The notes under the pieces: model-generated
What the model saw: only the letters and a program-made list of their open reading frames with translations
Told to the model about the DNA's origin: nothing
Databases searched by the model: none
Made by a program: the position numbers and the translations under genes
Assembly: GCA_016722635.1 (NCBI GenBank)
Contig: JADKIX010000005.1
Coordinates: 15,484-79,483, forward strand
Length of the DNA stretch: 64,000 nucleotides
DNA from: Rhodospirillaceae bacterium
GTDB taxonomy: Bacteria > Pseudomonadota > Alphaproteobacteria > JAEUKQ01
Direction of reading: 5' to 3'
Shown: in pieces, positions 1 to 64,000 of the stretch
Position numbering within the stretch: position 1 is the first letter of the stretch
Layout of the letters: the number at the start of each line of letters is the position of its first letter

Positions 1-874
1 GCAATTACCTTATGAGGTGGCCGCAGTTTATACCCAACCCCCGCGCCCCGCGGGGCGGGGACAGGGCATTCAATTATCGCCCGTCCATCACGTGGCCAAC
101 CAACATCAATTAACTGTTTTCCACCCCGAGAATTTCAAATCACCCGAATCCCGCCAACAATTTGTTGATTTGAAGATTGATTTGGCGATTGTGGCGGCTT
201 ACGGCCTCATTCTACCCCGTGCTATTTTGACCGCCGTGACAGCTGATTTTATCAATATCCATGGCTCCTTGTTGCCACGCTGGCGCGGGGCCTCGCCTAT
301 CCAGGCGGCTTTATTGGCAGGGGACCCTGAAACCGGCATCACGATTATGCGGGTGGTTCCTAAACTCGATGCGGGTGATATTTTGCTGCAACAATCTTTG
401 CCCATTCAATCCACGGATACCGCGCAGTCCCTGCATGACCGCCTTAGCCTGCTTGGGGCTGAGATGATGGCGAAAACCATCCATCAATTGCTTGACCACC
501 AATTATCCGCCGTACCCCAAGATGAAAAGCTGGTGACTTATGCCGGTAAATTAACCAAAGAGCAAGGCCGGTTGGATTGGCAAAAACCTGCAGCGGTTTT
601 GGAGCGGGAAATCCGGGCTTTTTTCCCTTGGCCTGGCAGCTGGTTTGATTGGCGGGGGGAAAGGGTACGGGTTTTACGGGCGGAATTAGGCACATTTACC
701 CCGGCCAAACCCGGCACCATCACCCGTCACCCTTTAGAAATTGCTTGCGGTGATACCCAAAGCCTGCGCCTGTTGGAATTACAGCGACCGGGGCGCAAAG
801 CTTTGTCCTCGCTTGATTTTATCCGGGGCTTTGATTTGCCGGTGGGCCAGGTAGTTACCGATGCCCCGCTATAA
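1..874 (+). CDS. fmt: Methionyl-tRNA formyltransferase, 5' end cut by the window edge
   Basis: The frame is open from base 2. The YTQPPRPAGRG, HGSLLPRWRGASPIQ and LVTYAGKLTKEQGRLDW blocks are collinear with E. coli Fmt. Confidence 0.9.
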   Translation, partial: QLPYEVAAVYTQPPRPAGRGQGIQLSPVHHVANQHQLTVFHPENFKSPESRQQFVDLKIDLAIVAAYGLILPRAILTAVTADFINIHGSLLPRWRGASPIQAALLAGDPETGITIMRVVPKLDAGDILLQQSLPIQSTDTAQSLHDRLSLLGAEMMAKTIHQLLDHQLSAVPQDEKLVTYAGKLTKEQGRLDWQKPAAVLEREIRAFFPWPGSWFDWRGERVRVLRAELGTFTPAKPGTITRHPLEIACGDTQSLRLLELQRPGRKALSSLDFIRGFDLPVGQVVTDAPL

Positions 875-1607
875 AATTACCCTAGAATATGAGGGGTCTG
901 CTTTCGTGGGCTGGCAACGGCAAGAAAATGGCCTGGCCGTCCAACAGGTGGTAGAGGAAGCTTTTTTCCGCTTTACCGGCTATCAACCAACTATCTATGC
1001 GGCGGGACGGACGGATGCGGGGGTGCATGCCTCAGGCCAAGTGATCCATGTTGATTTGGAAAAACCCTATCCTTGTAAAACAGTCTTAGAAGCCGGTAAT
1101 TTCTACCTAAAACCCCATGCGGTTTCCTTCCTAGCGGTGGAATTTGCCAGCGGTGATTTCCATGCACGCTTTTCAGCGATTGGCCGGATATATGAATATT
1201 ATATCCTGAACCGCCTGGCGCCACCCGCTCTAAAACGGGGACAGGTATGGTGGGTCAAGCAGCCCCTTGATATCAGTGCCATGCAACAGGCAGCAACTTG
1301 CCTGATGGGCAAGCATGACTTCACGAGCTTCCGGGCATTACAGTGCCAAGCCTTATCACCAATTAAGACGATTGATGAATTTTCCATCCATCAAACAGGT
1401 GATGTGATTCTTTGCACCGTCAAGGCACGGTCATTCCTGCATCATCAAGTCCGCAATATGGTTGGGACATTAAAAATGGTTGGGGATGGCAAATGGCCCG
1501 CCTCAAAAATCCCTGAGATCCTTGCGGCCCAAAACCGTGCAGCGGCTGGCATGACCGCCCCCGCTGAGGGATTATATTTAACCCAAATTATATATCCAAA
1601 CAATTGA
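861..1607 (+). CDS. truA: tRNA pseudouridine(38-40) synthase TruA
   Basis: N-terminal YKITLEYEGSAFVGWQRQ, the catalytic-Asp block AAGRTDAGVHASGQV and FLHHQVRNMVG. The start overlaps the fmt stop by 14 nt. Confidence 0.9.
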   Translation: MPRYKITLEYEGSAFVGWQRQENGLAVQQVVEEAFFRFTGYQPTIYAAGRTDAGVHASGQVIHVDLEKPYPCKTVLEAGNFYLKPHAVSFLAVEFASGDFHARFSAIGRIYEYYILNRLAPPALKRGQVWWVKQPLDISAMQQAATCLMGKHDFTSFRALQCQALSPIKTIDEFSIHQTGDVILCTVKARSFLHHQVRNMVGTLKMVGDGKWPASKIPEILAAQNRAAAGMTAPAEGLYLTQIIYPNN

Positions 1608-1696
1608 AATTCCCACCCTAATCGCCCCATATATAAACAGGGTATTTAAAGGGCTAAGATTGATAAAGTCTGAGAAACTAAATCCATATGTCCTGC

Positions 1697-2386
1697 TTAA
1701 GCCAACTGCCTATTCTCTTGGTAAAACTGGTTGGTCCAGGCGGCGGGTTTTGGTAACTGGTCTGCAAATTCTGCCATCACTTGTAATCCTTGCTGGACGG
1801 CTGGGCGTTGTTCAATCGTTTCCAACCAGCGTTTCACATGGGGAAAATCAGCTATTTGCTGGCCTTGCTTTTGCCATAACCTGACCCAGGGAAATGCCGC
1901 CATATCAGCAATGGAATAGTCGCCTGCCAGAAAGGGGGTTTGTTGCAGCTGTTTGTCTAAAACCTGATATAGGCGTTTGGCTTCCTTCGTAAATCTTTCA
2001 ATTCCATAGATAACCGGTTGCGGTGCATAGTGCCTAAAATGATGGGTTTGCCCTAATATGGGGCCCAAGCCTGACATTTGGAACATCAGCCATTGCAATA
2101 CCTGATATTTTCCGGAAGTATTTTGGCCCAGGAATTTTTGATATTTTTCACCCAAATAAAATAAAATGGCGCCCGATTCAAAAATGGTGAGCGTTTTTGA
2201 GGCAGTTTCCCCTTCATCTACCAGCACCGGGATTTTATTATTGGGGTTGATTTTTAAAAAATCGGGCGTTAATTGCTCGCCTTTCATGATATTGACCGGA
2301 TGCAATTGATAAGGCACACCCAACTCTGCCAACATGATATGAATCTTATGACCGTTGGGGGTAGGCCAGCTATATAAATGAAGCAT
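1697..2386 (-). CDS. yfcG: Nu-class glutathione S-transferase / disulfide reductase, YfcG-like
   Basis: The internal Met at 2386 gives MLHLYSWPTPNGHKI. FLKINPNNKIPVLVD, FESGAILFYL and GLGPILGQTHHF are collinear with E. coli YfcG. I judge the first 19 codons of the track ORF to be non-coding. Confidence 0.8.
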   Translation of the reverse strand: MLHLYSWPTPNGHKIHIMLAELGVPYQLHPVNIMKGEQLTPDFLKINPNNKIPVLVDEGETASKTLTIFESGAILFYLGEKYQKFLGQNTSGKYQVLQWLMFQMSGLGPILGQTHHFRHYAPQPVIYGIERFTKEAKRLYQVLDKQLQQTPFLAGDYSIADMAAFPWVRLWQKQGQQIADFPHVKRWLETIEQRPAVQQGLQVMAEFADQLPKPAAWTNQFYQENRQLA

Positions 2387-2459
2387 CTTTCTTCCTACAT
2401 TCGAATTTTTCTTGAAACGACAGGATTCCCGCTTCAAGGACAAAAGTCAACCCTACTGA

Positions 2460-2699
2460 TCAAAAGGGCTGGCATTCCTTGAGTTGCAGGCGCAGGCGGA
2501 TATAATCCTCAATCGCCAACAACAGCGGATGATCCGCGGGGAAATTTTGTAGCCCATTGGCCAATTCGCTAGAAAATTCTTGGGTATATACCGGCAGCGG
2601 CGGACAAGAATTGATCACAGCCGGTTGACAAGCCCCCACCAATACTGCCCACCCGATCACCCAATTCTTTGTGATTTTTTGTACCTGACATTGCGGCAT
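2460..2699 (-). CDS. Outer-membrane lipoprotein, o-spanin-like (lysis cassette)
   Basis: 79 aa. The signal peptide ends in a lipobox-like VLVGAC and the mature part is Pro-rich (CPPLPVY). It is the last gene of the phage operon, just after a TM/charged ORF. Confidence 0.45.
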   Translation of the reverse strand: MPQCQVQKITKNWVIGWAVLVGACQPAVINSCPPLPVYTQEFSSELANGLQNFPADHPLLLAIEDYIRLRLQLKECQPF

Positions 2700-2729
2700 G
2701 GCGATCCCTTCCTAAATATTAAGCGATTT

Positions 2730-2966
2730 TTACAACCCTTTTTTATTCAGATAATCGATCACTGGCTGTTTGCCGCGCGGGGCTTCGGCGGCACGTTGTT
2801 GCTGGCGTTTAGATATTTCCGCTTGCTTTTTTATGTGCCGTTGGCGTTCGGAGATAGCACCCCTGCGCCAGAAGAAGATAATAGCGGCCATAATCCCCAA
2901 ACCCGCCATCATAGTTTTCCATAGCCGCGATCCGGCCATTTGCAAAAAAGTAACGATTGCCATCAT
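2730..2966 (-). CDS. Small single-TM protein with a charged tail, i-spanin-like or holin-like
   Basis: 78 aa with SD GGGGAGG. It has a TM segment (MMAGLGIMAAIIFFW) followed by a K/R/Q/E-rich tail. It lies between the endolysin-like gene and the lipoprotein. Confidence 0.4.
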   Translation of the reverse strand: MMAIVTFLQMAGSRLWKTMMAGLGIMAAIIFFWRRGAISERQRHIKKQAEISKRQQQRAAEAPRGKQPVIDYLNKKGL

Positions 2967-3037
2967 GAGACCTCCCCTTTCCGTTCAAATATGTCCATAA
3001 GTTATTAAGGCATCGGGGTGCCTTGAAAGTGTGATGA

Positions 3038-3706
3038 TTATAAGCCGCGGCGGCGATCATCCAGTTTAGCCCAAATGATCCAGGCAATTCCCGCAACCAT
3101 CAGCAAGGCCGACGCCCAGGGCCAATATTGACCCAAACGTTCAAAGAACGGCAACGCTGGCGATAAATGCTGCCAGCTGTCATTGATGGCCTGATAAGCG
3201 ATGGTGCTGCCCGCACCGGCAGCGATGGCCGTGCCACGGATCGTGCGTGAATGCCACAAACGTTTGGCTTTAGCCTCAACCCCTGCCATCATCAAGCCTT
3301 TATCCATGACAGCATTCGTCATATATTTTTTGGATAAGGCCCCATTTTCCTGCTGGATCATAGCAGCAAGCAAGGCTTTCAAATCCTGATAATCATGCGT
3401 ATTGATCTTGTCCGTCACCTTTCTTTTCATAAGGTTTGCAATGATCAAGGCATAGGTTTTGGTGTCGTTTTCCAAAGGCGGGGCATAGCGGTTGATCATA
3501 TCAGCAATGGTTTGCAACCCATATTTGTCTTGATAGGTGATCAAAACCTTCGCTAAAGCCCTGATCCCGTAAGCCATAGACTTAAATTGGAAAAAATCCT
3601 TGTCTGTCTGAACCTCAGAAAGTCCTTGCCAGGGATCTTGGCTGCGCCTGATATTGCCGGGGTTGTTATTGCGGATGCCGCGCGGCAACTTTGAACTATT
3701 GCTCAT
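3038..3706 (-). CDS. Putative muralytic protein (NNPGNIR-motif family) with a hydrophobic C-terminus
   Basis: 222 aa with SD GGAGAGGGG. It carries the motif RGIRNNNPGNIRRSQDPWQG and C-terminal hydrophobic stretches (TAIAAGAGSTIAY, WPWASALLMVAGIAWIIW). It occupies the lysis-cassette position. Confidence 0.5.
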   Translation of the reverse strand: MSNSSKLPRGIRNNNPGNIRRSQDPWQGLSEVQTDKDFFQFKSMAYGIRALAKVLITYQDKYGLQTIADMINRYAPPLENDTKTYALIIANLMKRKVTDKINTHDYQDLKALLAAMIQQENGALSKKYMTNAVMDKGLMMAGVEAKAKRLWHSRTIRGTAIAAGAGSTIAYQAINDSWQHLSPALPFFERLGQYWPWASALLMVAGIAWIIWAKLDDRRRGL

Positions 3707-3784
3707 GACGAATATCCCCTCTCCATTTGAAAAAATGATATTTTTGCCTTCGGTTTTATGGAAATCATTGGCAGTCCCCCACCC

Positions 3785-4009
3785 CTATTTTAACCAGGCT
3801 GGCAAATGTTCCATGACCCAGGCAACCAGGGCAATGGCGCCTAATAAAACCCCCCCCAGCTTAACCACGGCAAAAGCCGCCCCACGCCCCATATGGAAAG
3901 CTTCCCGTAAATGTTCAACCGTCAGGCGGATTTGGTGGATATCTTGGGCCATTTGGGTGCTGGTGACTTCGAGTTTGGTCAACCGGTCCCTTTCATGTTC
4001 AGTCATCAT
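3785..4009 (-). CDS. Holin-like small membrane protein
   Basis: 74 aa with SD AAGGAAA. The N-terminus is coiled-coil-like and there is one C-terminal TM (AAFAVVKLGGVLLGAIALVAWV). It lies directly upstream of the muralytic gene. Confidence 0.4.
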   Translation of the reverse strand: MMTEHERDRLTKLEVTSTQMAQDIHQIRLTVEHLREAFHMGRGAAFAVVKLGGVLLGAIALVAWVMEHLPAWLK

Positions 4010-4103
4010 GTTTTCCTTTAATGTTATGTCTTTTTGGTCGTGATTGATTGAAGGCAGACAAATAAAAAGCCAGCTTAAGGCTGGCCATTCCTAATAAAGC
4101 GGA

Positions 4104-4430
4104 TCATTTCCCAGCCGTTGAAATAAGGGGAAATGCCAAGGATGATGGATCTGTTGGCATAACGGGCGACCAGGTTGGTTTTGGCGGCGGGGATGCCGGA
4201 GGCAAAATATTGGGCGGTTCGGGATAATAAGTTGCACTCCCCCCATCATAATAGCAACGCTGCCTGATCCAATCCGGTGCATCATTCCTGACCTTAGAAA
4301 AAGAACTATCCCCAAGGCTTGGGTGCAAAGGTGGGGCGGGATAGCCCGGAAAAACCTCAACCACATACCAACGCTCTTCATCGCTATATTCCGCATATTT
4401 ACGCGGTTCTAATCTGCAGGCTTTAACCAT
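4104..4430 (-). CDS. Hypothetical phage protein downstream of glycine-rich fibre gene 2
   Basis: 108 aa with SD AAGGAGAG. The N-terminus (RLEPRKYAEY..WYVVEVFPGYPAPPLHP) is homologous to the start of the junction ORF at 5181-5348. The C-terminus is Pro-rich. Confidence 0.5.
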   Translation of the reverse strand: MVKACRLEPRKYAEYSDEERWYVVEVFPGYPAPPLHPSLGDSSFSKVRNDAPDWIRQRCYYDGGSATYYPEPPNILPPASPPPKPTWSPVMPTDPSSLAFPLISTAGK

Positions 4431-4441
4431 ATCATCTCTCC

Positions 4442-5188
4442 TTAACTAAATTCATAAACAACACAAAGGCCGCTGCCGCCTGTACCGCCTGCTCTTGTGT
4501 CGTTAGTCGAATATTTGCACAAACCACCACTTCCCCCACCGCCCGAATTAGCATCGGCATTAAGCCCTGTAAAAGAGTCGGCAATTACTTTATTCATTTG
4601 ACCCATTGCACCGCTGCCACCAATTGGCATAGCTCCATTACCGCCTGGGAAAGAGGGGCTTATACAGCTATAAATAGAACAAATTTGAAATCCAGAACCG
4701 CCCCGCCAGTTAACATCCCCACCTGTTCCAATTCCACCTTGGGCGGCAGAGCCAGCAGTGGTAGGGCTATTAATAATGCAAGCTTGGCCTCCCTGACCAC
4801 CGGATGCTGAGCAAAACGCACCAAAATAACTAGTGCCGCCAGTTGAGCCATCCGTTGGTGTACTTGCTCCTGCGGTTCCACCTGCACCAATACTTACTGC
4901 CTCGGTCGCGCCAAGGGATGTTGCTAAAATATATTTTCTACATCCGCCACCTCCAGCCCCAGAAGCACCAGCAGAGCCGTAGCTTGGTCCGGATTCCGAT
5001 TTAGCCCCACCTCCACCACCGCCACCGCCTAACAATTCAACAACGATGTATCTAACATCATTTTGTTTCACCCAATTGCCGCTGGTCGTAAGGGTAGTAA
5101 TTCGTAGCAATCGTCCGGAAACATTTACCTTGTCACCTGCTGATTGGGTTAAATCAGCCAGGGGAAAGCCAAAAAAACCGTTATTCAT
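4442..5188 (-). CDS. Glycine-rich fibre-associated protein, copy 2
   Basis: 248 aa. TTSGNWVKQNDVRYIVVELLGGGGGGGG is followed by a Gly/Ser/Ala-rich body ending GGSGLCVVYEFS, the pattern of phage glycine-rich domain proteins. It is a paralog of 5361-6101. Confidence 0.6.
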   Translation of the reverse strand: MNNGFFGFPLADLTQSAGDKVNVSGRLLRITTLTTSGNWVKQNDVRYIVVELLGGGGGGGGAKSESGPSYGSAGASGAGGGGCRKYILATSLGATEAVSIGAGGTAGASTPTDGSTGGTSYFGAFCSASGGQGGQACIINSPTTAGSAAQGGIGTGGDVNWRGGSGFQICSIYSCISPSFPGGNGAMPIGGSGAMGQMNKVIADSFTGLNADANSGGGGSGGLCKYSTNDTRAGGTGGSGLCVVYEFS

Positions 5189-5348
5189 TAGAAATCCCCC
5201 CTTCCGCTAACAAATGGAACCCTTCCGAATTGGTAAGATCGGGGTGCATTGGCAGGGCCGGATAGGTTGCATATACCTCCTTTATATACCAAAGCGGTGT
5301 CGACCAATATTGGCGCTTAAGCTCTAATTGCAAACGTACTGCTTTCAT
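5181..5348 (-). CDS. 55-aa chimeric junction ORF created by tandem duplication
   Basis: It is below the track cutoff and has SD GGGAGGG. The first ~39 aa resemble the N-terminus of the 4104-4430 product. NSEGFHLLAEGG equals the C-terminus of the 6101-6484 product. The stop lies 2 codons inside gene 4442-5188. Confidence 0.4.
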   Translation of the reverse strand: MKAVRLQLELKRQYWSTPLWYIKEVYATYPALPMHPDLTNSEGFHLLAEGGISNE

Positions 5349-5360
5349 ATTTCCCTCCCG

Positions 5361-6101
5361 TTATGAATATTCATAAACAACACAAAGGCCGCTGCCACCA
5401 TCCCCGCCAGATCGATTGCTAGCAGCACTATAAGCACTAACTCCACCACCACCACCACCACCAGAATTGGCAGTGGCATCATCACCATCTGAAGCATCAG
5501 TAATGTTTTTAAGATTATAACCACGCGCCCCTGGCCCACCTATAGGAAGTGCCCCGTTTCCTGCTGGAGCACTTGAGCAATAAGACCCGTATTGCGTTCC
5601 AACGTTAAAACCAGGGCTTCCTCTAAAATTAATATCTCCCCCCATTCCTACGCCGCCAAGGGCAGTGAACCCCGTGACACCCGATGATGCGGAAATAGTA
5701 TAAAAACCACCCTCCCCACCAGATGCGCTGCAGTGCGTCCCAAACGATGTTGTACCGCCCTGACTACCAGAAGTTGGGGTACTCAAGCCGCCCGTCCCTC
5801 CTATGCCAATTGTTATGGCCTCGCTGTCTGCCAAAGCAGTGGCCATGATCTTTTTACGGCAACCCCCACCGCCCGCACCGGAAGCTGCGTTACAGGAAAA
5901 ATTTGCCACTCCTTGCGAGCCCCCACCACCCCCACCACCACCCAGCAATTCAACAATAATGTATCCAACATCCTTTTGTTTCACCCAGTTGCCGCTGGTC
6001 GTAAGGGTAGTAATTCGTAGCAATCGTCTGGAAACATTGACCCTGTCACCTGCTGATTTGTTTAAATCAGCCAGGGGAAAGCCAAAAAAACCGTTATTCA
6101 T
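5361..6101 (-). CDS. Glycine-rich fibre-associated protein, copy 1
   Basis: 246 aa. The N-terminal ~60 aa are nearly identical to copy 2, the centre is divergent, and the C-terminus is GGSGLCVVYEYS. Confidence 0.6.
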   Translation of the reverse strand: MNNGFFGFPLADLNKSAGDRVNVSRRLLRITTLTTSGNWVKQKDVGYIIVELLGGGGGGGGSQGVANFSCNAASGAGGGGCRKKIMATALADSEAITIGIGGTGGLSTPTSGSQGGTTSFGTHCSASGGEGGFYTISASSGVTGFTALGGVGMGGDINFRGSPGFNVGTQYGSYCSSAPAGNGALPIGGPGARGYNLKNITDASDGDDATANSGGGGGGGVSAYSAASNRSGGDGGSGLCVVYEYS

Positions 6102-6484
6102 TAGAAATCCCCCCCTTCCGCTAACAAATGGAACCCTTCCGAATTATGGGTTGAGGCCCGCAAACTATGGTTGGGTGGCAGCATCAAACCACCGGCAAAA
6201 GTCACTAGTTCCCGGAAAGCCTTCACACTGGCACTTGGAATAACGGCGGTTACGGATATTTCCTCAAGCAGCCTTGTCCGCACCCCATCATGGATGAACA
6301 ACCGCACCATGCCCGCTGTGGTGCCGGTGGTTGCGGTAACGCGCAACCGCTCCAGTCGCGATCCGTTTGAGCCTGCGGTAAAAACAGTTTCCATCATGCC
6401 GCTGCCATCGCGGGCCGTGTTGCCGAAAATCAGGGCAGCGCTGGATTGACGGGGTTTATTGGCAAATTCTGGTTTTGTAGCCAT
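6101..6484 (-). CDS. Hypothetical tail-module protein
   Basis: 127 aa with SD GGAGAA. It lies between the tail-fibre gene and glycine-rich gene 1, and its stop overlaps the next start (TAATG). Confidence 0.5.
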   Translation of the reverse strand: MATKPEFANKPRQSSAALIFGNTARDGSGMMETVFTAGSNGSRLERLRVTATTGTTAGMVRLFIHDGVRTRLLEEISVTAVIPSASVKAFRELVTFAGGLMLPPNHSLRASTHNSEGFHLLAEGGDF

Positions 6485-6520
6485 TTTATGTTCTCCAATT
6501 AAGGGTTAAAATACAGGGGA

Positions 6521-7135
6521 TTAAAGAAAAGATTGTTGCTGGTAAATGTGGACACCAACCGCTTCCAGATTATCCAGGGCATCTATGGCAGTTATGGCGC
6601 CCGTGCCGCCTTGGTTAATCGATAATGGCAGGCCAACCGCCCCCAAGCTGCCAATGTCAGCCACTTCAATGGCGGTACCGGTGGCGTTCCACCGCCAAAA
6701 CTTGCTGGCCCCAGGCTCGGGGATGGTAATGCCCGATAGGGGTGAGGATACGGGCAAGGTAAGAGAGCGGCCTAAGATTTCCGCCAGTTCCTGGGTGATG
6801 ACGGTGAGGCGGTCAAGCGCCCGTTCATGGGTTTCGGCGGGGAAAGGATCATTGGGCGTATAATCCACCAATTGGGTGCGCGCTGTATCGCGCCGCACGG
6901 TGATGGTGACACCCGCCGCCGGTGGTTGGTTAGAGGTCAAGGTACCAATGGCACCATTACCGCCAGCCACGGCGTAATCAGCCCCCAAAACCTTGCGGAT
7001 TTCCCTGGAGCTGATGGTATCCCGTTCAATCACCTCGATTTCATCGGCATCAAAGAAAACAAAGGGGATGGCAAAATTGCGGGTCATGCCATCCCCTCTA
7101 TAAGCAATGCGGCTGATCATGGTGTTGATAGTCAT
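6521..7135 (-). CDS. Tail fibre protein (N-terminal anchor type)
   Basis: The internal Met has SD AAGGAG. It carries the tail-fibre N-terminal signature IAYRGDGMTRNFAIPFVF, DPFPAETHERALDRL and the C-terminal NQGGTGAITAIDALDNL. Confidence 0.65.
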   Translation of the reverse strand: MTINTMISRIAYRGDGMTRNFAIPFVFFDADEIEVIERDTISSREIRKVLGADYAVAGGNGAIGTLTSNQPPAAGVTITVRRDTARTQLVDYTPNDPFPAETHERALDRLTVITQELAEILGRSLTLPVSSPLSGITIPEPGASKFWRWNATGTAIEVADIGSLGAVGLPLSINQGGTGAITAIDALDNLEAVGVHIYQQQSFL

Positions 7136-7322
7136 GGCTAACTCCTTTTCTGAAAATAAAAAAACCCGCCTTAATTGGCGGGTTGGTAACATTTAGATTT
7201 TCTTGGTTAGAATAGGCTTGGGTCGCAAGGTTGCAGAAAGCGCTAAAAACCCCGCTTATTGTTGAGAATCAACAACATTTTGATGAAATGATTGGGGAGA
7301 TTGACAGATCAAGCGCAAGCAA

Positions 7323-7652
7323 TTACAGCGATGAATCCTCGTCAACCAAGGTGCGCTGGCGGCGTTTCTCGGTCAATTTAGAGAAAATCCGGGCCACAAA
7401 AGTCATGATCGCCCCTGCCACTATATAAGCGATGACGCGCTTGGCCATTTGCCCGGTGGTCATTTCAATCATGACCGTGCCAGTACGGCCTTGGATTAAG
7501 CGTTCCACGACAAAACACAACACCCACAAGCCAATCGAAATCAGTTGGGCCGACCACCAATAGCGGCATAGTATGGCCGCGATGCCGGAGCCAAGGGCTG
7601 CAAAAGACACCGAAAAAACCCCCACCATAATCCACCATATTTCAACCAGCAT
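7323..7652 (-). CDS. Small polytopic membrane protein
   Basis: 109 aa with SD GGAGAG, three hydrophobic segments and a basic/acidic tail. Confidence 0.5.
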   Translation of the reverse strand: MLVEIWWIMVGVFSVSFAALGSGIAAILCRYWWSAQLISIGLWVLCFVVERLIQGRTGTVMIEMTTGQMAKRVIAYIVAGAIMTFVARIFSKLTEKRRQRTLVDEDSSL

Positions 7653-8254
7653 CAGGCTCTCCTTAGCAAATAGAATATAACCTTAAGGTTATTAAAATTA
7701 GGATGGCAAACCCGATTATTTCAGCAAAAAAATCGGCATCTGCCAGCCTGTATTATTTGTATCTGGTTTCTATGCAGTTGTAAACAGGCGGCATGTTAAG
7801 GCTGATTGGGGATTAAATGCTAATCCATTTTTACAAACCTTATCGCCACAATCATACAGCTATTTCCCAACAGGCCAAGCAACCAAAATCATTGACCAGC
7901 GGACAAGATGTTGATCAGGCCGCTAAAACCCTTTGACACCCTACAAATCCCCCTTATGCACAGTTAAAAAACGCTTCAGCACACCGCCCGCATCGCCCTC
8001 AAGACCGCCGCCGCAACCGGTAAACAGATCGCCATCATTTATTTTAATCGCCTGTTCACCACCTTGCCAATAAAAAGTTAGGTGTTGCTCATAATTGATT
8101 TCTTCGATTGGTTGATGGTCAGGCGGATGACAGGGCAATCAAGGATAAAAAGATAAAAATCAGTTTTTTAGGCACAGGTTGTTCACTTCCTGATAGTGGT
8201 CTCACCGCCTGGCCGCCCGTTTAAGGCAGCCAAGCGGTGATGATAGGATATGTT

Positions 8255-8626
8255 TTAGAAACAGCCGCTTTCGTCAAACTGGGCGGGTTGGCGGCGGACA
8301 TTACCAGCCACTTCCGCGTTGAAATCAGCCTGCTGCACGATAGTGCCAACGATATCAAAGGTCACTTCACATAGAACGCCGTGACCATTGGGTGACGGGA
8401 GGCGATAGACAAAGTTTTGCGCGCCCATGGTGGTGTTGCGGCTGCTGAAAGGCGCCCCAAATTTTGCCAAGATTTGTTCCTGGTTTTTACCAACCCACGG
8501 GGTTAAATAATTGCGGTAATAGGTGGATTTGCGTTTTTCATATTGCAACGGATCATTCTTATCGCTAGCACAACCAGCCAGTGTTAGCAGGCTGGCGCCC
8601 ATCAGGGCCAAGATTATCTTCTTCAT
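8255..8626 (-). CDS. Lipoprotein, family member 1 (C-terminal ..GCF)
   Basis: MKKIILALMGASLLTLAGC lipobox. It shares W-V-G-K...GAP and C-terminal SGCF motifs with 8727-9104 and 9185-9552. Confidence 0.65.
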   Translation of the reverse strand: MKKIILALMGASLLTLAGCASDKNDPLQYEKRKSTYYRNYLTPWVGKNQEQILAKFGAPFSSRNTTMGAQNFVYRLPSPNGHGVLCEVTFDIVGTIVQQADFNAEVAGNVRRQPAQFDESGCF

Positions 8627-8726
8627 TTTTATTCCTTTCAAATTCCGCCGTGGAAGGGGGGTGGGCTGCCGCTAAATGCGGGTTGGCCATTCCCACTCCT
8701 GTATCATAGACGCCTAATCATAGCAT

Positions 8727-9104
8727 TTAAAAGCAGCCATCGCCATTAAAATAAGCCCGCCGCACCACACCACCACGGATTTCAAAGGTTTCCTGGCAGA
8801 AAGATTGGCTGGTATAAGTTTGGCCGCCATAACAATTATAGGGCCAGCGGTTAAAAGCACTGGGGTAACAATTGCCCGGGGTGCTGCTGGTTTCAATTTG
8901 GCTGCGGCGATAGGTTAGGTAGCGGCTGCCCTGGCTGTCATAAAAACTGCTGGGGGCGCCCAAATTGACAACCAACGCGGCCTCGGGCTTGCCCACCCAC
9001 TGGTTCAATTTGCCTACATAAACAGCCTGCATTTCCTCATAGCTTTGGCAACCGGCCAGGGCTAATAAGCCAACCCCGAACAGACCTGCAAATATTTTTT
9101 TCAT
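8727..9104 (-). CDS. Lipoprotein, family member 2
   Basis: SD AGGAG and an MKKIFAGLFGVGLLALAGC lipobox. It carries KLNQWVGKPEAALVVNLGAP and ends NGDGCF. Confidence 0.65.
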   Translation of the reverse strand: MKKIFAGLFGVGLLALAGCQSYEEMQAVYVGKLNQWVGKPEAALVVNLGAPSSFYDSQGSRYLTYRRSQIETSSTPGNCYPSAFNRWPYNCYGGQTYTSQSFCQETFEIRGGVVRRAYFNGDGCF

Positions 9105-9184
9105 GATGGCTCCTTTCATCTCACGAACGGTCAATGGCAGCAATCGATCCGCAACCCACCTGATTGCTACAGCCATTGTACCAT

Positions 9185-9552
9185 TTAAAAGCAGCCATCG
9201 CCATCAAAATTGGCGCGCCGCACCACGCCAGCGCGGATTGCAAAGCTTTCCTGGCACATATATTGGTTGCTGATCACCTCACCGCCATAACAAAAACGGC
9301 CGAACAGGCCCATTTCACAATCGGCTGGCACGCGGGTGCTTTCGATGCGGACGCGGCGATAGGTTAAAAAGCGGCTGCCCTGGCGGTCATAGAAATTGGT
9401 GGGGGCGCCAAGGGTGGCCACTAGCGCGGCCTCAGGCTTGCCTACCCACCCATTGATTTTTTCCACATAAACGGCCTGGCGTTCCTGATAGCTTTGGCAG
9501 GCGGCCAAGGCCGATAAGAACAAGAATGTTAGGGGGCAAATATTTTGTTCAT
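9185..9552 (-). pseudogene. Lipoprotein family member 3 with a frameshifted signal peptide
   Basis: The ancestral start ATG at 9552 (MNKIFAP) runs into a stop. The body continues in another frame (..LTFLFLSALAACQSYQ..DGDGCF). The shift lies at a C-run near 9530. Confidence 0.5.
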
Positions 9553-9856
9553 TTTTATTCTTTACAGCAGAAAAAGGGCGAAAAAATTGTAATTTCTTAC
9601 TCTTTACCAGAGGAAAAAAAAGGCCTTGTAAATTCCGATTCTATAGCTTCCCTATCCGCGTTTTTCACCCATAAAACCCTCTGTTTGATATATCTGACCC
9701 TTCAAGCATTGGGGGCAGATTTCGCGGGTTAACATTTTTTAAAAACAGCACCGGTTTTTTATGAAAAGCCAGGGCGATACCTCCCTCAGCTATCCGAAAA
9801 ATCTTAGGCAAGCCCTTTCCTTTTTAACCTGTCATGATCAGGCATAGCCATGCTGG

Positions 9857-10051
9857 TTAAGGCGCGGCTGGTTGCGGGAAAGGCGGCGGTACGGGGCCAG
9901 CGGGTGGCAATTGATCAGATGGGTTGTTTTTTTGCCATTCGGCTGCACGCTCTTCCCAGGTTTGACAGCCATTCCCCGTAGCAGATAGCTTGCAACAACC
10001 CGCCAGCATCCATAAACTGAAAATAATCATAAGGGGGAAAGTTTTCTTCAT
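9857..10051 (-). CDS. Small lipoprotein with a CC motif after the lipobox
   Basis: 64 aa. It has the canonical lipobox MLAGCC and a Pro-rich C-terminus. Confidence 0.55.
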   Translation of the reverse strand: MKKTFPLMIIFSLWMLAGCCKLSATGNGCQTWEERAAEWQKNNPSDQLPPAGPVPPPFPQPAAP

Positions 10052-10185
10052 GGATTGATGACCTCCAGTGAATGAGGTTTCACCTCAGCTGGAAACGGCA
10101 AGCCCGTCCGCCTCTCCGGCGGCCTGCAATCCCCGCAACAAGCCCCTAAAGCCAATAGGCTAAATATCAGAACGATGTTTTTCAT
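10048..10185 (-). CDS. 45-aa lipoprotein (below the track cutoff), translationally coupled to 9857-10051
   Basis: SD AAGGAG lies 9 nt upstream. The product is MKNIVLIFSLLALGACCGDC.... Its TGA overlaps the next ATG (ATGA). Confidence 0.45.
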   Translation of the reverse strand: MKNIVLIFSLLALGACCGDCRPPERRTGLPFPAEVKPHSLEVINP

Positions 10186-10429
10186 CAAACATCACTCCTT
10201 CCCCAAAAACCGCTTATCAATAAGCTGACCCTACCAGAAAACCTCGGGCAGGTCTAGGGTTGGGGGTAAAAATACTGATTTTGGGGAAATAAAAATGAGA
10301 TTTATTGTCATAAAAACACCCCCTAGACAAGCGGATCAGCTGTTATTAAGGTGTGGGATTGATGGGTAAGTTGTTTAACTCACCCGATCAAAGAATGACC
10401 AAAATACTGCCAGCCAAGGAGCAAGCCCC

Positions 10430-10759
10430 ATGAAACACCAAACCCGTTTGATTACCGCCAGCCTAAGCGCCCTATTCCTGTTGGTTGGGTGTCAGTCAAC
10501 AGTTCTAAAGAAGATATTTTGCCAAATTAGATTCCTGGAAAGGTCAAACTGATCAGCTTTATTAGCTGAAAGAGGAGCACCTGATCAAATCTTTGAATCT
10601 GGAAATACTAAGATATTTAACTTATCTTCCTTCTTAAACCATGAAGAACGGTCACATTGTTATAGTGGTTCTAGTGCGACTTCGACAATTATATTGTAAA
10701 GAAATTTTAATAGCAATAAAATCACTGAAACTAAAGCTGAAGGAAATGATTGCTTATAG
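10430..10759 (+). pseudogene. Decayed plus-strand copy of the GCF lipoprotein family
   Basis: SD AAGGAG and a signal with lipobox MKHQTRLITASLSALFLLVGC. It has in-frame TGA and TAA stops and a local frameshift. KLDSWKGQTDQL, LLAERGAPDQIF and the terminal EGNDCL still align with the family. Confidence 0.5.
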
Positions 10760-10816
10760 TATAGATATTTTATTATTCATTTCTTTAAAAACACTCCACG
10801 GCTATTTAAAATAGTC

Positions 10817-11284
10817 TTATTCTTTTGTTAAAGGCTTCGGAGGTTTTGGATCATTACGCCTATTATTATTATCAATCCCCGTCAATAAACTGCTGCCCAC
10901 GCCCAACGCGCCGGTGACAATGCCTAAATTGCCAGCGCGTTTGCTGGCTTTGGCCTGCCAGCGCAGCTGGCTGGATTGCACATTGCCCTGGTAGCGGTCG
11001 GCCAGGATGTTCCATTCGCTATCCCCCCGTTGGTCGGTTAAACTATCCAGCGCACTGCCGCCCATCTGCACGCCGCGCGCCCCTGCCCCCAACCGTTGTT
11101 GCGCCAATTGCCGTTCCGCCACATTCCGCTGCTGCTGTTCATGCAACCGGGTTTGCTGGTCATTCACCTTGGCCTGGTATTTATACATGCTGGCCTGCGA
11201 CCGGCTTTGCTGAAAATCACCCGCCACCTTAAAGGCCTGGCCCGCCGCCCCCATCACCAATCCACCCATTGCTATGCTGCACAT
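10817..11284 (-). CDS. Hypothetical virion-module protein (Q-rich coiled coil, Gly-rich hydrophobic ends)
   Basis: 155-aa ORF in the phage operon. I recognise no family. Confidence 0.45.
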   Translation of the reverse strand: MCSIAMGGLVMGAAGQAFKVAGDFQQSRSQASMYKYQAKVNDQQTRLHEQQQRNVAERQLAQQRLGAGARGVQMGGSALDSLTDQRGDSEWNILADRYQGNVQSSQLRWQAKASKRAGNLGIVTGALGVGSSLLTGIDNNNRRNDPKPPKPLTKE

Positions 11285-11546
11285 TCATGTCCTCCATTCG
11301 TATGATTTAATAGTTAACAATTTAGAATGATTAAGTTCTTTGAGATTTTTCAGAATTATTCTTGATTTTCGGGTTGCGAAATCCACTTTTCCTATTCCCC
11401 ATCAAAGAAATAGTTTTGAGAATAGCTTGCTTGTTTTGAGAGAGTACGGGTAGGAATTTAAATCCCGGCACCAGCAAGCTTGATATTACTGCTGACGGAA
11501 GATTACCGGGGAAGATAAAAAAGTTAAAAAAACAGTGGTAACTTTT

Positions 11547-11910
11547 TCAGGTATTTTGTTTATCAGGGATCACGGTTGCAGAAGCACGTTTTATTAAATT
11601 GACTATAAAATTATTGATAATATGTGTGCTAAAAATCGATACCCACATTGACAATCCTCTTATACGCGCTCCGCTGCCTTGATCATCTATTAATTCAGGG
11701 TAGGCTGCATAGAAAAGATAAGTTAAATAATGTCCAAACACCTAGAAGGAAAAGAAGATTTATCAACCATCTTTGAATAATGGTTTCTCGTAAAACCAAT
11801 TTTGTTACATAATTTAATTCTTTTGGCCTGAAAATTCTTATAACGCACACTATTCCTAGATATATTAACGCTATTAAGGCTAGCATTTGTATTAATAATT
11901 CCTCAACCAT
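11547..11910 (-). pseudogene. Hydrophobic small protein split over two frames (AT-rich island)
   Basis: Track ORFs 11695-11910 and 11547-11741 overlap in different frames. Joined, they would give one ~120-aa membrane protein. Confidence 0.3.
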
Positions 11911-12118
11911 ATTTATCTCTCAAATTTTGGGCTTATATTTTTAGTAATTTATATAATAATATCTTCAATAAAACTTAATCGGATATCAGGGTCAATGGAA
12001 GCGCTTTTCTTAAAATAGGGTTTTCTTTGATCAAATAGCCCATTTGTTAGGCATCATTAAACATAAGCTGCTTGTTTTGATATATTTTACGAAGAAAAAG
12101 AAATATCCAACCTTTCGA

Positions 12119-12745
12119 TTACTGTTGATAAGCTCCTAATTCTCTCATTAAAGACAAAACTTCACGATTGGGCTGTTTCGGGCATTCTTTTAAAAGATCA
12201 TCCGTCAGTTTTTCCAGTTTTGCTAAGTTAAAAAACGTTTCTTTTTTGGAAAAAAACCCATCAACCCATATTATCTTTACCATATTTTCCATTTTTTCAT
12301 CAAAACCCGCGATGAAAGTGCGGCAATTCTGATGAATTAAGGAAAAAACCCTTTCATTTATTAAGGGTTCATGGTCGAAAATATCGCGGACAACATTTAA
12401 AAACAAAGCATCAGGTTTTTTCGCACACTGCGCACTTGTTTGCTCAATATTCCTTACCATGCGCTCTTCGGGCTCCCACCCTAGAGAGCTGCTCAAATAC
12501 CCATCGGCCCAAACAAATAAAATGATGACAAGATTGGCTTCAAACCATAAATGCCTGATATTTTGTGTTTTAGGGTCATTATGCAAATCATAGGTTTCAA
12601 AAAAGATGTTCAGGTAGCCTTTACACGTTAACTTCGTTAAATCGAATGTCTGGGGCTGATCAGCTTTTGCCATATGGTAAGAGGAAGCGAGTAAATAAAT
12701 TACAGCGAGGGCCGTATGAACAAATTTGCGAATGGATTTTGTCAT
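12119..12745 (-). CDS. Exported protein with two HdeA-like repeats
   Basis: It has a signal peptide and two repeats of L-T-C-x-x-[FY]L ... W-x-D-G-[YF] ... C-x-K-x-P (LTCKGYLN/WADGYLS/CAKKP and NCRTFIAG/WVDGFFS/CPKQP). It is a paralog of 12943-13560. Confidence 0.5.
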   Translation of the reverse strand: MTKSIRKFVHTALAVIYLLASSYHMAKADQPQTFDLTKLTCKGYLNIFFETYDLHNDPKTQNIRHLWFEANLVIILFVWADGYLSSSLGWEPEERMVRNIEQTSAQCAKKPDALFLNVVRDIFDHEPLINERVFSLIHQNCRTFIAGFDEKMENMVKIIWVDGFFSKKETFFNLAKLEKLTDDLLKECPKQPNREVLSLMRELGAYQQ

Positions 12746-12942
12746 TTTTATTTTCCATAATGATTGCCATAGATAAAACTTTCAGTTTTATTTATCAACA
12801 AGCTTTTTAAGCATAAAATGAATATAACTAGAAACTGAACTAAATAATATTAGCATATTCCATACCTCTCCCCCATAAACCCGATAATTATTCTTACTTA
12901 TAACAAAAACTGAACAAACAAATTTGAAGGTTCCAGTGATAC

Positions 12943-13560
12943 TTAATATTGACCAATTTCCTTAATGACTGACAGAATATTGCGCTCTAACTGACGAAAA
13001 CATTCGTTTGGTAATTCATCAGTATTTTTTTCGAGCTTATTATAGTTAAATTCTGCCCCCTTGGTAAAAAAGCCGTCGAACCAAATTGTCCAGTCTATCA
13101 CATCAGCGTTATTTTCTAATAATTCCACTAAAAATTGGCCACATGTCCAGTTCGGAAAAGCCCATGGTTCTAAATTATGCATCTCATTTTTATTATATTC
13201 TTCCCAGGTTTTATTAAAAGATGATGTAAACAACGTGAAAGGCTGCTCACAAGTATCTTTAAGAGCTCGATTTACCTTTAAAATACGTTTAAATGGCTGG
13301 TATTCATATGTATCACTTAACCAACCATCAGTCCAAATGACCATCATTAAAGCTTTATTGTTCTTATACTGAAAAGGTGGATCATTTGGGTCTTGTTGAT
13401 CCTGTCGAAGCTTATCTGATTCCTTCTCAGAGAGAGAAAGTTTATAAAAGTCCAAGCAGGTTAGCTTATCCAAGTCATAGATGATTGACTGGGCTTGGGA
13501 GGTAAAGGATGGTAAAAAGAAAGCAAAGAATAACAAAAGTAGGCTAAATATCTTACGCAT
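12943..13560 (-). CDS. Exported protein with two HdeA-like repeats, paralog
   Basis: Signal peptide MRKIFSLLLLFFAFFLPSFTSQA. Motifs LTCLDFYKL/WTDGWLS and WTCGQFLVE/WFDGFFT. Confidence 0.5.
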   Translation of the reverse strand: MRKIFSLLLLFFAFFLPSFTSQAQSIIYDLDKLTCLDFYKLSLSEKESDKLRQDQQDPNDPPFQYKNNKALMMVIWTDGWLSDTYEYQPFKRILKVNRALKDTCEQPFTLFTSSFNKTWEEYNKNEMHNLEPWAFPNWTCGQFLVELLENNADVIDWTIWFDGFFTKGAEFNYNKLEKNTDELPNECFRQLERNILSVIKEIGQY

Positions 13561-13689
13561 TATTCTACCTCTTAATGATGGAACACTTAATAGTGGAAAT
13601 TAGGACAGATAATAAAAAGAAAACTGTTTTGATATCAGCACCCATTTATAAAATTGTGAAGTAAATTTATTTTTATAACCTTATCTTAA

Positions 13690-14132
13690 TTAATTTAGGG
13701 CTATACCAGATAAGGGTAAATTCGGATTTGAAGCACCTGGTCCGTTACTGTGTTTTTGGTAAGCATTACCTGCAGCAGTCAATCTATTAGCTTTGGGAAG
13801 TTTAGCAGCTTCTAAGAGTTGTTGGTTAGAAAAAGGTATATCCCGTCTTGTAAATTTAAATTTCTGAGTCTTACCTGTACTGGAAGTAAAATACGGTTGT
13901 GGTGATGATTGTATAGTTCCTATATTGTTCTGTAAAGGGGTTCGTGAGGAGTTGGGTGTAGTGGCCTGTTGGCCAGGGGTTACCGTACTTTGGGGGTTGG
14001 CAAGATTGGCTTGGCCAGGGTTAAGGAGTTATTCGGGTTGGCTAGTTGATTGCCGGGGTTAAGGGGTTGATTGCCAATGTTGTTACCGGGCGTGACAGCG
14101 CCAGGATTAAGGGCAGTGGCGGGATTTCCTGG
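13690..14132 (-). pseudogene. Displaced 3' end of the gene now annotated at 14963-15487
   Basis: It contains repeat copy A (with a 1-nt deletion) and then continues in the coding direction as ..IQSSPQPYFTSSTGKTQKF...AGNAYQKHSNGPGA..LN stop. Confidence 0.45.
13909..14132. repeat. Direct repeat copy A (224 bp)
   Basis: It matches 14996-15220 except for about six substitutions and one 1-nt deletion (ccagggtt versus ccaggggtt). Confidence 0.85.
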
Positions 14133-14206
14133 TGATCACAGCGGACAAAAAGGGCAGCCAAGCTGCCCTTTCGTTAAACGCATTGCCTCACATTTATCAA
14201 GCATCC

Positions 14207-14410
14207 TTAAAGGTTTTTCCACCTCGCTTTCGGCCAACAAATCTTGACTTGGTCCCATGTTTGGCATCCTAATTGATAAATATGAAGGCTTTTTATTAGT
14301 TCTAAATCTTTTTTATTATTTCTAATTTTTTCTATTTCTTCGATTAGAGAATTTTCAATTTCATTGTTATTATGGCTTTTAAACAAATCAACAATTTGTT
14401 GAATAGACAT
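14207..14410 (-). CDS. Hypothetical small protein inside the AT-rich insert
   Basis: 67-aa ORF. It is the only intact ORF in the 14133-14995 insert. Confidence 0.3.
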   Translation of the reverse strand: MSIQQIVDLFKSHNNNEIENSLIEEIEKIRNNKKDLELIKSLHIYQLGCQTWDQVKICWPKARWKNL

Positions 14411-14962
14411 AGATCGTCCTTTTTCATCACCTTCTAAAAGATGGACTCAAACGATAAGAGTTCCAGAAAATAATAGTTTATTAGGTATCTTTTCTTCAAA
14501 TATTTTAGACTTCTCCTTCTACTCATTTAAAACTTAATAATTCTGGGGTAAGCTGTAAAATATAATATTCTCCATCACCCTGCTTTCTAATACCCATCCT
14601 TGTTTTAGGTATTCTTCAAAGTTTTGGCTCCCCCCTGTGATCCCAAACTGTCAATTGCGTATTATCTGGTGTGAATGATAATACTAATGAAGTTTGCTTT
14701 GAGTAATCATTGATTATTATTCTTTGCTTTATCAAATTTTTTAATTCCAAAGAATCCGCATGGTCACAGGTATTTCTTGATGTATTTTGAAGAGTTGCTG
14801 CGGGTTGAATAAGCGTTAAAATTTCTTCATTTTCAAAAGAGCTAACTAATTAATAAAGTTTGAAATTCTGTTCGGATCATTAGCCCGTTGTAATAATGCT
14901 TGTCTTTTAAAAGATCTGACATGGCCACCCTTATAATTTGGTAATATTGGGGTTCCATTTAT

Positions 14963-15487
14963 TCATAAATAGATGCCAATGATCTTGGTATTTGGTTGTA
15001 CAGTTCCTATATTGTTCTGTAAAGGGGTTTTTGAGGAGTTGGGTGTAGTGGCCTGTTGGCCAGGGGTTACCGTACTTTGGGGGTTGGCAAGATTGGCTTG
15101 GCCAGGGGTTAAGGAGTTATTCGGGTTGGCTAGTTGATTGCCGGGGTTAAGGGGTTGATTGCCAATGTTGTTACCGGGCGTGACAGCGCCCGGATTCAGG
15201 GCAGTGGCGGGATTGCCTGGGGTTGTGATATTCCCTGAGGTTGTGCTCCTGGGGTTGCCGTGGCAAGCCATTGCCTGGATTGGTGGGGATATTGGTATTG
15301 CCCTGGCTTGGGTGGATATTGAGGTTGGGGTTGGAGTGACCGATAGCGCATTATGGCCAGGGAACCGGGGCGGGGCTTGGGTAAGTTTATGTCCGATTAT
15401 GAAGTCCAACAACATCTGCACATTTGGGGGTGCGCCGAGTTCAGCGGCGAGTTGGCTGGCACCAGCGCCAGCGCCAGCGGCCAACAT
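14963..15487 (-). CDS. Truncated Pro/Asn/Gly/Thr-rich phage internal-region protein
   Basis: 174 aa. The reading frame leaves repeat B and stops after 12 codons of AT-rich insert DNA, and the native tail is at 13690-13908. The N-terminal limit is uncertain because an overlapping ORF 15397-15609 lies in another frame. Confidence 0.4.
   Translation of the reverse strand: MLAAGAGAGASQLAAELGAPPNVQMLLDFIIGHKLTQAPPRFPGHNALSVTPTPTSISTQARAIPISPPIQAMACHGNPRSTTSGNITTPGNPATALNPGAVTPGNNIGNQPLNPGNQLANPNNSLTPGQANLANPQSTVTPGQQATTPNSSKTPLQNNIGTVQPNTKIIGIYL
14996..15220. repeat. Direct repeat copy B (225 bp)
   Basis: See copy A. It lies inside the coding sequence of 14963-15487. Confidence 0.85.
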
Positions 15488-15711
15488 GGCCGGGAAGCCC
15501 CCAAGGGCAGCATAGGGTAAAGCGGAAGCTGTTTGGTAAAATATACGCCCCCTGCGGTTTCTGCCTCAACCCTGGGATCCACCGGAGATGGAATTGCGGA
15601 TATCCTCAAAACCCGTAAAGGAACGAATTCTTCCCAATGACGGAGGCGGCATTTCCATTAATCTTCGACCAGCCCTGTTGCCGCCAGTTAAGGCTAGGAC
15701 CCCACTTACCA

Positions 15712-16029
15712 CTATGCCGGGGCAAGTTTATCCAACATATCGGGGGTGAGGAAGCCGGGATTGGGCTGGCCAGGACTTACCAGGCGGTCTAAGGTGTCAT
15801 CGCTTTGGTCGATACGGAAGAATTGCAAACTGTTCCAAGTTTGCAGCAGTTGGGGATAAGAGATTTGGTGGGTTTGATAAAGCTTGAGCAATTGGTTTAA
15901 AAGGGAGAGGAAGTGGACGGTGGCGGGACGGCTGTCCATGAAGCCAGCGGTGCCTTCTTCTGGTAAGCCCAAGGCTTTAGGGTCTTGACCCGTCATTTGC
16001 ACGAGAAGATTACGGATGGCATTGCTCAT
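15712..16029 (-). CDS. Hypothetical phage protein
   Basis: 105-aa ORF in the operon. Its start is overlapped (ATGA) by a possible 36-aa upstream ORF. Confidence 0.45.
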   Translation of the reverse strand: MSNAIRNLLVQMTGQDPKALGLPEEGTAGFMDSRPATVHFLSLLNQLLKLYQTHQISYPQLLQTWNSLQFFRIDQSDDTLDRLVSPGQPNPGFLTPDMLDKLAPA

Positions 16030-16216
16030 ATATTTGTCATCTTGACGGTCACGGTGAGGAAGGCGGCCAAAGCCGGATCGATATGAAGGGCTTTGGCAAG
16101 GTATTGATCACCGGGAGGTAAAGATAAAGCGCCCATTTCAGGATCATGGGGCCAGCTGTTGCAATTGCTCTGGGGTGAGGCCCAAGAAAGCGGCAATCAG
16201 CTTTTCAGCCTTCGTA

Positions 16217-18019
16217 TCATGACGTTGGCCATATTGCGTCCGTGGTGAGGGGAAGCCGGGATACATTACCTGGCAAGAGTTGATCGCGGTCGGGCTTAGG
16301 ATCTGACCATGCCGAACGCCTTCGATTCAGGGGTTTGGGAAGACGGGGCAGAGCAGCCAGGCTTGGGGAAGCGAAAGCGCCATCGCCGGGGGTAAGGCGC
16401 AGTTGTTGGTTCAGTTGCTCAGTTGTTAAAGAAATGATGCGGAGGTTTTGGGGAACGTTGTTCTGGGGGTCAGCCGAGAGTTGGGCCAATTCATCGCGCC
16501 GCGCTTGGATCAAGGGCTGCAGCCTGGCTTGCACCATCTGATCGGGATGATGGGCGGCTTGGTATTCGAAGGTTTTAAGGTCATCTTGCAATTGCCGCAG
16601 GGCGATGATCCGCTGGGCGGTTTGCTGCCCCAAGATGGTGGGGTCTTTGCTATCCGGGACGGGCGGCAAGGTTGGGGAAGTGAGGAGGTTATAGAGGCGG
16701 TTGTGGGGATCGGCGGCCCCGCCTAATTGCCAATCGGGCAAGAGGGTGGAGGCTGCAAAATTATGGGCTAACACCTCATCCGGCAATTGGGCAGCTAAGG
16801 ATGGGTTGGTTTGCCAGGCTTCTGCTAAGCGTTGGCTGAACTTCAAGCCATCCCGGCCGTGGATCAGGCGGTTGAGGGCAGGCTTGGCGGATTTGGGGAC
16901 AATCCCGGTTAAGCGGAAGAGATCAGGTAAGGTACCGGATAATTGTTGATCGCTGTCTTTGCCATGATTAAGAAGGAAATGGTAATCCGCGGCTTGCAGA
17001 TCATCTTGGTTATGAGGATCAAGGGGTTGATCCTTAAACCCCTGCTGGATACGGTCCAAATAAGCTTGATGCTTGGCGCTTTGGGTGACGGCATGGGCGC
17101 TTAATTGTGACAATAGATTAAGGGTGTGTTGGGGTAAGGCTTGGGTCAATTCCAGATCAGCCAGCTCAGAGGGGGATAATTGCCCGGCCTTGGCCAGATA
17201 ATCCTGGGATTTGCTGAACCAGTTCTTGAGGCGGTTGCCGGTCTGTTGCAACAAGGCTTGTTGCTGTTGGCGTTGGTGATCAAGCGGCAGGGAATGCAAG
17301 CGGCGCTCGGCCCGTTGCTCAAGCCGTTGGCGGTCTTGTGGGTTTAAGCCCACCAGCAAGGGATTGGTATGCAAGGCTTGGGCGATGCTATGGGGGGCGT
17401 TGTTCAATAACAGGTTAGCCTGGTCTTGGGCTAAGGAACGTTTAAAGCTATCGCCTAAGCGTTCGGCATCCTCCCCGGGGATAATCCCCTCATCCCTAGC
17501 GTCTTGCAGTAATTGCAATCCCTTATGCAGATGCCAGGCTTGCTGTTGGGGCAGGGTGGCCGAGGAGGCAAGGGTTTGATGTTTTTGCAACAATTGGGGT
17601 ACATGGCTGGCGGCTGATTGGTTAACCCCTGCGGCCTCATCAGCTTGTTTCTGCAAGGCCAAGCTGTGGGTTAACAAATCCGCATCCTCCAGCACCTGGC
17701 CGGGCAGATATTTGCTGGTGGGCAGCTTCTTGCCCTGCATCATATGATCTAACATCCAGGCATGGGCGTTGATCAAGGTTGCGGCAGGCTTGGGGGTTAA
17801 GGCGGGCAAGGGCGAATGCAGCGTGAAATCATCCATGCCCCCCTCATCCATCCCTGCATCAAAGCCGGTATGACCCCACCCCGCCGCCTGCCCCCACCCG
17901 CTATTGAGGCTAAGGCTGATGCCGTTCGGGTTAAAGGGCGAATCCTTAGCCTCCCCCCAGCCTTTAGTTGCCGGATCATCCTCTCCTCGGTATTTTATAC
18001 GTTCCTTAAACTCACCCAT
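16217..18019 (-). CDS. Large Gln-rich protein, probable internal virion/ejection protein
   Basis: 600 aa starting at the Met with SD GGAGGTAGGG. It lies directly after tail tubular B, where T7-type phages encode internal core proteins. I recognise no motif. Confidence 0.5.
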   Translation of the reverse strand: MGEFKERIKYRGEDDPATKGWGEAKDSPFNPNGISLSLNSGWGQAAGWGHTGFDAGMDEGGMDDFTLHSPLPALTPKPAATLINAHAWMLDHMMQGKKLPTSKYLPGQVLEDADLLTHSLALQKQADEAAGVNQSAASHVPQLLQKHQTLASSATLPQQQAWHLHKGLQLLQDARDEGIIPGEDAERLGDSFKRSLAQDQANLLLNNAPHSIAQALHTNPLLVGLNPQDRQRLEQRAERRLHSLPLDHQRQQQQALLQQTGNRLKNWFSKSQDYLAKAGQLSPSELADLELTQALPQHTLNLLSQLSAHAVTQSAKHQAYLDRIQQGFKDQPLDPHNQDDLQAADYHFLLNHGKDSDQQLSGTLPDLFRLTGIVPKSAKPALNRLIHGRDGLKFSQRLAEAWQTNPSLAAQLPDEVLAHNFAASTLLPDWQLGGAADPHNRLYNLLTSPTLPPVPDSKDPTILGQQTAQRIIALRQLQDDLKTFEYQAAHHPDQMVQARLQPLIQARRDELAQLSADPQNNVPQNLRIISLTTEQLNQQLRLTPGDGAFASPSLAALPRLPKPLNRRRSAWSDPKPDRDQLLPGNVSRLPLTTDAIWPTS

Positions 18020-18216
18020 CCCTACCTCCACTCCGTTATTTGAAAATACTTGAATAGGACTGCCATTGAAATCAACATATGTTCATTATATGTTCTTGTT
18101 GATGACACAGTTTTTTAAAAGAAAAATCCCCTGCCTTCGTCATGATAAGTCTAAGGAAGATCAGGAATTATAAAAATGCTATGACGATACTCTTCCTGAA
18201 CAGCTTGATTAAAAGC

Positions 18217-20226
18217 CTAGCCATCCATGGTGGTGATCTGCGGCACAATGGCCAATATCGTCATCGGCAAGGGTTGCCGCTGCCGCACCATCAGGCGTGC
18301 CACACGGTCCCAGCCTTTCGGGAAAATCACCCGCTTATCCCCGCTAAATAACGGGGGGCTTTGATCCATAGGCATGCCGCTGTCGCGGAAAGGTATATCT
18401 TCCAAATAATGGGGGTCAAACCCCAAACTGCCGCCCAAACTATCCAACAATTTAACGGTTGCGCGGGTAATCCGCTTGGGTTTACCTTGGGCTGACCCTT
18501 CGGCCGATCCTGCCTCGAGATCAAGGGTTTCCAGGACACTTTCATATGGCAAGCCAATATGGATCAGCCGGGCGGGGCGATCCAACGTTACCTGGCCGCC
18601 GGGTTCCACGGTTTTATCGGGGTGGGTGCCGCCATCGGCGAGTATCTGCACCCTTTGCCCCACCAAATGGTCAAGCCCTCGAATATGCAGGGTTGCCGCC
18701 CCTTCATAAGTCAAGCCGCAATCTACAAAAAAGGCGCTTTTGGTGTCGGTTGAATGATTGGGCAAAAATTCGCTTTCCATGACCTCAATCATCTGTTGCC
18801 CCTCATCCCCTACCCCGCGTTTAACCGCCAGCCATAATTCATCCTGGCTAATACCGGCAATGGTCGCTATCGACATAACCCGCACATTCTGCCCCCCCAA
18901 CCCGTGGCGGTGCCAACCCACCACCTCCTGCTCACGTAAATAGGTTAGCCCCAGCAAGCCGCCATCCGCCAATGTTACCCACAATACCGCCCAGGGTTCC
19001 TGTTGAAAGGCAATTTCTGTAATGCCGCCTTGTGTCAAATGGCGGGAGAGCAAGGTCATTTCAGGGGCGGCCAGCCCGTCACTGTCCAGGCTGTAGGCGC
19101 TTTCATATAATTTGCGCCCCGCCCGCTGCACAAACAGCACCGCTTGGTTAATCCGCACCGCCATTTGGTCAGCCGAACCCACCGTGCTTTCCCGCCGCAC
19201 CGTGATATTATCAGGCGTCAAGGCTTCATTGAGGGTGGAGGCACGCACCGAAAACTCACCACCCACCGTGCCGACCGCTAAGGTTTTGCCAGCACTTAAC
19301 CAGCGGATGGCGTTGACCCGGTCATCCGAGATGGTAAAATTCAGGGAATTATCTGCTAGCACCTTGCTGTCACGGGTGGATGGCGCGAAATTTTCATAAT
19401 CACCCGCCATCGAGGCCCACAAGGTTTGCGGTTGTTTGCGCGTGCCTGCAAAAAACAACCGTTCCTCATAAAAGGTGACGCAGGATGGCCAGCCATTCCC
19501 CTCATCCCACGCCCCTAACCGCCAATTTTTGGTGGCCGTTACCGCATTAAAATTACCTTTAACGGTTGCCGTCACCACCTTGGAACTGGTGACCGCGGTG
19601 ATTTTGGCCCAACCCCAAATATCGGCATGTTGCAACCGCACCATCCGGCCCACATCGGTTGGCACAAACACATCGTTCGTGGCAGTGATCGTGGTGGCGC
19701 CGCTAGTCGCCGCGGGTTGCAGCGTGGTGTCACTGATATTGATTTCCCTATAAGGCCCATCGCTGCTTTCAAGGGGCGTCAATTGCCAATTGGTATGGCT
19801 CAGGCGCGATAATTTATGCGGCTGATACAGCGGGTGGCATAGATAGAGCACATCCGCCGATTGCGCCCATTTTAGCCCCGCCAAATGCTCGGCCTTGTAA
19901 GGTGTTGCGATCTCAACCGGTATGCTCGGCATGGCTTCAATGCGGCCGCGGTCTTTATAAAAGCGGAAATAATTGCCCCCGGCTTCAATCATATAGGCCT
20001 GGGTGGTTGAATATTCAAAAGGGATCAGCCGCATTGGCCCCATATTTTTGGCCAGCGCCACAAAGCGTGTGCCCGGGCGGCGGGTGGCCGCCCCTTGCGG
20101 CAGCGGGATAAAGTTTAACAGGGTGCGGCAGGCATTTTGGTATTTGGGCAAATCCACCCGCCCATACAGGCTGGGCGACCATTCGCCCGCATTAAAGGTT
20201 GCAAAAATCGGTGATATACGCGGCAT
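18217..20226 (-). CDS. Tail tubular protein B-like (T7 gp12 type)
   Basis: The start MPRISPIFATFNAGEWSP has SD AAGGGGG. The block NGWPSCVTFYEERLFFAGT...YENFAP resembles the conserved WPSF..FFFRNRLGF...YFNFYP block of T7 gp12, as I recall it from memory. Size and position fit. Confidence 0.6.
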   Translation of the reverse strand: MPRISPIFATFNAGEWSPSLYGRVDLPKYQNACRTLLNFIPLPQGAATRRPGTRFVALAKNMGPMRLIPFEYSTTQAYMIEAGGNYFRFYKDRGRIEAMPSIPVEIATPYKAEHLAGLKWAQSADVLYLCHPLYQPHKLSRLSHTNWQLTPLESSDGPYREINISDTTLQPAATSGATTITATNDVFVPTDVGRMVRLQHADIWGWAKITAVTSSKVVTATVKGNFNAVTATKNWRLGAWDEGNGWPSCVTFYEERLFFAGTRKQPQTLWASMAGDYENFAPSTRDSKVLADNSLNFTISDDRVNAIRWLSAGKTLAVGTVGGEFSVRASTLNEALTPDNITVRRESTVGSADQMAVRINQAVLFVQRAGRKLYESAYSLDSDGLAAPEMTLLSRHLTQGGITEIAFQQEPWAVLWVTLADGGLLGLTYLREQEVVGWHRHGLGGQNVRVMSIATIAGISQDELWLAVKRGVGDEGQQMIEVMESEFLPNHSTDTKSAFFVDCGLTYEGAATLHIRGLDHLVGQRVQILADGGTHPDKTVEPGGQVTLDRPARLIHIGLPYESVLETLDLEAGSAEGSAQGKPKRITRATVKLLDSLGGSLGFDPHYLEDIPFRDSGMPMDQSPPLFSGDKRVIFPKGWDRVARLMVRQRQPLPMTILAIVPQITTMDG

Positions 20227-20254
20227 AAGACCCCCTTGATGTTCATCGGCTATG

Positions 20255-20830
20255 TTAGCGGCGGCTGTGCAGCCATTCATCGGCCTCAATCATATCGGCA
20301 CGGCCCTCTTGCGCGTCCATGGCACGCGCTTCCTGCAGGACTTCGCGGTAATGGCTGCGCATGGTTTCAATGCGGCTGGCGCTTTCGGTTAAATTGCCCG
20401 CCAAATACATGGATAGGCGGGCGGAAATCGCCTCGGCCAGCAACGGGTCAAACTGGTTTGGATCCAAGACCTGGCCGATATAGAGCAGCTGTAAGGGCGG
20501 CGGGTAATCGGTTAGCAAGCGGCGCCCTTCAATCCGGTAATCATCACCTGCTATCACCTGATATACCCGTAAACAAGCCGCTGGCTCAGGCCCCGTTGGC
20601 AATTGATACTGGAAGCGGTAGCCAAACATTGGCACCGTGGCCAAGGCTGGCAATAAAGCGCGGCACATGGCTGAATTCCAAGGATAGGCGCGTAGCACCG
20701 TATCGCGCACCCCTTCATAATTACGTTGGCACAGACGAGCGGCCTTGCTGTCATCAGCCAGCGAAGTGATGGGATCAGCCCCCAATAAATCGAGCGCCCG
20801 GTTACAAATGGCAACAATGGATAAAGACAT
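20255..20830 (-). CDS. Tail tubular protein A / adaptor-like
   Basis: 191 aa, immediately upstream of the B-like gene. It has the N-terminal motif ICNRALDLLGADPITSLADDSKAARLCQRNY common in podovirus gp11-type proteins. Confidence 0.5.
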   Translation of the reverse strand: MSLSIVAICNRALDLLGADPITSLADDSKAARLCQRNYEGVRDTVLRAYPWNSAMCRALLPALATVPMFGYRFQYQLPTGPEPAACLRVYQVIAGDDYRIEGRRLLTDYPPPLQLLYIGQVLDPNQFDPLLAEAISARLSMYLAGNLTESASRIETMRSHYREVLQEARAMDAQEGRADMIEADEWLHSRR

Positions 20831-21307
20831 GGAACCTCCCTATATAATGCGGTTAGGATGGGATCGTTAAGGATTGGCTGTTTTATAAAAACTGTTATCA
20901 AGCCGCCTTGTTTTTTTCAAAGGATGATAGGCATGATGGCATCACCAGCACATTAAAATGCACGCAACAGGCAAAATCACATGGATCAGCAACCCACCTC
21001 TGCGCAGGCTGGTAGCAAACCTGCCTCAACCGTTACCCCAACCGCCAAAATGGATGTATCAGAATATCTTCGCAACCGGGCGGTGGTCAGGCGGTCAACC
21101 CCCATCACCAGCAAGGCGAACCTTTAAACAACTGGCAAAAAGCCGCCCACCTTTGTCCGAGTGGCATCAAGGCTTCTTATCCCTGCCTGCCCCTCTCATC
21201 CTTAACTGTCCAACATCCCGTTGATATTGTGCTGCATCCCGTGCTATCCTGCCGGTGCTTTACCGATGTTAATGGCCAAGCAAGGATACGAAATCAGGCA
21301 AAGATAG

Positions 21308-22141
21308 ATGAGCAAGCAAGAAAAACCACCCATCAGCCCGCATTGGCGGCGGCTGGATAAAAGCAGCAGTGTTGTGGGCCGCGCTTCCCGCAGGCCAGCT
21401 GCCGCAATTTCCCGCACGGACACAATAACCCCGCCTAAACCAACCTTGCCCAGCGATCAGGCGGATAAAGCCCCATCCATACCACAACCTTTGCCAGCTG
21501 CAGCATCAAAGCGAAATCCTATTTTATCAGATCAGCCATTCTGGCAATATATTCCGGTGTTTTCATCCCTCATTCCCCTATGGCTACGGATGTCGAAATG
21601 GGTCATGAACAGTTTTGTGAAAGACGAAGCAAAACCGGCCACCCAACCCCAAAACAACGATGCATATGATCAGCTGCTGGCCAAATTATGGGTCAAGATA
21701 AAAGCGATTTTGTTTTGGGGGACAGGGGCTTTTCTGGTCATTTTACCATTTCGTTGGATATTTGGCCAATTTGACTTGATGAAAAAATCGATAGTGGGTG
21801 GTGTATCCAGCCACCTGGATACCCAAAAACCCTCTGCTATCCCTTCCTGGATCAAGCAAATCCTACTGATTGTATTTGGCACCCTTTTATTACCGCTGTA
21901 CCTGCGGGAGAAACTTATATGGGGCATGTTTCGGGGCCTATGGTTTGTCACCAAACAAACCTTTCTTTTTGGTACGCGCTTGTGCCTGTGTTTCCCCTTG
22001 GCCGTATTTTTGGCCATCCTGCTAATTGGCCCCGACTGGCTGGCCCCTGACGGATACCCTAACCCAATCGATTATTCCGACATGGATCAATGGTTGCGGG
22101 CGGTTGAACGGGCAGACCGTTTACGGATCAATAGTTTTTAA
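21308..22141 (+). CDS. Membrane protein encoded antisense to the structural operon (moron)
   Basis: 277 aa. The N-terminal half is Pro/Ser-rich and the C-terminal half has about four hydrophobic helices. Confidence 0.5.
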   Translation: MSKQEKPPISPHWRRLDKSSSVVGRASRRPAAAISRTDTITPPKPTLPSDQADKAPSIPQPLPAAASKRNPILSDQPFWQYIPVFSSLIPLWLRMSKWVMNSFVKDEAKPATQPQNNDAYDQLLAKLWVKIKAILFWGTGAFLVILPFRWIFGQFDLMKKSIVGGVSSHLDTQKPSAIPSWIKQILLIVFGTLLLPLYLREKLIWGMFRGLWFVTKQTFLFGTRLCLCFPLAVFLAILLIGPDWLAPDGYPNPIDYSDMDQWLRAVERADRLRINSF

Positions 22142-22260
22142 AAGTTAAAATTTTTATGTGCTGCCTGAAGGTTTGGTCATGATATCGTCAAGATATATGG
22201 GAACATAATAAAAACGAATAGATGGGGCAGTTTCCTGCCCCACCCCGTTATTCCGACCAC

Positions 22261-22686
22261 TTAATCGAGCGTGTAAAACAATTGCAAGCGTAAGACCCCA
22301 CCAACCGGCAAGGCATCAGCGCCCACCGTGATGATCACGATTTCTTCCCCAGTTAAGGCTTCGCCCACATTTTGGGTGTTGCCAAACAAGGTTGGGATGT
22401 CGGTCACGGTTAAGGTGGTAGCTGCCTGATATTTGGCGGGGTTACCGCTAATACCCACCGCCAGGGTGCTGATACCAAGCGCGGTATCGCTGGTCAACAC
22501 GCCGTAAAGCAGGCGGGCGCCACGCGGCAAGAACCCCGCCTCAATCACATCGCCGATGCCTTGGCCGATGAGCGTGATTTTTTCATTAAAACAGCGCACC
22601 CGACCGCCCACATCCCCTACTTCAGGCATGGTTTGCGGCCGTAAATTACGCAATTTGTTCATCTGATATCCATATGATTTTGCCAT
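22261..22686 (-). CDS. Head-module protein following the capsid gene
   Basis: The start at the internal Met (MAKSYGYQMNKL) has SD GGAG. 141 aa, with no recognisable motif. Confidence 0.45.
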   Translation of the reverse strand: MAKSYGYQMNKLRNLRPQTMPEVGDVGGRVRCFNEKITLIGQGIGDVIEAGFLPRGARLLYGVLTSDTALGISTLAVGISGNPAKYQAATTLTVTDIPTLFGNTQNVGEALTGEEIVIITVGADALPVGGVLRLQLFYTLD

Positions 22687-22693
22687 AATCCCT

Positions 22694-23554
22694 CTACTCC
22701 TTACAGGCGATTTCGATGATTTTTTGCTCTTCCATCCGGCTGGCCCCGCAAGATAAGCAGGCATAGACATAGGTGGAGAAGCTTTTATCGGGACGCGGGG
22801 CAATTTGGCCCTGCATATCCTGGCCAACCGCCACCAGCAAGCCATTTTGCGCCCAGGCGATTACCTGCCTGTCCCCCGCCCCATCTTTAGGCAAGCGCTG
22901 CGTGGTGATGAACTTAAAGCCCATGAAACTGTCAATCTGCCCCTGAACCAAGGCTTTCACCGTATTGTAATCGGATGATTTAACCTCGGTCGTGTTCAGC
23001 AAATTGGTGATTTGCCGGGCCGTGACCGCAATATAACGCGGCTCATCGGGGTCAACCTCGGCAGAGTCAAGCTTTTCCTTGGCCTCGAATAATTTGGCCA
23101 AAGTCAGGCCAGTGGCGCCCACCGCAATCTTCTGCGATGCGGGCAAGGGCACAATCACAGAGCCGTTTTTACCGGTGTAAGACGTGCCCAAGGCCGCATC
23201 AATAATCACATCATCCATCCGCCTGCCGAGCGACCACATGGCCGATTGCAGGTAATTGGATGCCGGATCAACCAGTAAGCGGACTTTATCGGGTTTATCC
23301 ACCATATCGCCCCATTCAAAATCACGCTGGTTGACCCGACGTCTGCTGTGCGGCGTGGAAATCAACGGGCTATCACCGTGGCGGGCGGTTTTTTCCTGGG
23401 CTTCGGTGGCACCGATTTGGTCGAAATAACATTCCTCACCGGTTAGGGATTCCTGCCGTACCAGGGCGCGCAAGCGCGAACCCTTTTGCTGCACCAGATA
23501 CTGCAAGGTGCTGCTATATTGCTTCACAAAAGCTGTATCAACTTGAAAACTCAT
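22694..23554 (-). CDS. Major capsid protein
   Basis: The start MSFQVDTAFVKQYSSTLQYLVQQKGSRLR has SD GGAG. Its length and its position after the scaffold gene are typical of podovirus major capsid proteins. Confidence 0.75.
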   Translation of the reverse strand: MSFQVDTAFVKQYSSTLQYLVQQKGSRLRALVRQESLTGEECYFDQIGATEAQEKTARHGDSPLISTPHSRRRVNQRDFEWGDMVDKPDKVRLLVDPASNYLQSAMWSLGRRMDDVIIDAALGTSYTGKNGSVIVPLPASQKIAVGATGLTLAKLFEAKEKLDSAEVDPDEPRYIAVTARQITNLLNTTEVKSSDYNTVKALVQGQIDSFMGFKFITTQRLPKDGAGDRQVIAWAQNGLLVAVGQDMQGQIAPRPDKSFSTYVYACLSCGASRMEEQKIIEIACKE

Positions 23555-23840
23555 ATATACCTCCAGAGCATGGGTTAAAAGGAAAATCATTGCTCAGAGG
23601 GGGTGCCCAGCCGGGCTGGACCCATCCTGGATAATTGCGCCCATCCTTGGGGGTTGAACCCATTTTATGGGTAATCCCGGGCGGCCTGCTTTCAGGCGGT
23701 CAGCGGAACCGGTCACTGGCGGCCGGTGTCTCCGCAAATATCAAGGCCAGTGAAACTTTGGATATTGATCAAAGGATCAATGAAAGGGGGAAGTGGAAGG
23801 TGGTGGTGTTAGGGCAAATGAAAAAAGGGAGAACCCTGTT

Positions 23841-24095
23841 TTAATAATGAAAGCGGCATTGGTAGATGACTAGGCCATCACTCGTTACTTCATAAACCAA
23901 GCGATGTTCTTTAGTTATGCGTCTAGCCCACTTGCCACTTAATTCGTATTTTAAAGGTTCTGGATGGCCTATGCCAGTATATGGATGATCAATAATATCC
24001 TCAATCAATAATTTAATCTTTTTGATTTTTTGAGGGTTATTTTTCTTCCAGTATTCCCAATGTTTATCGCCATCCTCCGTAAAAACTATCCTCAC
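23841..24095 (-). CDS. yoeB: YoeB/Txe-family mRNA interferase toxin
   Basis: 84 aa. GHPEPLKYELSGKWARRITKEHRLVYEV...CRFHY is collinear with E. coli YoeB. Confidence 0.9.
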   Translation of the reverse strand: MRIVFTEDGDKHWEYWKKNNPQKIKKIKLLIEDIIDHPYTGIGHPEPLKYELSGKWARRITKEHRLVYEVTSDGLVIYQCRFHY

Positions 24096-24505
24096 AAATC
24101 AGCCAAATTTTTAACAATTACTTTTCCCTGCTTCAATTGCTCCATACTTTTAAATAATTCTTCAGCATTAGCAGGGCTACTTAACAAATAAGTAGTTGTG
24201 TCGTGTTTAATCTTATACTTGGCATCTTTTACATACTGCCTGATTTTAGGCAGAATATTTTCAACCTTCTTTAAGATTTCTAATGCAGAAATTTTTTTAG
24301 CTTCAATGGATAAATCTTTAAAAGATTTGCTAATGGCAAACATTTCATAAGACACCCAATTTGTATATGATTGAACTTGGGTATTTGATGTTTCTGATGA
24401 AATATCAGCTTCATCTTGCATTATTTTAAAAGCAGGAGAAGTAGAAGCCGCTCCATAAGCAGCCTCTTCAATATGGATATAGAATTGGCTATTATTTAGA
24501 TCCAT
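24092..24505 (-). CDS. Chimeric antitoxin with a YefM-type toxin-binding C-terminus on an unrelated N-terminal domain
   Basis: SD GAGGAG lies before MDLNN. The C-terminus TTYLLSSPANAEELFKSMEQLKQGK matches YefM [26 protein letters not shown]. The N-terminal ~100 aa do not look like the YefM/Phd fold. The stop overlaps the yoeB start. Confidence 0.6.
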   Translation of the reverse strand: MDLNNSQFYIHIEEAAYGAASTSPAFKIMQDEADISSETSNTQVQSYTNWVSYEMFAISKSFKDLSIEAKKISALEILKKVENILPKIRQYVKDAKYKIKHDTTTYLLSSPANAEELFKSMEQLKQGKVIVKNLADL

Positions 24506-24827
24506 GTTTTTTCTCCTCTTCATCATGCAACTTCATCTGCTCATTTAAAAGCTTTAAAGTTTGTCTCATAATTTCTGGTGAAAGAAATATCTTGGCTATG
24601 GATATTGCCTCCAAGGGCTGCTCTTCATTTTCAGTCTGACCAGAAATCGGAGTGTTAACACCCAATACGGACTGACCAAATATAAGATGCATTTCGTATT
24701 TATTACGCACCAATAAAACTTGATTAGCAAACAGGGTTGGCATATCTGCTTTAATTCTCCAATTTACTGGCCTTACCGCAGGAGAATTCAGTTCATTTTT
24801 AGATTTCTTCAATTGTTTGGCAGCCAT
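24492..24827 (-). CDS. DUF3467-like small protein
   Basis: SD AAGGAA. PTLFANQVLLVRNKYEMHLIFGQ resembles the DUF3467 core. It is the first gene of the AT-rich three-gene insert. Confidence 0.4.
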   Translation of the reverse strand: MAAKQLKKSKNELNSPAVRPVNWRIKADMPTLFANQVLLVRNKYEMHLIFGQSVLGVNTPISGQTENEEQPLEAISIAKIFLSPEIMRQTLKLLNEQMKLHDEEEKKHGSK

Positions 24828-24941
24828 AATAAATTCCTTTTTACTCAACTATTATAAGCAATAAATAATCAATAAAATAAAAAGAATCAATTGTTTCTCA
24901 TTTAGTAGAATCCTTAAATTATTCTTAACCTAATTAACTTC

Positions 24942-25784
24942 CTACCTATCCCCTAACATCATCCGGTGTAAATCTTGCATGCGGCCAATCGCGAATTCAT
25001 GTTCAGGGTGGCTTTTATCCAGCCATTTTTTGCTGAATTCCCCATCCCCCTGTAACCTCGCAATTTCCGCGCGCGCCTGGCTGCCGGACACATTGCCCTG
25101 CCCGCGCCCGCTGCCCCCTGCCATGCTGTCTTCACCCAAATGTTTGCCAATGCGGTGGAACATCCGCAGCATTTGCGGGCCGCCGATGGCTTGCTCCAAA
25201 CTTTGCAGCATGTCGGGATTATCCGCAAACAACCGTGCTGCCCGGCGGGCGGTGGTCAAATTGGCATCATAAGATGGCCCCCATTCCTGCTCCAGATGAT
25301 GCTCCAACTGCTGGCGTTTGGCATCAAGCTGCTGGCTTTGCATTTTCTCACCCTGCTGCATATATTGCACGAAGGTGTCATGCAAAGCCGCCGCCTGGCG
25401 CCCCGTTAAACCGGCTTGATGCGCCGCTTGCTTATACCAACCCGCCAACTCCTCATTATAGGTACCAGCCTCACTGGGTTTTTTCAGCTCATAGCCATCA
25501 GGTTTTTGGGGCCTGCCCAATTTATTCCACAGTTGTGCCCAATCCTCAGCCTTGGCTTCCTTACCCGGAATGGCCACTTTCTCCGACCCAATCGCCCGTT
25601 CGGCATGCATATAGGCTTTGGCCAAATCATTGGGGCTGCGATAGCCCTTGACCTGCACCAATTGGCGGGCATCCTGGTCTAAATTCTGCACCCAATCTGT
25701 TGCTTGCACAGCCGTGGTGGTTGAAGGGGAAGCGGCGGTTGGGTTGGCCGCAACTGGCGCGGCATTGGCTGTCATATCGTTCAT
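24942..25784 (-). CDS. Scaffolding protein
   Basis: 280 aa. It is Ala/Gln/Glu-rich and looks helical, and it lies between the portal module and the capsid gene. Confidence 0.55.
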   Translation of the reverse strand: MNDMTANAAPVAANPTAASPSTTTAVQATDWVQNLDQDARQLVQVKGYRSPNDLAKAYMHAERAIGSEKVAIPGKEAKAEDWAQLWNKLGRPQKPDGYELKKPSEAGTYNEELAGWYKQAAHQAGLTGRQAAALHDTFVQYMQQGEKMQSQQLDAKRQQLEHHLEQEWGPSYDANLTTARRAARLFADNPDMLQSLEQAIGGPQMLRMFHRIGKHLGEDSMAGGSGRGQGNVSGSQARAEIARLQGDGEFSKKWLDKSHPEHEFAIGRMQDLHRMMLGDR

Positions 25785-26077
25785 ACTTCATAATTCCTTT
25801 GTAGTTGAATGAAATCATCGGCAGTTAAGCCCAGCATTTCCATAATATGTAAAAAAACATCCCTGGCCCCTTCATTAAAGGCGGTTTGATGGGGGTCGTT
25901 GGCGGTAAAACTTGTATGGCGCACCTGGCAATACACCGCCAAATCAGCCAGGATCATTTTACTTCTCGCCTGGTTGGGATCCAGGCAATGTTGGTAAGCC
26001 TCAGCCACCGCCATCGATTGCTGCGGGCCAAATAGGCGTTGTAGCCAAGCGGCCCCTGATTTTCTGGGTTGAACCAT
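25781..26077 (-). CDS. Small conserved head-module protein (possibly Bbp19-like)
   Basis: 98 aa between portal and scaffold. The block ILADLAVYC...DPHQTAFNEGARDVFLHI resembles proteins in that slot of BPP-1-like podophages, as I recall them from memory. Confidence 0.35.
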   Translation of the reverse strand: MVQPRKSGAAWLQRLFGPQQSMAVAEAYQHCLDPNQARSKMILADLAVYCQVRHTSFTANDPHQTAFNEGARDVFLHIMEMLGLTADDFIQLQRNYEV

Positions 26078-26108
26078 TATCGTATCCTTTCCTGAAAATG
26101 GATGATTA

Positions 26109-27809
26109 TCATGAAACCGGCATCGGCATTTCCTGATCCGGTGGTTCGGCCATGGCCATATCCAGCTGATCAGCTACCTCTTTCACCGGTAAGCCTGCCT
26201 GCGACAAGTCACGCATGGCCCCGGCCATTGGCTTAGCCGCCGCCAACATCGATTGCATGCTTTGTTGTTGCCCGCGGCTGGCACGCAACTCCTCCACAGC
26301 TTGCGGGTCACGCAGGATACGGGCGGGTGCCCCGAACGCATCCAAAATGGCGCGGGCATAGGCATCGGCATCAATATTATCCATGATGGTGGGATCAAGT
26401 TGCGCCAAGGGTGATAAAGCCTCAACCGCCCGTAAAATCGCCGTACCTTCACTGGATTTTTGCGCCCGGGCTAAGGGCGAGACATATTCCACCCGTAATT
26501 TCAGCAAATCCTGCATCACCGGCGGTGACGGGGGGAATGCCCCGGCCCGCACCATCATATTAAACTGGCGGCTGATTAAGGGATCCAGGAATTCGCATTG
26601 CAAGCGCCCAAGATGCGGGCCCATCAGGCGCAATTTTTCTTCCTGCCGCACCAACACCTCGGTCGCGGTTTGGTTGGGTTGCTGCACGAGGAGCATGAGG
26701 GAGTGGAAAAAGGCTTCGCGGATGGCACCCCGCCGCTGTTCTTCAATTTCAAGCCCCAAATTCAAATTGCCACCGGTCAATAACGGCTCATATAACCGGC
26801 GGCCATTGGCATCCAACCCGCCATAAATGATCCCACCCGGGCTGGTGCGGATACCGCGCACCGCATTTTCATCGGTTGCCAGCAGGGGTGGGTCAACCGC
26901 CTTCTGCGCGCCAACGATCATGGTTTTGGACATGGTGTTGAGCATTTTCACATCCGGCAAGGCAAGCATCGCCGGGCTGTCCCCGTAAACGCCACGGGAA
27001 CGGGTTGACCAGCGCGGCACCATATAAGGGAATTCATGGAACCCCCCCTCCGCCAGTAAAATCTTTTCCTCCAAATTCACGTAGAAACTGGCCCAGTTCT
27101 TACCTTTGGCATCGAAGCGCTGCCGGTCAATATCCTCCCGTGGCATCACGCCATGCAGGAAGGTGAATTTACGGTCTGGCTCTTTTTCAGCCGCTTTCAT
27201 GATTTTCTCGCCGCAGGTTTTTCCCCAACGTTGCAAGGCTTGCCGGGCCGTCCAGGAAAATTTGCGGATGACGGTATCGATATCGCCCCAATCATTTTCG
27301 GCAATAAAACATTCCATCAAGGGGCGGCAGGAATAATGGACGGCGTTTTGCCCAACCGCCTCCTCCACATAAAAAATACCGGTGCCGAAAGACACCAAAT
27401 CAGCGTATAAATCCATGACACGGCTATAAAAACGGCCGCCATGGGCTGAAAAGGCATCACGCATGCGGCGACTGGCATTATCCAGCCAACGGCGTGCTGT
27501 GAATTCCTGATTAAGCGCCGGATCTTGCGCTTGCAGGCTGAACCATTCATTGGCGGAATTGGTAATCATGCCCCACAGGCCTGCCGCCAATTGCTCGGCT
27601 GCTAAGGAAGCCGTGCCGTCATATTGTTTTTGCAGGCGTTTTTCCCCCGCCTGACGCGGAAAAACCCCATTGCCCAGGGTAAAATCGGCCCGCATCGGGT
27701 TAACCAATTCGGCAATTTCCTGCCAATGTTGTTCAAGCGGCATCCTTTCGGCCGCCAGTTGTTCTTGCCGCCGGATAAGTTCCAAGGCGCGCTGTTCGGG
27801 AACTGCCAT
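26109..27809 (-). CDS. Portal (head-to-tail connector) protein
   Basis: 566 aa. The N-terminus RRQEQLAAERMPLEQHWQEIAELVNPMRADF and the overall length are typical of podovirus gp8-type portals. The position fits. Confidence 0.8.
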   Translation of the reverse strand: MAVPEQRALELIRRQEQLAAERMPLEQHWQEIAELVNPMRADFTLGNGVFPRQAGEKRLQKQYDGTASLAAEQLAAGLWGMITNSANEWFSLQAQDPALNQEFTARRWLDNASRRMRDAFSAHGGRFYSRVMDLYADLVSFGTGIFYVEEAVGQNAVHYSCRPLMECFIAENDWGDIDTVIRKFSWTARQALQRWGKTCGEKIMKAAEKEPDRKFTFLHGVMPREDIDRQRFDAKGKNWASFYVNLEEKILLAEGGFHEFPYMVPRWSTRSRGVYGDSPAMLALPDVKMLNTMSKTMIVGAQKAVDPPLLATDENAVRGIRTSPGGIIYGGLDANGRRLYEPLLTGGNLNLGLEIEEQRRGAIREAFFHSLMLLVQQPNQTATEVLVRQEEKLRLMGPHLGRLQCEFLDPLISRQFNMMVRAGAFPPSPPVMQDLLKLRVEYVSPLARAQKSSEGTAILRAVEALSPLAQLDPTIMDNIDADAYARAILDAFGAPARILRDPQAVEELRASRGQQQSMQSMLAAAKPMAGAMRDLSQAGLPVKEVADQLDMAMAEPPDQEMPMPVS

Positions 27810-27812
27810 ATT

Positions 27813-28016
27813 TTATTCCCCCAACAATTTTTTGGTATAACTGGGGGCCGCCCCTAAAACAGTTTCATCCGCCGAAAGTAAGGTTGATGAACGCCCTTTG
27901 GCCAGGCGCGCGCGGCGCCTTTCCTCCTCCATCGCCGCTAAAACATCCGCATCCGACCGTTGTGGTGCTTCGGGAAGTTTTGGTGGTTTCGGTGTTTTAA
28001 ATGGTCCTTTGCACAT
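27813..28016 (-). CDS. Small basic phage protein upstream of portal
   Basis: 67 aa (KTPKPPKLPEAPQ...EEERRRARLAKGRSSTLL). Proteins of this kind recur in this slot of alphaproteobacterial podophages. Confidence 0.45.
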   Translation of the reverse strand: MCKGPFKTPKPPKLPEAPQRSDADVLAAMEEERRRARLAKGRSSTLLSADETVLGAAPSYTKKLLGE

Positions 28017-28476
28017 ATTTTTTCTCCCATGAAAAAAGAATGAAGTCTTCCTGGTTTTTTCCGTACTTTCGCAAAACGGCTTCGGGCTCTGCCCCCAAAT
28101 ATTTCAGCCAGCGATGAACCACTGGCCTATCCGCAATCGCCATACATTCCGCCCGGTGCGCGTGCTTTGATAAAATAAAGGGAATGAATTGGCGGCGGAG
28201 GTGACGGGTCACCTTGGCCCCAACCGCAGGCCAATCGTCCGTCGCAAACAGCCAGACCGACCATACGCCCGGCCACATTTCAACCGCACCGAAGGCGGCA
28301 ACGGGCGTATGGTCATGGCTGAGCGCCAATTGCCCAAAATTGGTGCCTTCATAGAGCTGCTGGGCAAATTCCTGCTCATCCTGCCGCCAGCGGGTGGCAA
28401 AAATCTCGCGCCGGTCATCTCTGCGCATATGCTGGACAACATATGCAAGGCTTGGCAAATGAAGCGGTTGGAACAT
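27997..28476 (-). CDS. Phage protein, possibly acyltransferase-like (DUF2833-type?)
   Basis: The start is at the internal Met MFQPLHLPSL. 159 aa. It is the first gene of the contiguous portal-to-lysis block. Confidence 0.3.
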   Translation of the reverse strand: MFQPLHLPSLAYVVQHMRRDDRREIFATRWRQDEQEFAQQLYEGTNFGQLALSHDHTPVAAFGAVEMWPGVWSVWLFATDDWPAVGAKVTRHLRRQFIPFILSKHAHRAECMAIADRPVVHRWLKYLGAEPEAVLRKYGKNQEDFILFSWEKKYVQRTI

Positions 28477-28770
28477 GCTGTGCCCCTGAAAAAGATAAAA
28501 TGAAAATTGTTGGGTAAAATAGCAGGCAGGCCATGGGCAAACCGAAACACCCGCCACCGCAGCCAAATGAATAATCAGGATATTTTTGAAAATATCATGG
28601 CCCTGAAGACAGATAAGGGCATCATCCGTTGCCTGGCAAAACGGTGCTTAGCTGATGAATGATTGATTTCAATTGCAGAAGGTCGATTGGCATAGGATGG
28701 ATTGCTTGGCCGCACGTATTCTTGACCTGGGTCATGTAAACTTGGGAAATTGAAAAACCGGGGATTGGGC

Positions 28771-28802
28771 AAAAAAAAACCAACACTCGTTAAAGTGTTG
28801 GT
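28771..28802 (-). terminator. Rho-independent terminator
   Basis: On the minus strand, an 8-bp stem ACCAACAC/GTGTTGGT with an 8-nt loop is followed by a run of nine T. Confidence 0.6.
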
Positions 28803-28879
28803 TCAACCTCTTCCCTGATAACATACGGTATACGTGTAAAAACTGCCTATTTATATTTATAATGTTCTTTAAACATCAT
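28771..28879 (-). ncRNA. Candidate ~110-nt small transcript (promoter-like box to terminator)
   Basis: Minus strand: TTGACA (28914-28909), a 17-nt spacer, then TATCGT (28891-28886). About 110 nt follow, ending in the terminator above. The only ORF inside is 10 codons. Confidence 0.25.
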
Positions 28880-29238
28880 ACTTTCACGATACCCACCTTT
28901 ATTACCAATGTCAATAAAAAAAATAAGGCATGTTTTATTGTTGCATTAAAAACTTAAAAAATTGCTGACCGTAAATATATCAGCCTGTTACGTGGCATTT
29001 GTAATAACTTATTTTTCATCAATTACCAGCATCATAAAGCTCCTTCCCTAAAAATGTGGTGGTGTTAGTATAGGGAATTTTCTTGCTTTTTCAAATATTG
29101 CTAGCCTTTGATAAAAAAATGAGCCAAATATTCCAACCAACGCAACGGGATGGCGCTTAAGGTACTGGGCCACAAGGTTAAACCGCCCTACACATTAAGG
29201 ATGGCGGATGAAATTATCCCTACCGAATGTTCCCCTGG

Positions 29239-29817
29239 TTAGCAGCCATAATCAACGGATAGATGAAAAATTTGTTGCAATAATTGTTGCGCCAACAATT
29301 CGGGGCGCACCCCTTGCACCGGCCATTTGCAACCTTGCTGGCTGGGTAATCCCGATTGCTGGCGCTTGTGAATGACATTCCCCGGTCCTTGGATAAAGCT
29401 TTCAAGCATGACATAGCTCCCCCCGCCTTGTTCCACCATCTGTCCAATCATCACCCCCCTTAATTGCTGCTGGTTTTGATCTATAATGGCTGCAAAACCG
29501 TAAGGACAAATTTCCTTAAATTTTTGTCCTGGCCCCAATTCCATGAGATTAGATGTTTTCCTACAATAATAACCCATGACAACAACCGCTTGGTCAACCT
29601 GTTGGCGGGTGATGGCCAGCGGCAGCTGATTCATATAAGACCAATTTTCTGGCCCAATCAATTTTTGCAACTGCTGCTGCCAATCTTCACCCCATATTGC
29701 CTGGAAGGACTGATGACCCTTAGAAATTCCCGGATCAGGCGATTGGGCGGCGGCGGGATAGGATGCCATCAGGCAAAAACAGCGAAGCCACAGAAGAACC
29801 CTAGATATTTTGATCAT
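29239..29817 (-). CDS. Exported Ivy-like protein, family 1 member A
   Basis: Internal Met with signal MIKISRVLLWLRCFCLMASYPAAA. Core VVVMGYYCRKTS...C and the C-terminal family motif. Confidence 0.5.
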   Translation of the reverse strand: MIKISRVLLWLRCFCLMASYPAAAQSPDPGISKGHQSFQAIWGEDWQQQLQKLIGPENWSYMNQLPLAITRQQVDQAVVVMGYYCRKTSNLMELGPGQKFKEICPYGFAAIIDQNQQQLRGVMIGQMVEQGGGSYVMLESFIQGPGNVIHKRQQSGLPSQQGCKWPVQGVRPELLAQQLLQQIFHLSVDYGC

Positions 29818-29942
29818 TCTTATCTTTTCCCCTTTGCCTGTTACCGATAAAAAATATTTCGCAGGATATACCAAAAGCCATAATCATGCCATAATCATCC
29901 GGTAATGATTTGTATGATGACCATTAAAAGGACTTTTTAGCT

Positions 29943-30566
29943 GTGAAAAATATTCCGCCCATCGTTTTACTACTTCTATCCTGTTTTTATTTCCCACAAC
30001 CAGCCAGCGCTTGTGAACCATCCCCTGCAGGGCTTCCTGCCCTTGATGCGTATATAGGCCATCCCTCCAACCACCGCATCCAAGCCCAATCACTGTCCTT
30101 CACTTTATTCGATGTAGCATCTTTCCAAATTTCCGCCAAATTTGCAGGCGATGACGGATGTATAGTGGCCGCAAAGATCAGCGAATTAGATGAAGGTGAT
30201 CATTTCCCGATTGTTGCCAAAATTGGCAATTGGTTGGTCGGGCAAAGTTACGGTTGTGACCATGATGGTTGTTATGATGTAGGCATGATTGCCTATAACA
30301 CCGTTTCCGGTGAGATCGGTGGATGCTTGATGGATGGCAAACAGGCCTATGACGGGGATTCGCCTTTTAAAATACCCGGTGAGAATCTGGTCATCTTCGG
30401 CTCAAAAGATGGCGGATATATGATCAACCTTAATCTTGGGAACACCAGTCAACTGCCCGGATATGTGTATGGTTGCGGCTCCCCCACTCAGGATGCCCAA
30501 CAGATTTTAACCCGTTGGCAATTCTTTGACCAAATCATGGCGCTGTCCAACCGGTTGGGCAAATAA
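29943..30566 (+). CDS. Exported Ivy-like protein, family 1 member B
   Basis: It has a signal peptide. The core NWLVGQSYGCDHDGCYDVGMIAY has the same strand-C-x4-C-strand layout as the Ivy CKPHDC loop. The C-terminus is YGCGSPTQDAQQILTRWQ. Confidence 0.55.
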   Translation: MKNIPPIVLLLLSCFYFPQPASACEPSPAGLPALDAYIGHPSNHRIQAQSLSFTLFDVASFQISAKFAGDDGCIVAAKISELDEGDHFPIVAKIGNWLVGQSYGCDHDGCYDVGMIAYNTVSGEIGGCLMDGKQAYDGDSPFKIPGENLVIFGSKDGGYMINLNLGNTSQLPGYVYGCGSPTQDAQQILTRWQFFDQIMALSNRLGK

Positions 30567-30585
30567 TTTTGAGGTGCTTGATCAC

Positions 30586-31305
30586 ATGATAGGAATTCGT
30601 TTTTATTTTGTTTTTATATTGGCTTTCGCTTTGCCTTTGATTAAAGTCCAGGGCCAAAATGTCAGCGCCAGTTGTGAATATGTAGGCGAATCTGCAGGCC
30701 AGCGGCAATATGATTGTAATTTAGGGGCAGCAACCATTGCCGATTGGGTGGGGTATTATCCCGGAGATATGAGAAGATTGGGTGCACAAGGCCAACAGGT
30801 GAATTTTTACCAATTCCTCCTGGGCCAGCCGGAACTTTTTGAAAATATTCCTGAACCCGACCTTGCTTACTTGCGGCAGCAGTTGCAGCAACAAGCGGAT
30901 GATTTGGTGCGGCAAATCCATACAGCCGACTTGTACCCTAAAATCACCCAAGTGCAAGATTGGGTGATCGTCCAAAGTTATCGCTGTGATCCCAACATGT
31001 GCGTTGATTTATCGGTTTTGATGGTTGATACCACGAACCAACATATCACTGTTTGTATCCTTTCCCTACCCTCTACCCTCATTTCCCTAAGCTCCCTGAC
31101 CCCTGCCCTGATTGGGGAACTGGCAGTGCAAATCTTCACCTCATTTCCAGATAGGAAGGGATACAGCTTTTCAAGGCCCATGCAGGAATTGCGACAAGAA
31201 CCAGGATATGCTTGCGGCAACCCCAGCCATAATCCCTCACTAATCCTTAAAAATTTGCAAATGCTTGAAAAAAACTTGATTGAGCACGATCCCCATCATC
31301 CATAA
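30586..31305 (+). CDS. Exported Ivy-like protein, family 1 member C
   Basis: Internal Met with signal MIGIRFYFVFILAFALPLIKVQG. Core WVIVQSYRCDPNMCVDLSVLMVD. Confidence 0.55.
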   Translation: MIGIRFYFVFILAFALPLIKVQGQNVSASCEYVGESAGQRQYDCNLGAATIADWVGYYPGDMRRLGAQGQQVNFYQFLLGQPELFENIPEPDLAYLRQQLQQQADDLVRQIHTADLYPKITQVQDWVIVQSYRCDPNMCVDLSVLMVDTTNQHITVCILSLPSTLISLSSLTPALIGELAVQIFTSFPDRKGYSFSRPMQELRQEPGYACGNPSHNPSLILKNLQMLEKNLIEHDPHHP

Positions 31306-31402
31306 AAATTCAGGAGTAGATCATGATGCAGCTCGCCTCTTTTTTTAGCCTTTTTCTTCTATCCGTTGGTTAAGAAGAATAGGTTTAACTTTACTTTTAT
31401 TA

Positions 31403-32020
31403 ATGGCGTCAATTCCCTCCCCCGTGTTTGCGGACGAATATTACACCCTCAGTGGCTGGGTGGGGCAAAATCCTTTCGCAGGCACGGGAAATAAGCAGGG
31501 GAAAATCTTATATGAAGATCCGCAATTCAAGGCGATTTTTTTACATTTGCTTGAGGCAAATATGCCTCCCCTAATGGCAGAACAATTATGGCAAAGCATC
31601 TTGAAGCAAGATTCTTACGCGCAAGTGGTGAAAGTTGATAATTTTGTCCTGGTGATGGGATTTAATTGCAGATGGCAAGGCTGCCCGGAACATCATGTCT
31701 TTTTTTACGAAGAAATTGGCGATGGCGCCCGGGTAGGTATCTGCACCTCTGTTTTAGAGCCAGCGAGTGCCAGTCAAGATCAGAACGGTGTCATTGCACA
31801 AAAATTCCGCCAGCGCTTGCAATTTTATGGTTCTGGCTGGCCGGGATCGGTTGATATCCGTTTTTCCCCACTAGCCGCCTTTCCTGATATGCGCGGCAGG
31901 TTCTCACCTACCCCCGGCGGCAGGGGTTGCTTCGGCAGTGGCCTTCCCACCCCCAACCCTGCAACCGCTTTGCAAATATGGCAAGAAATAGGACAAAAAA
32001 TGCAATTAGGGTTACCGTAG
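31403..32020 (+). CDS. Ivy-like protein, family 1 member D (N-terminal signal apparently disrupted)
   Basis: Core FVLVMGFNCRWQGCPEHHVFFYE. The upstream frame reads ..RRIGLTLLLLMASIPSPVFA without a start codon, and a separate short ORF MMQLASFFSLFLLSVG (31323-) lies in another frame. Confidence 0.5.
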   Translation: MASIPSPVFADEYYTLSGWVGQNPFAGTGNKQGKILYEDPQFKAIFLHLLEANMPPLMAEQLWQSILKQDSYAQVVKVDNFVLVMGFNCRWQGCPEHHVFFYEEIGDGARVGICTSVLEPASASQDQNGVIAQKFRQRLQFYGSGWPGSVDIRFSPLAAFPDMRGRFSPTPGGRGCFGSGLPTPNPATALQIWQEIGQKMQLGLP

Positions 32021-32188
32021 AAGTAAGGTTTCTTATCTCCATTATCCCTCCATAATAACCTCAGCAAAGATACGGCGATATTTATCGTTAAAATGGAAAA
32101 TAGTGTTTGGTCGCCGGTGGTTAATGCTGCATCGAATATAGGCTATTTACTGTTCTTTAGTCAATCGGTCCCGGTTGAGGAGGCCGAT

Positions 32189-33100
32189 TTACAATTGGCC
32201 TTTCTTTTCCATAAATTTTTCAAGCTGTTCCAACCGGTTGGCAATGGGCGGATGGCTGTTGGTATACATAACCATAAACCCGTATCTGGGGCGATATTCA
32301 ATCTGGCTAATATCTTCAAAAAATTCTCGTAACCCGGCCGCATAGCCCAGTTCAGCCGAAAAACGGTCGGCACGGAATTCCACGCGTCGGCTGTTTAAAG
32401 AAACAATGAACCAGGCTATCCCTTCAATCATCTTGCTAACCCCTGCCAATAACATAAAGGGCAGCAAGGCCATTAGGATAAAGCCACTGATAGCACCCTC
32501 ACTATCATCGTTATCATCCTTTTTTCTTTTCTTCGGTGGTTCATCCGCCATAAAAATAGCGACAATGCCCCCGAATATCCGTGCTAACAAATTAATCCCC
32601 CGCATTGCCATTAGCAGCGCCGAGTCACCATGGTATAAATGGCCCAATTCATGCCCGATCACCGCGGCAATTTGGTCATCATCGCTTGCCAAAAGCCCCT
32701 GGGTCAAAATAAGGGTGGAATGGCCCAGGGCCTGCGCTTGGGGTATGGGATCATCGATAATATATAATTTGACTTTTTTGTTTTTCCCTGTCCTTTGCCG
32801 GTAGCGGCGCATGATTTCCTGCATCAAGGGCTGCAAGCGTTCTTTTTCCCTTTTAACCAGCCGACGCATGGGGAAAAACAGGCGCGAAAACCACTCATTT
32901 AATGGCGAGGCGCCAATAACCGCTAAAATGACAATAACAGCAATGGACATGCCCATCCACCATAATGGGCCAAATTGAGCTTCAAAGGATGATCTTGGCA
33001 ATATTTTATCGCCCTGCGATACCCCTATGACGAAACATCCTATCTGCCAAACAAACAGCCAGTTGGCAAAAGCAGTCACGGTAATAGCAAAATAACGCAT
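32189..33100 (-). CDS. Polytopic M48-family (HtpX-like) zinc metalloprotease
   Basis: 303 aa. It carries HELGHLYHGD (HExxH), the downstream EFRADRFSA, SHPPIANR and about four hydrophobic helices. The start lies 3 nt after the stop of 33104-34939. Confidence 0.8.
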   Translation of the reverse strand: MRYFAITVTAFANWLFVWQIGCFVIGVSQGDKILPRSSFEAQFGPLWWMGMSIAVIVILAVIGASPLNEWFSRLFFPMRRLVKREKERLQPLMQEIMRRYRQRTGKNKKVKLYIIDDPIPQAQALGHSTLILTQGLLASDDDQIAAVIGHELGHLYHGDSALLMAMRGINLLARIFGGIVAIFMADEPPKKRKKDDNDDSEGAISGFILMALLPFMLLAGVSKMIEGIAWFIVSLNSRRVEFRADRFSAELGYAAGLREFFEDISQIEYRPRYGFMVMYTNSHPPIANRLEQLEKFMEKKGQL

Positions 33101-33103
33101 GGG

Positions 33104-34939
33104 TTACCCCTGTTCTTGTAATATATTGCTTAAAGAAAGGCGAAGTTTATATAGCTTATGATCACTTTTCGTTACCATCACTGCCTCACCAAGCTTCAGC
33201 CGTTTTATTTCATCCGGCTGGATAACGTAATCCCGAACCCGGCGGACCCCATCCTGGCTATCTAACCAAGTTAGCTGATATTTTTCCTTCATCCCGATCA
33301 CTTCAACCAACATCCGGGCATCATCTGGGTTATTCTGCCGCTGGATGATATAATTGTTGCAATTGGCAATCACCTGACTTAATAGATAATCCCTGTATTC
33401 AGGCTGGGAACGCGCAATATCGCCAAGGCTTTGCGCGGTTACAACCATATTAAAGCCAGCGGCCCGGGATTGATTCAATAAACCAATTAATGGCGGGCCC
33501 GCTAAGGGGCCCAGTTCATCAACAATCACAAAGAAATTGTCTTTGATGGTTTTTTGTAATTGTTGGGCGGCAAAGGCTTTTAGATCGCTTAAGATCAATT
33601 GCATCAATTTGGATAAAATCGCTGGCATGTCCAAGCTTGGTAAACTGAAACAGATCACCGCCCCCTGCTGAATGGCTTGAGGAATTACCAAATGGCTGGG
33701 ATTTGGGGGCGATGTCGATTGCTGAGACGGCCCTGATGAACGGAAAACATGGCCAATCTGGGAATGAACCAGCCCCTGCAGGTGCCGCTGAACCTCTTCA
33801 AGCGTTTCTGGCGGAATCAATGGCTCTTCCGCTGGTTGATTAAACTGGATTACCCTGCCATCCCGGGAAGCAGGTTTTTGCTCCTGCAGCAGTTTCTTTA
33901 AAACCCCTGGGCGGATGTAGGTAGAAATTTCGCCTAGGTTGGGTTGCATCCCCAACCACTCAAAAACAGAAAACATGAACGCTAAATAGTTTAAAACTGC
34001 CTGGTCAGCCGCCAAACCGCTGTCCAGCAATAAGGCTAACCGTTCGGCCTTTGCTGAAAAACCACCTGTGATAAAAGGATGATAGGTTGTCAGGGTATGA
34101 ATGCCTATAACGTAACAAGGACGGCCTGATTTTTTGGCGTAGCTTGCAATATTATCCACCAAAACACGGTCGCCTTTGCCATCCATATAAAGGATCGGTT
34201 TTGCCCGGTTAATGGCGCTTTCCATGATCATGCAGGAAAGATTGGTTTTACCGCTTCCGGTCGTTCCCAAGATGAGGGTATGGGTATTCGCTTGCAGGTC
34301 TGTTAAATAAACAGCTGCGCCCGAATTTTTATCTTTGCCAATGAACGTACGGCCCGAATCTTCGATCGGTTTAGCGGCGCCAACCTGATTGTTGCTGGCG
34401 CGGGCGGTAAATAATTGGGGTGGCACCAACAGGTTTTCCGTGACCGCTTTCCCGTGAAACAGCCATCGCCAAGGCCGATGGGTATAAAATTCCCAGATTA
34501 ACAGCATAAGACCCGTACACAAGAAGGCAATTGGGATAAATTCTATCCAATTCCTGGTATCTTGCATCCAAACCCAGAACCCTTTTCCCCATAAACTTAC
34601 CCAAATTTTGGCCAGCTGGATTTTGCCTTGGAACAATTTATCTAAGCTAAACCCTGCCAAGGCCTGTTCATAGGCAATCCCAACCCGTTTTAACGGGGCA
34701 GCCAGCCACTGCCATTTCAAAACCCAGCCTATGCGCCAAAGACCCGTAACAAAGGCCAAAGCAATAAAAAACACCCCCCCTCCATAGCGGACATGCAAGA
34801 AACGGCTTCCTATAAAAAGCAGCAATGTCATCAGAAAACCAAGGGGCCCGGCAATAGCTAGGACAGCGCCCAGCATTCCCACCATCAACACTCCCCCAAG
34901 TAGGTTATAAAAAAAACGGATGCTGAAAAATGACGACAT
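33104..34939 (-). CDS. Membrane-anchored TraD/TraG/VirD4-like (T4CP-like) P-loop NTPase
   Basis: 611 aa with about four N-terminal TM helices. Walker A is LILGTTGSGKTN and Walker B is FFVIVDELGPL. The block VVTAQSLGDI...NCNNYIIQRQNNPDDARMLVEVIG is typical of coupling proteins. Confidence 0.7.
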   Translation of the reverse strand: MSSFFSIRFFYNLLGGVLMVGMLGAVLAIAGPLGFLMTLLLFIGSRFLHVRYGGGVFFIALAFVTGLWRIGWVLKWQWLAAPLKRVGIAYEQALAGFSLDKLFQGKIQLAKIWVSLWGKGFWVWMQDTRNWIEFIPIAFLCTGLMLLIWEFYTHRPWRWLFHGKAVTENLLVPPQLFTARASNNQVGAAKPIEDSGRTFIGKDKNSGAAVYLTDLQANTHTLILGTTGSGKTNLSCMIMESAINRAKPILYMDGKGDRVLVDNIASYAKKSGRPCYVIGIHTLTTYHPFITGGFSAKAERLALLLDSGLAADQAVLNYLAFMFSVFEWLGMQPNLGEISTYIRPGVLKKLLQEQKPASRDGRVIQFNQPAEEPLIPPETLEEVQRHLQGLVHSQIGHVFRSSGPSQQSTSPPNPSHLVIPQAIQQGAVICFSLPSLDMPAILSKLMQLILSDLKAFAAQQLQKTIKDNFFVIVDELGPLAGPPLIGLLNQSRAAGFNMVVTAQSLGDIARSQPEYRDYLLSQVIANCNNYIIQRQNNPDDARMLVEVIGMKEKYQLTWLDSQDGVRRVRDYVIQPDEIKRLKLGEAVMVTKSDHKLYKLRLSLSNILQEQG

Positions 34940-35195
34940 TCTGAACCTATGCCAAAGCCAGTACGCAGGAAAAGCGGTGATTAGAAAAAGCTATTTCATC
35001 TTAATAAGCGCTGGGCGCTTTATCAATATTTTATTTTCTGATGATGAATTGCCAGCAACCAGGCGGTGATCCTGTGACAAGTGGTTCCATGCCATGATAG
35101 GCGTTGCATAAAAAATTCCGCAAGCGCAGGTTTTTTTCAATTGCCGCGTCTTATTTAGTAACAAGGTTATTTTATCTTTTACATGAAGGAGATAT

Positions 35196-35672
35196 TTGAT
35201 GAATTCTTTCCTACGGTATTCTTGCATTGCCACATTCACGTCGATTCTGATGGGAACGAGTGCCATGGCCCAAAAGCCCGAACAAAACCCGGGCCATACC
35301 CCGCCAAGCGGCCAGACGATGTTTAATTATTTGGATAAAAACGGCGATGGCACTATCAGCCGGGAAGAATTTGACAAAGCCCGTCAAGAACGCCAAAACC
35401 GTCAGCAACAAAGTGGCGGACAGCACCGCGAGCTTGGTGATAACCGCACCCCTTACCAAGCACAAGGCAACCACCAACAGGGGGATGGTCACCATCATGA
35501 GCAGCGCCAGCGTTGGATAAACGTGATGTATGACCGGGCTGATCGCAACCAAGATGGCGTGGTTAGCAAGGGGGAATTTTTGATCCGGGCAGAAAAATTG
35601 TTTGAGCGTCTGGATAAGAATGAGGATGGGTTATTGCAGAAAAATGAATTGAAGCACTCAAAAAATCAATAA
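35196..35672 (+). CDS. Exported EF-hand calcium-binding protein
   Basis: SD AAGGAG and a signal peptide. Three EF loops: DKNGDGTISREEF, DRNQDGVVSKGEF and DKNEDGLLQKNEL. Confidence 0.75.
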   Translation: MMNSFLRYSCIATFTSILMGTSAMAQKPEQNPGHTPPSGQTMFNYLDKNGDGTISREEFDKARQERQNRQQQSGGQHRELGDNRTPYQAQGNHQQGDGHHHEQRQRWINVMYDRADRNQDGVVSKGEFLIRAEKLFERLDKNEDGLLQKNELKHSKNQ

Positions 35673-35853
35673 AATATCAAGGAAAATTGCGGGTTCCTGA
35701 CCTCATCGATAACCGATTATTGTTACTAAGGGGAAATTGGCCAGATGACAAGCCGGTTTCCCCTTGATCAATCGGACATAACCAGAAACCTAACTTGATA
35801 TCACGACCCGTTTAGGATTATCCTGAGAACTCGCCACCTGAACCCCGTGGTTC

Positions 35854-36429
35854 TTATTTCCCCAGCAATATTTGCAACGCTTGCCATTGTTTAATCGCCT
35901 TTTCCGCATCACCGTGGCCACAATCAGCGAATTGGTCGGTTGCATTGAAAACTAATTGACCGGCAGGAATATAATATTGCACTTTAACCAGGGTAATATG
36001 TAAGGGGCGATCTTTACCCGAAGGTTCATTGGCATCGGGATAATACGGGTATACCCGGCTATGTGATGCTAAACAAACCCCTGCCACTTGCTGGGTAGTC
36101 GTGTCTAGAAAAATACTCAGATCCGTATCGCCCGGATTATTTTTCAAATGGCCGCTAACCACCAGCCAATGATCCATTTGACCGACCGGTTGGGCAAAAA
36201 CATAGGTTTTCCAAAGTTCGTTCCACTGCTGCAATGGGATCAGCTGTTCAATACCTTGCCGAAAGGTTGGATGTTCAAACAAGGTCATGCCCAAAATTTC
36301 TTGATCCGGCTGACTGCCAACCCATTTTTCAAATTTCGGCAATTGGCTAAGCACGCGCGCATCAAGCGGCTGGGACAAAATTGCCAAACTTAAACATATC
36401 AAAACGAAGCCATATAATTTTTTGATCAT
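35854..36429 (-). CDS. Exported Ivy-like protein, family 1 member E (loop cysteines lost)
   Basis: It has a signal peptide and the same layout (HPTFRQGIEQL...WLVVSGHLKNNPGDTDLSIFLD). The C-terminus FADCGHGDAEKAIKQWQALQ matches the family. Confidence 0.45.
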   Translation of the reverse strand: MIKKLYGFVLICLSLAILSQPLDARVLSQLPKFEKWVGSQPDQEILGMTLFEHPTFRQGIEQLIPLQQWNELWKTYVFAQPVGQMDHWLVVSGHLKNNPGDTDLSIFLDTTTQQVAGVCLASHSRVYPYYPDANEPSGKDRPLHITLVKVQYYIPAGQLVFNATDQFADCGHGDAEKAIKQWQALQILLGK

Positions 36430-36473
36430 CGCCTCTCACTTTCTTTTTAGTCAGGTTACGACGCAGCTTAGGC

Positions 36474-36597
36474 TTATTTCCGCACTAATTTCAGAACTTC
36501 TTGCCATTGACGGATCACTTGTTGCAAGTCATCACCCCCACAATTCTCAACAGAGCATGCTTAAAATGACCATAAGATAACAATAAAAGCGTTTCAT
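36474..36597 (-). pseudogene. Remnant of a family 1 gene (signal peptide fused out of frame to the C-terminal motif)
   Basis: MKRFYCYLMVILSMLC ends in a stop. The next frame reads ENCGGDDLQQVIRQWQEVLKLVRK, which matches the C-terminus of 35854-36429. Confidence 0.45.
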
Positions 36598-36614
36598 CAT
36601 CCCCATATTCCCTC

Positions 36615-37004
36615 TCAATAGGGCAATGGATGGGTTTGATAGAAATCATGGCAAGCTTGCTTCTTTTCTACACTAATGATACCCAGCGTCAGCATCTCCT
36701 CACAAAAACTTTGGGACGTGAGGGGGATATAGGGACCAACTAAATCTCTTCCATAGAACCTTCTTTTAACAGCCCCATCCGCCAATACAGATTCGCAGGT
36801 GGTCAATTCTTGATCAGCTTCATTGGCAAAATCTTGTAAAGTCACCCCCTCTTTTAATAACCCAGCATCCTTTAATGCCTGGCAATAGGGCTGCATATTT
36901 GCTTCAACGCAGGGCAAACAAATTTTTATTGCCAGCAATCCGGTAATTGGCATCACGCTTAGGATCATTGCTAAAAATACAGTTCTTATCTTCCTGATTC
37001 CCAT
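36615..37004 (-). CDS. Exported Cys-rich small protein
   Basis: 129 aa with an N-terminal hydrophobic anchor or signal and seven Cys. Confidence 0.45.
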   Translation of the reverse strand: MGIRKIRTVFLAMILSVMPITGLLAIKICLPCVEANMQPYCQALKDAGLLKEGVTLQDFANEADQELTTCESVLADGAVKRRFYGRDLVGPYIPLTSQSFCEEMLTLGIISVEKKQACHDFYQTHPLPY

Positions 37005-37217
37005 TTTCCTTACCCATCATCATTAAAGTTACAGCCTATATAATCCTTAATTATGGCTTTTTTGTGGCACTCCGATCAACCCCTAGCCAATGCCGCCGTT
37101 TTCTATATTATCCAGCTTAGAACCTGTTTTTTGCTTGACCTTTCCCCATCTGTAACTTGACTTATGCCTAAAATATATTGAAGATGCGCTAGGTGTTGCA
37201 AAAAATGGTGAGAACAG

Positions 37218-38342
37218 ATGGCACTTCATAAAAAAATCGCTCGACTGATCAAAAATGGTGAATTTCTTTACTGGATTAACAAAAAATGGCGGATTTGGCG
37301 TAAACGCAAAGCTTCCTCCCTGGGCCTGCCAGCCATATCCGAAAAAGTCATCCGGCAGCCAGTGGTTGTAGACTTGCCGGAGCGCGACCCCAACAAAGCC
37401 CCTGCCGTCAGCGACCAAAATTTTCCCTATCAATTGATGGCCGCGGTGATCATTAAAAATGAAGCGCCTTATATGGTTGAGTGGTTGGAATTTCACCGGT
37501 TGGTTGGCATCCAAAAAATCATCATTTATGATAATGGCAGCTCCGATAATATTCAGGAACTTTTAAAGCCTTATATCCTAGAGGGTTATGTAGAACTGAT
37601 CCCCTGGCCCAATTTCTTATTCCAATATAATCACCAGCATCTTTGTTATGCCCATGTCGTCCGCTACACCGCCCAAATGACCAAATGGCTGGCTATTATC
37701 GATGCCGACGAGTTTTTGTTTTCCCCAACCGGCCGACCCTTGCCACAAATTTTGGCACAATATGGCGATATCCCCATCCTGGGCGCTGCCATGCGGATTT
37801 TCGGGTTTTCGGGGCATGAAAAAAAACCGCAAGGATTGGTAACCGAAAACTTCCTCTACCGCTTTGCTGACCATGAGCCGGAAAGTAATCAATACCGCTC
37901 AATCGTGCAGCCACGCTTGGTGCGCTCGATCATTAGCGCTGCACGTTACCATCATTTACTGAATAACGTCCCTGCTTATGATGAAGACCGCAACCCGCTG
38001 CATAACTGGCCAACCGAAAAACCCTTAAACAGCATTCAGCTGCGGGTGAACCATTATCTCACCAAATCACGGGAAGAATTTATGCAGAAAATCAGCCGTC
38101 AATATTTCGTGCCACTGGAAAGATATCTGAAGCGTTATAAGAAAAAATATAAAACCCAAGCACAAAAAGATCAAATTGCCGCAGATTGGGCCAAATGGAC
38201 GCAGGCATCTAAGATGAAAATGCACCAGAAGATTTTTAATACGCCGCTAGAAAATTTCGTGTTGGATCAGGAGATTTTGATGTACCAGGCCCAACTGCAG
38301 GAAGCCATCCGTCAGCGTTTATTGCAGATAGCTGATGTTTAA
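37218..38342 (+). CDS. Glycosyltransferase (GT2/GT92-like fold)
   Basis: The motif AAVIIKNEAPYMVEWLEFHRLVGIQKIIIYDNGSSDN and the DADEF acidic motif. No TM segments. Confidence 0.6.
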   Translation: MALHKKIARLIKNGEFLYWINKKWRIWRKRKASSLGLPAISEKVIRQPVVVDLPERDPNKAPAVSDQNFPYQLMAAVIIKNEAPYMVEWLEFHRLVGIQKIIIYDNGSSDNIQELLKPYILEGYVELIPWPNFLFQYNHQHLCYAHVVRYTAQMTKWLAIIDADEFLFSPTGRPLPQILAQYGDIPILGAAMRIFGFSGHEKKPQGLVTENFLYRFADHEPESNQYRSIVQPRLVRSIISAARYHHLLNNVPAYDEDRNPLHNWPTEKPLNSIQLRVNHYLTKSREEFMQKISRQYFVPLERYLKRYKKKYKTQAQKDQIAADWAKWTQASKMKMHQKIFNTPLENFVLDQEILMYQAQLQEAIRQRLLQIADV

Positions 38343-38587
38343 AACTTTTAACAGTTTGTAAGGCTTATCCGGGTTTGTTTTTTGGGGCTATTCCACTTAA
38401 GGTCTAGTGTTTATGGCAGTATTTTAGCTTCTTTAACAGCTGTTGGTGGTTACCTCGATTGAAGTGCCACGCACCATCCTTCAGGAAGCAGTGAAAATTC
38501 TTCTTTTGGATGCCATGAAGCGACTCCTTCTCTCCTACATATTGCCATCCTAGCAAACCCGCTGGATGCAATAGCCCCTAGATCCAT

Positions 38588-39856
38588 TCACCACCCGAAC
38601 GGGTTATAGTCAGCGTTGGTTTGGCCGGGGGTAGGCAACGCGCGGGTGCGGTCACGCCAGCCGACCGCTAAATAGCGGAAGGCATCGGCGGCGTGGCTGG
38701 CCCAATCATGCAAGGGGCTGGCGCGGAAGGTTTGGCCCTTATCATCCCATTCGCGTCTGTATTGCCGCAGCGCCTCAATCCCCCGCCCGCAGCGATTGAT
38801 ATCAAACTGGCATTGCGGCAATAATTGGCGCACCGCGTTAATGCCATCCTCCAGCGACAATTTGGGCACAATCCGTCCCTTGATCCCCAATTGCTTGAGG
38901 GTCTCGAGGCGGCTGCGGCCCGTGCCAAGTTCCCGTACCTCCGCATCATGGGGCAGCAAATGCTCGCCGTATTTATAGGGTTTGGCCGCCAATTGGCTGG
39001 CATAATAATCCAAGCCCACCCCGCTGGCCTCCACATAATCCACCACCGCCAGCCTTCCGGCCTGTTGCTGGTAAAACCAAATCACCGTGCTGTCGCCAAT
39101 CCCCAAATCCCAGGCCGTATGCACCGGCAAATCCGGCTGGATGGATAAGGTTGCAAGCGCCCCCTGCTGCTCCAGCCTATTCATCATTTCGCCGTAATAA
39201 GCGCCCTGCACGGCGGCTTGGAAACTGCACTCAAACTCCTGCGCGTATTGATCCGGGCTCATTACCTGCTTGGCGGCGGCCAGTTCATCAAGGGGCAACA
39301 GGCCGGTTTCACTGGCTTTCAAGCGAAAGGTAAACCAGGTTGGATCCAGCTTGGCTTGTTCATAAAGCTTGCAAAAAGCATTGCGCCCCATCGGTGTGCC
39401 GATAAAAACCACCCAGCCCTGCCGGTCGGCCAGCGACGGCCTTATCACCTCGGTCCAAATACGCGGGGACATTTGGGCATATTCATCAAGAACCACGCCG
39501 TCCAGATAAAGCCCGCGCAAGCGTTCCGGGTTATCCGCCCCATACAGGCGCACCCGCGCCCCATTCGGAAAATCCACCCGCAATTCACTTTCATGGAATT
39601 TCACCCCAGGGACAGCGCGGCTATAATGTTTGACATATTCCCAGGCAATATCCTTGGCTTGCACAAAAAACGGGGCAATATAGGCAAAGCGTGGCTGGTT
39701 GCGCTTAGAGCTTAAAGCCCCTTTAATCAATTCGTTGATGCAGGCCACGGTTTTGCCAGCGCGGCGATGGGCCACCCCCACCGCAAAACGCTGCGGGCGT
39801 TGGTGTAGGGGCTTAAAAGCCGCACGCGGGCGATAAGGAATGGTAATGGCGGGCAT
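38588..39856 (-). CDS. terL: Terminase large subunit
   Basis: 422 aa. Walker A is HRRAGKT and Walker B is VVLDEYA. The nuclease half carries WDLGIGDSTVIW and LLPHDA. Confidence 0.85.
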   Translation of the reverse strand: MPAITIPYRPRAAFKPLHQRPQRFAVGVAHRRAGKTVACINELIKGALSSKRNQPRFAYIAPFFVQAKDIAWEYVKHYSRAVPGVKFHESELRVDFPNGARVRLYGADNPERLRGLYLDGVVLDEYAQMSPRIWTEVIRPSLADRQGWVVFIGTPMGRNAFCKLYEQAKLDPTWFTFRLKASETGLLPLDELAAAKQVMSPDQYAQEFECSFQAAVQGAYYGEMMNRLEQQGALATLSIQPDLPVHTAWDLGIGDSTVIWFYQQQAGRLAVVDYVEASGVGLDYYASQLAAKPYKYGEHLLPHDAEVRELGTGRSRLETLKQLGIKGRIVPKLSLEDGINAVRQLLPQCQFDINRCGRGIEALRQYRREWDDKGQTFRASPLHDWASHAADAFRYLAVGWRDRTRALPTPGQTNADYNPFGW

Positions 39857-39977
39857 GGCTTATCATCCTTCAGGAAGGGTTGAATTAACATACAGGGAAA
39901 TAAATTTTGGATTGGTTTAGGATATCCGCGTTATCTTGACTGATAAAATAAGGGAATCCTACACCCATCTACCACAG

Positions 39978-40538
39978 CTACGATGCGCCCAAACGCAGGG
40001 CTATATATTCCAGGGTAATGGCATAGCCAAGACCACCAATGATATAAAAATACCATTTCACGCCTTTAACAAGATAGGCCTGGATAGCGGTAATCGTAAA
40101 GATCAACAAATAAACATCAAAGCGATAATGAAAGGGAATTAAAACCGCATGATCCGCGTAAGGTTGCCGATGGACACTTGTCCATTGGTAGCGCTGCCAT
40201 TCATAAATCCCGATCATCAGCAAATTAAAGGCGGCGAACAAGGAATCCGGGAAATGCCTGTAAATTTGCCAAACTGCTAAGCCACCTGCCATCAATACCG
40301 AGAAAAGAGTTAGCCACGGATGCTGGGTTGTGATGGCCAGCAAGGCAGCCAACCCTTGGATAAAACCTGCCTGCTGCCAAATATAATAATACCATCCCAC
40401 CAGGCTTAACCCGAACAACGGCCAGAAAATACCCAAGGAAACGGTTTTATCAATGAAAAAAACCGCTTTGGCCGCTTGTTTGATGTTTTTGGTTAGCTCA
40501 TCGTCCGGCTGCTGCCTCATGGCGTCCCTTCGCCTCAT
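39978..40538 (-). CDS. Polytopic membrane protein, last gene of the terS-terL cargo operon
   Basis: 186 aa with five or so hydrophobic helices. The start lies 1 nt after the stop of 40540-41223. Confidence 0.5.
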   Translation of the reverse strand: MRRRDAMRQQPDDELTKNIKQAAKAVFFIDKTVSLGIFWPLFGLSLVGWYYYIWQQAGFIQGLAALLAITTQHPWLTLFSVLMAGGLAVWQIYRHFPDSLFAAFNLLMIGIYEWQRYQWTSVHRQPYADHAVLIPFHYRFDVYLLIFTITAIQAYLVKGVKWYFYIIGGLGYAITLEYIALRLGAS

Positions 40539-40539
40539 T

Positions 40540-41223
40540 TTATGGGTAGGTCAATGGATGGGTAAAACTTTCCTCAAGCCCCCTCAAACAAGCCTGGGCC
40601 GAGTCAAAAAGACCGACGTCTTGGCAACGCTGTTTTACCTGATCACCGACCGTGGGCAGATCGTCAAATTCCAGGGGTTGTTTCATCCCCTCCTGCCAAT
40701 AACGGGCAGGCTTTATCGTCGTAATCGGCCCATCCTGGACTTCCGGTAAAAACAGCAATTGCAGTTTGCCACCCTGACCGTCATTGCCCAAAATAGCAGT
40801 ATAGAAACCATCTATTGTCTTTGGATCTACTAAAAAAGGGCGCCAGCTAAAACTGATGATAATACTCTTGGCACAAGCTTCAGGATAATTGTAAGAATAA
40901 TCGGGATAATCCAATTCTGGACAGAAACCAATTCTTATAATCGCTTGCCCCTCATCCCCGCTTTCTCGAACCTGGATACCAATGTTATTGACCAATTGGC
41001 GGAATTGTTCTTTGGTTAAAAGTTGTTGTAAAGCGGGGGCAACGCGCGGATGCATAAAAAAACCGCCTTTTTGGATGGCACCTTCATCCCAGCATTGCAC
41101 CATCATCACACAACTGATAAAGCCTTGTTTATCTTCCATTTTCACCGGTACCGCTTCTTGGGCGTTGAGATTTGGTATCCAACCCAGCAGCCAAAAAACA
41201 ACCAGGTATTTTTTCATCATCAT
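40540..41223 (-). CDS. Exported Cys-loop protein, family 2 member F
   Basis: Signal MMMKKYLVVFWLLGWIPNLNA. Motifs CVMMVQCW, IRIGFCPELD...CAKSIIISFSWRP, GNDGQGGKLQ and YWQEGM. Confidence 0.5.
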   Translation of the reverse strand: MMMKKYLVVFWLLGWIPNLNAQEAVPVKMEDKQGFISCVMMVQCWDEGAIQKGGFFMHPRVAPALQQLLTKEQFRQLVNNIGIQVRESGDEGQAIIRIGFCPELDYPDYSYNYPEACAKSIIISFSWRPFLVDPKTIDGFYTAILGNDGQGGKLQLLFLPEVQDGPITTIKPARYWQEGMKQPLEFDDLPTVGDQVKQRCQDVGLFDSAQACLRGLEESFTHPLTYP

Positions 41224-41277
41224 TTCCTCTATTAACTTCCTTGTTTGAAGAGATTCTATTGATTCGCTTTATTCCAA

Positions 41278-42618
41278 CTAGGGGAAACCTTTACTTAGTT
41301 CTTCCATACAATGATGGATGATCTTAAGATCATCTGTTCTCTGACACTTATCCTGCAACAGTTTGCTGACAGCGGGGTCAGCGGACAGGCTGACCATTTT
41401 TACCATCCCTTCCTGCCCGTAGGAAAGGTGGGTTTTACTGCCCTTTTCCACCAGCATCACCTGTAATTCGCCACCCTTTTTATTGGCGCCCAAAATGGCC
41501 GGTGAAATATCATAAAGCTGGTCACGATCGGTCAAATCCAGGGCCACTGGTTTCCAATGGAAACTGATGATCAGGCTGCGCGGGCATCCGGCCGGCTGTT
41601 GCCGTTCCTGCTGGTTGCGGGCAGAACAAAGCCCCAGCTGGATGGTGACCCGCTGCTTATCACCGTCAACTGCGGAACGCAGTTCAACACTATGTTGGAC
41701 GGCTTGGTAATCAGCCGGGCTTAAGATTTTCTTTAAGAAAGGGTCAATGCGGTCAAGCCTTAAGAAATCCCCGCCTTCCTTTGAGCCATACACACATTGA
41801 TGGCGGGCGATGCAAACACCGAAATTCACCAAATCCCAATCTTCCTGGGTTAAGCCCCCATCTTCGTCATCACTATGCCATGCCGTATAGGCCGCAGGCT
41901 GCCAGTCCGATGACCATATTTCCCTTAAGATCCCCAGGCACGTCGTAAGCTGCGCCTCAAATGAATGCTCAGGGGTATCCACCAAGCTTAAACAGGTTTT
42001 CGTTGATAGGTGATCAAGGCCCAAATCTTCCTGAAGGTAAATATATTTTTTCATTCCTTCCTGCCAATATCTCATAGAGGGCCGGCCATCTATTTTTTGA
42101 TATTTCAGAATCTGAATGAAGCCGCCCCGCCCATCGGCGCCGACCATCGCGTCGTAAAAACCCTCCATCGATATCCTGATCCGGCTGCCTTTTTCCCAAG
42201 AAGGCACCCAGGCAAAATTGAAAATATCGACCCCATCGCAATCCTTGAACCATTCAATCGGTTTCTGGTGATCGATATTAACGGGGCAGTAGCCCCAGAT
42301 ATTAATGTTTTGCTGCAGGCGCCCACGGGCTTCGGTACCGGCCCGATCTTCGATATAAAAACGCTTTTGGATGACGCCTTGCCACACACTTCTTACATCG
42401 TAATCCCGCGAATAGTCCGGATTCAGCATATGGTTCAAGGCATCCCGCACCCGCAGATTCTTGAAAAAATCGCCCTTGATGTGATCATTCGGCCAGCATT
42501 CCCCGTTGTTCATGCATTGCACGAAAGCCTCTTTATCTTCTTTGGTCACTATCGGCGCTTGTGCCAAAGCCAGTGGTGTGATCAGCAAAAATCCAAGAAT
42601 TGCTAAAATTTTCTTCAT
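41278..42618 (-). CDS. Exported Cys-loop protein, family 2 member G (two tandem domains)
   Basis: It has a signal peptide. The family 2 motif set occurs twice (CMNNGECW ... YWQEGM, then CIARHQCV ... LGLCSAR..CPRSLIISFHWKP ... YGQEGM). Confidence 0.5.
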   Translation of the reverse strand: MKKILAILGFLLITPLALAQAPIVTKEDKEAFVQCMNNGECWPNDHIKGDFFKNLRVRDALNHMLNPDYSRDYDVRSVWQGVIQKRFYIEDRAGTEARGRLQQNINIWGYCPVNIDHQKPIEWFKDCDGVDIFNFAWVPSWEKGSRIRISMEGFYDAMVGADGRGGFIQILKYQKIDGRPSMRYWQEGMKKYIYLQEDLGLDHLSTKTCLSLVDTPEHSFEAQLTTCLGILREIWSSDWQPAAYTAWHSDDEDGGLTQEDWDLVNFGVCIARHQCVYGSKEGGDFLRLDRIDPFLKKILSPADYQAVQHSVELRSAVDGDKQRVTIQLGLCSARNQQERQQPAGCPRSLIISFHWKPVALDLTDRDQLYDISPAILGANKKGGELQVMLVEKGSKTHLSYGQEGMVKMVSLSADPAVSKLLQDKCQRTDDLKIIHHCMEELSKGFP

Positions 42619-42648
42619 GTTATCTCCTAATACATGTTCGCATTTGGC

Positions 42649-43351
42649 TTATTTTCCTTTTCCAAATGCCTGTTCTAAGGCCTGCATACACTCCGCTGGA
42701 CTTTTGAGTAGGGGTTCTAAGTCCACTAGGACCTTACTACAGATACCCTTAAATAGGTCAGAGTCTTGTTTTTATGATCATTTTTTCTGCCATGCCCTCT
42801 TGCCAATACGCAGCTTCTGTGGGCGAATATACATACAGGATTTGCATCTTGCCACCCTGGCCATCTTTCCCTAACATACCCCTGATAATCGCTCGATAAT
42901 TAATAGGTCTTTCGGACCTAAAGTCGGTGCCTTCAGCGTCTTTTTCATAGACATCCCAAATTTTCCAGGAACTACCCCAACTGAAAGAAACAACCAGCGT
43001 GCGGCCGCAAGGCTGGGGCGGACAAAAACCAAAAGCCACAGCATCAATTCGGTCGTCTCTAGTAAAGAATTCCAATGCCACGCCTTTGTTGTCATCCAGA
43101 ACGTAAAGCGACACGCCTGTGTTAGCAACCAGGGCTCCGTATTCAGCCGGGGTTAAAAATTTCTTGAGTGCCGGGGCAAAGCGATCCATTTCAAAGAAAT
43201 TGGGATGCTGGCGCGCTTCCCAACATTGACCACCTATTACACATTCGAAGAACCAGTAGGATTGATACGATGATAAGCCCGTTTGCGCCTGGGCAGAACT
43301 GTAAAAAACAGCCCAAAAACCGACAATAATCCAAGTAATATTCTTTTGCAT
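42649..43351 (-). pseudogene. Family 2 member H with a 3' frameshift in an A-run
   Basis: The track ORF stops at 42758 (..YWQEGMAEKMIIKTRL). The family C-terminal motif (ICSKVLVDLEPLLKSPAECMQALEQAF) continues in the next frame to 42649. The shift is at ataaaaacaag near 42770. Confidence 0.45.
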
Positions 43352-43440
43352 CTGAATTCCTGTAGGTGAATACGGGTTAAGCAAATAAAGCGCTTCTTAT
43401 GGTAAAAGAACAAAAAATATTTTACCTGATTTGATCAAGC

Positions 43441-44004
43441 TTAACCAGCGTTTTCTTCGCCCACCAACCACTGCACCTGCCATGGTTCTGCAAGCTGCTG
43501 ATTGTCTGGCTGACCTTCCCCATCAACCAAGCCATATTTCTTGGGCGCCAAGCGGGCAATCAGCCATTTGCGGGCATCAATCCGCAATTTGGCTCGCTGC
43601 ACATGTTCGGTGTTAAAAACCAGCTGCTCATCAATTGAGCCGCGTTTAGCTTTTTTCAGCCAATCCTCCTCATTTTGATCGGCGATTGCCAAAATTTCCT
43701 CAGCCAGCAAATCCGCCTGAATTTCGCGGGCAGCGGCATATAGCTGGCGAAATTCCTGCTTGTTAGCCAGCCAATACAAAATGGTGCGGCGCACCGCCGG
43801 AGGCTCATTGCCCGCGCAAATTTGGCGCAAACTTTCCCCCTGCATCAGACGGTTACAAATATCCTCAGCCAATTTGTCATTATAAGGGCGCGGTTTTTTA
43901 CCCGTCCTTTTGGTAGGGGGTTGGCCCCCAAACAAATCGGTGGCTGGCAATGGGTCGGTTAACCCTATATTAGCCAGGGGTTTCGTCATATCTGCCAATT
44001 TCAT
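43441..44004 (-). CDS. terS: Terminase small subunit (start uncertain)
   Basis: PYNDKLAEDICNRLMQGESLRQICAGNEPPAVRTILYWL...YAAAREIQADLLAEEILAIAD is the HTH-type terS pattern common in alphaproteobacterial phages. The Met at 44004 or the one at 43989 could be the start. Confidence 0.6.
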   Translation of the reverse strand: MKLADMTKPLANIGLTDPLPATDLFGGQPPTKRTGKKPRPYNDKLAEDICNRLMQGESLRQICAGNEPPAVRRTILYWLANKQEFRQLYAAAREIQADLLAEEILAIADQNEEDWLKKAKRGSIDEQLVFNTEHVQRAKLRIDARKWLIARLAPKKYGLVDGEGQPDNQQLAEPWQVQWLVGEENAG

Positions 44005-44296
44005 CTCCTTGAACGGAACTTTGATCTTAATCTGGGTGTGGCATTCATTTTTTGAGTTTTTACGTAAGCTTTTATTTTTTTTGGGAAGGCAAGCAACAGC
44101 CAGACCGCCCGGTTGTGAAAAAACCCGCTGGCAACCGATCATCCTAAAATTTGGCAAGCTTGACCTGGGCAAGTGGGCTAATTTCAAGCAAAATTATACC
44201 TTACTGATAAGTTAAGCTTACTTTGTATTAAAAAACGTGATATGAATGGATACTATCCATTTGCTTTTACCCAATTACTTTTAAAAGGATTTTCTC

Positions 44297-44794
44297 ATGC
44301 TTGCCATATTATCAACGACGGCACGTTCCCGATTCGCCATCGCCCTAGCCTTATTCCTAGCTTATTTGGGGGTATCGCAGGCCGTTGCCCAACAACCAAC
44401 CGTACCCACGCCGCCAGTGGTTGCAACCGCCCCAACCATTGCGGACCCGAAAGTTTGGGTAGGAAAATTTTTGCAAACCTTACACAAAAACGGGGTTATC
44501 CCGGCGGTTGAAATGCTGATGAATGAAAGTTTATATAATGTTCGCAACAACAAACCTGAAATCCAAAAGCAATTGATCAACGCCTTGAACAATGCAGGCG
44601 CCTTGCTTGGGCAAATTGTCCGCACGGAAATGGTGGAAGTGAAAAATTTTGGCACAGGCCTTACCCGTTACCGCGCCCTGGTTCATTACCAACAAGGGCC
44701 ATTGCTGGTTGAAATCACCTTTCATAAGGCCGAAAAACAATGGGTGTTGATTGGTTATAATATCAATGGCAGCATCTCGGTCAGCGCGTTTTAA
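44297..44794 (+). CDS. Exported hypothetical protein
   Basis: 165 aa with signal ..ALALFLAYLGVSQAVA and a Pro/Thr/Val linker. Confidence 0.5.
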   Translation: MLAILSTTARSRFAIALALFLAYLGVSQAVAQQPTVPTPPVVATAPTIADPKVWVGKFLQTLHKNGVIPAVEMLMNESLYNVRNNKPEIQKQLINALNNAGALLGQIVRTEMVEVKNFGTGLTRYRALVHYQQGPLLVEITFHKAEKQWVLIGYNINGSISVSAF

Positions 44795-44807
44795 CCAAAG
44801 TTCTCAT

Positions 44808-44839
44808 GATCCCTGCCAACCAACAGGTTGGCAGGGATC
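44808..44839. other. Perfect 14-bp inverted repeat with a 4-nt centre
   Basis: GATCCCTGCCAACC-aaca-GGTTGGCAGGGATC lies 14 nt after the stop of 44297-44794. No T-run follows on either strand. Confidence 0.7.
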
Positions 44840-45261
44840 AATCCCACTGTTGCCCGTATCATACATGATCCTTTGATTTGCATTGCACCAACCGCATGCA
44901 ACATGACGTGGTACACGGTGTACCCGGTAATTTGACAGGGAATAAGCTGTCCGGCGCCTACACGAGTGCTAGTGGTCGGCCAATGACCCATCAACGCACT
45001 GGGAGGAGATGTTGTGCGAACCGGATCATGATGTTGAAGGTTTGACCAATTGTTTCATCATGCCAGCAAGTTCACACTTGGTCAAGCCAGGGCATGTAGG
45101 GGTTACCCGGCATATTAACCGAAAGGCAGCATCCGGGTTGGTAAGTATCTACACCGTGACACATAATGCGCACAACCCCTATTTGGTTGGCAGTACTGAT
45201 AGATAAGGGTTCAGTCACAAGATGGGTGATAGGAGGCCTAGCAATATTTTGTGCCCCAGAC

Positions 45262-45301
45262 AACAAACACCCGCCAGCTTGAAGGCCGGTGGGTGTTTGT
45301 T
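45262..45301. other. Long hairpin (14-bp stem including one G-U) between convergent genes
   Basis: AACAAACACCCGCC ... GGTGGGTGTTTGTT with a 12-nt loop, about 30 nt past the stop of 45334-47154. There is no clear U-tract. Confidence 0.5.
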
Positions 45302-45333
45302 GGTAAGTACGGGCAACTTAGTTTATCTATAGA

Positions 45334-47154
45334 CTAGTCACTGCCACCCGTGCCATTGGGCGCATTTGGTTGTAGGTTGACATCCGTGGCGGTATTGCCA
45401 CCCCGGTCTTCCATCACACCCACATCATCCCAGCTATACCCTGTATCCCAGATGTTGAGGATAATCCCCTCAAAACTAACGGTTCCCGATGACTGGGCAC
45501 CGATAACCACAGCGGTCGTACCAAACCGCCTAGTCTGGTGCGTCCCTTGCAACGTGATATTTTTCAACTCTACCGCCCCGACGTTACCGTCAAGAACGAT
45601 CCCACGTGAACGCTCGCCAGAAATTTCCATTAACCCATCTTCTATTTTGATCCCCTCTCCGCGCACAATCTCGATACCTATAGAACCACTGATCTGGAAA
45701 TTTTTGACTAAGATGTCCCGGCTACCCTCAACCACCAAGCCTTTTGACCCTTCTGACATATTAAGTTTAACATCCTCGACCACCACCTGATCACCCTTCA
45801 AGATGTTCATACCCACGGAACTTCCGCTTAACCGCAAATGATCAACATACACATTTTTGGCATATTGGACATCAAGCAAGTTTAGCTCAATCGTCCTACC
45901 TGCCCCTTCGGTAATATCTCCTAAAGTGCCAGGCGCGGCATATGTAGCGGAAAGCCCACTGGTTACACCTTGGAAAGACAGGTTTGTTCCACCCCCCACC
46001 ACCCCACTATTATTGGCCGCAATGAGCAGGTTTTGATCGGTAGCCAACGTCACCGGCCCATCGATCAGCAAGATGCCGCCATCGGCCAGCGCGGCTGCTT
46101 GCTCATGCGCCAAACTTTGGTTAGCCGCATTGACATAGCGTAATTCGGTAACCACCGCATCCGTCTTATCCCATTTCACCGCTTCTTCAATATGGGTAAC
46201 CACATTGGTAACCTCAGATCTCACTTCAGGACGGGCACGGTCTTGCAAGGCCATCCTTCTTGGGGCTTGCGATAAGAAGCGTTGACGGGGGTCATTGATA
46301 ATGGCTGCAGGCCCCAGATTTACCCGCAACCCTAAGCCAAACGAGGCAACCGTACCAATTTCGCGGTCACGCCGCCCATGGGCCGACATCGTGAATTGCA
46401 CGCCGCCAGCCAACGGCAAGGCCACATCAAGCCCAGCCTCAACCCCCCTCAGCTGTTTGCCGTCACGGTCCATCATATACACCCCAACATTCGGCGTGAT
46501 ATCAATGGATTGGAAAAACGGCAAGCGGTAGGCAATTTGCAGATCAGCGCTCCAACGGTTCCGTTCCGTAACCTGTGTGGTACTGTTGACATTCTCCCCT
46601 ACCAATATTGGTACGCAAACTTGTGGGTTGCTTGGGTTACAAGAACCCGGCGTTTTGTCACGCAGCGCCAACGCAGTTGTTTGGGTGTTCACGGATGAGG
46701 AGGATACGCCCCTCTCTTTCTGCAATACGGGGATATACCCGTTCAGGCTGATCGCAAGACCGCCCGGGATGAAAATTTCCAAGCCTGCGGTGGCCCCGTA
46801 AAAACGATTGCGGCTGTCGCTTTGACTGATATCAAAACTGCCGTTTAAGCCGATGCCCACCCCATCAACCCCCGCTGGCAAGAAGCGGTATCCCGCCCCG
46901 AACGATCCGACCGGGCTGCCCCCATGGTTGAACCCACCCCTCCACCCTCCCTCAATCATGGTATAGAACATGCCGGTGGGTGCGGAAAACAACGGCATCA
47001 TCAGGCCAGCATTCGCCCCGAACCCCCCATTGCCTTTCTCATAAATGCTTTCCAAATTTAAGCTGCCCGCGAACTGCGCCTGGGCCCCCCCACTGATTCC
47101 GACCGCGCAAACGGTTGCCAGTAGCATCTCTTTCATTCCTAATTGTTTTTTCAT
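45334..47154 (-). CDS. Inverse-autotransporter-like surface protein 1 (N-terminal barrel-like domain, C-terminal beta-helix)
   Basis: SD AGGAG before MKKQLG, plus a signal peptide. The N-terminal ~300 aa are Gly/aromatic-rich with GYRF, a CNP..VC loop and PNVGVYMMDRDGK. The C-terminus has repeats of short hydrophobic-Asn/Gly turns. Confidence 0.5.
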   Translation of the reverse strand: MKKQLGMKEMLLATVCAVGISGGAQAQFAGSLNLESIYEKGNGGFGANAGLMMPLFSAPTGMFYTMIEGGWRGGFNHGGSPVGSFGAGYRFLPAGVDGVGIGLNGSFDISQSDSRNRFYGATAGLEIFIPGGLAISLNGYIPVLQKERGVSSSSVNTQTTALALRDKTPGSCNPSNPQVCVPILVGENVNSTTQVTERNRWSADLQIAYRLPFFQSIDITPNVGVYMMDRDGKQLRGVEAGLDVALPLAGGVQFTMSAHGRRDREIGTVASFGLGLRVNLGPAAIINDPRQRFLSQAPRRMALQDRARPEVRSEVTNVVTHIEEAVKWDKTDAVVTELRYVNAANQSLAHEQAAALADGGILLIDGPVTLATDQNLLIAANNSGVVGGGTNLSFQGVTSGLSATYAAPGTLGDITEGAGRTIELNLLDVQYAKNVYVDHLRLSGSSVGMNILKGDQVVVEDVKLNMSEGSKGLVVEGSRDILVKNFQISGSIGIEIVRGEGIKIEDGLMEISGERSRGIVLDGNVGAVELKNITLQGTHQTRRFGTTAVVIGAQSSGTVSFEGIILNIWDTGYSWDDVGVMEDRGGNTATDVNLQPNAPNGTGGSD

Positions 47155-47703
47155 AATCATTCTCCTCATTCTGCCTTATATCGTTATATTTATGTGATAG
47201 ATTGTTGATCTCATCTGTCTGATCCATCCAACCTCACGGAAATCCTGTGATCTACCCTGTGTGTGATCTCGTTCTTCTCGTTACGATTGATTTTTATCCC
47301 TGAACCTTTAACAAAAGGTTAACAAAAAATATTTTCTTGATATGGTTTTAGGAATCATTGATAGGTGCCGTTGGTGCCATAGCTTTCAGGTTATCCAACC
47401 GAAGGTTTTTTTTAAGGGGAATGGCCCTTAACAACCGTGATCGCCATCGGTCACCAAAATACCGACCGATCTATCATCAGATAAGTTTTCCTAAAATATC
47501 CCAAACCCTAGTTTTATGGGTATGTTATAATTGAGCGCGATTGAAAGGATTGGTGCAAAAATACAACAATTATCCCCAATCATGTCTATCATGCTAAAAA
47601 ACATTAGACCGAATATGATGAATCAGCTACAAGGGGTAAGATTTACTATTAAATTACTTAATAACTGACTCATATCTTAATGAATAAATCTTAAGGAATA
47701 ATC

Positions 47704-49785
47704 ATGGAAATTTTAAGAAAAGATTTGAAAAAGATGCTGCTGCAAAGTGGCTGTGCCATTGCTTTGCTGGCGGGTGTGGTGGGGTCTGCGAATGCCCAAT
47801 TGGCAGGTTCCTTAGGCGTTGGCGCCACCGGTATTACCAATGGCGGCGGCTTCGGCATGAATGCGAATGCCTGGGTCCCTTTCATGGGCTTTGGCGCTTA
47901 TTTGGAGGGCGGTTTCCAAGATGGCAACCCTTACGGTGACGTTGGTTTGGGTGGCAGGTTTATGGTTGGTGGCAACATCGGCCTGGGTGGCTTGGTATCT
48001 TTCGCCATGCAAAAGGGTGATGGAAGCGACAAGATGTTCTATGCCATAAAACCCACTTTCGAAGTTGGCTTTGGTGGCTTGACCTTTAGCTCCACCTTGC
48101 AAATCCCGGTTGGCAAAAAAGAACGGAATGTTAAAAACTCCGGCTCCGCCCAAGGGGAATTGCTTAACCAACCTGGCAATACCAATTGTAGTGCTCCTCC
48201 CATGGGTACGGTTAGCCGCGTTTGTAATTTATGGTTAGTTGGCCGTGAGCAAAGTGTTGAGGAAAACAGTTTTGGGGTTAATTTGAATGCCCAATATGAA
48301 TTGAATTTAGGCGGCTTTGCCGTGACCCCGAATGTTGGGGTGTATGTGTATGACCGTCAGGGTAAAAACCTGGTTGGGGTGCAGGGCGGCGTGAAAGTTG
48401 GCCTTGCCCTTGGCAATGGTTTGGCAATTGAAGGCGGCATTGGTTTCCGCCATGACAACAAAAACCAGAACTATGACAACAACAACCGTACCCAAGCGAT
48501 CTTTAGCGCCGGGTTAACCTGGCATTTTGGGGGCAATGCCGCCAGTGCTAGTACTAACTTCGTGGATCGTCCGTTCAGCCGTTCGGTGTTTGACCGCGGC
48601 ATCCATACCCAAGAAAAACTGGGCAATTCTTTTGTTGAACGCGCCCGTTTACAAGACAGCAACAGCAATGCCCCGATTGACCAGGTTGAGTTTGTGGATA
48701 GCACCGTTATGAACCCCTGGAATAAGATTGGCAATTTGGGTCCAAACCGGATGATTATCGTTCAAGGTGGGGTTAATTTTGGCAACAACACCTCCAACAT
48801 TGACAGTAGCAATGTCTATATTATTGGTGGTGACTCCAATGTTGGCTTAGTGGGCATGAATGGACATACCGGCACTTTCCATACCCCCGGCACCCGCCCC
48901 ACCATTACCGCGGGTAACGTTGCGGCTGTATTTAACATCAACAACCGTAGCAATGTCATCTTCAAAGGCTTTGATATCACCGGCACCGCCTTCACTACCC
49001 GTCACTTCCACTTTGAAAACAATGCCCATTATGGCATGGTGGATGATGTGTCGGTGACCAACGGTAACACGCATGTTGCCGAGATTACTTCTTCGGATAA
49101 TGTTCGCCTCAACAATGTTCGCGGAACCAATATTGGACAGGCTGGTGTTAGTAACATTGCTGTTAACAACAGTATGAGTACCAGCATTACCAATCTGACC
49201 CTCCGTCAATTGGCCAACAACAGTTTCGGTGTTACATTCACTAACAGCCGCTACAGTACGATCAGTGGCTTTGACATTGATGATAACGATAATAACTATG
49301 ACACCGCTATTAGAGTTCTGGGCACATCTGATCATGTGAAGATTGAACATGGGTCCATCAGCAACTTTGATGTCCATGGGATCGTGATCGATGGGGCTGG
49401 CGCTAGCTTTGCCAGCGTAGATGATGTCACCATTAAGGCGCACGCAACCGCCACCAATGGTCATGGCATTTTCTTGATGAATGGCCCGGATGATGTCAGT
49501 CTGACCAACATCACGGCCACTGGCCGTGGGGCTGCTAATTTCCGGGCCTTGCAGGTTGACAATGGTTCCTTGAGGCTTAGCGTCGGCAACTTCCATGCCG
49601 AAAATTGGGAGCGTGGTTTTGGTTTAACCGCTGCTAATACTACTGTCATTGACCTCAGCGGCAATACTTTCAACCCAGGGGCAGCAGGACTAACAGCTTG
49701 CGATAACACCAATGATATCGATGCCATGAGCGGCAGTTTGAATGTCACCACCACCACCACCGGTGTTGGAACGCCTTGCCGTTAA
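47704..49785 (+). CDS. Inverse-autotransporter-like surface protein 2
   Basis: 693 aa with the same N-terminal domain (GGRFMVGG, CSAPP..VCNL, TPNVGVYVYDRQGKNLVG, GLTWHFGG). The C-terminus has beta-helix-like repeats and ends C...C. Confidence 0.5.
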   Translation: MEILRKDLKKMLLQSGCAIALLAGVVGSANAQLAGSLGVGATGITNGGGFGMNANAWVPFMGFGAYLEGGFQDGNPYGDVGLGGRFMVGGNIGLGGLVSFAMQKGDGSDKMFYAIKPTFEVGFGGLTFSSTLQIPVGKKERNVKNSGSAQGELLNQPGNTNCSAPPMGTVSRVCNLWLVGREQSVEENSFGVNLNAQYELNLGGFAVTPNVGVYVYDRQGKNLVGVQGGVKVGLALGNGLAIEGGIGFRHDNKNQNYDNNNRTQAIFSAGLTWHFGGNAASASTNFVDRPFSRSVFDRGIHTQEKLGNSFVERARLQDSNSNAPIDQVEFVDSTVMNPWNKIGNLGPNRMIIVQGGVNFGNNTSNIDSSNVYIIGGDSNVGLVGMNGHTGTFHTPGTRPTITAGNVAAVFNINNRSNVIFKGFDITGTAFTTRHFHFENNAHYGMVDDVSVTNGNTHVAEITSSDNVRLNNVRGTNIGQAGVSNIAVNNSMSTSITNLTLRQLANNSFGVTFTNSRYSTISGFDIDDNDNNYDTAIRVLGTSDHVKIEHGSISNFDVHGIVIDGAGASFASVDDVTIKAHATATNGHGIFLMNGPDDVSLTNITATGRGAANFRALQVDNGSLRLSVGNFHAENWERGFGLTAANTTVIDLSGNTFNPGAAGLTACDNTNDIDAMSGSLNVTTTTTGVGTPCR

Positions 49786-49806
49786 TTACCATATCTTGAT
49801 AACCGG

Positions 49807-49837
49807 AAAAGGGGGGAAGGCAACTTCCCCCTTTTTT
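49807..49837 (+). terminator. Rho-independent terminator (GNRA-type loop)
   Basis: GGGGGAAG-gcaa-CTTCCCCC followed by TTTTTT. It is identical to the element at 52155-52182. Confidence 0.8.
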
Positions 49838-50114
49838 ATGGTAGAACAGGATTTAACCCCCACCAAACCAATGCTCTCATTTTAACAAGGCCTTATATTT
49901 ATTGATGTTCCTATGGCCTTATCAAGCAAACTTGCGTCATTTTTTGCCCATTGACTGCCGTTCCGTTATGGTCATATTCTTTAAAAAATAAACCCCTGCC
50001 CTCAAAAAACCTACCATCATGAATTATTTTCCTCAACCATTAAAAACTATTGGACAATTCCCAAAAAAAATTAATACTTATCACACACAAATCATCACAC
50101 ATAGGAAAGTTCAC

Positions 50115-52133
50115 ATGTTGCAATTCAAGAAATTTTTATCTTATAGCGGTTGTACGGTAGCCCTTGTCAGCGGCCTGATGGGCACATCATACGCCCAGGT
50201 CGGCTCAACATTAGGGTTACAAGGGGTATCTGAAACGAGTGGCGGGGGATTTGGCTTAAATGGCTCTGCCTGGATACCGCTTGCTCATGGATTGGGAATA
50301 TTGGCTGAAGGTGGCAACCAAGATAAAAATCCCTTCGGTTCCCTAGGCCTCAGTTATCGCTTCATGGCCGGTCCGCAGTTGGGGCTTGGGATTTTCAGCA
50401 CACTGGATATCCAAGAAAGCAGCCATAAAAATACTTTTTACGGCACGACCCTGGGCTTTGAGGCTGGCTTAGGGGCCCTTACTGTACGCAGCAACTTGTA
50501 TATTCCCCTAGGCGACCACAAAAAAGAAATCAAGAATAGCGGCCATTCCGACGGCGTGTTCGTCAATCAACCTGGAACAAACACTTGTACCAATCCAAAC
50601 AATACCAACAACCGGGTTTGTGATTTGCATTTGCGCACCTATGCAAACAGCATCGAAAAAACCTATTTCCGTTTTGATGCCAGCACTGAATATGTGTTGA
50701 ATTTAGGCAAATTCCGCCTGGTACCAAGTGCTGGGATATATGTTGATGACCGCCCCGGCAAAGCTTTGGTTGGGTTTCAAGGGGAGATGGGGGTAGCTTT
50801 CAATATCACTGATAGCATGATGCTGAAAGCCAGCGGCGGATTCCGCCATGACCGCGAAGAAAAAACCCGAGGTGTTTTCAGCGTTGGGTTAAGCTGGCAG
50901 TTTGGTGGCACAATTGCCCATTCAACCCCTGCCTTTATGGCCAGCGCCCCCAAACATCTGCAACGCCGTAACCGCCCCTATGTTAGCCAAGGCAAAAGCT
51001 TCGATGAGCAAGCCATCCTGCAAGACAACACCAGCGGGATTGCTGTGCAACAGGTACAATTTGTTGATGCCAGCAATGAAGGCCTGATAATTGGCAAAAT
51101 TAATGCGATGGCCGCCAATACCATGGTAATTGTCAACGGCACCGTTCGTCTGCCTGGTAACAATCCGATCATCTTTGGCAATGACCATGTGGCCGTGGTA
51201 GGGGGTGGCGCCTCCGTGCACCTGCGCGGTGCCAGCAGTGGCCAGCAGGGAATATTTCATGTTCCCGGTGATCAGGGGCGGATTATTCAACCAGGTACCA
51301 ATGACCTCTTTAATATTTTTAACAACCGCAATAATATCATGCTGCAGGGGTTGCATCTAGACGGCAACGGCACTGCCAGATCTGCTATTTTTGCCAACAA
51401 TAATGCCGATGAGTTGCGCTTGCGCGATTTGACCATCGATAATTTGCAAGATGCTGGGATTATCATTGCAAATACCAGTGATAATGCCATTTTAAGTAAT
51501 ATAAGCATTAACCGTGGCGGCCAAGTCCGTGCCATCGCTATTGAATCAGGTTCCACCAACGCCACAGTGGAGCACATATATATCCAAAATGCAGGGGGTG
51601 ATGGTATTGGCATAGCGGGGGCCAACGGCACGGTGCTTAATGATATTCACATTGATACCGCCGGTGATGATGGGATTGATATCGCCAATTCAGCCAATGT
51701 TACAGTGACGGGGGCAGATATTCGCAATGTCGCGAATGATGGTATCGAAGTATTTGGACCAACCACGCAAACCATCACCCTGCAAGATGTCCAGGTGCAT
51801 AATTCCCAAGGGCACGGCATTCACATCCTTGCCAGCGCTGATAATGTTACCTTAAGAAATATTTTGGTGGTTGGTAATAATACGGCCATGCGACGCGGGG
51901 TGAATGTCTCACCTGGCTCAATGAACATTGCGCTTGAAAATGTGCATGCGCAAAACTGGCAAATTGGCTTTGAAATCTTTGGCACTGGCCTTAATCCAAG
52001 CTCCGTCACTGATGTAGGCGGTAACCGCTTTACCCCCGGTGCCGCCGGACAAACCGCCTGCGATGGCATGCCCGACGCTGGTGGCAGCTTGCAAATACAA
52101 GTCACGGGTAGTGGCGTTGTGACCTGTAATTAA
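50115..52133 (+). CDS. Inverse-autotransporter-like surface protein 3
   Basis: The start is at the internal Met MLQFKKFLSYSGC (SD AGGAAA). It has the same domain layout, and the beta-helix part carries DGIGIAG / DDGIDIAN / NDGIEVFG / GHGIHIL repeats. Confidence 0.5.
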   Translation: MLQFKKFLSYSGCTVALVSGLMGTSYAQVGSTLGLQGVSETSGGGFGLNGSAWIPLAHGLGILAEGGNQDKNPFGSLGLSYRFMAGPQLGLGIFSTLDIQESSHKNTFYGTTLGFEAGLGALTVRSNLYIPLGDHKKEIKNSGHSDGVFVNQPGTNTCTNPNNTNNRVCDLHLRTYANSIEKTYFRFDASTEYVLNLGKFRLVPSAGIYVDDRPGKALVGFQGEMGVAFNITDSMMLKASGGFRHDREEKTRGVFSVGLSWQFGGTIAHSTPAFMASAPKHLQRRNRPYVSQGKSFDEQAILQDNTSGIAVQQVQFVDASNEGLIIGKINAMAANTMVIVNGTVRLPGNNPIIFGNDHVAVVGGGASVHLRGASSGQQGIFHVPGDQGRIIQPGTNDLFNIFNNRNNIMLQGLHLDGNGTARSAIFANNNADELRLRDLTIDNLQDAGIIIANTSDNAILSNISINRGGQVRAIAIESGSTNATVEHIYIQNAGGDGIGIAGANGTVLNDIHIDTAGDDGIDIANSANVTVTGADIRNVANDGIEVFGPTTQTITLQDVQVHNSQGHGIHILASADNVTLRNILVVGNNTAMRRGVNVSPGSMNIALENVHAQNWQIGFEIFGTGLNPSSVTDVGGNRFTPGAAGQTACDGMPDAGGSLQIQVTGSGVVTCN

Positions 52134-52154
52134 CTAATCAATTTGGTAAGAAAA

Positions 52155-52182
52155 GGGGGGAAGGCAACTTCCCCCTTTTTTG
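52155..52182 (+). terminator. Rho-independent terminator, duplicate of 49807-49837
   Basis: The same AAAAGGGGGGAAGGCAACTTCCCCCTTTTT sequence. Confidence 0.8.
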
Positions 52183-52466
52183 TTTTCCACCTCCATCGGC
52201 TTTAGTTAGGCTGTTCTGATTCCAGCCCACCTTCAAGAATCGAAAGCCTCCCGCGTGTATCCCCACAGATGATGGAGGTGCAAGCCACAACCAAAGCCAT
52301 CGATCATTGGGTTTATTTCTTCCTATTGATACAACTTGCATCCCTTGATTCTAAAGGAAATGTTGACCCGTTGCGGCGTTGCGGGCCATACAATTTTATG
52401 ATCGCCCAACCTGCCGGAATCACTAAAAATTGGGACTCATGAACTACCCATACCAAGCTTGCCTAA

Positions 52467-52501
52467 CAAAAAAACCCCGCCACAATATTACTTGGGCGGG
52501 G
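52467..52501 (-). terminator. Rho-independent terminator
   Basis: Minus strand: CCCCGCC-13 nt-GGCGGGG followed by an 8-nt T run, about 45 nt after the stop of 52545-55085. Confidence 0.7.
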
Positions 52502-52544
52502 TTAAAGGCATCGTCGTTAAGACAATAACCGATAGCGGTTTTAG

Positions 52545-55085
52545 TTAGTTGCAACTCTCATTCGTGACCATCATCCCAACTGTTCTTTGAACCGCCAAAG
52601 TATTCGCAATATCAACGACACCATCACAGGTTTGGGTATCATTGGTGGAGGTATTGCCCGTGCTCATGGCATTAATGTTAGTTATAACCCCTGTTAGAGC
52701 ATATCCCACCCCCCAATTACTGGTCCGGATATTACGGATCGTAATATTATTGGCAGTGTTGATAATCAGCGCTGCTGTCACCCCTGTCTTCCCCTTCAAT
52801 TGCAAATCATTTAAGCTGACATTGTCGCTGCTAAATATTTCTACCCCTTGCGCGCCAGCGGTCATCGCAGATTGGTCAATCACCACCTTTTCAAGTTGTA
52901 CCCAGTCGGATGCCGTCACTTGAATACCCCCCCCCTGCCCCTGGGCATTTTCAATATTGATGTTTGAGGCTTTAGCGTTGGTAGAACCGAAGTTAAAGAA
53001 CAAGCCGGTAGCACCCGTGTTTTTAATAGTAATCCCATCCAAGACAGCACCCGTAGAGCCAAAGAAAACAATACCGTTACCACCGGTCGTGGTGGTGTCC
53101 ACCGATACTTCCTTCAGCGATGCAGTTTTAGAATTATTAAAAGAAATACCGTCGGTTGTTCCGGCAACCATAGCCTTGCCGGTGTTACTAACACCCACAT
53201 CCGCCAACTTTAGGTCGTTTGAATTGGTCACATCAATGCCCTGTCTACCCGTTCTGTCAATACGCACATTGGTAAAATGCCCATTCATGCCAGCATCCGA
53301 ATCTCTGACCCGAATCCCACTTTGTAAGGCGTCAACAATGGTGACTTTTTCTAATTGCGTTCCGGTAGAAGTGTTGATGATGTTAATACCGTGATCCTTA
53401 ACAAAGCTAATGTTAGCATTTTGCACCAGGATGTTTTTTGCATTAACCAAATCAATCCCGTTTCCGGTGATATGGGCCATGGCATCGCCACCAATAATAG
53501 TGATATTTTTTAATTGGGCATTGTCAGAATTGTTCACGAAAATGCCACGCCCCGGTGCCCGGTCAACCTGCATGCCATCAACCACGGCGTTGTGGGAGCC
53601 AGCGTTTAACTCCAAGCCCGCACTAGCGGGACCCGCATTGGTGCTTTTAACATTGGTTAGACGGGCACCCAGTGAACCGCTAAAAACATAACCGCTGCCG
53701 ACCGTATTGGCACTGGCAATGTCAAACAACTGGGCATTATTGGAGGTTGTAAAGAGAAAACTATTAATCCCGCCCCGAACATCGAGACTGCGGAAAACCA
53801 CATCATTGCGATTGGTGATAGCAAACCCATAATTCGTTACCACTGTTTGCCGAATAGTTGGTCGGGTGCCATCCATCGTAAACTGATAGGTTTTGCCGTC
53901 AACCGCCCCTTTCAGGGTCATCCCCGCACCGCCACCCATAATCAGCACATTGGATTTCATAACACTCAAGGTGTTAGCTACTTCAATCTCCCCCCTGCTG
54001 CCATCAAACACCACCACCCCATCCTGCGGTATGCCAACAAGTATATTTTGAGCATTGGCGCGGTTGTCCCGATTGACGAACTGCACCCGGGAAACCACCC
54101 TATTAGATGGGTTATCCGTTGAGATTGCCCCTTGCCTGCCGATCACCCCGCCCTCGATGACCTGCTGGCTATAGCTATGGTCCAAACGCCTTGGGGCCTG
54201 CAGCAGTTTGCGCTTTAAATAATCCGCCGTGGCCTCGCCAGCCCCGCCCCATTGATAGGTAAAGCCCAGGTTAAATAAGGCATCGGTCCCGCGGCCACCA
54301 CTGCTTTCCCGCCGCATTTTACCGCTGGCATTCAGGGTAAAATTTTCACCAAGTGGCACAATGAAATCAACCCCACCGGTAAGACCGGTCAAATTCCGCT
54401 CCCCCTTGCGGTCAAACATATATCCACCCATCGCCACTTCAATATCAATACTTTCCAAGAAGGGCAGACGGTAGCCCAGCTGGATATCCGCCCCCCAATT
54501 GTTACGTTCGCGGTCACGTCCCCAATTCTGAATGACTAAATCACAGTCACGATTGGTTTGGGTTGGATCACAAAAACCGGGGGTGGTTGGCCGGTCCACC
54601 AACGCAGGCTTGCTATAGTCCGTTCCTTTCACACTGCGGGTGGTTTTGCCAACGGGCACATACGCATTGGCACTGACCGACACCCCCCCCCACACCACTT
54701 CAACCCCTGGCACAACACCGTAAAACCAATTTTTGCCACTGCTGCGCCACGATTCACCCCGTATATTCGCCCCCAACATCATCTCGCCATATCCAGGCGT
54801 TACGCGGTATCCTGCCCCTAAGCTGAAAGTCGGGTTACTGTCTTGATATCCCACCCCAACCAATCCGTAAAACATTTGGCTTAAGCCGTCGGTGGCGAAA
54901 GGCAGCATCGCATCAGTGCTTAAACCCCAGCCACTGCCGTCGGTGGCTTTCGAACCCTGGCCGCTGACCGAACCGCCAAATTGCCCGTAAGCAACCCCAC
55001 CCATCATGGCCATCAAGGCGCCCGCACACACACTGGCCTTTAATATGTTGTTGATACCTGAGAAATTGCTTCGGTGGTTTTTCAT
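52545..55085 (-). CDS. Inverse-autotransporter-like surface protein 4 (largest)
   Basis: SD AGGAA before MKNHRS. It has the same N-terminal domain (GAGYRV, FCDP..DCDL, GGYMFDRKGERNLTG, GFTYQWGG), a very long beta-helix-like repeat region and a terminal C...C. Confidence 0.5.
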   Translation of the reverse strand: MKNHRSNFSGINNILKASVCAGALMAMMGGVAYGQFGGSVSGQGSKATDGSGWGLSTDAMLPFATDGLSQMFYGLVGVGYQDSNPTFSLGAGYRVTPGYGEMMLGANIRGESWRSSGKNWFYGVVPGVEVVWGGVSVSANAYVPVGKTTRSVKGTDYSKPALVDRPTTPGFCDPTQTNRDCDLVIQNWGRDRERNNWGADIQLGYRLPFLESIDIEVAMGGYMFDRKGERNLTGLTGGVDFIVPLGENFTLNASGKMRRESSGGRGTDALFNLGFTYQWGGAGEATADYLKRKLLQAPRRLDHSYSQQVIEGGVIGRQGAISTDNPSNRVVSRVQFVNRDNRANAQNILVGIPQDGVVVFDGSRGEIEVANTLSVMKSNVLIMGGGAGMTLKGAVDGKTYQFTMDGTRPTIRQTVVTNYGFAITNRNDVVFRSLDVRGGINSFLFTTSNNAQLFDIASANTVGSGYVFSGSLGARLTNVKSTNAGPASAGLELNAGSHNAVVDGMQVDRAPGRGIFVNNSDNAQLKNITIIGGDAMAHITGNGIDLVNAKNILVQNANISFVKDHGINIINTSTGTQLEKVTIVDALQSGIRVRDSDAGMNGHFTNVRIDRTGRQGIDVTNSNDLKLADVGVSNTGKAMVAGTTDGISFNNSKTASLKEVSVDTTTTGGNGIVFFGSTGAVLDGITIKNTGATGLFFNFGSTNAKASNINIENAQGQGGGIQVTASDWVQLEKVVIDQSAMTAGAQGVEIFSSDNVSLNDLQLKGKTGVTAALIINTANNITIRNIRTSNWGVGYALTGVITNINAMSTGNTSTNDTQTCDGVVDIANTLAVQRTVGMMVTNESCN

Positions 55086-55712
55086 TTTGATTCCTGACAT
55101 GTAAATTCACTGTTACTACTGATCTTATTTTCTGATATTTGGGGGATCCCAATTACCAGTTTAGTTGCTGCAAGCCTGGCGGATCATGTTCCCAAGACCC
55201 TTATTGCCCAAGGCACCGTCGCTATTTTTTAAAATTATATTTTTTAAAATTCATAGCTTTATTTTTTCGAATTGGTGCTTAGTTGTAGCATAATTCTGGG
55301 AAACTGGGCAAGCCCCAAAATATATAGGGATATCCCGGCCAATGCCCGGGATTTTAAGGATCGGTGGTGAGGATTGCGCGGCCTCCCTCAACCAGTCATC
55401 CCTATCTAACCGTCCCCTGTGATTGTCAACCGTTGGCAAATACGATCCCCAATCCTTATCCCTTATCCCGTCCCTCATTTCTGCACGCCCACCGGCGATA
55501 GCCCTAAAAAAATGCTTGATTGATCCGGGCAACACATCTTAAAATGATGATTAATCAAGGCAACCCCCTGGATCAACGGCTGCCAGGGGAAACAAGTTGG
55601 CCACCCTGAACAGGCCGCTGCCAATCAGGAATTTGGCCGAATGGGAATCCTGCCAAAGCCGCTGCCAAAGCCCCTGATCGCCTAAAAATAACCAAGAAAG
55701 GAGCAAGGTAAC

Positions 55713-56207
55713 ATGATCGCCCCCAAAATCCTTACCTATAAGGATTTAGACCGTTTATCCGTGTTTCTGGATAAGTGCATCAAAAATACCTATGCGGTTA
55801 GCGCCCCGCAACAAAAATCATGTCGGCTGCGATCGCATGATTACAAATTCCGGGAAGGGCCTTGGTTCTTTCATGACAGCGCACTCGGGGAGCGGGAATT
55901 CGGCGGGCAACAGATCATTTATCACGAAGCCGATCCCGTGTGGGAAATGAGCTATCATGGGGAGTTGCGGATCACCGCTGTGCCAGGGGAAAAAATTTAC
56001 GGTTTTCTAAAGCGGGCGTTGCTGCGGCGTGACTTCAAAAGGAATTTGCCCCGCGGCCCTCAATGGTTCAAGGAGCCCGGCAAAAAATGGATTTATGTCA
56101 ATAAATGCGAGGGAAAATTAGAAGAATTTAAGGGTAAGGAATATATTTATATCTCCGGGGGACTGGCCTACCTCATGCGCTATCAGGGCGGTTTGCTGTT
56201 GGAATAA
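55713..56207 (+). CDS. DUF5680-like protein
   Basis: KNTYA...FGGQQIIYHEADPVWEMSYHG...FLKRAL...LPRGP...FKGKEYIY...YQGG follows the DUF5680 pattern. Confidence 0.55.
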   Translation: MIAPKILTYKDLDRLSVFLDKCIKNTYAVSAPQQKSCRLRSHDYKFREGPWFFHDSALGEREFGGQQIIYHEADPVWEMSYHGELRITAVPGEKIYGFLKRALLRRDFKRNLPRGPQWFKEPGKKWIYVNKCEGKLEEFKGKEYIYISGGLAYLMRYQGGLLLE

Positions 56208-56317
56208 GCATGTCCGCCAAATGAACTTGTTATGTCGGGTTATTGATTGTAGCATTTAGGGGTTTTGATCCCCGCCCTCAAGGATAAAAAGCCATAAAGA
56301 ATAAAAAGGATGCGCTG

Positions 56318-56623
56318 ATGTTTGCCATTGCCCTAATCCGTTACCGCCGCCCCTTTGAGGACGTGTTACCCGTGCTTGATGATCACCGCGCTTACCTAAG
56401 GCATTTAGCGCAACAGGGTTATTTGATTGCCTCAGGCCCCTTTTCGCCGCGTTCGGGCGGGGGGCTATTGTTGCATGTGCCGGATGAAAAGCTGCAGTTG
56501 CTGGATTATATCCGTGACCACGACCCGTTCACTAAAACCAATGTGGCCCAATATGAAATATTGATGTGGCAACCCAATATCGGTTTGGAGAAGTTGCAAT
56601 CGCTATTGTCCACGGTCGTTTAA
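56318..56623 (+). CDS. YciI-family protein
   Basis: 101 aa with HRAYLRHLAQQGYLIASGPF and DPFTKTNVAQYEI. Confidence 0.65.
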   Translation: MFAIALIRYRRPFEDVLPVLDDHRAYLRHLAQQGYLIASGPFSPRSGGGLLLHVPDEKLQLLDYIRDHDPFTKTNVAQYEILMWQPNIGLEKLQSLLSTVV

Positions 56624-56802
56624 CCCGACCCTAGGCTTATAAAATCATCCTCATGACATAGGATCGCCCCAATCCTGACCCTGCGGATAAAAACTCCCAC
56701 AAAAGAAACCTCTAAAAACCATTGGCACCCCGGTCAAGCGGCTGCTATAAAGGTAGCAATGCCGGTTGGGCCGGTTATTCTGTTTTGGATCAGGAGGACG
56801 CG

Positions 56803-57267
56803 GTGATTACCCTGGTTGCCATGACTTCAGGTGAGTTTGATGCATTTTTAAAAATTTGTATCCCCCAATTCGCCGCCAATAAGGTGCGCAGCGGCAATTG
56901 GCCAGAACTAGGGGCATTCGAGCGTTCACGGCAGGAATTTGTCCAATTGCTGCCCCAGGGACTTGCCACCCCCCACCATCATTTTTTTGCCGTTATCCAA
57001 ACATCCCCGCGTGAACGGCTGGGCTGGCTGTGGCTCATGGTTGAAAAGCCAGAGGCCTTTATCTACGAAATCATCATTGACGAACCCCACCGCCGCCAAG
57101 GATATGGTGAAAAAACCATGCAATTGGCGGAAAGGGAAGCCAAACGCCTGGGGGCCACTAAAATGGGCCTGCATGTGTTTGGTTTCAATCATACCGCCCG
57201 CGCCCTTTACGAAAAGCTGGGCTATGCAATCACCAATATCAATATGAGTAAAACGCTGGATCCGTAA
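56803..57267 (+). CDS. GNAT-family N-acetyltransferase
   Basis: The GTG start is 5 nt after AGGAGG. The acetyl-CoA motif is RRQGYGEKTMQLAEREAKRLGA, followed by ARALYEKLGY. Confidence 0.75.
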   Translation: MITLVAMTSGEFDAFLKICIPQFAANKVRSGNWPELGAFERSRQEFVQLLPQGLATPHHHFFAVIQTSPRERLGWLWLMVEKPEAFIYEIIIDEPHRRQGYGEKTMQLAEREAKRLGATKMGLHVFGFNHTARALYEKLGYAITNINMSKTLDP

Positions 57268-57598
57268 CGAATTTGAAGTTAAGGAAGTATAAGCCGGTTG
57301 CGTAAGAGGCGCTGTTTTGCTAACACCGGAATGCCAAGGATAAAAGGGTTCAGGTTTGGGCGAATGACCTGAGGCTGGCCAGATCCCCCTGCCCTGGCTG
57401 AGTTTTCTGCCGGTCGCTGCATCCCGCATGGCAAGCCTTACAAAATATCATTCCTTTCCCAACTTTTCCCTTCCGGGTCTTTTATTTTATCCCATGTAGT
57501 AATCGGATGGAAATGGATGGATAATCGGATGGTCGGCGATTGTATGCTCCCTTGAACCACACCATGACCGCAATACGCTCTGGTTGCTCATATATCAC

Positions 57599-57720
57599 TC
57601 CCGTTATCTATTTTTAACAAAGTAACGAAATATAAGATTTCCGTTACGTTTTTTCTTGCAAGCATCATCCCTGTTACCTATTTACAATAAAGTAACACAA
57701 AAGTAACAATTCGTTACTTT
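57599..57720. promoter_or_regulatory. Array of GTAAC/GTTAC half-sites upstream of fic (putative operator)
   Basis: The half-sites are at 57603 (GTTAT), 57622, 57643, 57673, 57692, 57703 and 57713. There are two ~30-bp imperfect direct repeats, and a perfect AAAGTAAC-aattc-GTTACTTT abuts the SD. Confidence 0.45.
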
Positions 57721-57731
57721 AGGAGAAATGT

Positions 57732-58901
57732 GTGATAAAAAAAGAACGGATCGGTACTTATATAAAAGGATCGGCAATTGGGGGCAAATTTTATCAAGCT
57801 TACCTTCCCCCACCGCTCCCCCCTGCTCCTCCCTTAAATATGGAAATATTATATCCCTTTCTGGATCAGGCCAATATCGCCTTGGGCCGTTTGGATGGAC
57901 TACGCCTATTGTTGCCGGATTCAGGGCTTTTCCTTTACATGTATATTCGGAAAGAAGCGCTTTTATCTTCCCAGATTGAGGGAACCCAATCGTCACTGGC
58001 TGATTTATTATTATTTGAAAATGAACAGGCGCCCGGCGTGCCATTGGATGACGTGACCGAGGTTTCCTGTTATGTGGCCGCCATGAAGTACGGGTTGGAG
58101 CGGATCAAGGAATTGCCGTTATCCTTAAGGCTTATTCGGGAAATACATGAAAAACTGATGAATAATGCCCGCGGCTGTCATAAAAGCCCAGGTGAATTCC
58201 GCACCACGCAAAACTGGATCGGCGGATCACGGCCGGGTAATGCCCGTTTTGTCCCACCCCCACCGGAACGGTTAATGGAGACATTAGATGCCTTTGAGAA
58301 ATTCCTGCATGATGATACTGTTAAATTGCCAGCTTTGATCATTGCGGCATTGGCGCATGGGCAATTCGAAACCATCCATCCATTTCTGGACGGCAATGGC
58401 CGATTGGGGCGGTTATTGATCACCTTGATCTTATGCCAAAAAGGCTTGATGAAAGAACCTTTATTATATTTAAGTCTGTATTTAAAAACCAATCGCCAGC
58501 CCTATTATGATCATTTGCAAGCGGTGCGCGAAACCGGCAATTGGGAAGACTGGATCAAGTTTTTTTTGGTGGGCGTCAGTGAAGTTGCAAGCCAAGCCAC
58601 TGAGGCCGCCCAATCCATTCTGCAGCTGTTTAAACAAGATCATGAAAAAATCAAACAGTCTGAAGCTTCAGGCGGCGGAATTTTTACAGTCCATCATTAT
58701 TTACAACAAAATCCAGTGGTTGGCACCGGTTTAATCATGCGCAACTGCGCTCTTTCTCGCCCAACCGTGCTGCGCACGATGGCAACCTTGCAAAAATTGG
58801 AAATCGTTCGGGAAATCACCGGCAAATCCAGCCACAAGGTTTTTATATATCAAAAATACCTGGATACACTCAGCCAAGGCACTAAGCCATTATCCGCTTA
58901 G
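57732..58901 (+). CDS. fic: Fic-family protein (AMPylase-type) with Fic_N and a C-terminal wHTH-like region
   Basis: GTG start after AGGAG. The Fic motif is HPFLDGNGRLGRLLI, and the N-terminal YQAYLPPPLPP and SSQIEGT blocks are present. Confidence 0.85.
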   Translation: MIKKERIGTYIKGSAIGGKFYQAYLPPPLPPAPPLNMEILYPFLDQANIALGRLDGLRLLLPDSGLFLYMYIRKEALLSSQIEGTQSSLADLLLFENEQAPGVPLDDVTEVSCYVAAMKYGLERIKELPLSLRLIREIHEKLMNNARGCHKSPGEFRTTQNWIGGSRPGNARFVPPPPERLMETLDAFEKFLHDDTVKLPALIIAALAHGQFETIHPFLDGNGRLGRLLITLILCQKGLMKEPLLYLSLYLKTNRQPYYDHLQAVRETGNWEDWIKFFLVGVSEVASQATEAAQSILQLFKQDHEKIKQSEASGGGIFTVHHYLQQNPVVGTGLIMRNCALSRPTVLRTMATLQKLEIVREITGKSSHKVFIYQKYLDTLSQGTKPLSA

Positions 58902-58950
58902 TTCTTACATAAAAGCCTATTGAAATTTTCAACGATTTGAGGAATTTTAA

Positions 58951-59733
58951 ATGTTTTTTACCAGTGAAAAAATTGAGCAATTGAATTCAAAATATGCAAA
59001 AATAAATCATGCTTATCAAGAGATATTATTGAATTATTTATCTTTACATAGTCAATTAAAAGATAAGAAAGCCAAAGAATATATTCGATTAGGTTTCTTA
59101 AATAGACTGGGCGTTTTAAGGCGTTGTCTTTTAAATATATGGACTATATGTCCTCCTGAAAATACGAAAAAATTATCGGATGAAGCATTAGAAAATCTAT
59201 CTATTAATTTACACAGCTTCATTTTTAATATTTATGGATGTTCCGATAATTTAGCTTGGATATGGGTAAAAGAAAAAGATCTTCCAATACCTAGAACTTT
59301 AGTTGGCTTGGGATCTAAATGTAAAAAAGTTAGAGACAGCTTTTCTCAAGATTTTCAAGATCACTTGATTGAAATTGACTCACATTTTGAACAATTAGAG
59401 AATTTTAGACACGCTTTAGCACACCGCATACCTCTTTTTGTATGTTCACAAATTCTTAATAAACAAGAAGCAATTAATTATCAGAATTTGCAAACCAAAA
59501 TGATTGATGCAGCCCTTAATCAACCGTTGGAAGAATTCAAGAAATTTATCGACACGATGGAAGACATGGGTAAATTTGCTCCAATTATGACACATTCATT
59601 TGAAGAAAATTCCCCTCAGGTGCCATTCCATAAAGTCATAGTCAATTTTTGGGAAACTATTATAGATACTGCCAACAAATTCTTCAGAGAATTAAAGAAT
59701 TTAAACAATAATCAAATTTTTAAAAAATTATGA
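58951..59733 (+). CDS. AT-rich hypothetical protein with an Rx4H (HEPN-like) motif
   Basis: 260 aa. LENFRHALAHRIPLF fits the HEPN Rx4-6H motif with the hydrophobic context seen in Abi-type HEPN proteins. The gene is visibly AT-rich compared with its flanks. Confidence 0.35.
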   Translation: MFFTSEKIEQLNSKYAKINHAYQEILLNYLSLHSQLKDKKAKEYIRLGFLNRLGVLRRCLLNIWTICPPENTKKLSDEALENLSINLHSFIFNIYGCSDNLAWIWVKEKDLPIPRTLVGLGSKCKKVRDSFSQDFQDHLIEIDSHFEQLENFRHALAHRIPLFVCSQILNKQEAINYQNLQTKMIDAALNQPLEEFKKFIDTMEDMGKFAPIMTHSFEENSPQVPFHKVIVNFWETIIDTANKFFRELKNLNNNQIFKKL

Positions 59734-59945
59734 TTTTTTATCTGCCAATTTCCTAAGACTGTTGACAGATATCAAACACCCTAGAACCTAATCCCCCATT
59801 GCTCTCTTCACTTTTGGCATCAACAAAATTTTTCTTCCCGGGCAATACGCAATTCTGATATAATCTGACATAATCAAGCGATGTTTTTTTGATGTCCTTT
59901 GATAGAAAAAGGGCTACAGTCGTTTTGTTAACCATTGGATAACTC

Positions 59946-60614
59946 ATGGCAAAAGAATTCATCCCTCGCTTAGGTATCTTGCCGCCCCCCCAACGGCAAT
60001 TATGGCCTTTATTAAAAGACACACCCGGCTATTTCACTTTGTATGGGGGAACGGCCATTGCGCTCCGCCTGGGCCACCGGCAATCAGTTGACTTTGATTT
60101 TTTCAGCAATCAGCCTTTTGATCCGGGCGTTTTGCTGCGCACCATTCCTTATCTCAAGCAAGCCACCGTCCTGCAGCTTGAAGAAAACTCCCTCACCTGC
60201 CGGGTCAATTTTCAAGGGACGGTGCAGTTATCCTATTTTGGTGATTTAAGTTTGAAAAAAGTGGCCCAACCAGAAATTGCTGAAGGGCCGCAAATCAAAG
60301 TAGCTGCCTTAATCGATTTGGCCGCAACCAAAGCCGATGTTGTGCAAAAACGGGCGCAAATCAAAGATTACCAAGATATCGATGCCCTAATCAAGGCTGG
60401 CATCAGCCTAGGTCAAGCATTGCGGGCGGCCCAAATGATTTATGGCCCACAGTTTAACCCACAAATTACCTTAAAAGCCCTGAGTTATTATGGGGACGAA
60501 CAGTTGAAAAACCTATCCCCCCTTATTCGCAAAAACCTGGAACAAGCAGTTCGCCAGGTTGATTTAGACCATCTGCCCCCGCTATCCTCCTTCGATGGGC
60601 CGAGCCAAAGATGA
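59946..60614 (+). CDS. AbiEii/AbiGii-family nucleotidyltransferase (type IV TA toxin family)
   Basis: LYGGTAIALRLGHRQSVDFDFF is the family signature. 222 aa. Confidence 0.7.
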   Translation: MAKEFIPRLGILPPPQRQLWPLLKDTPGYFTLYGGTAIALRLGHRQSVDFDFFSNQPFDPGVLLRTIPYLKQATVLQLEENSLTCRVNFQGTVQLSYFGDLSLKKVAQPEIAEGPQIKVAALIDLAATKADVVQKRAQIKDYQDIDALIKAGISLGQALRAAQMIYGPQFNPQITLKALSYYGDEQLKNLSPLIRKNLEQAVRQVDLDHLPPLSSFDGPSQR

Positions 60615-60898
60615 AAAAACTGCCCCTTAATCCAGATTTATTGGTGGTAGCGGAACGGGTGATCTGGTTTCAAAGCCCCGCAGAAGCCCTGGAAGATCCC
60701 ATCCATTTTATGGCTTATCTGCTGACTTACGGCACCCATGAAGATGTAGGTATAGTCCGCCGTTATATCAGCGACGACGATATGCGCCAGGCGTTAGATC
60801 ATGCCCCCCCTGGCATTTTTGACCCACGCTCCTGGGCTTACTGGCACCTGATGCTCGATTATCCAACCACCCCGCCTTTTCCTAAAAGGTTTCCATAA
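60611..60898 (+). CDS. Small conserved protein translationally coupled to the AbiEii-like gene
   Basis: ATGA overlap with the upstream stop. 95 aa with YLLTYGTHEDVGIVRRY and APPGIFDPRSWAYWH. Confidence 0.5.
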   Translation: MKKLPLNPDLLVVAERVIWFQSPAEALEDPIHFMAYLLTYGTHEDVGIVRRYISDDDMRQALDHAPPGIFDPRSWAYWHLMLDYPTTPPFPKRFP

Positions 60899-60931
60899 AA
60901 CCCTTTTGTAGGGGGGTGTTCCCCCCCATTC

Positions 60932-61540
60932 CTACCCTTCCTTCCCTGCTTTGCCGTAAAGTTCCAAGCATCCTTGCAAGCGCTTGGCTGCCGTCTCGTT
61001 AACCGGCTGCTCCCCCTGCACCACCACATCAATCACAAAACTGAGGTCACCGGGTGGCAACAGATCGGCCAAGCGCCTAAAGCGCTTAATCAACCGCTCG
61101 GCATAAGGGGTGAGCTGACGGGGGTCAATGGGACTTACCCCCGCCCCCATCGGCTGCTGCCAATCGCGCGCCTGCACCAGGCCGCCCGCCGTGATCAGGC
61201 GGAAAGCCGAATTGATTTCCTGGGCGGCACGTTGCAATTCTATCCCCCATTCTGCCCAGGGGGCCGGGCGTAATTTCGCCAAGGTTTGCGGGGTGGCCTG
61301 GATTTTATCAAGGGACTTACGACCACGGCGGCGATTCCGGCGGCGGGCGGGGAAATTTTCCCCAAGCTTATTGCTTTCGGGCTTGTTTCGGTTAACCCTG
61401 TTTGCTTCAAGAATTCGGCTTTGGCCGTTTTTTAGCCGCACAACCCCCGGAACATCCGTTGCGGGATCAGGTGGATTGGCATAGCAGCGATCATCACCGG
61501 GGGATAAGGGGGTACCGCGCAAAAATTCATCCATCAACAT
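60932..61540 (-). CDS. Hypothetical phage early protein
   Basis: 202-aa ORF in the replication-module operon, with a basic patch RRRNRRRGRK. Confidence 0.45.
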   Translation of the reverse strand: MLMDEFLRGTPLSPGDDRCYANPPDPATDVPGVVRLKNGQSRILEANRVNRNKPESNKLGENFPARRRNRRRGRKSLDKIQATPQTLAKLRPAPWAEWGIELQRAAQEINSAFRLITAGGLVQARDWQQPMGAGVSPIDPRQLTPYAERLIKRFRRLADLLPPGDLSFVIDVVVQGEQPVNETAAKRLQGCLELYGKAGKEG

Positions 61541-61552
61541 TTCTCCTGTTGT

Positions 61553-62347
61553 TTATAGGTTTTGGTTATCTAAATTGCGGATTGGGCGGGGATCCGCTTG
61601 CTGGTGATGTTGCCCCACCAAGGAGCCCACCAACCGCGCCATTGGCTGGCCAACCGGTATGGCCGAACCCACGGCAGATAGCGGTTGGGCAAGCGGGTCT
61701 GGCCTAAATAACCGGTCAATATAAAGGCGGGTTTCCTCAATCTCCTGCGGGCTGATTTCCACCATCTGATCAAGATTAACCCATGCCAAATGCTGTTGGG
61801 CCAACATCCAAGCCTGCTTTTTAGCCGATTGTTCCAATGCCCGGATGAGTTGGGAATTGCGGGGATCATCCGCTGGCTGATGGCGCGTCCTCAGTTGCTG
61901 TAGCAGCGGGGCGTTCCGCTTTTGCCAATCGCATACCAATTGTTTGGAACCCGCTTGGGTGTTTTCAAAAAATTCCTTCATATTACGCCCGGGTTTACTA
62001 TCTTCCGGCAGGTGAAGGGTTGCCTGGCGAATGTCGGCGGGCATGGGGTGACCGGCTTTATTCCAGCCCTGCATCAAATCCTCCCACCCCTGCGCCAAGC
62101 GGGCAGGATCAAGGCTGCCCAAGGCGCGCTGATATTCCGCCGCCCAGGCCTCAATCGAAGCAGCGCTTGGGAAGACCCGCGGCCACAAGGCCACCAACCG
62201 TGCCATCAATTGCGGCACGGTTAGGATATCTTTGGCCTTAGCCTCCTCCACTTTGGCAACCCCATCCGTTGTAACGACACCCGCATATGATGGCTTTAAT
62301 AAATTATTGGTGATATGATCATGGGGTAATATAGCTTTTTCCCTCAT
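61553..62347 (-). CDS. Hypothetical phage early protein
   Basis: 264-aa ORF. Its start overlaps the stop of 62344-63411 by 4 nt. Confidence 0.45.
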   Translation of the reverse strand: MREKAILPHDHITNNLLKPSYAGVVTTDGVAKVEEAKAKDILTVPQLMARLVALWPRVFPSAASIEAWAAEYQRALGSLDPARLAQGWEDLMQGWNKAGHPMPADIRQATLHLPEDSKPGRNMKEFFENTQAGSKQLVCDWQKRNAPLLQQLRTRHQPADDPRNSQLIRALEQSAKKQAWMLAQQHLAWVNLDQMVEISPQEIEETRLYIDRLFRPDPLAQPLSAVGSAIPVGQPMARLVGSLVGQHHQQADPRPIRNLDNQNL

Positions 62348-63411
62348 GCTGCCCCCTTACCCGCCTGTTGCTTGGCGAGATAGGCCACCGGATCAAACCC
62401 GGTTTTGGGTGTGTGGGGGGCGGATTGATCCATGCGCCGGATCCAATTCAACCAGGTGGCGCGCCAATCAAGCTTAACCGCCCCCACCCCGGGCTTGGCC
62501 AGCCAGAAATCCCGGAATTTAGCGGCTTCCAAATCCAGGTTACCAGGGGAAAGCTTAAACTGGGTGCAGGTTTCTTCTGCCGCTAATCGCCATTCATCCG
62601 GCAAAACCCAGTGGGGGGGCAGGCGCGTCCCGCGCCGCTCGAACGTTTTCCCCTCTCCCTCTCTTTTTCTTTTCTTATCTTTTTCCCTATCCTCTCTTGA
62701 GAGAGGGAGAGGAGACACAGTATTGTGTTCATGGCTATCAACAGGGTTGTGACCAGGACTGTGCACAGAATTGTGCACAGAACGCATTGAGTTATCTTGC
62801 TCATTTGCATCATGAAAGTCATCAGCAGGTACGGCAGCGTTCCCCTGAAGGTCAATCCCACCCTCTGCTGGTATCTGTTCCGACCATTCATTTCCACCTG
62901 GCTCGCCTGGCCGTGGCTTGCGCCCCGTACGCACCCGCTGCATGCGGTGGCGATATTCAAGCCGACGCTCCCAAGCCGCCATCGCCTTATCCGTCAAATA
63001 GGGGTGATACCAACGGTTATCCGCGCATAAGACAAACCCGTCCATCGCACCTGGTCGGATACGCTGCCACTCACGGCTGTCGCATTGGGCGAGACGCATC
63101 AACACTTTATCATGGTTGGGCAAACTGCCAGAGGGGACTTGCCGCCAAGCTTCACACCATAAGGAAAGCATGGCATGGGCAATTTTCGGCTCCTCCGCCG
63201 CGGCAATCCACACATGGCTGCCTAGTAGCCGTGCGATATCCAGCGGCATGAAGCGAAAATCACTCAAATCACAATCGGCTGGCAGCGGCGGGGGTGGTAG
63301 AGAGGGCAGCGCTGTACCAATCCCGGCATCACCCGGCGTAGCGGCAGTTAAAGCGGGGTCAGCGTTGGGGGCAGCAGGGCTATCAGGCAATGAAACAGGA
63401 TCGGGCGGCAT
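62344..63411 (-). CDS. DUF1376 (YdaU-like) phage replication protein with a DnaT-like C-terminal region
   Basis: DFRFMPLDIARLLGSHVWIAAAEEPKIAHAMLSLWCEAWRQVPSGSLP is the DUF1376 pattern. The C-terminus carries RGTRLPPHWVLPDEW...FRDFWLAKPG...KLDWRATWLNWIRR. Confidence 0.65.
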   Translation of the reverse strand: MPPDPVSLPDSPAAPNADPALTAATPGDAGIGTALPSLPPPPLPADCDLSDFRFMPLDIARLLGSHVWIAAAEEPKIAHAMLSLWCEAWRQVPSGSLPNHDKVLMRLAQCDSREWQRIRPGAMDGFVLCADNRWYHPYLTDKAMAAWERRLEYRHRMQRVRTGRKPRPGEPGGNEWSEQIPAEGGIDLQGNAAVPADDFHDANEQDNSMRSVHNSVHSPGHNPVDSHEHNTVSPLPLSREDREKDKKRKREGEGKTFERRGTRLPPHWVLPDEWRLAAEETCTQFKLSPGNLDLEAAKFRDFWLAKPGVGAVKLDWRATWLNWIRRMDQSAPHTPKTGFDPVAYLAKQQAGKGAA

Positions 63412-63497
63412 GCAACAATTCCTTTCATGAATAGAGATAGGGGGTTTGGCGGTGGCTCCACCGCCGTGACGCAGCGGAGATGTGAAGGGATAGGGAT

Positions 63498-63938
63498 TTA
63501 ACGCTTGGGTTTTGGGGGATATGGGCGCGGAGGGGCAACATCAGCCAGGAATTCCTCTTCCTCGGGGCTGCTGGCCACCGCCCAGTTAGCACTGCTGGCC
63601 GTTAAAACAACCGTTTCCGGGCGCGGCATTCGCCAACCCCCTTCAGGCTCACGGGCGCGCTCATCATCTTGGTAGCGTTGCCCTGCCAAACATTTGACGG
63701 GGGTGGCCCCTGCCACCCGCCCCCAATTGCTGTGTTCGCCGCAAAGGCGCACTGGGCGCGCGGTATGACCACCTTCTTGATAGGGGGAAAGGTTGTGGAA
63801 AATGCCGTAGGCATGGCGGCAATTTTTGATGTAACCCGGGCTGTAACCGGTTTCTTTGGCAATCTCGACATCCTTCAGCCCTTGTTTGACAAACTCGGTT
63901 AAAACCAACGCCGTCAAGCGGCTGTTGATCGGGGCCAT
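63498..63938 (-). CDS. Putative HTH regulatory protein of the early region
   Basis: The start is at the internal Met MAPINSRL. LKDVEIAKETGYSPGYIKNCRH looks like an HTH. The rest is unrecognised. Confidence 0.3.
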   Translation of the reverse strand: MAPINSRLTALVLTEFVKQGLKDVEIAKETGYSPGYIKNCRHAYGIFHNLSPYQEGGHTARPVRLCGEHSNWGRVAGATPVKCLAGQRYQDDERAREPEGGWRMPRPETVVLTASSANWAVASSPEEEEFLADVAPPRPYPPKPKR

Positions 63939-64000
63939 TTTTACCTTTTTTTGAGGCAAGCGTGTGACCTGACGGGCAGGTAAATGGCTTATGGGTAAAG

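Follow-up and report, generated by a model that had tools for sequence, protein, structure and literature searches.

Exported prophage proteins of an accessory-island family that are probably related to the lysozyme inhibitor Ivy

An array of paralogous exported proteins between the portal and terminase genes

In the window analyzed here (the whole stretch of 64,000 nucleotides), a prophage of a wastewater alphaproteobacterium carries a small protein family that has no annotation and whose members are exported; it is represented by five paralogous genes (A to E) and by two decayed remnants (Table 1). The five genes lie in a variable accessory (moron) island, with the portal gene on one side and the gene for the large terminase subunit on the other. 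The first-pass annotation had described four adjacent genes, one on the minus strand and three on the plus strand, and a fifth copy farther along; all were confirmed as open reading frames (ORFs), and the three loop strings quoted for them match the sequence exactly. Besides the family, the island encodes an M48 peptidase, a mad8/TraG-like ATPase, an exported EF-hand protein, an exported protein of 129 aa and a GT92 glycosyltransferase, and its GC content is 0.44-0.48 compared with 0.53-0.57 in the flanking structural genes. A scan of the island for promoters and terminators gave results no better than those for shuffled sequence.

Table 1. Positions of the array genes, the decayed copies and the neighboring features in the window
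Feature	Coordinates	Strand	Description
Remnant 2	7941-8250	-	decayed, with stop codons; closest to P0042; hmmsearch match and tblastn with L016_166-819
Endolysin-like protein	3038-3706		muralytic protein of the prophage
Portal gene	26109-27809	-	flanks the island
Variable accessory (moron) island	27810-38587	.	portal gene on one side, large terminase gene on the other
Gene A	29239-29817	-	192 aa from ATG at MIKISR; most divergent paralogue; ORF
Gene B	29943-30566	+	207 aa; loop CDHDGC; ORF
Gene C	30586-31305	+	~239 aa from ATG at MIGIRF; loop CDPNMC; ORF
Gene D	31323-32020	+	loop CRWQGC; -1 frameshift in this window
Gene E	35854-36429	-	191 aa; hairpin loop LKNNPGDT without cysteines; ORF
Remnant 1	36483-36600	-	36600-36556 plus 36560-36483; tblastn with L004 and L005 paralogues (P0023 type)
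Large terminase gene	38588-39856	-	flanks the island

Hidden Markov models (HMMs) from which one subfamily at a time had been left out were scored against all 1232 ORFs of the window and recovered B (3e-10), C (2e-12), D (2e-12) and E (3e-35); no ORF outside the family scored above these four. Gene A is a weak member (E = 0.014 with the leave-out HMM); its hhalign comparison with the rest of the family yielded a probability of 79 % (E 1.6e-5) and is correctly registered apart from an insertion of 14 residues within the loop. B and C are linked by BLASTP at E 1e-12. By these comparisons, the homology of A to E exceeds chance, and the five genes and two remnants make up one small family of predicted Sec-exported proteins of ~190-240 aa. 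The common layout previously proposed for the copies is borne out by the alignment and by an AlphaFold2 model of B, and consists of a signal peptide, two helices, a strand, a hairpin loop, a strand, further strands and a C-terminal CG...WQ helix. Within this layout, the paralogues differ mainly in the hairpin loop, in both sequence and length. That of gene A is enlarged and bracketed by cysteines (CRKTSNLMELGPGQKFKEIC), with 18 residues between them (C-x18-C), and the copy reported to have lost the loop cysteines is gene E; the N-terminal helical region of C is longer.

On inspection, the signal peptides of A (MIKISRVLLWLRCFCLMASYPAAAQ), B, C and E each show a basic n-region followed by a hydrophobic core and a site resembling AxA, and the signal peptide of D is present in its orthologues and frameshifted in this window. 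The signal peptide of B ends in ...PASA directly before a cysteine, and B may therefore be a lipoprotein; distant B-like relatives keep the Cys at +1, in one case with a canonical LSAC lipobox.

The disruption of the signal peptide of D, already apparent in the first reading of the sequence, is real: in comparison with the orthologue P0001, which reads MMQLASFFSLFSSIRWLRR... at this site, the reading frame shifts by -1 in a run of T (T5 at 31351-31355), which severs the start codon and n-region from the rest of the signal peptide. Near-identical contigs of two other sludge metagenomes (runs X2 and X3) contain an extra T (insertion behind 31350), and D is therefore intact there; the T5 in the window may be an assembly error. 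Phase variation at this T run was also considered: T5 and T6 populations both exist, but contigs are blind to switching within a population. The stub first placed near 36474-36597 is also genuine, with its position now refined (remnant 1 in Table 1). It is what an internal deletion has left of an E-like paralogue of 182 aa, whose intact form occurs in related phages; the first ~15 codons now run into the last ~26 codons in a different reading frame.

Distribution and evolution of the family

Word-seeded homologue searches reach only close orthologues of these proteins, so that an exhaustive profile search was needed; among 1.84 billion proteins, it retrieved just 30 representatives at E <= 1e-3. 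Every genomic context with enough flanking sequence is an island of the same type, adjoining terL, portal, GT92 and EF-hand genes, and the islands of relatives additionally encode EamA transporters. No muramidase or effector gene consistently adjoins the family in these contexts. When B, E or an Ivy-like protein served as the tblastn query against 50,697 GenBank phage records, no relatives were found; a nucleotide search gave no match, and a search of IMG/VR with E retrieved nothing. The locus is, however, present in many sludge metagenomes. Within the data covered, the family has been seen only in the terminase-portal accessory island of a single podovirus-like prophage lineage of wastewater Alphaproteobacteria.

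Related phages carry 2 to 7 family copies in the terminase-portal island, with gains, losses and pseudogenes, and the portal, scaffold and terminase genes on either side show conservation across the fetched loci. For example, gene C is missing from the related phages L004 and L005, gene A has the orthologues P0006, P0008 and P0011, and gene E stands for the largest and most diverse subfamily. These copy-number differences and pseudogenes among related phages substantiate the birth and death of genes that had been suggested for the array. The accompanying suggestion of diversifying selection on the loop holds in part: only the loops of A and E evolve faster than the rest of the protein, whereas those of B and D are more conserved than the rest, the D loop being invariant in orthologues down to ~26 % identity. 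Gene-wide dN/dS between orthologues is 0.13-0.53, which rules out strong gene-wide diversifying selection; the orthologues are under purifying selection, and the genes are real and constrained.

Relationship to the Ivy superfamily

The first-pass annotation had compared the loop region of these proteins with the inhibitory CKPHDC loop of Ivy and had proposed searches with lysozyme inhibitor models, none of which detected the family. For A to E, hmmscan gave no match to the Pfam models of Ivy (PF08816), MliC/PliC or PliG at E <= 10, and NCBIfam, including the Ivy model NF007443, gave none at E <= 1. PHROGs and Pfam returned only noise for the five proteins (LPD15 at 0.053; a tail-fibre PHROG at 0.006), and PADLOC models matched no copy (no hit for B and E), the neighboring ATPase alone being matched (mad8). 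The family profile found no match among PDB sequences, and hhalign of the family against E. coli Ivy alone gave a probability of 0.2 %.

The exhaustive search led to a link through an intermediate group. The sole outsiders among the 1.84 billion proteins were Ivy-family proteins with a C[KMR]PH[DYE]C loop, carrying the label PF08816 or the name 'Ivy family c-type lysozyme inhibitor', together with one spurious repeat protein; the family profile reached these Ivy-like proteins with hmmsearch E-values down to 1.4e-7. When the family alignment, freed of signal peptides, was compared with this group by hhalign, the probability was 98.6 % (E 6.6e-16) over 85-90 columns, whereas the best of 20 column-shuffled controls had a probability of 0.6 % and E 0.096. 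The WVGxxP motif, both cysteines and the following G-V-C strand are in register between the family and the group, and both cysteines of the C-x4-C loop align to Ivy's two cysteines. The group in turn is connected to Ivy proper: 39 of its 88 members match Pfam Ivy, hhalign with E. coli Ivy gives 92.8 %, and in a search of the PDB with the 88-sequence profile the four solved Ivy sequences are the top four matches, 1GPQ and 1XS0 at 3e-5 and 1UUZ and 4PS6 at 3e-3. Of these, 1GPQ and 1XS0 are structures of E. coli Ivy/YkfE, and 1UUZ and 4PS6 those of P. aeruginosa Ivyp1.

The WVGKYP/C-x-P-H-x-C group thus provides the closest relatives outside the family, among them Sphingobium P0095 and P0100 and the metagenomic P0025 and P0037. 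Its named members come from Alphaproteobacteria, the class of the host, and some are lipoproteins, as B may be. Common to the group and the family are WVGxxP, the helical region, the strand-Cys-loop-Cys-strand arrangement and the following VC strand. Unlike the family, the group retains the P-H of the loop (at least 90 % conserved there and absent from the family), is 150-180 aa long and has a different C-terminal part; the alignment is limited to the N-terminal half, and the C-terminal strands and long helix are specific to the family. Only B has a histidine in the loop, one position earlier than that of Ivy. The C-x4-C loop lies between two beta-strands at Ivy's position in B, C and D and holds for only part of the family, because A has C-x18-C and E, like most E-like members, has no loop cysteines.

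A first AlphaFold2 run with a 15-sequence alignment gave a poor model (pLDDT 66), for which the Foldseek result is meaningless. The model of B used here (pLDDT 85.7, pTM 0.83) consists of two helices, an antiparallel sheet in which CD-HD-GC makes up the tip of a tight hairpin, and a helix at the C-terminus; H84-D85 forms a two-residue turn between strands 74-83 and 86-96. The order of these predicted secondary structure elements is compatible with Ivy. Foldseek with this model found nothing at E <= 0.001 among 350,542 PDB chains, with no Ivy among the 50 best, and nothing significant in BFVD, so that the proposed comparison of an AlphaFold model with Ivy structures retrieved no Ivy.

Collectively, the sequence profiles, not the fold search, support homology between the Ivy superfamily (PF08816) and the N-terminal ~90 residues of the mature proteins. 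The predicted homologous region comprises WVGxxP, two helices and three beta-strands, the hairpin loop lying between the first two strands and a conserved Cys in the third. The relation to Ivy is supported by way of the intermediate C-x-P-H-x-C group and fails in direct Pfam and fold searches. The claim of a Cys-x4-Cys loop where Ivy has CKPHDC is upheld by the same transitive profile evidence, which supports the family's hairpin loop as the positional equivalent of the disulfide-closed inhibitory loop of Ivy.

Possible functions

Protein inhibitors of lysozyme and lytic transglycosylases are known as products of single chromosomal genes and have been studied mainly against animal lysozyme or as regulators of autolysins. 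To our knowledge, protection at the step of cell-wall penetration has one well-characterized example, the T4 protein Spackle, which is unrelated to the proteins described here. Immunity-gene arrays (acquired interbacterial defence clusters) offer a precedent for batteries of divergent periplasmic inhibitors; compared with type VI secretion immunity arrays, the present array is without effector genes or a T6SS context.

We infer, with a probability that we put at roughly 0.5, that the proteins protect the lysogen by binding or inhibiting cell-wall-cleaving enzymes in the periplasm. They would act in the periplasm of the lysogen, B perhaps being tethered as a lipoprotein, and would bind or inhibit peptidoglycan-cleaving enzymes stoichiometrically, in the way that Ivy acts on C-type lysozyme and on the lytic transglycosylase MltB, and the loop of each paralogue would be fitted to a different enzyme. 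Because the active-site histidine has been lost, the chemistry of binding would have to differ from that of canonical Ivy. The likely targets would come from outside, namely muralytic proteins carried by the virions of superinfecting phages, muramidase effectors from competitors or lysozymes of grazers, in which case the array would be lysogenic-conversion or superinfection-exclusion cargo. A bolder version, which is possible but which we advance only tentatively, is that the array constitutes a prophage-carried 'library' of Ivy-scaffold periplasmic inhibitors, each hairpin neutralizing a different incoming cell-wall-cleaving enzyme, for example a tail or internal-virion lysin of a rival phage, a muramidase effector or a grazer lysozyme. 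The lysogen would then be shielded at the step of peptidoglycan penetration, amounting to a broad, modular variant of the T4 Spackle type of superinfection exclusion that would evolve by birth and death like immunity-gene arrays.

Several characterized systems bear on this proposal. Like Ivy, the family proteins are small, exported and, in the model, of helix-plus-antiparallel-sheet build, with a loop closed by a pair of cysteines four residues apart at the same alignment position. Unlike Ivy, which is single-copy and chromosomal, the family is multi-copy and phage-borne, has no direct profile or Foldseek match, has a loop other than CKPHDC from which the active-site histidine is lost, and consists of larger proteins with a specific C-terminal part (additional strands, the CG...WQ helix and what is probably a second disulfide). 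The inhibitors MliC/PliC, PliG and PliI are periplasmic proteins or lipoproteins acting on peptidoglycan hydrolases, as proposed for the family, and differ from it in fold. Ivy is described as inhibiting MltB as well as lysozyme in the part of PMC10746161 that cites Clarke 2010. T4 Spackle (gp61.3), which the phage encodes and which in the periplasm inhibits the gp5 tail lysozyme of incoming phage and so brings about superinfection exclusion (PMC7677548), could serve as a functional model for the proposed role; it differs from the family in being all-helical, of unrelated fold, the product of a single gene of a lytic phage and of demonstrated rather than proposed function, and no sequence relation between the two was found. 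The Ivy-like domain of E. coli O121 Hypo_04657 has the loop CKANTC; this protein restricts plaque formation by T7, and its knock-down raises T7 plating (bioRxiv 10.1101/2024.04.20.590424). The family shares with this protein a non-canonical Cys-x4-Cys loop on an apparently Ivy-type protein, whereas Hypo_04657 is chromosomal, encoded by a single gene, has a C-terminal helical or transmembrane domain and superposes closely on Ivy (reported RMSD 0.81 A), the family having no Ivy match by Foldseek.

The scaffold might derive from Ivy and yet serve another purpose, the proteins no longer binding cell-wall hydrolases and instead masking phage receptors (cf. T5 Llp and Cor), engaging other periplasmic or outer-membrane partners, or acting as chaperones or adaptors for exported proteins of the island. 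The disappearance of the Ivy P-H signature, the missing disulfide of the E subfamily and the family-specific C-terminal half would all fit such a change, as would the RefSeq annotation of E. coli Ivy, which also says periplasmic chaperone, and the wealth of envelope-directed proteins in the island (exported EF-hand protein and GT92; EamA transporters in relatives). We nevertheless regard it as less likely: the variable element is precisely the enzyme-inhibiting loop of Ivy, kept as a protruding hairpin; the strong conservation of the B and D loops in distant orthologues is expected of a specific binding epitope; and an anti-phage phenotype is already on record for an Ivy-like protein whose loop is non-canonical (bioRxiv 10.1101/2024.04.20.590424).

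A target within the lysogen seems improbable. Inhibition of the prophage's own muralytic protein or of lytic transglycosylases of the host might time lysis or prevent leaky autolysis, and the phage does encode an endolysin-like protein with a C-terminal membrane segment (PHROG 873 at 2.7e-54; PDB 7Q47 endolysin at 7e-22), and a role in controlling endogenous lytic transglycosylases has been suggested for Ivy itself (PMC10746161). However, one resident enzyme does not explain 5-7 divergent paralogues, or the free gain and loss of copies beside conserved portal, scaffold and terminase genes, and the genes belong to a mixed-orientation accessory island, not to a lysis cassette. It is similarly unlikely that the proteins have no real relation to Ivy and form an orphan exported prophage family in which short motifs (WVGxxP, strand-loop-strand) arose by convergence. 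The failure of the curated Ivy models and of direct comparisons with E. coli Ivy, and the Foldseek result without Ivy despite a confident model, would fit such an origin, but the collinear hhalign match stands against shuffled controls all at E >= 0.096, the Ivy-like proteins are the only outsiders in the exhaustive search bar the spurious repeat protein, and the cysteines, WVGxxP and the G-V-C strand agree in register.

Should the proteins prove to be inhibitors of cell-wall-cleaving enzymes, a multi-copy, fast-turnover, phage-borne family that keeps the Ivy scaffold and varies its hairpin would protect lysogens from other phages or competitors at cell-wall penetration, the Ivy superfamily would gain a branch missed by current Pfam and NCBIfam models, and the paralogues would offer naturally occurring loop variants with which to study inhibitor specificity. 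Even if they inhibit no muramidase, they represent a clean case of an accessory gene family restricted to a hot spot of one phage lineage.

Fragments of B, D and E are present in metatranscriptome contigs; the capsid gene is covered as well, and carry-over of DNA is possible. Finally, the second remnant, which is new relative to the first-pass annotation, sits outside the island, among the morons of the tail-fibre region.

Organization of the prophage island and of the exported-protein family

The window is a segment of bacterial chromosome with a prophage whose genes start ~3 kb into it and include, besides a capsid gene identified by PF19821, tail fibre genes and genes for tail tubular proteins A and B. 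A 10.8-kb island of mixed gene orientation and GC content 0.44-0.48 (versus 0.53-0.57) extends from the portal gene to the terminase gene and contains all five paralogous genes A-E and the stub of an E-like paralogue of which related phages have an intact copy.

Features of the prophage and its surroundings
Feature	Position	Strand	Remarks
Host genes fmt, truA, a GST	17-2443		
Endolysin-like gene	3038-3706	-	PHROG 873, 2.7e-54; PDB 7Q47 endolysin, 7e-22
Second decayed copy	7941-8250	-	Closest to P0042 (database homolog); stop codons
Tandem lipoprotein genes	8255-8641, 8727-9176, 9185-9523	-	
Low-GC stretch	12000-15000		3 kb, GC 0.35
YoeB-like toxin and partner	23841-24526	-	84 aa; upstream partner 144 aa
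Portal gene	26109-27809	-	
Gene A	29239-29817	-	
Gene B	29943-30566	+	
Gene C	30586-31305	+	
Gene D	31323-32020	+	
M48 peptidase/ATPase pair	32189-34939	-	
Exported EF-hand calcium-binding protein	35196-35672	+	PF13202, 8e-16
Gene E	35854-36429	-	
Stub	36483-36600	-	First ~15 and last ~26 codons of a 182-aa E-like paralogue
Exported 129-aa cysteine-containing protein	36615-37004	-	No family match
Large terminase gene	38588-39856	-	
Inverse-autotransporter beta-domain protein	52545-55100	-	Beta-helix passenger
Fic/DOC protein	57732-58901	+	
AbiEii toxin-like nucleotidyltransferase	59946-60614	+	Adjoins low-GC (0.32) segment

BlastP between the copies gave a clear match for B-C alone (1e-12) and a weaker one for B-E (3e-5), and the alignment became coherent once orthologues and paralogues from related loci were added. 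The members share a signal peptide, a WVGxxP motif, a helical region and a hydrophobic strand, followed by a variable hairpin loop, a second strand, a strand ending in G-[VI]-C and a C-terminal CG...WQ helix. Leave-one-subfamily-out HMMs scored against all 1232 ORFs of the window retrieved B (3e-10), C (2e-12), D (2e-12) and E (3e-35), and unrelated ORFs never ranked among them. Gene A reached only 0.014 in this test; hhalign against the rest of the family (probability 79 %, E 1.6e-5) placed it in the correct register with a 14-residue insertion within the loop, and A is a probable divergent member.

In gene D, one T is missing from a T run (T5 at 31351-31355), which cuts off the ATG and n-region (MMQLASFFSLF...) from the remaining signal peptide; near-identical contigs from two other sludge metagenomes have T6, so that D is intact there. 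The frameshift sits in a T7...T5 homopolymer region (31340-31356). Another 5' end (MRPLAPSFN...) is attached at this point in a third population, and a relative from compost carries the joint of a 358-bp tandem duplication (31708 to 31351). Recombination and slippage have a hot spot at the 5' end of D, and phase variation at the T run is possible.

Distribution, turnover and expression

A word-seeded search of 5.8 billion proteins yielded only close orthologues, none of them named or with a Pfam domain, and an exhaustive hmmsearch of 1.84 billion cluster representatives produced just 30 proteins at E <= 1e-3. All contexts with sufficient flanks represent the same type of phage island, adjoining a terminase or portal gene, with GT92, exported EF-hand proteins, EamA transporters, methyltransferases and toxin-antitoxin pairs as companions. 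The relatives of the host bacterium are uncultured Alphaproteobacteria from activated sludge, and the locus was found repeatedly in metagenomes of sludge and wastewater spanning 2016 to 2025; no relative was detected in GenBank phage genomes or by a pattern scan of IMG/VR. The window has five genes and two remnants, whereas the related loci L004 and L005 have six, without C but with two additional E-like genes (and, in L005, D-like fragments), L001 and L002 have five to six with D frameshifted, L017 has seven in 11 kb and L015 at least five in tandem in 3.8 kb. This variation in copy number, content and remnants is gene birth and death, as the first-pass annotation had proposed; the paralogous array that it described in the prophage is real, and the disrupted signal peptide of D and the reduction of one copy to a stub are likewise borne out. 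The second decayed copy lies outside the island, amid morons of the tail-fibre region.

Wastewater and sludge metatranscriptome contigs (99-100 % identical) overlap parts of B, D and E as well as the EF-hand gene, the 129-aa gene, GT92 and the capsid gene; between 20 and 40 kb of the window, no such contig overlaps the genes for tail tubular protein A and the terminase or the M48/ATPase pair. This is weak evidence for transcription, drawn from contigs that may include DNA carry-over and in which lysogenic and lytic expression are inseparable.

Probable remote relationship to Ivy

Direct searches as suggested in the first-pass annotation were negative: the Pfam models for Ivy (the inhibitor of vertebrate lysozyme), MliC/PliC and PliG gave no match to A-E at E <= 10, nor did the NCBIfam Ivy model, and the family profile matched no PDB sequence. 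A spurious repeat protein aside, the only outsiders in the exhaustive search (P0025, P0032, P0035-P0038 and P0040; E 1.4e-7 to 7.5e-4) all share a WVGKYP motif and a C-[KMR]-P-H-x-C flanked by hydrophobic strands on both sides. Queries with these proteins led to 90 proteins, most with a precomputed PF08816 label and some (Sphingobium) named 'Ivy family c-type lysozyme inhibitor'. The four best PDB matches of the 88-sequence profile of this Ivy-like group are the four solved Ivy sequences, from Escherichia coli (1GPQ, 1XS0; 3e-5) and Pseudomonas aeruginosa (1UUZ, 4PS6; 3e-3); 39 of the 88 members individually match Pfam Ivy (best 1.9e-6), and hhalign of the group against E. coli Ivy gives 92.8 % (E 4e-7). 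The window family, with signal peptides removed, aligns with the Ivy-like group over 85-90 collinear columns (probability 98.6 %, E 6.6e-16), against a best probability of 0.6 % (E 0.096) among 20 column-shuffled controls, and both cysteines of its C-x4-C fall exactly on those of C-K-P-H-D-C. This match and the cysteine register place the family, as judged from sequence, as a distant branch of the Ivy superfamily through a transitive link restricted to its N-terminal half, with apparently true positional homology of the loops; hhalign against E. coli Ivy alone found nothing.

An AlphaFold2 model of mature B, built on a 51-sequence alignment, is confident (pLDDT 85.7, pTM 0.83), with helices at 32-43, 47-61 and 162-183 and strands at 69-71, 74-83, 86-96, 102-108, 125-130 and 136-141. 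The two long strands carry Cys82 and Cys87, with His84-Asp85 as the two-residue turn, which predicts a tight hairpin tip. Ivy has helices, a five-stranded antiparallel sheet and an amphipathic helix, in that order, and the predicted order in B matches. Foldseek of the model against PDB and BFVD returned no Ivy and nothing significant, which, as far as a predicted structure can tell, is the main evidence against the link. The proposed Ivy relation is thus supported in part: remote homology and loop equivalence stand, family-model membership and the catalytic histidine do not, a fold match is at best doubtful, and an Ivy-like function is a prediction.

Selection and possible function

Values of dN/dS between orthologue pairs (0.13-0.53) indicate real genes under purifying selection, the single higher value (A, window versus L004, 0.89) being based on just 13 changes. 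The loop, 4 to 18 residues long, has the highest entropy across paralogues. Within lineages, the D loop (CRWQGC) is invariant down to ~26 % overall identity and B retains 3 of 4 interior residues at 41 % identity, whereas the loop evolves faster than the rest of the protein in A (12/18 versus 89 %; 5/18 versus 61 %) and E (2/8 versus 73 %). These comparisons point to old functional divergence of the paralogues, with change continuing in only some. Accordingly, the claimed diversifying selection fits A and E, not B and D, and neither entropy nor within-lineage comparison reveals a blanket arms-race signal.

Ivy blocks C-type lysozyme by inserting a disulfide-closed loop into the active site. 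According to PMC10746161, citing Clarke 2010, the lytic transglycosylase MltB is a further target of the Ivy proteins of P. aeruginosa. T7 plating is restricted by an E. coli protein that resembles Ivy and has a CKANTC loop (bioRxiv 10.1101/2024.04.20.590424), and T4 uses Spackle, a periplasmic lysozyme inhibitor, for superinfection exclusion (PMC7677548). Unlike Ivy, the window family lacks the P-H of the loop, and its E-like members lack the disulfide, so the chemistry of A-E cannot be canonical; both losses favor a shift to non-muralytic partners, which is a serious rival explanation. Given the homology and anatomy of the family, what fits best is that A-E are periplasmic binders or inhibitors of incoming peptidoglycan-cleaving enzymes, with location, target class and benefit predicted, because homology is combined with export signals, a retained hairpin of paralogue-specific sequence and a lysogenic-conversion island rich in envelope-directed genes. 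As such inhibitors, the proteins would act in the periplasm, B possibly lipid-anchored, on enzymes arriving at the lysogen from outside, each paralogue addressing one target class.

Other cargo of the prophage

The endolysin-like muralytic protein ends in a hydrophobic segment, YWPWASALLMVAGIAWIIWAKL, by which it is probably tethered to the membrane. In related islands, the EF-hand and 129-aa genes are conserved alongside the Ivy-like genes. The M48 peptidase (PF01435, 1e-23) is encoded immediately downstream of a membrane-anchored TraG/VirD4/HerA-like ATPase that matches PADLOC mad8 (methylation-associated defence system; 6e-22). Both genes occur in the window and in L001-L003, whereas the islands of L004 and L005, syntenic in other respects, lack them; the two thus behave as a mobile cassette, possibly a defence module. 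The three tandem paralogous small lipoproteins, with LAGC lipoboxes, a common WVGK...LGAP motif and C-terminal GDGCF or ESGCF, are another multi-copy exported family of the prophage; the third copy lacks the signal peptide start. The YoeB-like toxin, whose L001 orthologue is labeled PF06769, and its partner occupy a low-GC (0.33) insert in the capsid-scaffold interval, and related phages have ParE or PIN toxin-antitoxin pairs at other positions. Towards the right end, the autotransporter, Fic/DOC and AbiEii-like genes either add to the accessory or defence cargo or mark the boundary of the prophage. The low-GC stretch within the structural region is probably another inserted accessory block.

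Follow-up and report, generated by a model that had tools for sequence, protein, structure and literature searches.

Coupling proteins act as the gatekeepers of conjugation. These type IV coupling proteins (T4CPs) are hexameric membrane motors which pass relaxase-bound DNA to the type IV secretion channel, and some of them are encoded on elements without a type IV secretion system (T4SS) of their own. For example, the T4SS-less mobilizable plasmid CloDF13 carries a small non-HUH relaxase (MobC) together with a dedicated T4CP (MobB). To our knowledge, it is poorly understood how the coupling protein of such T4SS-less elements is accepted by the channel of a helper. Integrative mobilizable elements (IMEs) with a relaxase of the MobC family (PF13814) also encode a VirD4 coupling protein of their own (PMC5357655).

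In the following we compare with these systems a pair of adjacent prophage genes, which encode a T4CP-like ATPase and a membrane-embedded zinc metalloprotease of family M48. The ATPase belongs to the same T4CP lineage as the MobC and VirD4 modules of IMEs and small plasmids (streptococcal IME class 8, PMC5357655; Francisella pFPK_1). These modules, however, include a relaxase and often an integrase, whereas the present copy has neither and lies inside a prophage, and a conserved downstream M48 gene is not part of the module as described. With canonical T4CPs (TrwB of R388, VirD4, TraD of the SXT/TOL type, DotL/IcmO) the ATPase shares the membrane anchor, the P-loop domain with its inserted all-alpha domain and the TraG-D_C region, but identity is only 13-20%, the membrane domain exceeds the two-helix anchor of TrwB in size, the all-alpha domain has been remodelled, and neither a T4SS nor a relaxase is present in cis. 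MobB and MobC of CloDF13 represent the same concept as the family studied here, but with no M48; the analogy is conceptual, and direct homology was rejected, as they are matched neither by the HMM of the ATPase nor by that of the relaxase. The protease shares with HtpX and Ste24 (ZMPSTE24) the HExxH motif with a distal Glu, a helical membrane-embedded fold and a predicted cytoplasm-facing active site, but falls into a separate clade, found only beside this T4CP family.

Genomic context of the pair

Host genes (fmt, truA and GST) stand at the start of the window, i.e. the whole 64-kb stretch of DNA analysed, and the element is therefore a prophage. A Pfam scan places its terminase gene (TerL, Terminase_6N) at 38588-39856 and a portal gene of the T7 type (PF12236, 454 bits) at 26109-27809. 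Between them lie the following features:

27997-28566: internal virion protein gene, on the portal side of the cargo block
28600-38560, unstranded: cargo block of lower GC content, from the portal side to terL (GC profile; Pfam and PHROG scans; collinearity with contig L001)

The GC content of the cargo is 45-47%, as against 51-55% in the structural genes. Collinearity of the block with L001, a contig of a related phage, extends from 35674 down to 23709 (70-80% identical in nucleotides). Apart from the T4CP-M48 pair, the block encodes four to five secreted paralogs, an EF-hand protein and a GT92 glycosyltransferase; AbiEii and Fic cargo occurs in the same prophage as well. The original prediction, which was made from this DNA alone, had put the pair into a prophage cargo slot between terL and portal, and Terminase_6N, PF12236, the GC profile and the host genes all bear this out. 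It had also called the exported proteins flanking the pair inhibitor-like, which found no support: they are weakly paralogous secreted proteins, and none has a match in Pfam, PHROG or PADLOC.

Relaxase and T4SS genes were said to be missing from the 64 kb, and indeed none was found by Pfam (ORFs of at least 200 aa), by a relaxase HMM (no match at E < 0.1 among window ORFs of at least 60 aa) or by a search for VirB9 and VirB10. No oriT-processing gene is recognisable within the same 64 kb. A second ORF of 611 aa (45334-47169) was considered as a paralog of the ATPase and proved not to be one.

The ATPase

33104-34939, minus strand: membrane-anchored type IV coupling protein, a P-loop ATPase of the VirD4/TraD/DotL type, 611 aa (ORF, Pfam, AF2/Foldseek)
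34460-34885, minus strand: N-terminal transmembrane domain, residues 19-160 (hydropathy, AF2)
34244-34267, minus strand: Walker A GTTGSGKT, residues 225-232 (translation; invariant in 38 family members)
33665-34063, minus strand: all-alpha domain in the middle of the protein, residues 293-425, with selective departure from the family consensus
33515-33520, minus strand: Walker B acidic pair D474-E475, in FFVIVDELG (translation)

This ORF lies exactly where it had been predicted, and each of the motifs named for it was located in the translation, namely LILGTTGSGKTN at residue 222, FFVIVDELGPL at 469, TAQSLGDI at 501 and NCNNYIIQRQNNPDDARMLVEVIG at 526. Among the 38 family members E475 is invariant and D474 nearly so (>=90%), while both are invariant in the 14 closest. 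All catalytic residues (Walker A, Walker B, R492 and Q503) are kept in the prophage copy, and the TraG-D_C region is retained too. The earlier count of about four transmembrane helices is a fair one: a simple hydropathy scan gives three strong segments (residues 25-43, 56-74 and 131-149), and the AF2 model has five helices before residue 155 (2-47, 52-70, 77-93, 109-126 and 135-154). Between the prophage copy and its L001 ortholog, the transmembrane domain is 80% identical in amino acids (dN/dS 0.15).

Pfam, a profile search against the PDB and Foldseek agree on the proposed assignment to the TraD/TraG/VirD4 type. The ATPase matches TrwB_AAD_bind with 38.2 bits (cut-off 20.5) and TraG-D_C with 25.8 bits (cut-off 22), while DUF87 reaches its cut-off and FtsK_SpoIIIE stands exactly at its cut-off of 24 bits. 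The matches to TrwB_AAD_bind and TraG-D_C, like that of the protease to Peptidase_M48, clearly exceed chance. With the family profile, the best PDB match is DotL/IcmO (8e-21), whereas HerA and FtsK are found only at 1e-5 or weaker. Foldseek searches with AF2 models, which had been suggested as a check, lead to T4CPs for the ATPase and to ZMPSTE24 for the M48 protein; the best matches of the ATPase model (pLDDT 75) are TrwB (1e9s, TM-score by target 0.62-0.65), Cag-beta (8dol) and DotL (6sz9), with HerA, VirB4 and DndH ranking below them. Scores against the NCBIfam TraD/VirD4 equivalogs (SXT_TraD TIGR03743, TOL TraD, F TraD, TrbC) are all far below cut-off, the best being SXT_TraD with 100.8 bits versus 366. 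The model indicates that the product of 33104-34939 has a T4CP fold, closer to T4CPs than to HerA, FtsK or VirB4.

The M48 protease

32189-33100, minus strand: polytopic zinc metalloprotease of family M48 (HtpX/Ste24-like; 303 aa), the ATPase's dedicated partner (ORF, Pfam, AF2)
32639-32653, minus strand: catalytic zinc-binding HELGH, residues 150-154 (translation)
32378-32380, minus strand: third zinc ligand Glu241, in EFRAD (translation; nearly invariant in the alignment of partner M48s)

The second ORF, too, had been placed correctly, and its three proposed motifs are found at residues 150 (HELGHLYHGD), 241 (EFRADRFSA) and 282 (SHPPIANR). Its description as a polytopic M48 protein with an intact active site is supported by HELGH and E241, by the match to Peptidase_M48 (PF01435, 84.6 bits, 1e-23, cut-off 20.3) and by the ZMPSTE24 fold, which is the best Foldseek match of the AF2 model (pLDDT 73); the best sequence match in the PDB is Ste24.

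The HMM of the partner clade gives intact partners at least 281 bits and stand-alone M48s at most 185; in a separate search with a profile of the partners, housekeeping HtpX reaches at most 86. These scores indicate that the partner M48s form a clade separate from housekeeping HtpX. Weaker, stand-alone M48 matches on plasmids of Francisella, Brevibacillus, Roseibium and Listeria have no link to a T4CP and fall outside this clade. HELGH is kept in 10 of the 11 partner M48s; the remaining one (L025) has lost the catalytic motif, which shows that proteolysis is not needed in every case and counts against a strictly proteolytic role of the partner. Our literature search yielded nothing relevant on a pairing of T4CP/VirD4 with HtpX/M48, and such a partner of a T4CP appears to be undescribed so far.

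Co-inheritance of the two genes

33101-33103, minus strand: spacer of 3 nt between the TAA stop of the ATPase gene and the ATG of the M48 gene (sequence)
34940-35195, unstranded: divergent intergenic region between the ATPase and EF-hand genes with a putative promoter, in the place of the relaxase gene of relatives

A Shine-Dalgarno-like run, AGGGG, sits within the 3' end of the ATPase gene, and translational coupling is therefore likely. In the intergenic region, sigma-70-like matches on the minus strand (35055-35028 and 35026-34998) are at consensus level but not above shuffle expectation, and a promoter and terminator scan around the pair likewise returned nothing above that expectation.

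Relatives were collected by exhaustive HMMER search and by a genome scan with a 14-sequence alignment. A word-indexed protein search gave three ATPase and two M48 matches only. Of the 14 evaluable genome loci whose ATPase scores 195 bits or more, nine have an M48 gene downstream within 1.1 kb on the same strand, versus almost none of the loci scoring below 100 bits. The two genes of relatives overlap by 4 nt or stand 4-5 nt apart. For both proteins the best plasmid matches come from one and the same set of Bacillus plasmids, which carry them 4-5 nt apart under the names 'T4SS DNA-binding protein' and 'HtpX', and one relative (P0003) with 31% identity to the ATPase is again followed by an M48 gene. 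Adjacency thus extends to about 26-31% identity and across phyla, and the distance matrices of ATPase and M48 are correlated (Mantel r 0.71, p 1e-4; after removal of near-duplicates r 0.55, p 0.046). By sequence comparison, ATPase and M48 form a co-inherited unit in Alpha- and Gammaproteobacteria and in Bacillota.

These data bear on whether the pair consists of two unrelated genes, with a housekeeping quality-control protease of the HtpX type standing by chance beside the ATPase. The RefSeq name of the Bacillus partner, 'zinc metalloprotease HtpX', would suggest as much, but the window protein scores at most 45 bits against the NCBIfam HtpX equivalogs (cut-offs 245-422), a large score gap separates the partner clade from HtpX, adjacency and co-divergence persist across phyla, and the stop codon of the one gene overlaps the start codon of the other or lies very close to it. 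Chance proximity was already disfavoured and is hardly credible.

Relatives in mobilization modules

All of the closest relatives of the ATPase (33-38% identity) are linked to a relaxase. In almost every relative a relaxase gene of the MobC type (Replic_Relax) overlaps the start of the ATPase gene; as a wHTH/Replic_Relax gene of 203-236 aa this arrangement is present in about 28 loci, including plasmid pBFI_6, and an integrase is often found just upstream of the relaxase. Related plasmids of Francisella and Carboxydocella are typed as MOBC-mobilizable by MOB-suite, one locus (L072) has ArdA downstream, and SIR2-HerA and TIR cargo occurs on related islands. Directly upstream in L022 lie VirB9 and VirB10, homologs of which occupy the same position in L024, L028 and L030 (BLAST or phmmer).

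In the tree, the M48-positive proteobacterial clade has a relaxase wherever the upstream flank is available, and no VirB9 or VirB10 homolog in the available 2.4-10 kb of that flank; this anticorrelation of M48 and T4SS is based on some twelve loci, many of them from MAGs, each with 2.4-10 kb of flank. By gene order, the home of the family is the mobilization module of T4SS-less IMEs and small plasmids, with the order (integrase)-MobC/Replic_Relax relaxase-T4CP-M48, and in sister lineages the relaxase-T4CP pair closes a VirB-type T4SS operon from which the protease is absent. Because of the relaxase overlap in relatives and the position of the sister lineages behind VirB9/VirB10, the family is a conjugative coupling-protein lineage. 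The pair had been called an orphan, which is correct for its prophage slot in this window but not for the family, given the relaxase in about 28 loci and VirB9/VirB10 in the sisters. Homologs routinely standing beside relaxase or VirB genes had been named as an observation that would speak against a defence module, and this is what the family exhibits.

Phage-borne copies and selection

INPHARED, with about 50,000 phage genomes, and IMG/VR were searched and gave no relative of the T4CP-M48 pair, and no PHROG family covers the pair. A search of INPHARED, IMG/VR and JGI metagenomes for further phage-borne copies yielded nothing besides the ortholog of L001/L002 and a single short contig that is identical. 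An exact-sequence look-up of the window protein among contigs had no match. The phage pair stands on a long branch in the NJ tree, and for this reason its exact origin is uncertain.

Within the ATPase, the all-alpha domain keeps only 37% of the family-conserved positions, compared with a median of 84% (minimum 55%) in 36 other members and with 67-83% in the nucleotide-binding parts of the same protein; D299, Y311 and Q320 are absent from it. This domain is presumably the cytoplasmic part facing the substrate or relaxosome, as in T4CPs of the TrwB type. In one pairwise comparison, with the L001 ortholog, dN/dS amounts to 0.17 for the ATPase and 0.12 for M48 (dS ~0.6-0.7), and the all-alpha domain (0.22) remains under purifying selection as well. 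These values indicate that the prophage pair is under purifying selection and that the all-alpha domain was selectively remodelled while the catalytic residues stayed intact.

If the pair were a relic of a mobilizable element that had been caught in the prophage cargo by chance and no longer had a function, this would account for the absent relaxase partner, the foreign GC of the block and the loss of the family-conserved all-alpha motif. Both ORFs are intact, however, with every catalytic residue present, and such low dN/dS between two phages, even in the diverged domain, had already told against decay, which we consider very improbable. Another explanation is that the T4CP was kept so that phage DNA or protein may leave through the T4SS of a resident element, the relaxase being provided in trans. 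The motor residues are all retained, and so is TraG-D_C at the C-terminus; the IME relatives are built to exploit a helper T4SS, and the remodelled all-alpha domain could mean a new substrate. But the 64 kb contain no relaxase or recognisable oriT-processing gene, the host is not known to carry a T4SS, and neither the phage genomes nor IMG/VR offer a precedent. Such hitch-hiking thus seems quite unlikely.

Resemblance to defence systems

The ATPase has an FtsK/HerA/T4CP-type domain in common with mad8 of MADS and with HerA-type ATPases (SIR2-HerA, DUF4297-HerA, DndH). Its PADLOC match to mad8 (6e-22) was rejected as evidence of defence, since the model, an HMM built from HHpred/PDB alignments, is generic and gives a relaxase-linked IME T4CP 8e-31. 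Moreover, mad8 covers only the soluble part of the ATPase, and the neighbours of the pair include no other mad genes (no methyltransferase, kinase or specificity subunit). The HerA match in PADLOC is confined to the P-loop (E 9e-5 or weaker), with no SIR2 or nuclease neighbour, and M48 has no PADLOC match. The PADLOC run hence agrees with the original prediction in that the pair is not a named defence system.

The same prediction had read the pair as a sensor-plus-effector defence module. In its present form this reading holds that a T4CP-like motor senses incoming DNA at the inner membrane and activates M48, which cleaves a membrane protein of host or phage and thereby stops or aborts the infection, a new anti-phage defence or superinfection exclusion. 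The pair is indeed an orphan in a prophage moron slot and under purifying selection, the relaxase is gone, and the domain that faces the substrate has been remodelled yet stays constrained; T4CP/HerA-type domains have been recruited before (e.g. mad8 of MADS, HerA systems), and the AbiEii and Fic cargo of the prophage and the SIR2-HerA and TIR cargo of related islands would fit. Against this, all non-phage relatives examined go together with a relaxase and some also with a T4SS, the mad8 match is generic, the protease is without a PADLOC match, and the neighbours of the pair are not known defence genes. The pair derives, by its relatives, from a conjugative mobilization module, and stand-alone enrichment in defence islands was not found. 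We therefore regard a defence system in this sense as unlikely.

Proposed function

The pair looks co-opted: it lacks a relaxase, the phage collections that were searched yielded no relative of it, selection on it is purifying, and its all-alpha domain has been remodelled with the catalytic residues intact. It is rather probable that this pair, which derives from a relaxase-T4CP-M48 module and was kept in the prophage without the relaxase, was recruited for a contest of mobile elements with one another at the membrane. Both catalytic domains are predicted to face the cytoplasm from the inner membrane, and the two proteins would for this reason probably act as a complex. On mobilizable elements the protease would most likely condition the access of the foreign T4CP to the helper secretion channel. 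It might cut a rival membrane component, for instance the helper's own coupling protein, or else regulate how much of its own T4CP is present. This role is deduced from gene order, from topology and from the fact that the protease and T4SS genes are anticorrelated.

The prophage copy was captured, or retained, without the relaxase, and for want of that protein the pair would no longer be able to export the DNA of its own element. It would most likely interfere with, or exploit, resident conjugative machinery rather than serve a conventional phage function, and a new role, possibly in exclusion, is possible. A bolder version seems doubtful to us, in which T4CP and M48 form a self-contained, relaxase-free membrane machine whose protease, in T4SS-less mobilizable elements, clears or remodels the helper coupling apparatus for docking of the element's own T4CP, and which the phage co-opted for a new kind of exclusion or defence, sensing or engaging transfer machinery or incoming DNA at the inner membrane and answering by proteolysis.

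Conclusions

If none of these proposals holds, the locus would represent a divergent fragment of a mobilization module carried as prophage cargo. If the preferred reading is true, a protease co-inherited with the T4CP specifically in T4SS-less elements would be a testable candidate for the acceptance of foreign coupling proteins by a helper channel. A functional prophage copy would furthermore be a rare case of conjugation hardware borrowed by a phage. It might bring to light a novel way in which phages compete with conjugative elements, or a mechanism of exclusion that is new.

The gene pair and its prophage setting

Re-reading of the window placed the membrane ATPase and M48 protease genes exactly where they had originally been predicted, and every motif quoted for them is present in the translations. 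In the ATPase these are the Walker A motif LILGTTGSGKTN at residue 222, FFVIVDELGPL at 469, TAQSLGDI at 501 and NCNNYIIQRQNNPDDARMLVEVIG at 526, and in the protease HELGHLYHGD at 150, EFRADRFSA at 241 and SHPPIANR at 282. The TAA stop codon of the ATPase is followed by three bases and then the ATG of the protease gene, with a purine-rich run (AGGGG) just 5' of this start, within the ATPase gene. The claimed position of the pair between terL and portal of a prophage likewise holds:

22694-23590: capsid gene
26109-27809: T7-type portal
32189-33100 (-): M48 protease, 303 aa
33104-34939 (-): ATPase, 611 aa
38588-39856: TerL

The TerL-to-portal block comprises ~10 kb of lower GC content. The window opens on host genes, namely fmt, truA and a GST, and the element is therefore a prophage. 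Its host is an uncultured, deep-branching alphaproteobacterium, whose fmt is 93% identical to that of an activated-sludge MAG (next best 52%). The block contains further cargo genes:

29943-30566 (+), 30526-31305 (+), 31403-32020 (+) and 35854-36429 (-): weakly paralogous secreted proteins flanking the pair (blastp E 1e-12 to 3e-3)
35196-35672 (+): exported EF-hand calcium-binding protein, divergent from the ATPase
37218-38342 (+): glycosyltransferase family 92 / GT2 protein

The secreted paralogs had no match in Pfam, PHROG or PADLOC; they are kept in the related phage contig L001 and were not found near the other loci that combine a type IV coupling protein (T4CP) with M48. The EF-hand gene occupies the same position in L001 (56% aa identity, dN/dS 0.11). 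L001 has an EamA transporter in place of the glycosyltransferase gene, which marks this end of the block as variable.

Identity of the two proteins

The ATPase scores above the Pfam cut-offs for TrwB_AAD_bind, TraG-D_C and DUF87, and exactly at the 24-bit cut-off for FtsK_SpoIIIE. The best solved relative of the family profile is Legionella DotL/IcmO (8e-21), with HerA and FtsK far weaker, and the AlphaFold2 model (mean pLDDT 75) is matched best by TrwB, Cag-beta and DotL, with DndH, HerA and VirB4 lower. The protein thus has the fold of a coupling protein, with its motor residues intact, but it lies outside every named TraD/VirD4 equivalog (SXT_TraD: 101 bits against a cut-off of 366). The protease matches Peptidase_M48 (Pfam, 1e-23) and its model (pLDDT 73) matches ZMPSTE24, while its scores are far below the HtpX equivalog cut-offs. 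The loop following its second membrane helix contains 14 Lys/Arg; by the positive-inside rule, the catalytic domain, whose active site is intact, should therefore be cytoplasmic, like the ATPase motor.

Conservation of the ATPase-M48 pairing

Five lines of evidence concur that the pairing is real. The sole close homolog of the ATPase (80% identity) is encoded on a related phage contig and likewise has this M48 gene downstream (L001, L002), and on an integrated element from another metagenome (L003) a 31%-identical relative is also followed by an M48 gene. In the plasmid collection, both proteins find their best matches on the same small Bacillus thuringiensis / B. cereus plasmids, where 4-5 nt separate the two genes and the annotations read 'type IV secretion system DNA-binding domain protein' and 'zinc metalloprotease HtpX'. 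Across a genomic survey, in which 79 loci were fetched with the family alignment, a same-strand M48 gene lies within 1.1 kb downstream in 9 of the 14 evaluable loci whose ATPase scores at least 195 bits, and its start often overlaps the ATPase by 4 nt. Downstream M48 genes recur among Bacillota, with a weak instance on one archaeal contig; beside more distant T4CP-like genes they are essentially missing. The ATPase family as a whole numbers ~800 proteins at E < 1e-10.

The partner proteases form a clade of their own: intact partners score at least 281 bits with the partner HMM, as against at most 185 for stand-alone M48s; housekeeping HtpX reaches at most 86 with a profile built from partner sequences, and the weaker stand-alone plasmid M48s show no T4CP linkage. 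Pairwise distances of ATPase and M48 are correlated (Mantel r 0.71, p = 1e-4; r 0.55, p = 0.046 once near-duplicates are removed). The two genes are tightly coupled in an operon and inherited together.

Some loci depart from this pattern:

L025 (Legionellales MAG), 6905-7717: M48 partner without HExxH motif and distal Glu, a catalytically dead copy retained beside the T4CP
L029 (Oscillospiraceae), 9208-10359: M48 partner with an extra ~100-aa, Cys-rich N-terminal extension with CxxC-type motifs
L017 (Geminicoccaceae MAG), 9857-12279, and L174 (unassigned metagenome contig), 11894-14421: ECF sigma factor and a ~630-640 aa coiled-coil protein after the T4CP, an alternative downstream partner replacing M48

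Relaxase linkage and ancestry

In almost every relative, a gene of 203-236 aa ends in an overlap with the ATPase start. The products resemble Replic_Relax (PF13814) and winged-helix domains, with matches that range from weak to significant, and an HMM built from the gene detects it 5' of the ATPase in about 28 loci, among them pBFI_6, a 9.8-kb B. cereus plasmid, which therefore has the full trio. PF13814 represents the MobC relaxase superfamily in CONJscan, and a compact module that includes a VirD4-type coupling protein of their own is characteristic of integrative mobilizable elements (IMEs) with MobC relaxases (PMC5357655); in the relaxase family a PD-(D/E)XK fold is joined to an HTH (PMC3424549). 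Related Francisella and Carboxydocella plasmids are typed as MOBC-mobilizable by MOB-suite. Four M48-positive loci have, one gene further upstream, a homologous protein of 413-419 aa, with weak, sub-threshold integrase matches in L014, the one scanned. VirB9/CagX and VirB10/TrbI lie directly upstream in L022, and BLAST or phmmer homologs occupy the equivalent position in three more loci (L024, L028, L030). M48 is missing from all four. ArdA is located downstream in L072, and two other contexts include ArdA, a TraF-like S26 peptidase and toxin-antitoxin or TIR cargo.

In the NJ tree, the M48-positive proteobacterial loci form one clade, with a relaxase in every locus that has an available upstream flank and no VirB9/VirB10 homolog in the 2.4-10 kb covered by these flanks. 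The loci linked to a type IV secretion system (T4SS) are its sister clade, mostly without M48 (the one positive member is L025, with HExxH lost), and the Bacillota plasmid versions are M48-positive. In this distribution M48 is associated with relaxase-bearing elements that lack a T4SS. Given the relaxase overlaps and the VirB neighbours, members of the family routinely sit beside relaxase/VirB modules, an observation named at the outset as one that would refute the defence reading, and the original prediction of an orphan, unnamed system largely dissolves among the relatives. The relaxase link is the decisive finding and could not be seen from the window alone; we regard the statements on the identity and ancestry of the pair as highly probable.

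Elements with relatives of the module also carry other genes, in two cases (L003, L174) defence-type cargo:

L003, 1420-4568: SIR2 and DUF87/HerA adjoining an integrase
L174, 1479-8787: four arrayed TIR-domain genes, of which three encode an FGE-sulfatase domain as well
L004 (pYC5, B. thuringiensis), 2288-8146: Tn3-family transposase immediately upstream of T4CP-M48, at the position of the pBFI_6 relaxase; either the transposon disrupted the module or the pair is transposon cargo

The prophage copy and the question of defence

As predicted, no T4SS gene was found in the window, and the relaxase HMM detected no relaxase-like ORF in it. All catalytic residues of the pair are retained, and comparison with the L001 ortholog (dS about 0.6-0.7) gave dN/dS values of 0.17 (ATPase) and 0.12 (protease); by these measures the pair is not decaying. 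The ATPase sits on a long branch of the NJ tree. It has diverged unevenly along its length: of the family-conserved positions, 67-83% are retained across the nucleotide-binding regions, compared with 37% in the middle all-alpha domain, where the minimum among 36 other members is 55% and where D299, Y311 and Q320, invariant in the other members, are lost. Between the two phage copies this domain is constrained (dN/dS 0.22). Remodelling of the substrate-facing domain once the relaxase was lost, with constraint then restored, fits a change of function better than it fits a remnant. Relatives in phages are very rare: 50,697 phage records yielded none save one plasmid record in that collection, IMG/VR yielded none, JGI metagenomes one identical short contig, and PHROG no family.

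A defence function of the relaxase-less phage copy, as originally proposed, is possible. AbiEii and Fic genes occur in another island of the same prophage. The PADLOC check left the M48 partners and the flanking cargo genes without a match to any known defence family, but the ATPase did match mad8 of MADS (6e-22), whose HMMs derive from HHpred/PDB alignments. For a relaxase-linked coupling protein of an IME the mad8 match is stronger (8e-31), and the other mad genes are absent. On these results nothing shows defence.

Other features of the prophage are the following:

12119-12745 (-) and 12943-13560 (-): two proteins in tandem, each with an HdeA/HdeB-like domain (acid-stress chaperone) at its C-terminus, in an island of 35-37% GC
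39978-43384 (-) and 43441-44187 (-): ~3.6 kb between the Sf6-type small terminase gene and terL with four ORFs without family match, one a polytopic membrane protein; a second unusual insertion within the packaging module
50019-52133 (+) and 52545-55100 (-): two large beta-helix proteins, one with an N-terminal inverse-autotransporter beta-domain, which could be tailspikes or adhesins
57732-58901 (+) and 59946-60614 (+): Fic/DOC protein and AbiEii nucleotidyltransferase toxin (PADLOC AbiEii 1.7e-6) in another low-GC island (38-41%), apparently a distinct site for toxin or defence cargo

Possible role and significance

We infer that the ATPase and the M48 protease, two membrane proteins, act together. 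On mobilizable elements, the protease would condition the access of a foreign coupling protein to the helper's secretion channel, perhaps by removing a rival membrane component, e.g. the helper's own coupling protein, or by adjusting the amount of its own T4CP. In the prophage, export of its own DNA by this route would be impossible, and the pair may have been co-opted for membrane competition with other mobile elements. This specific role is tentative and may well prove wrong; for identity, ancestry and mechanism combined our confidence is moderate.

The module of relaxase and coupling protein is already known. Its conserved M48 partner is absent from PADLOC, and no description of it was found in the searchable literature; a relaxase-less copy under selection within a prophage is unusual. 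The protease partner and the proposed phage co-option can each be tested.
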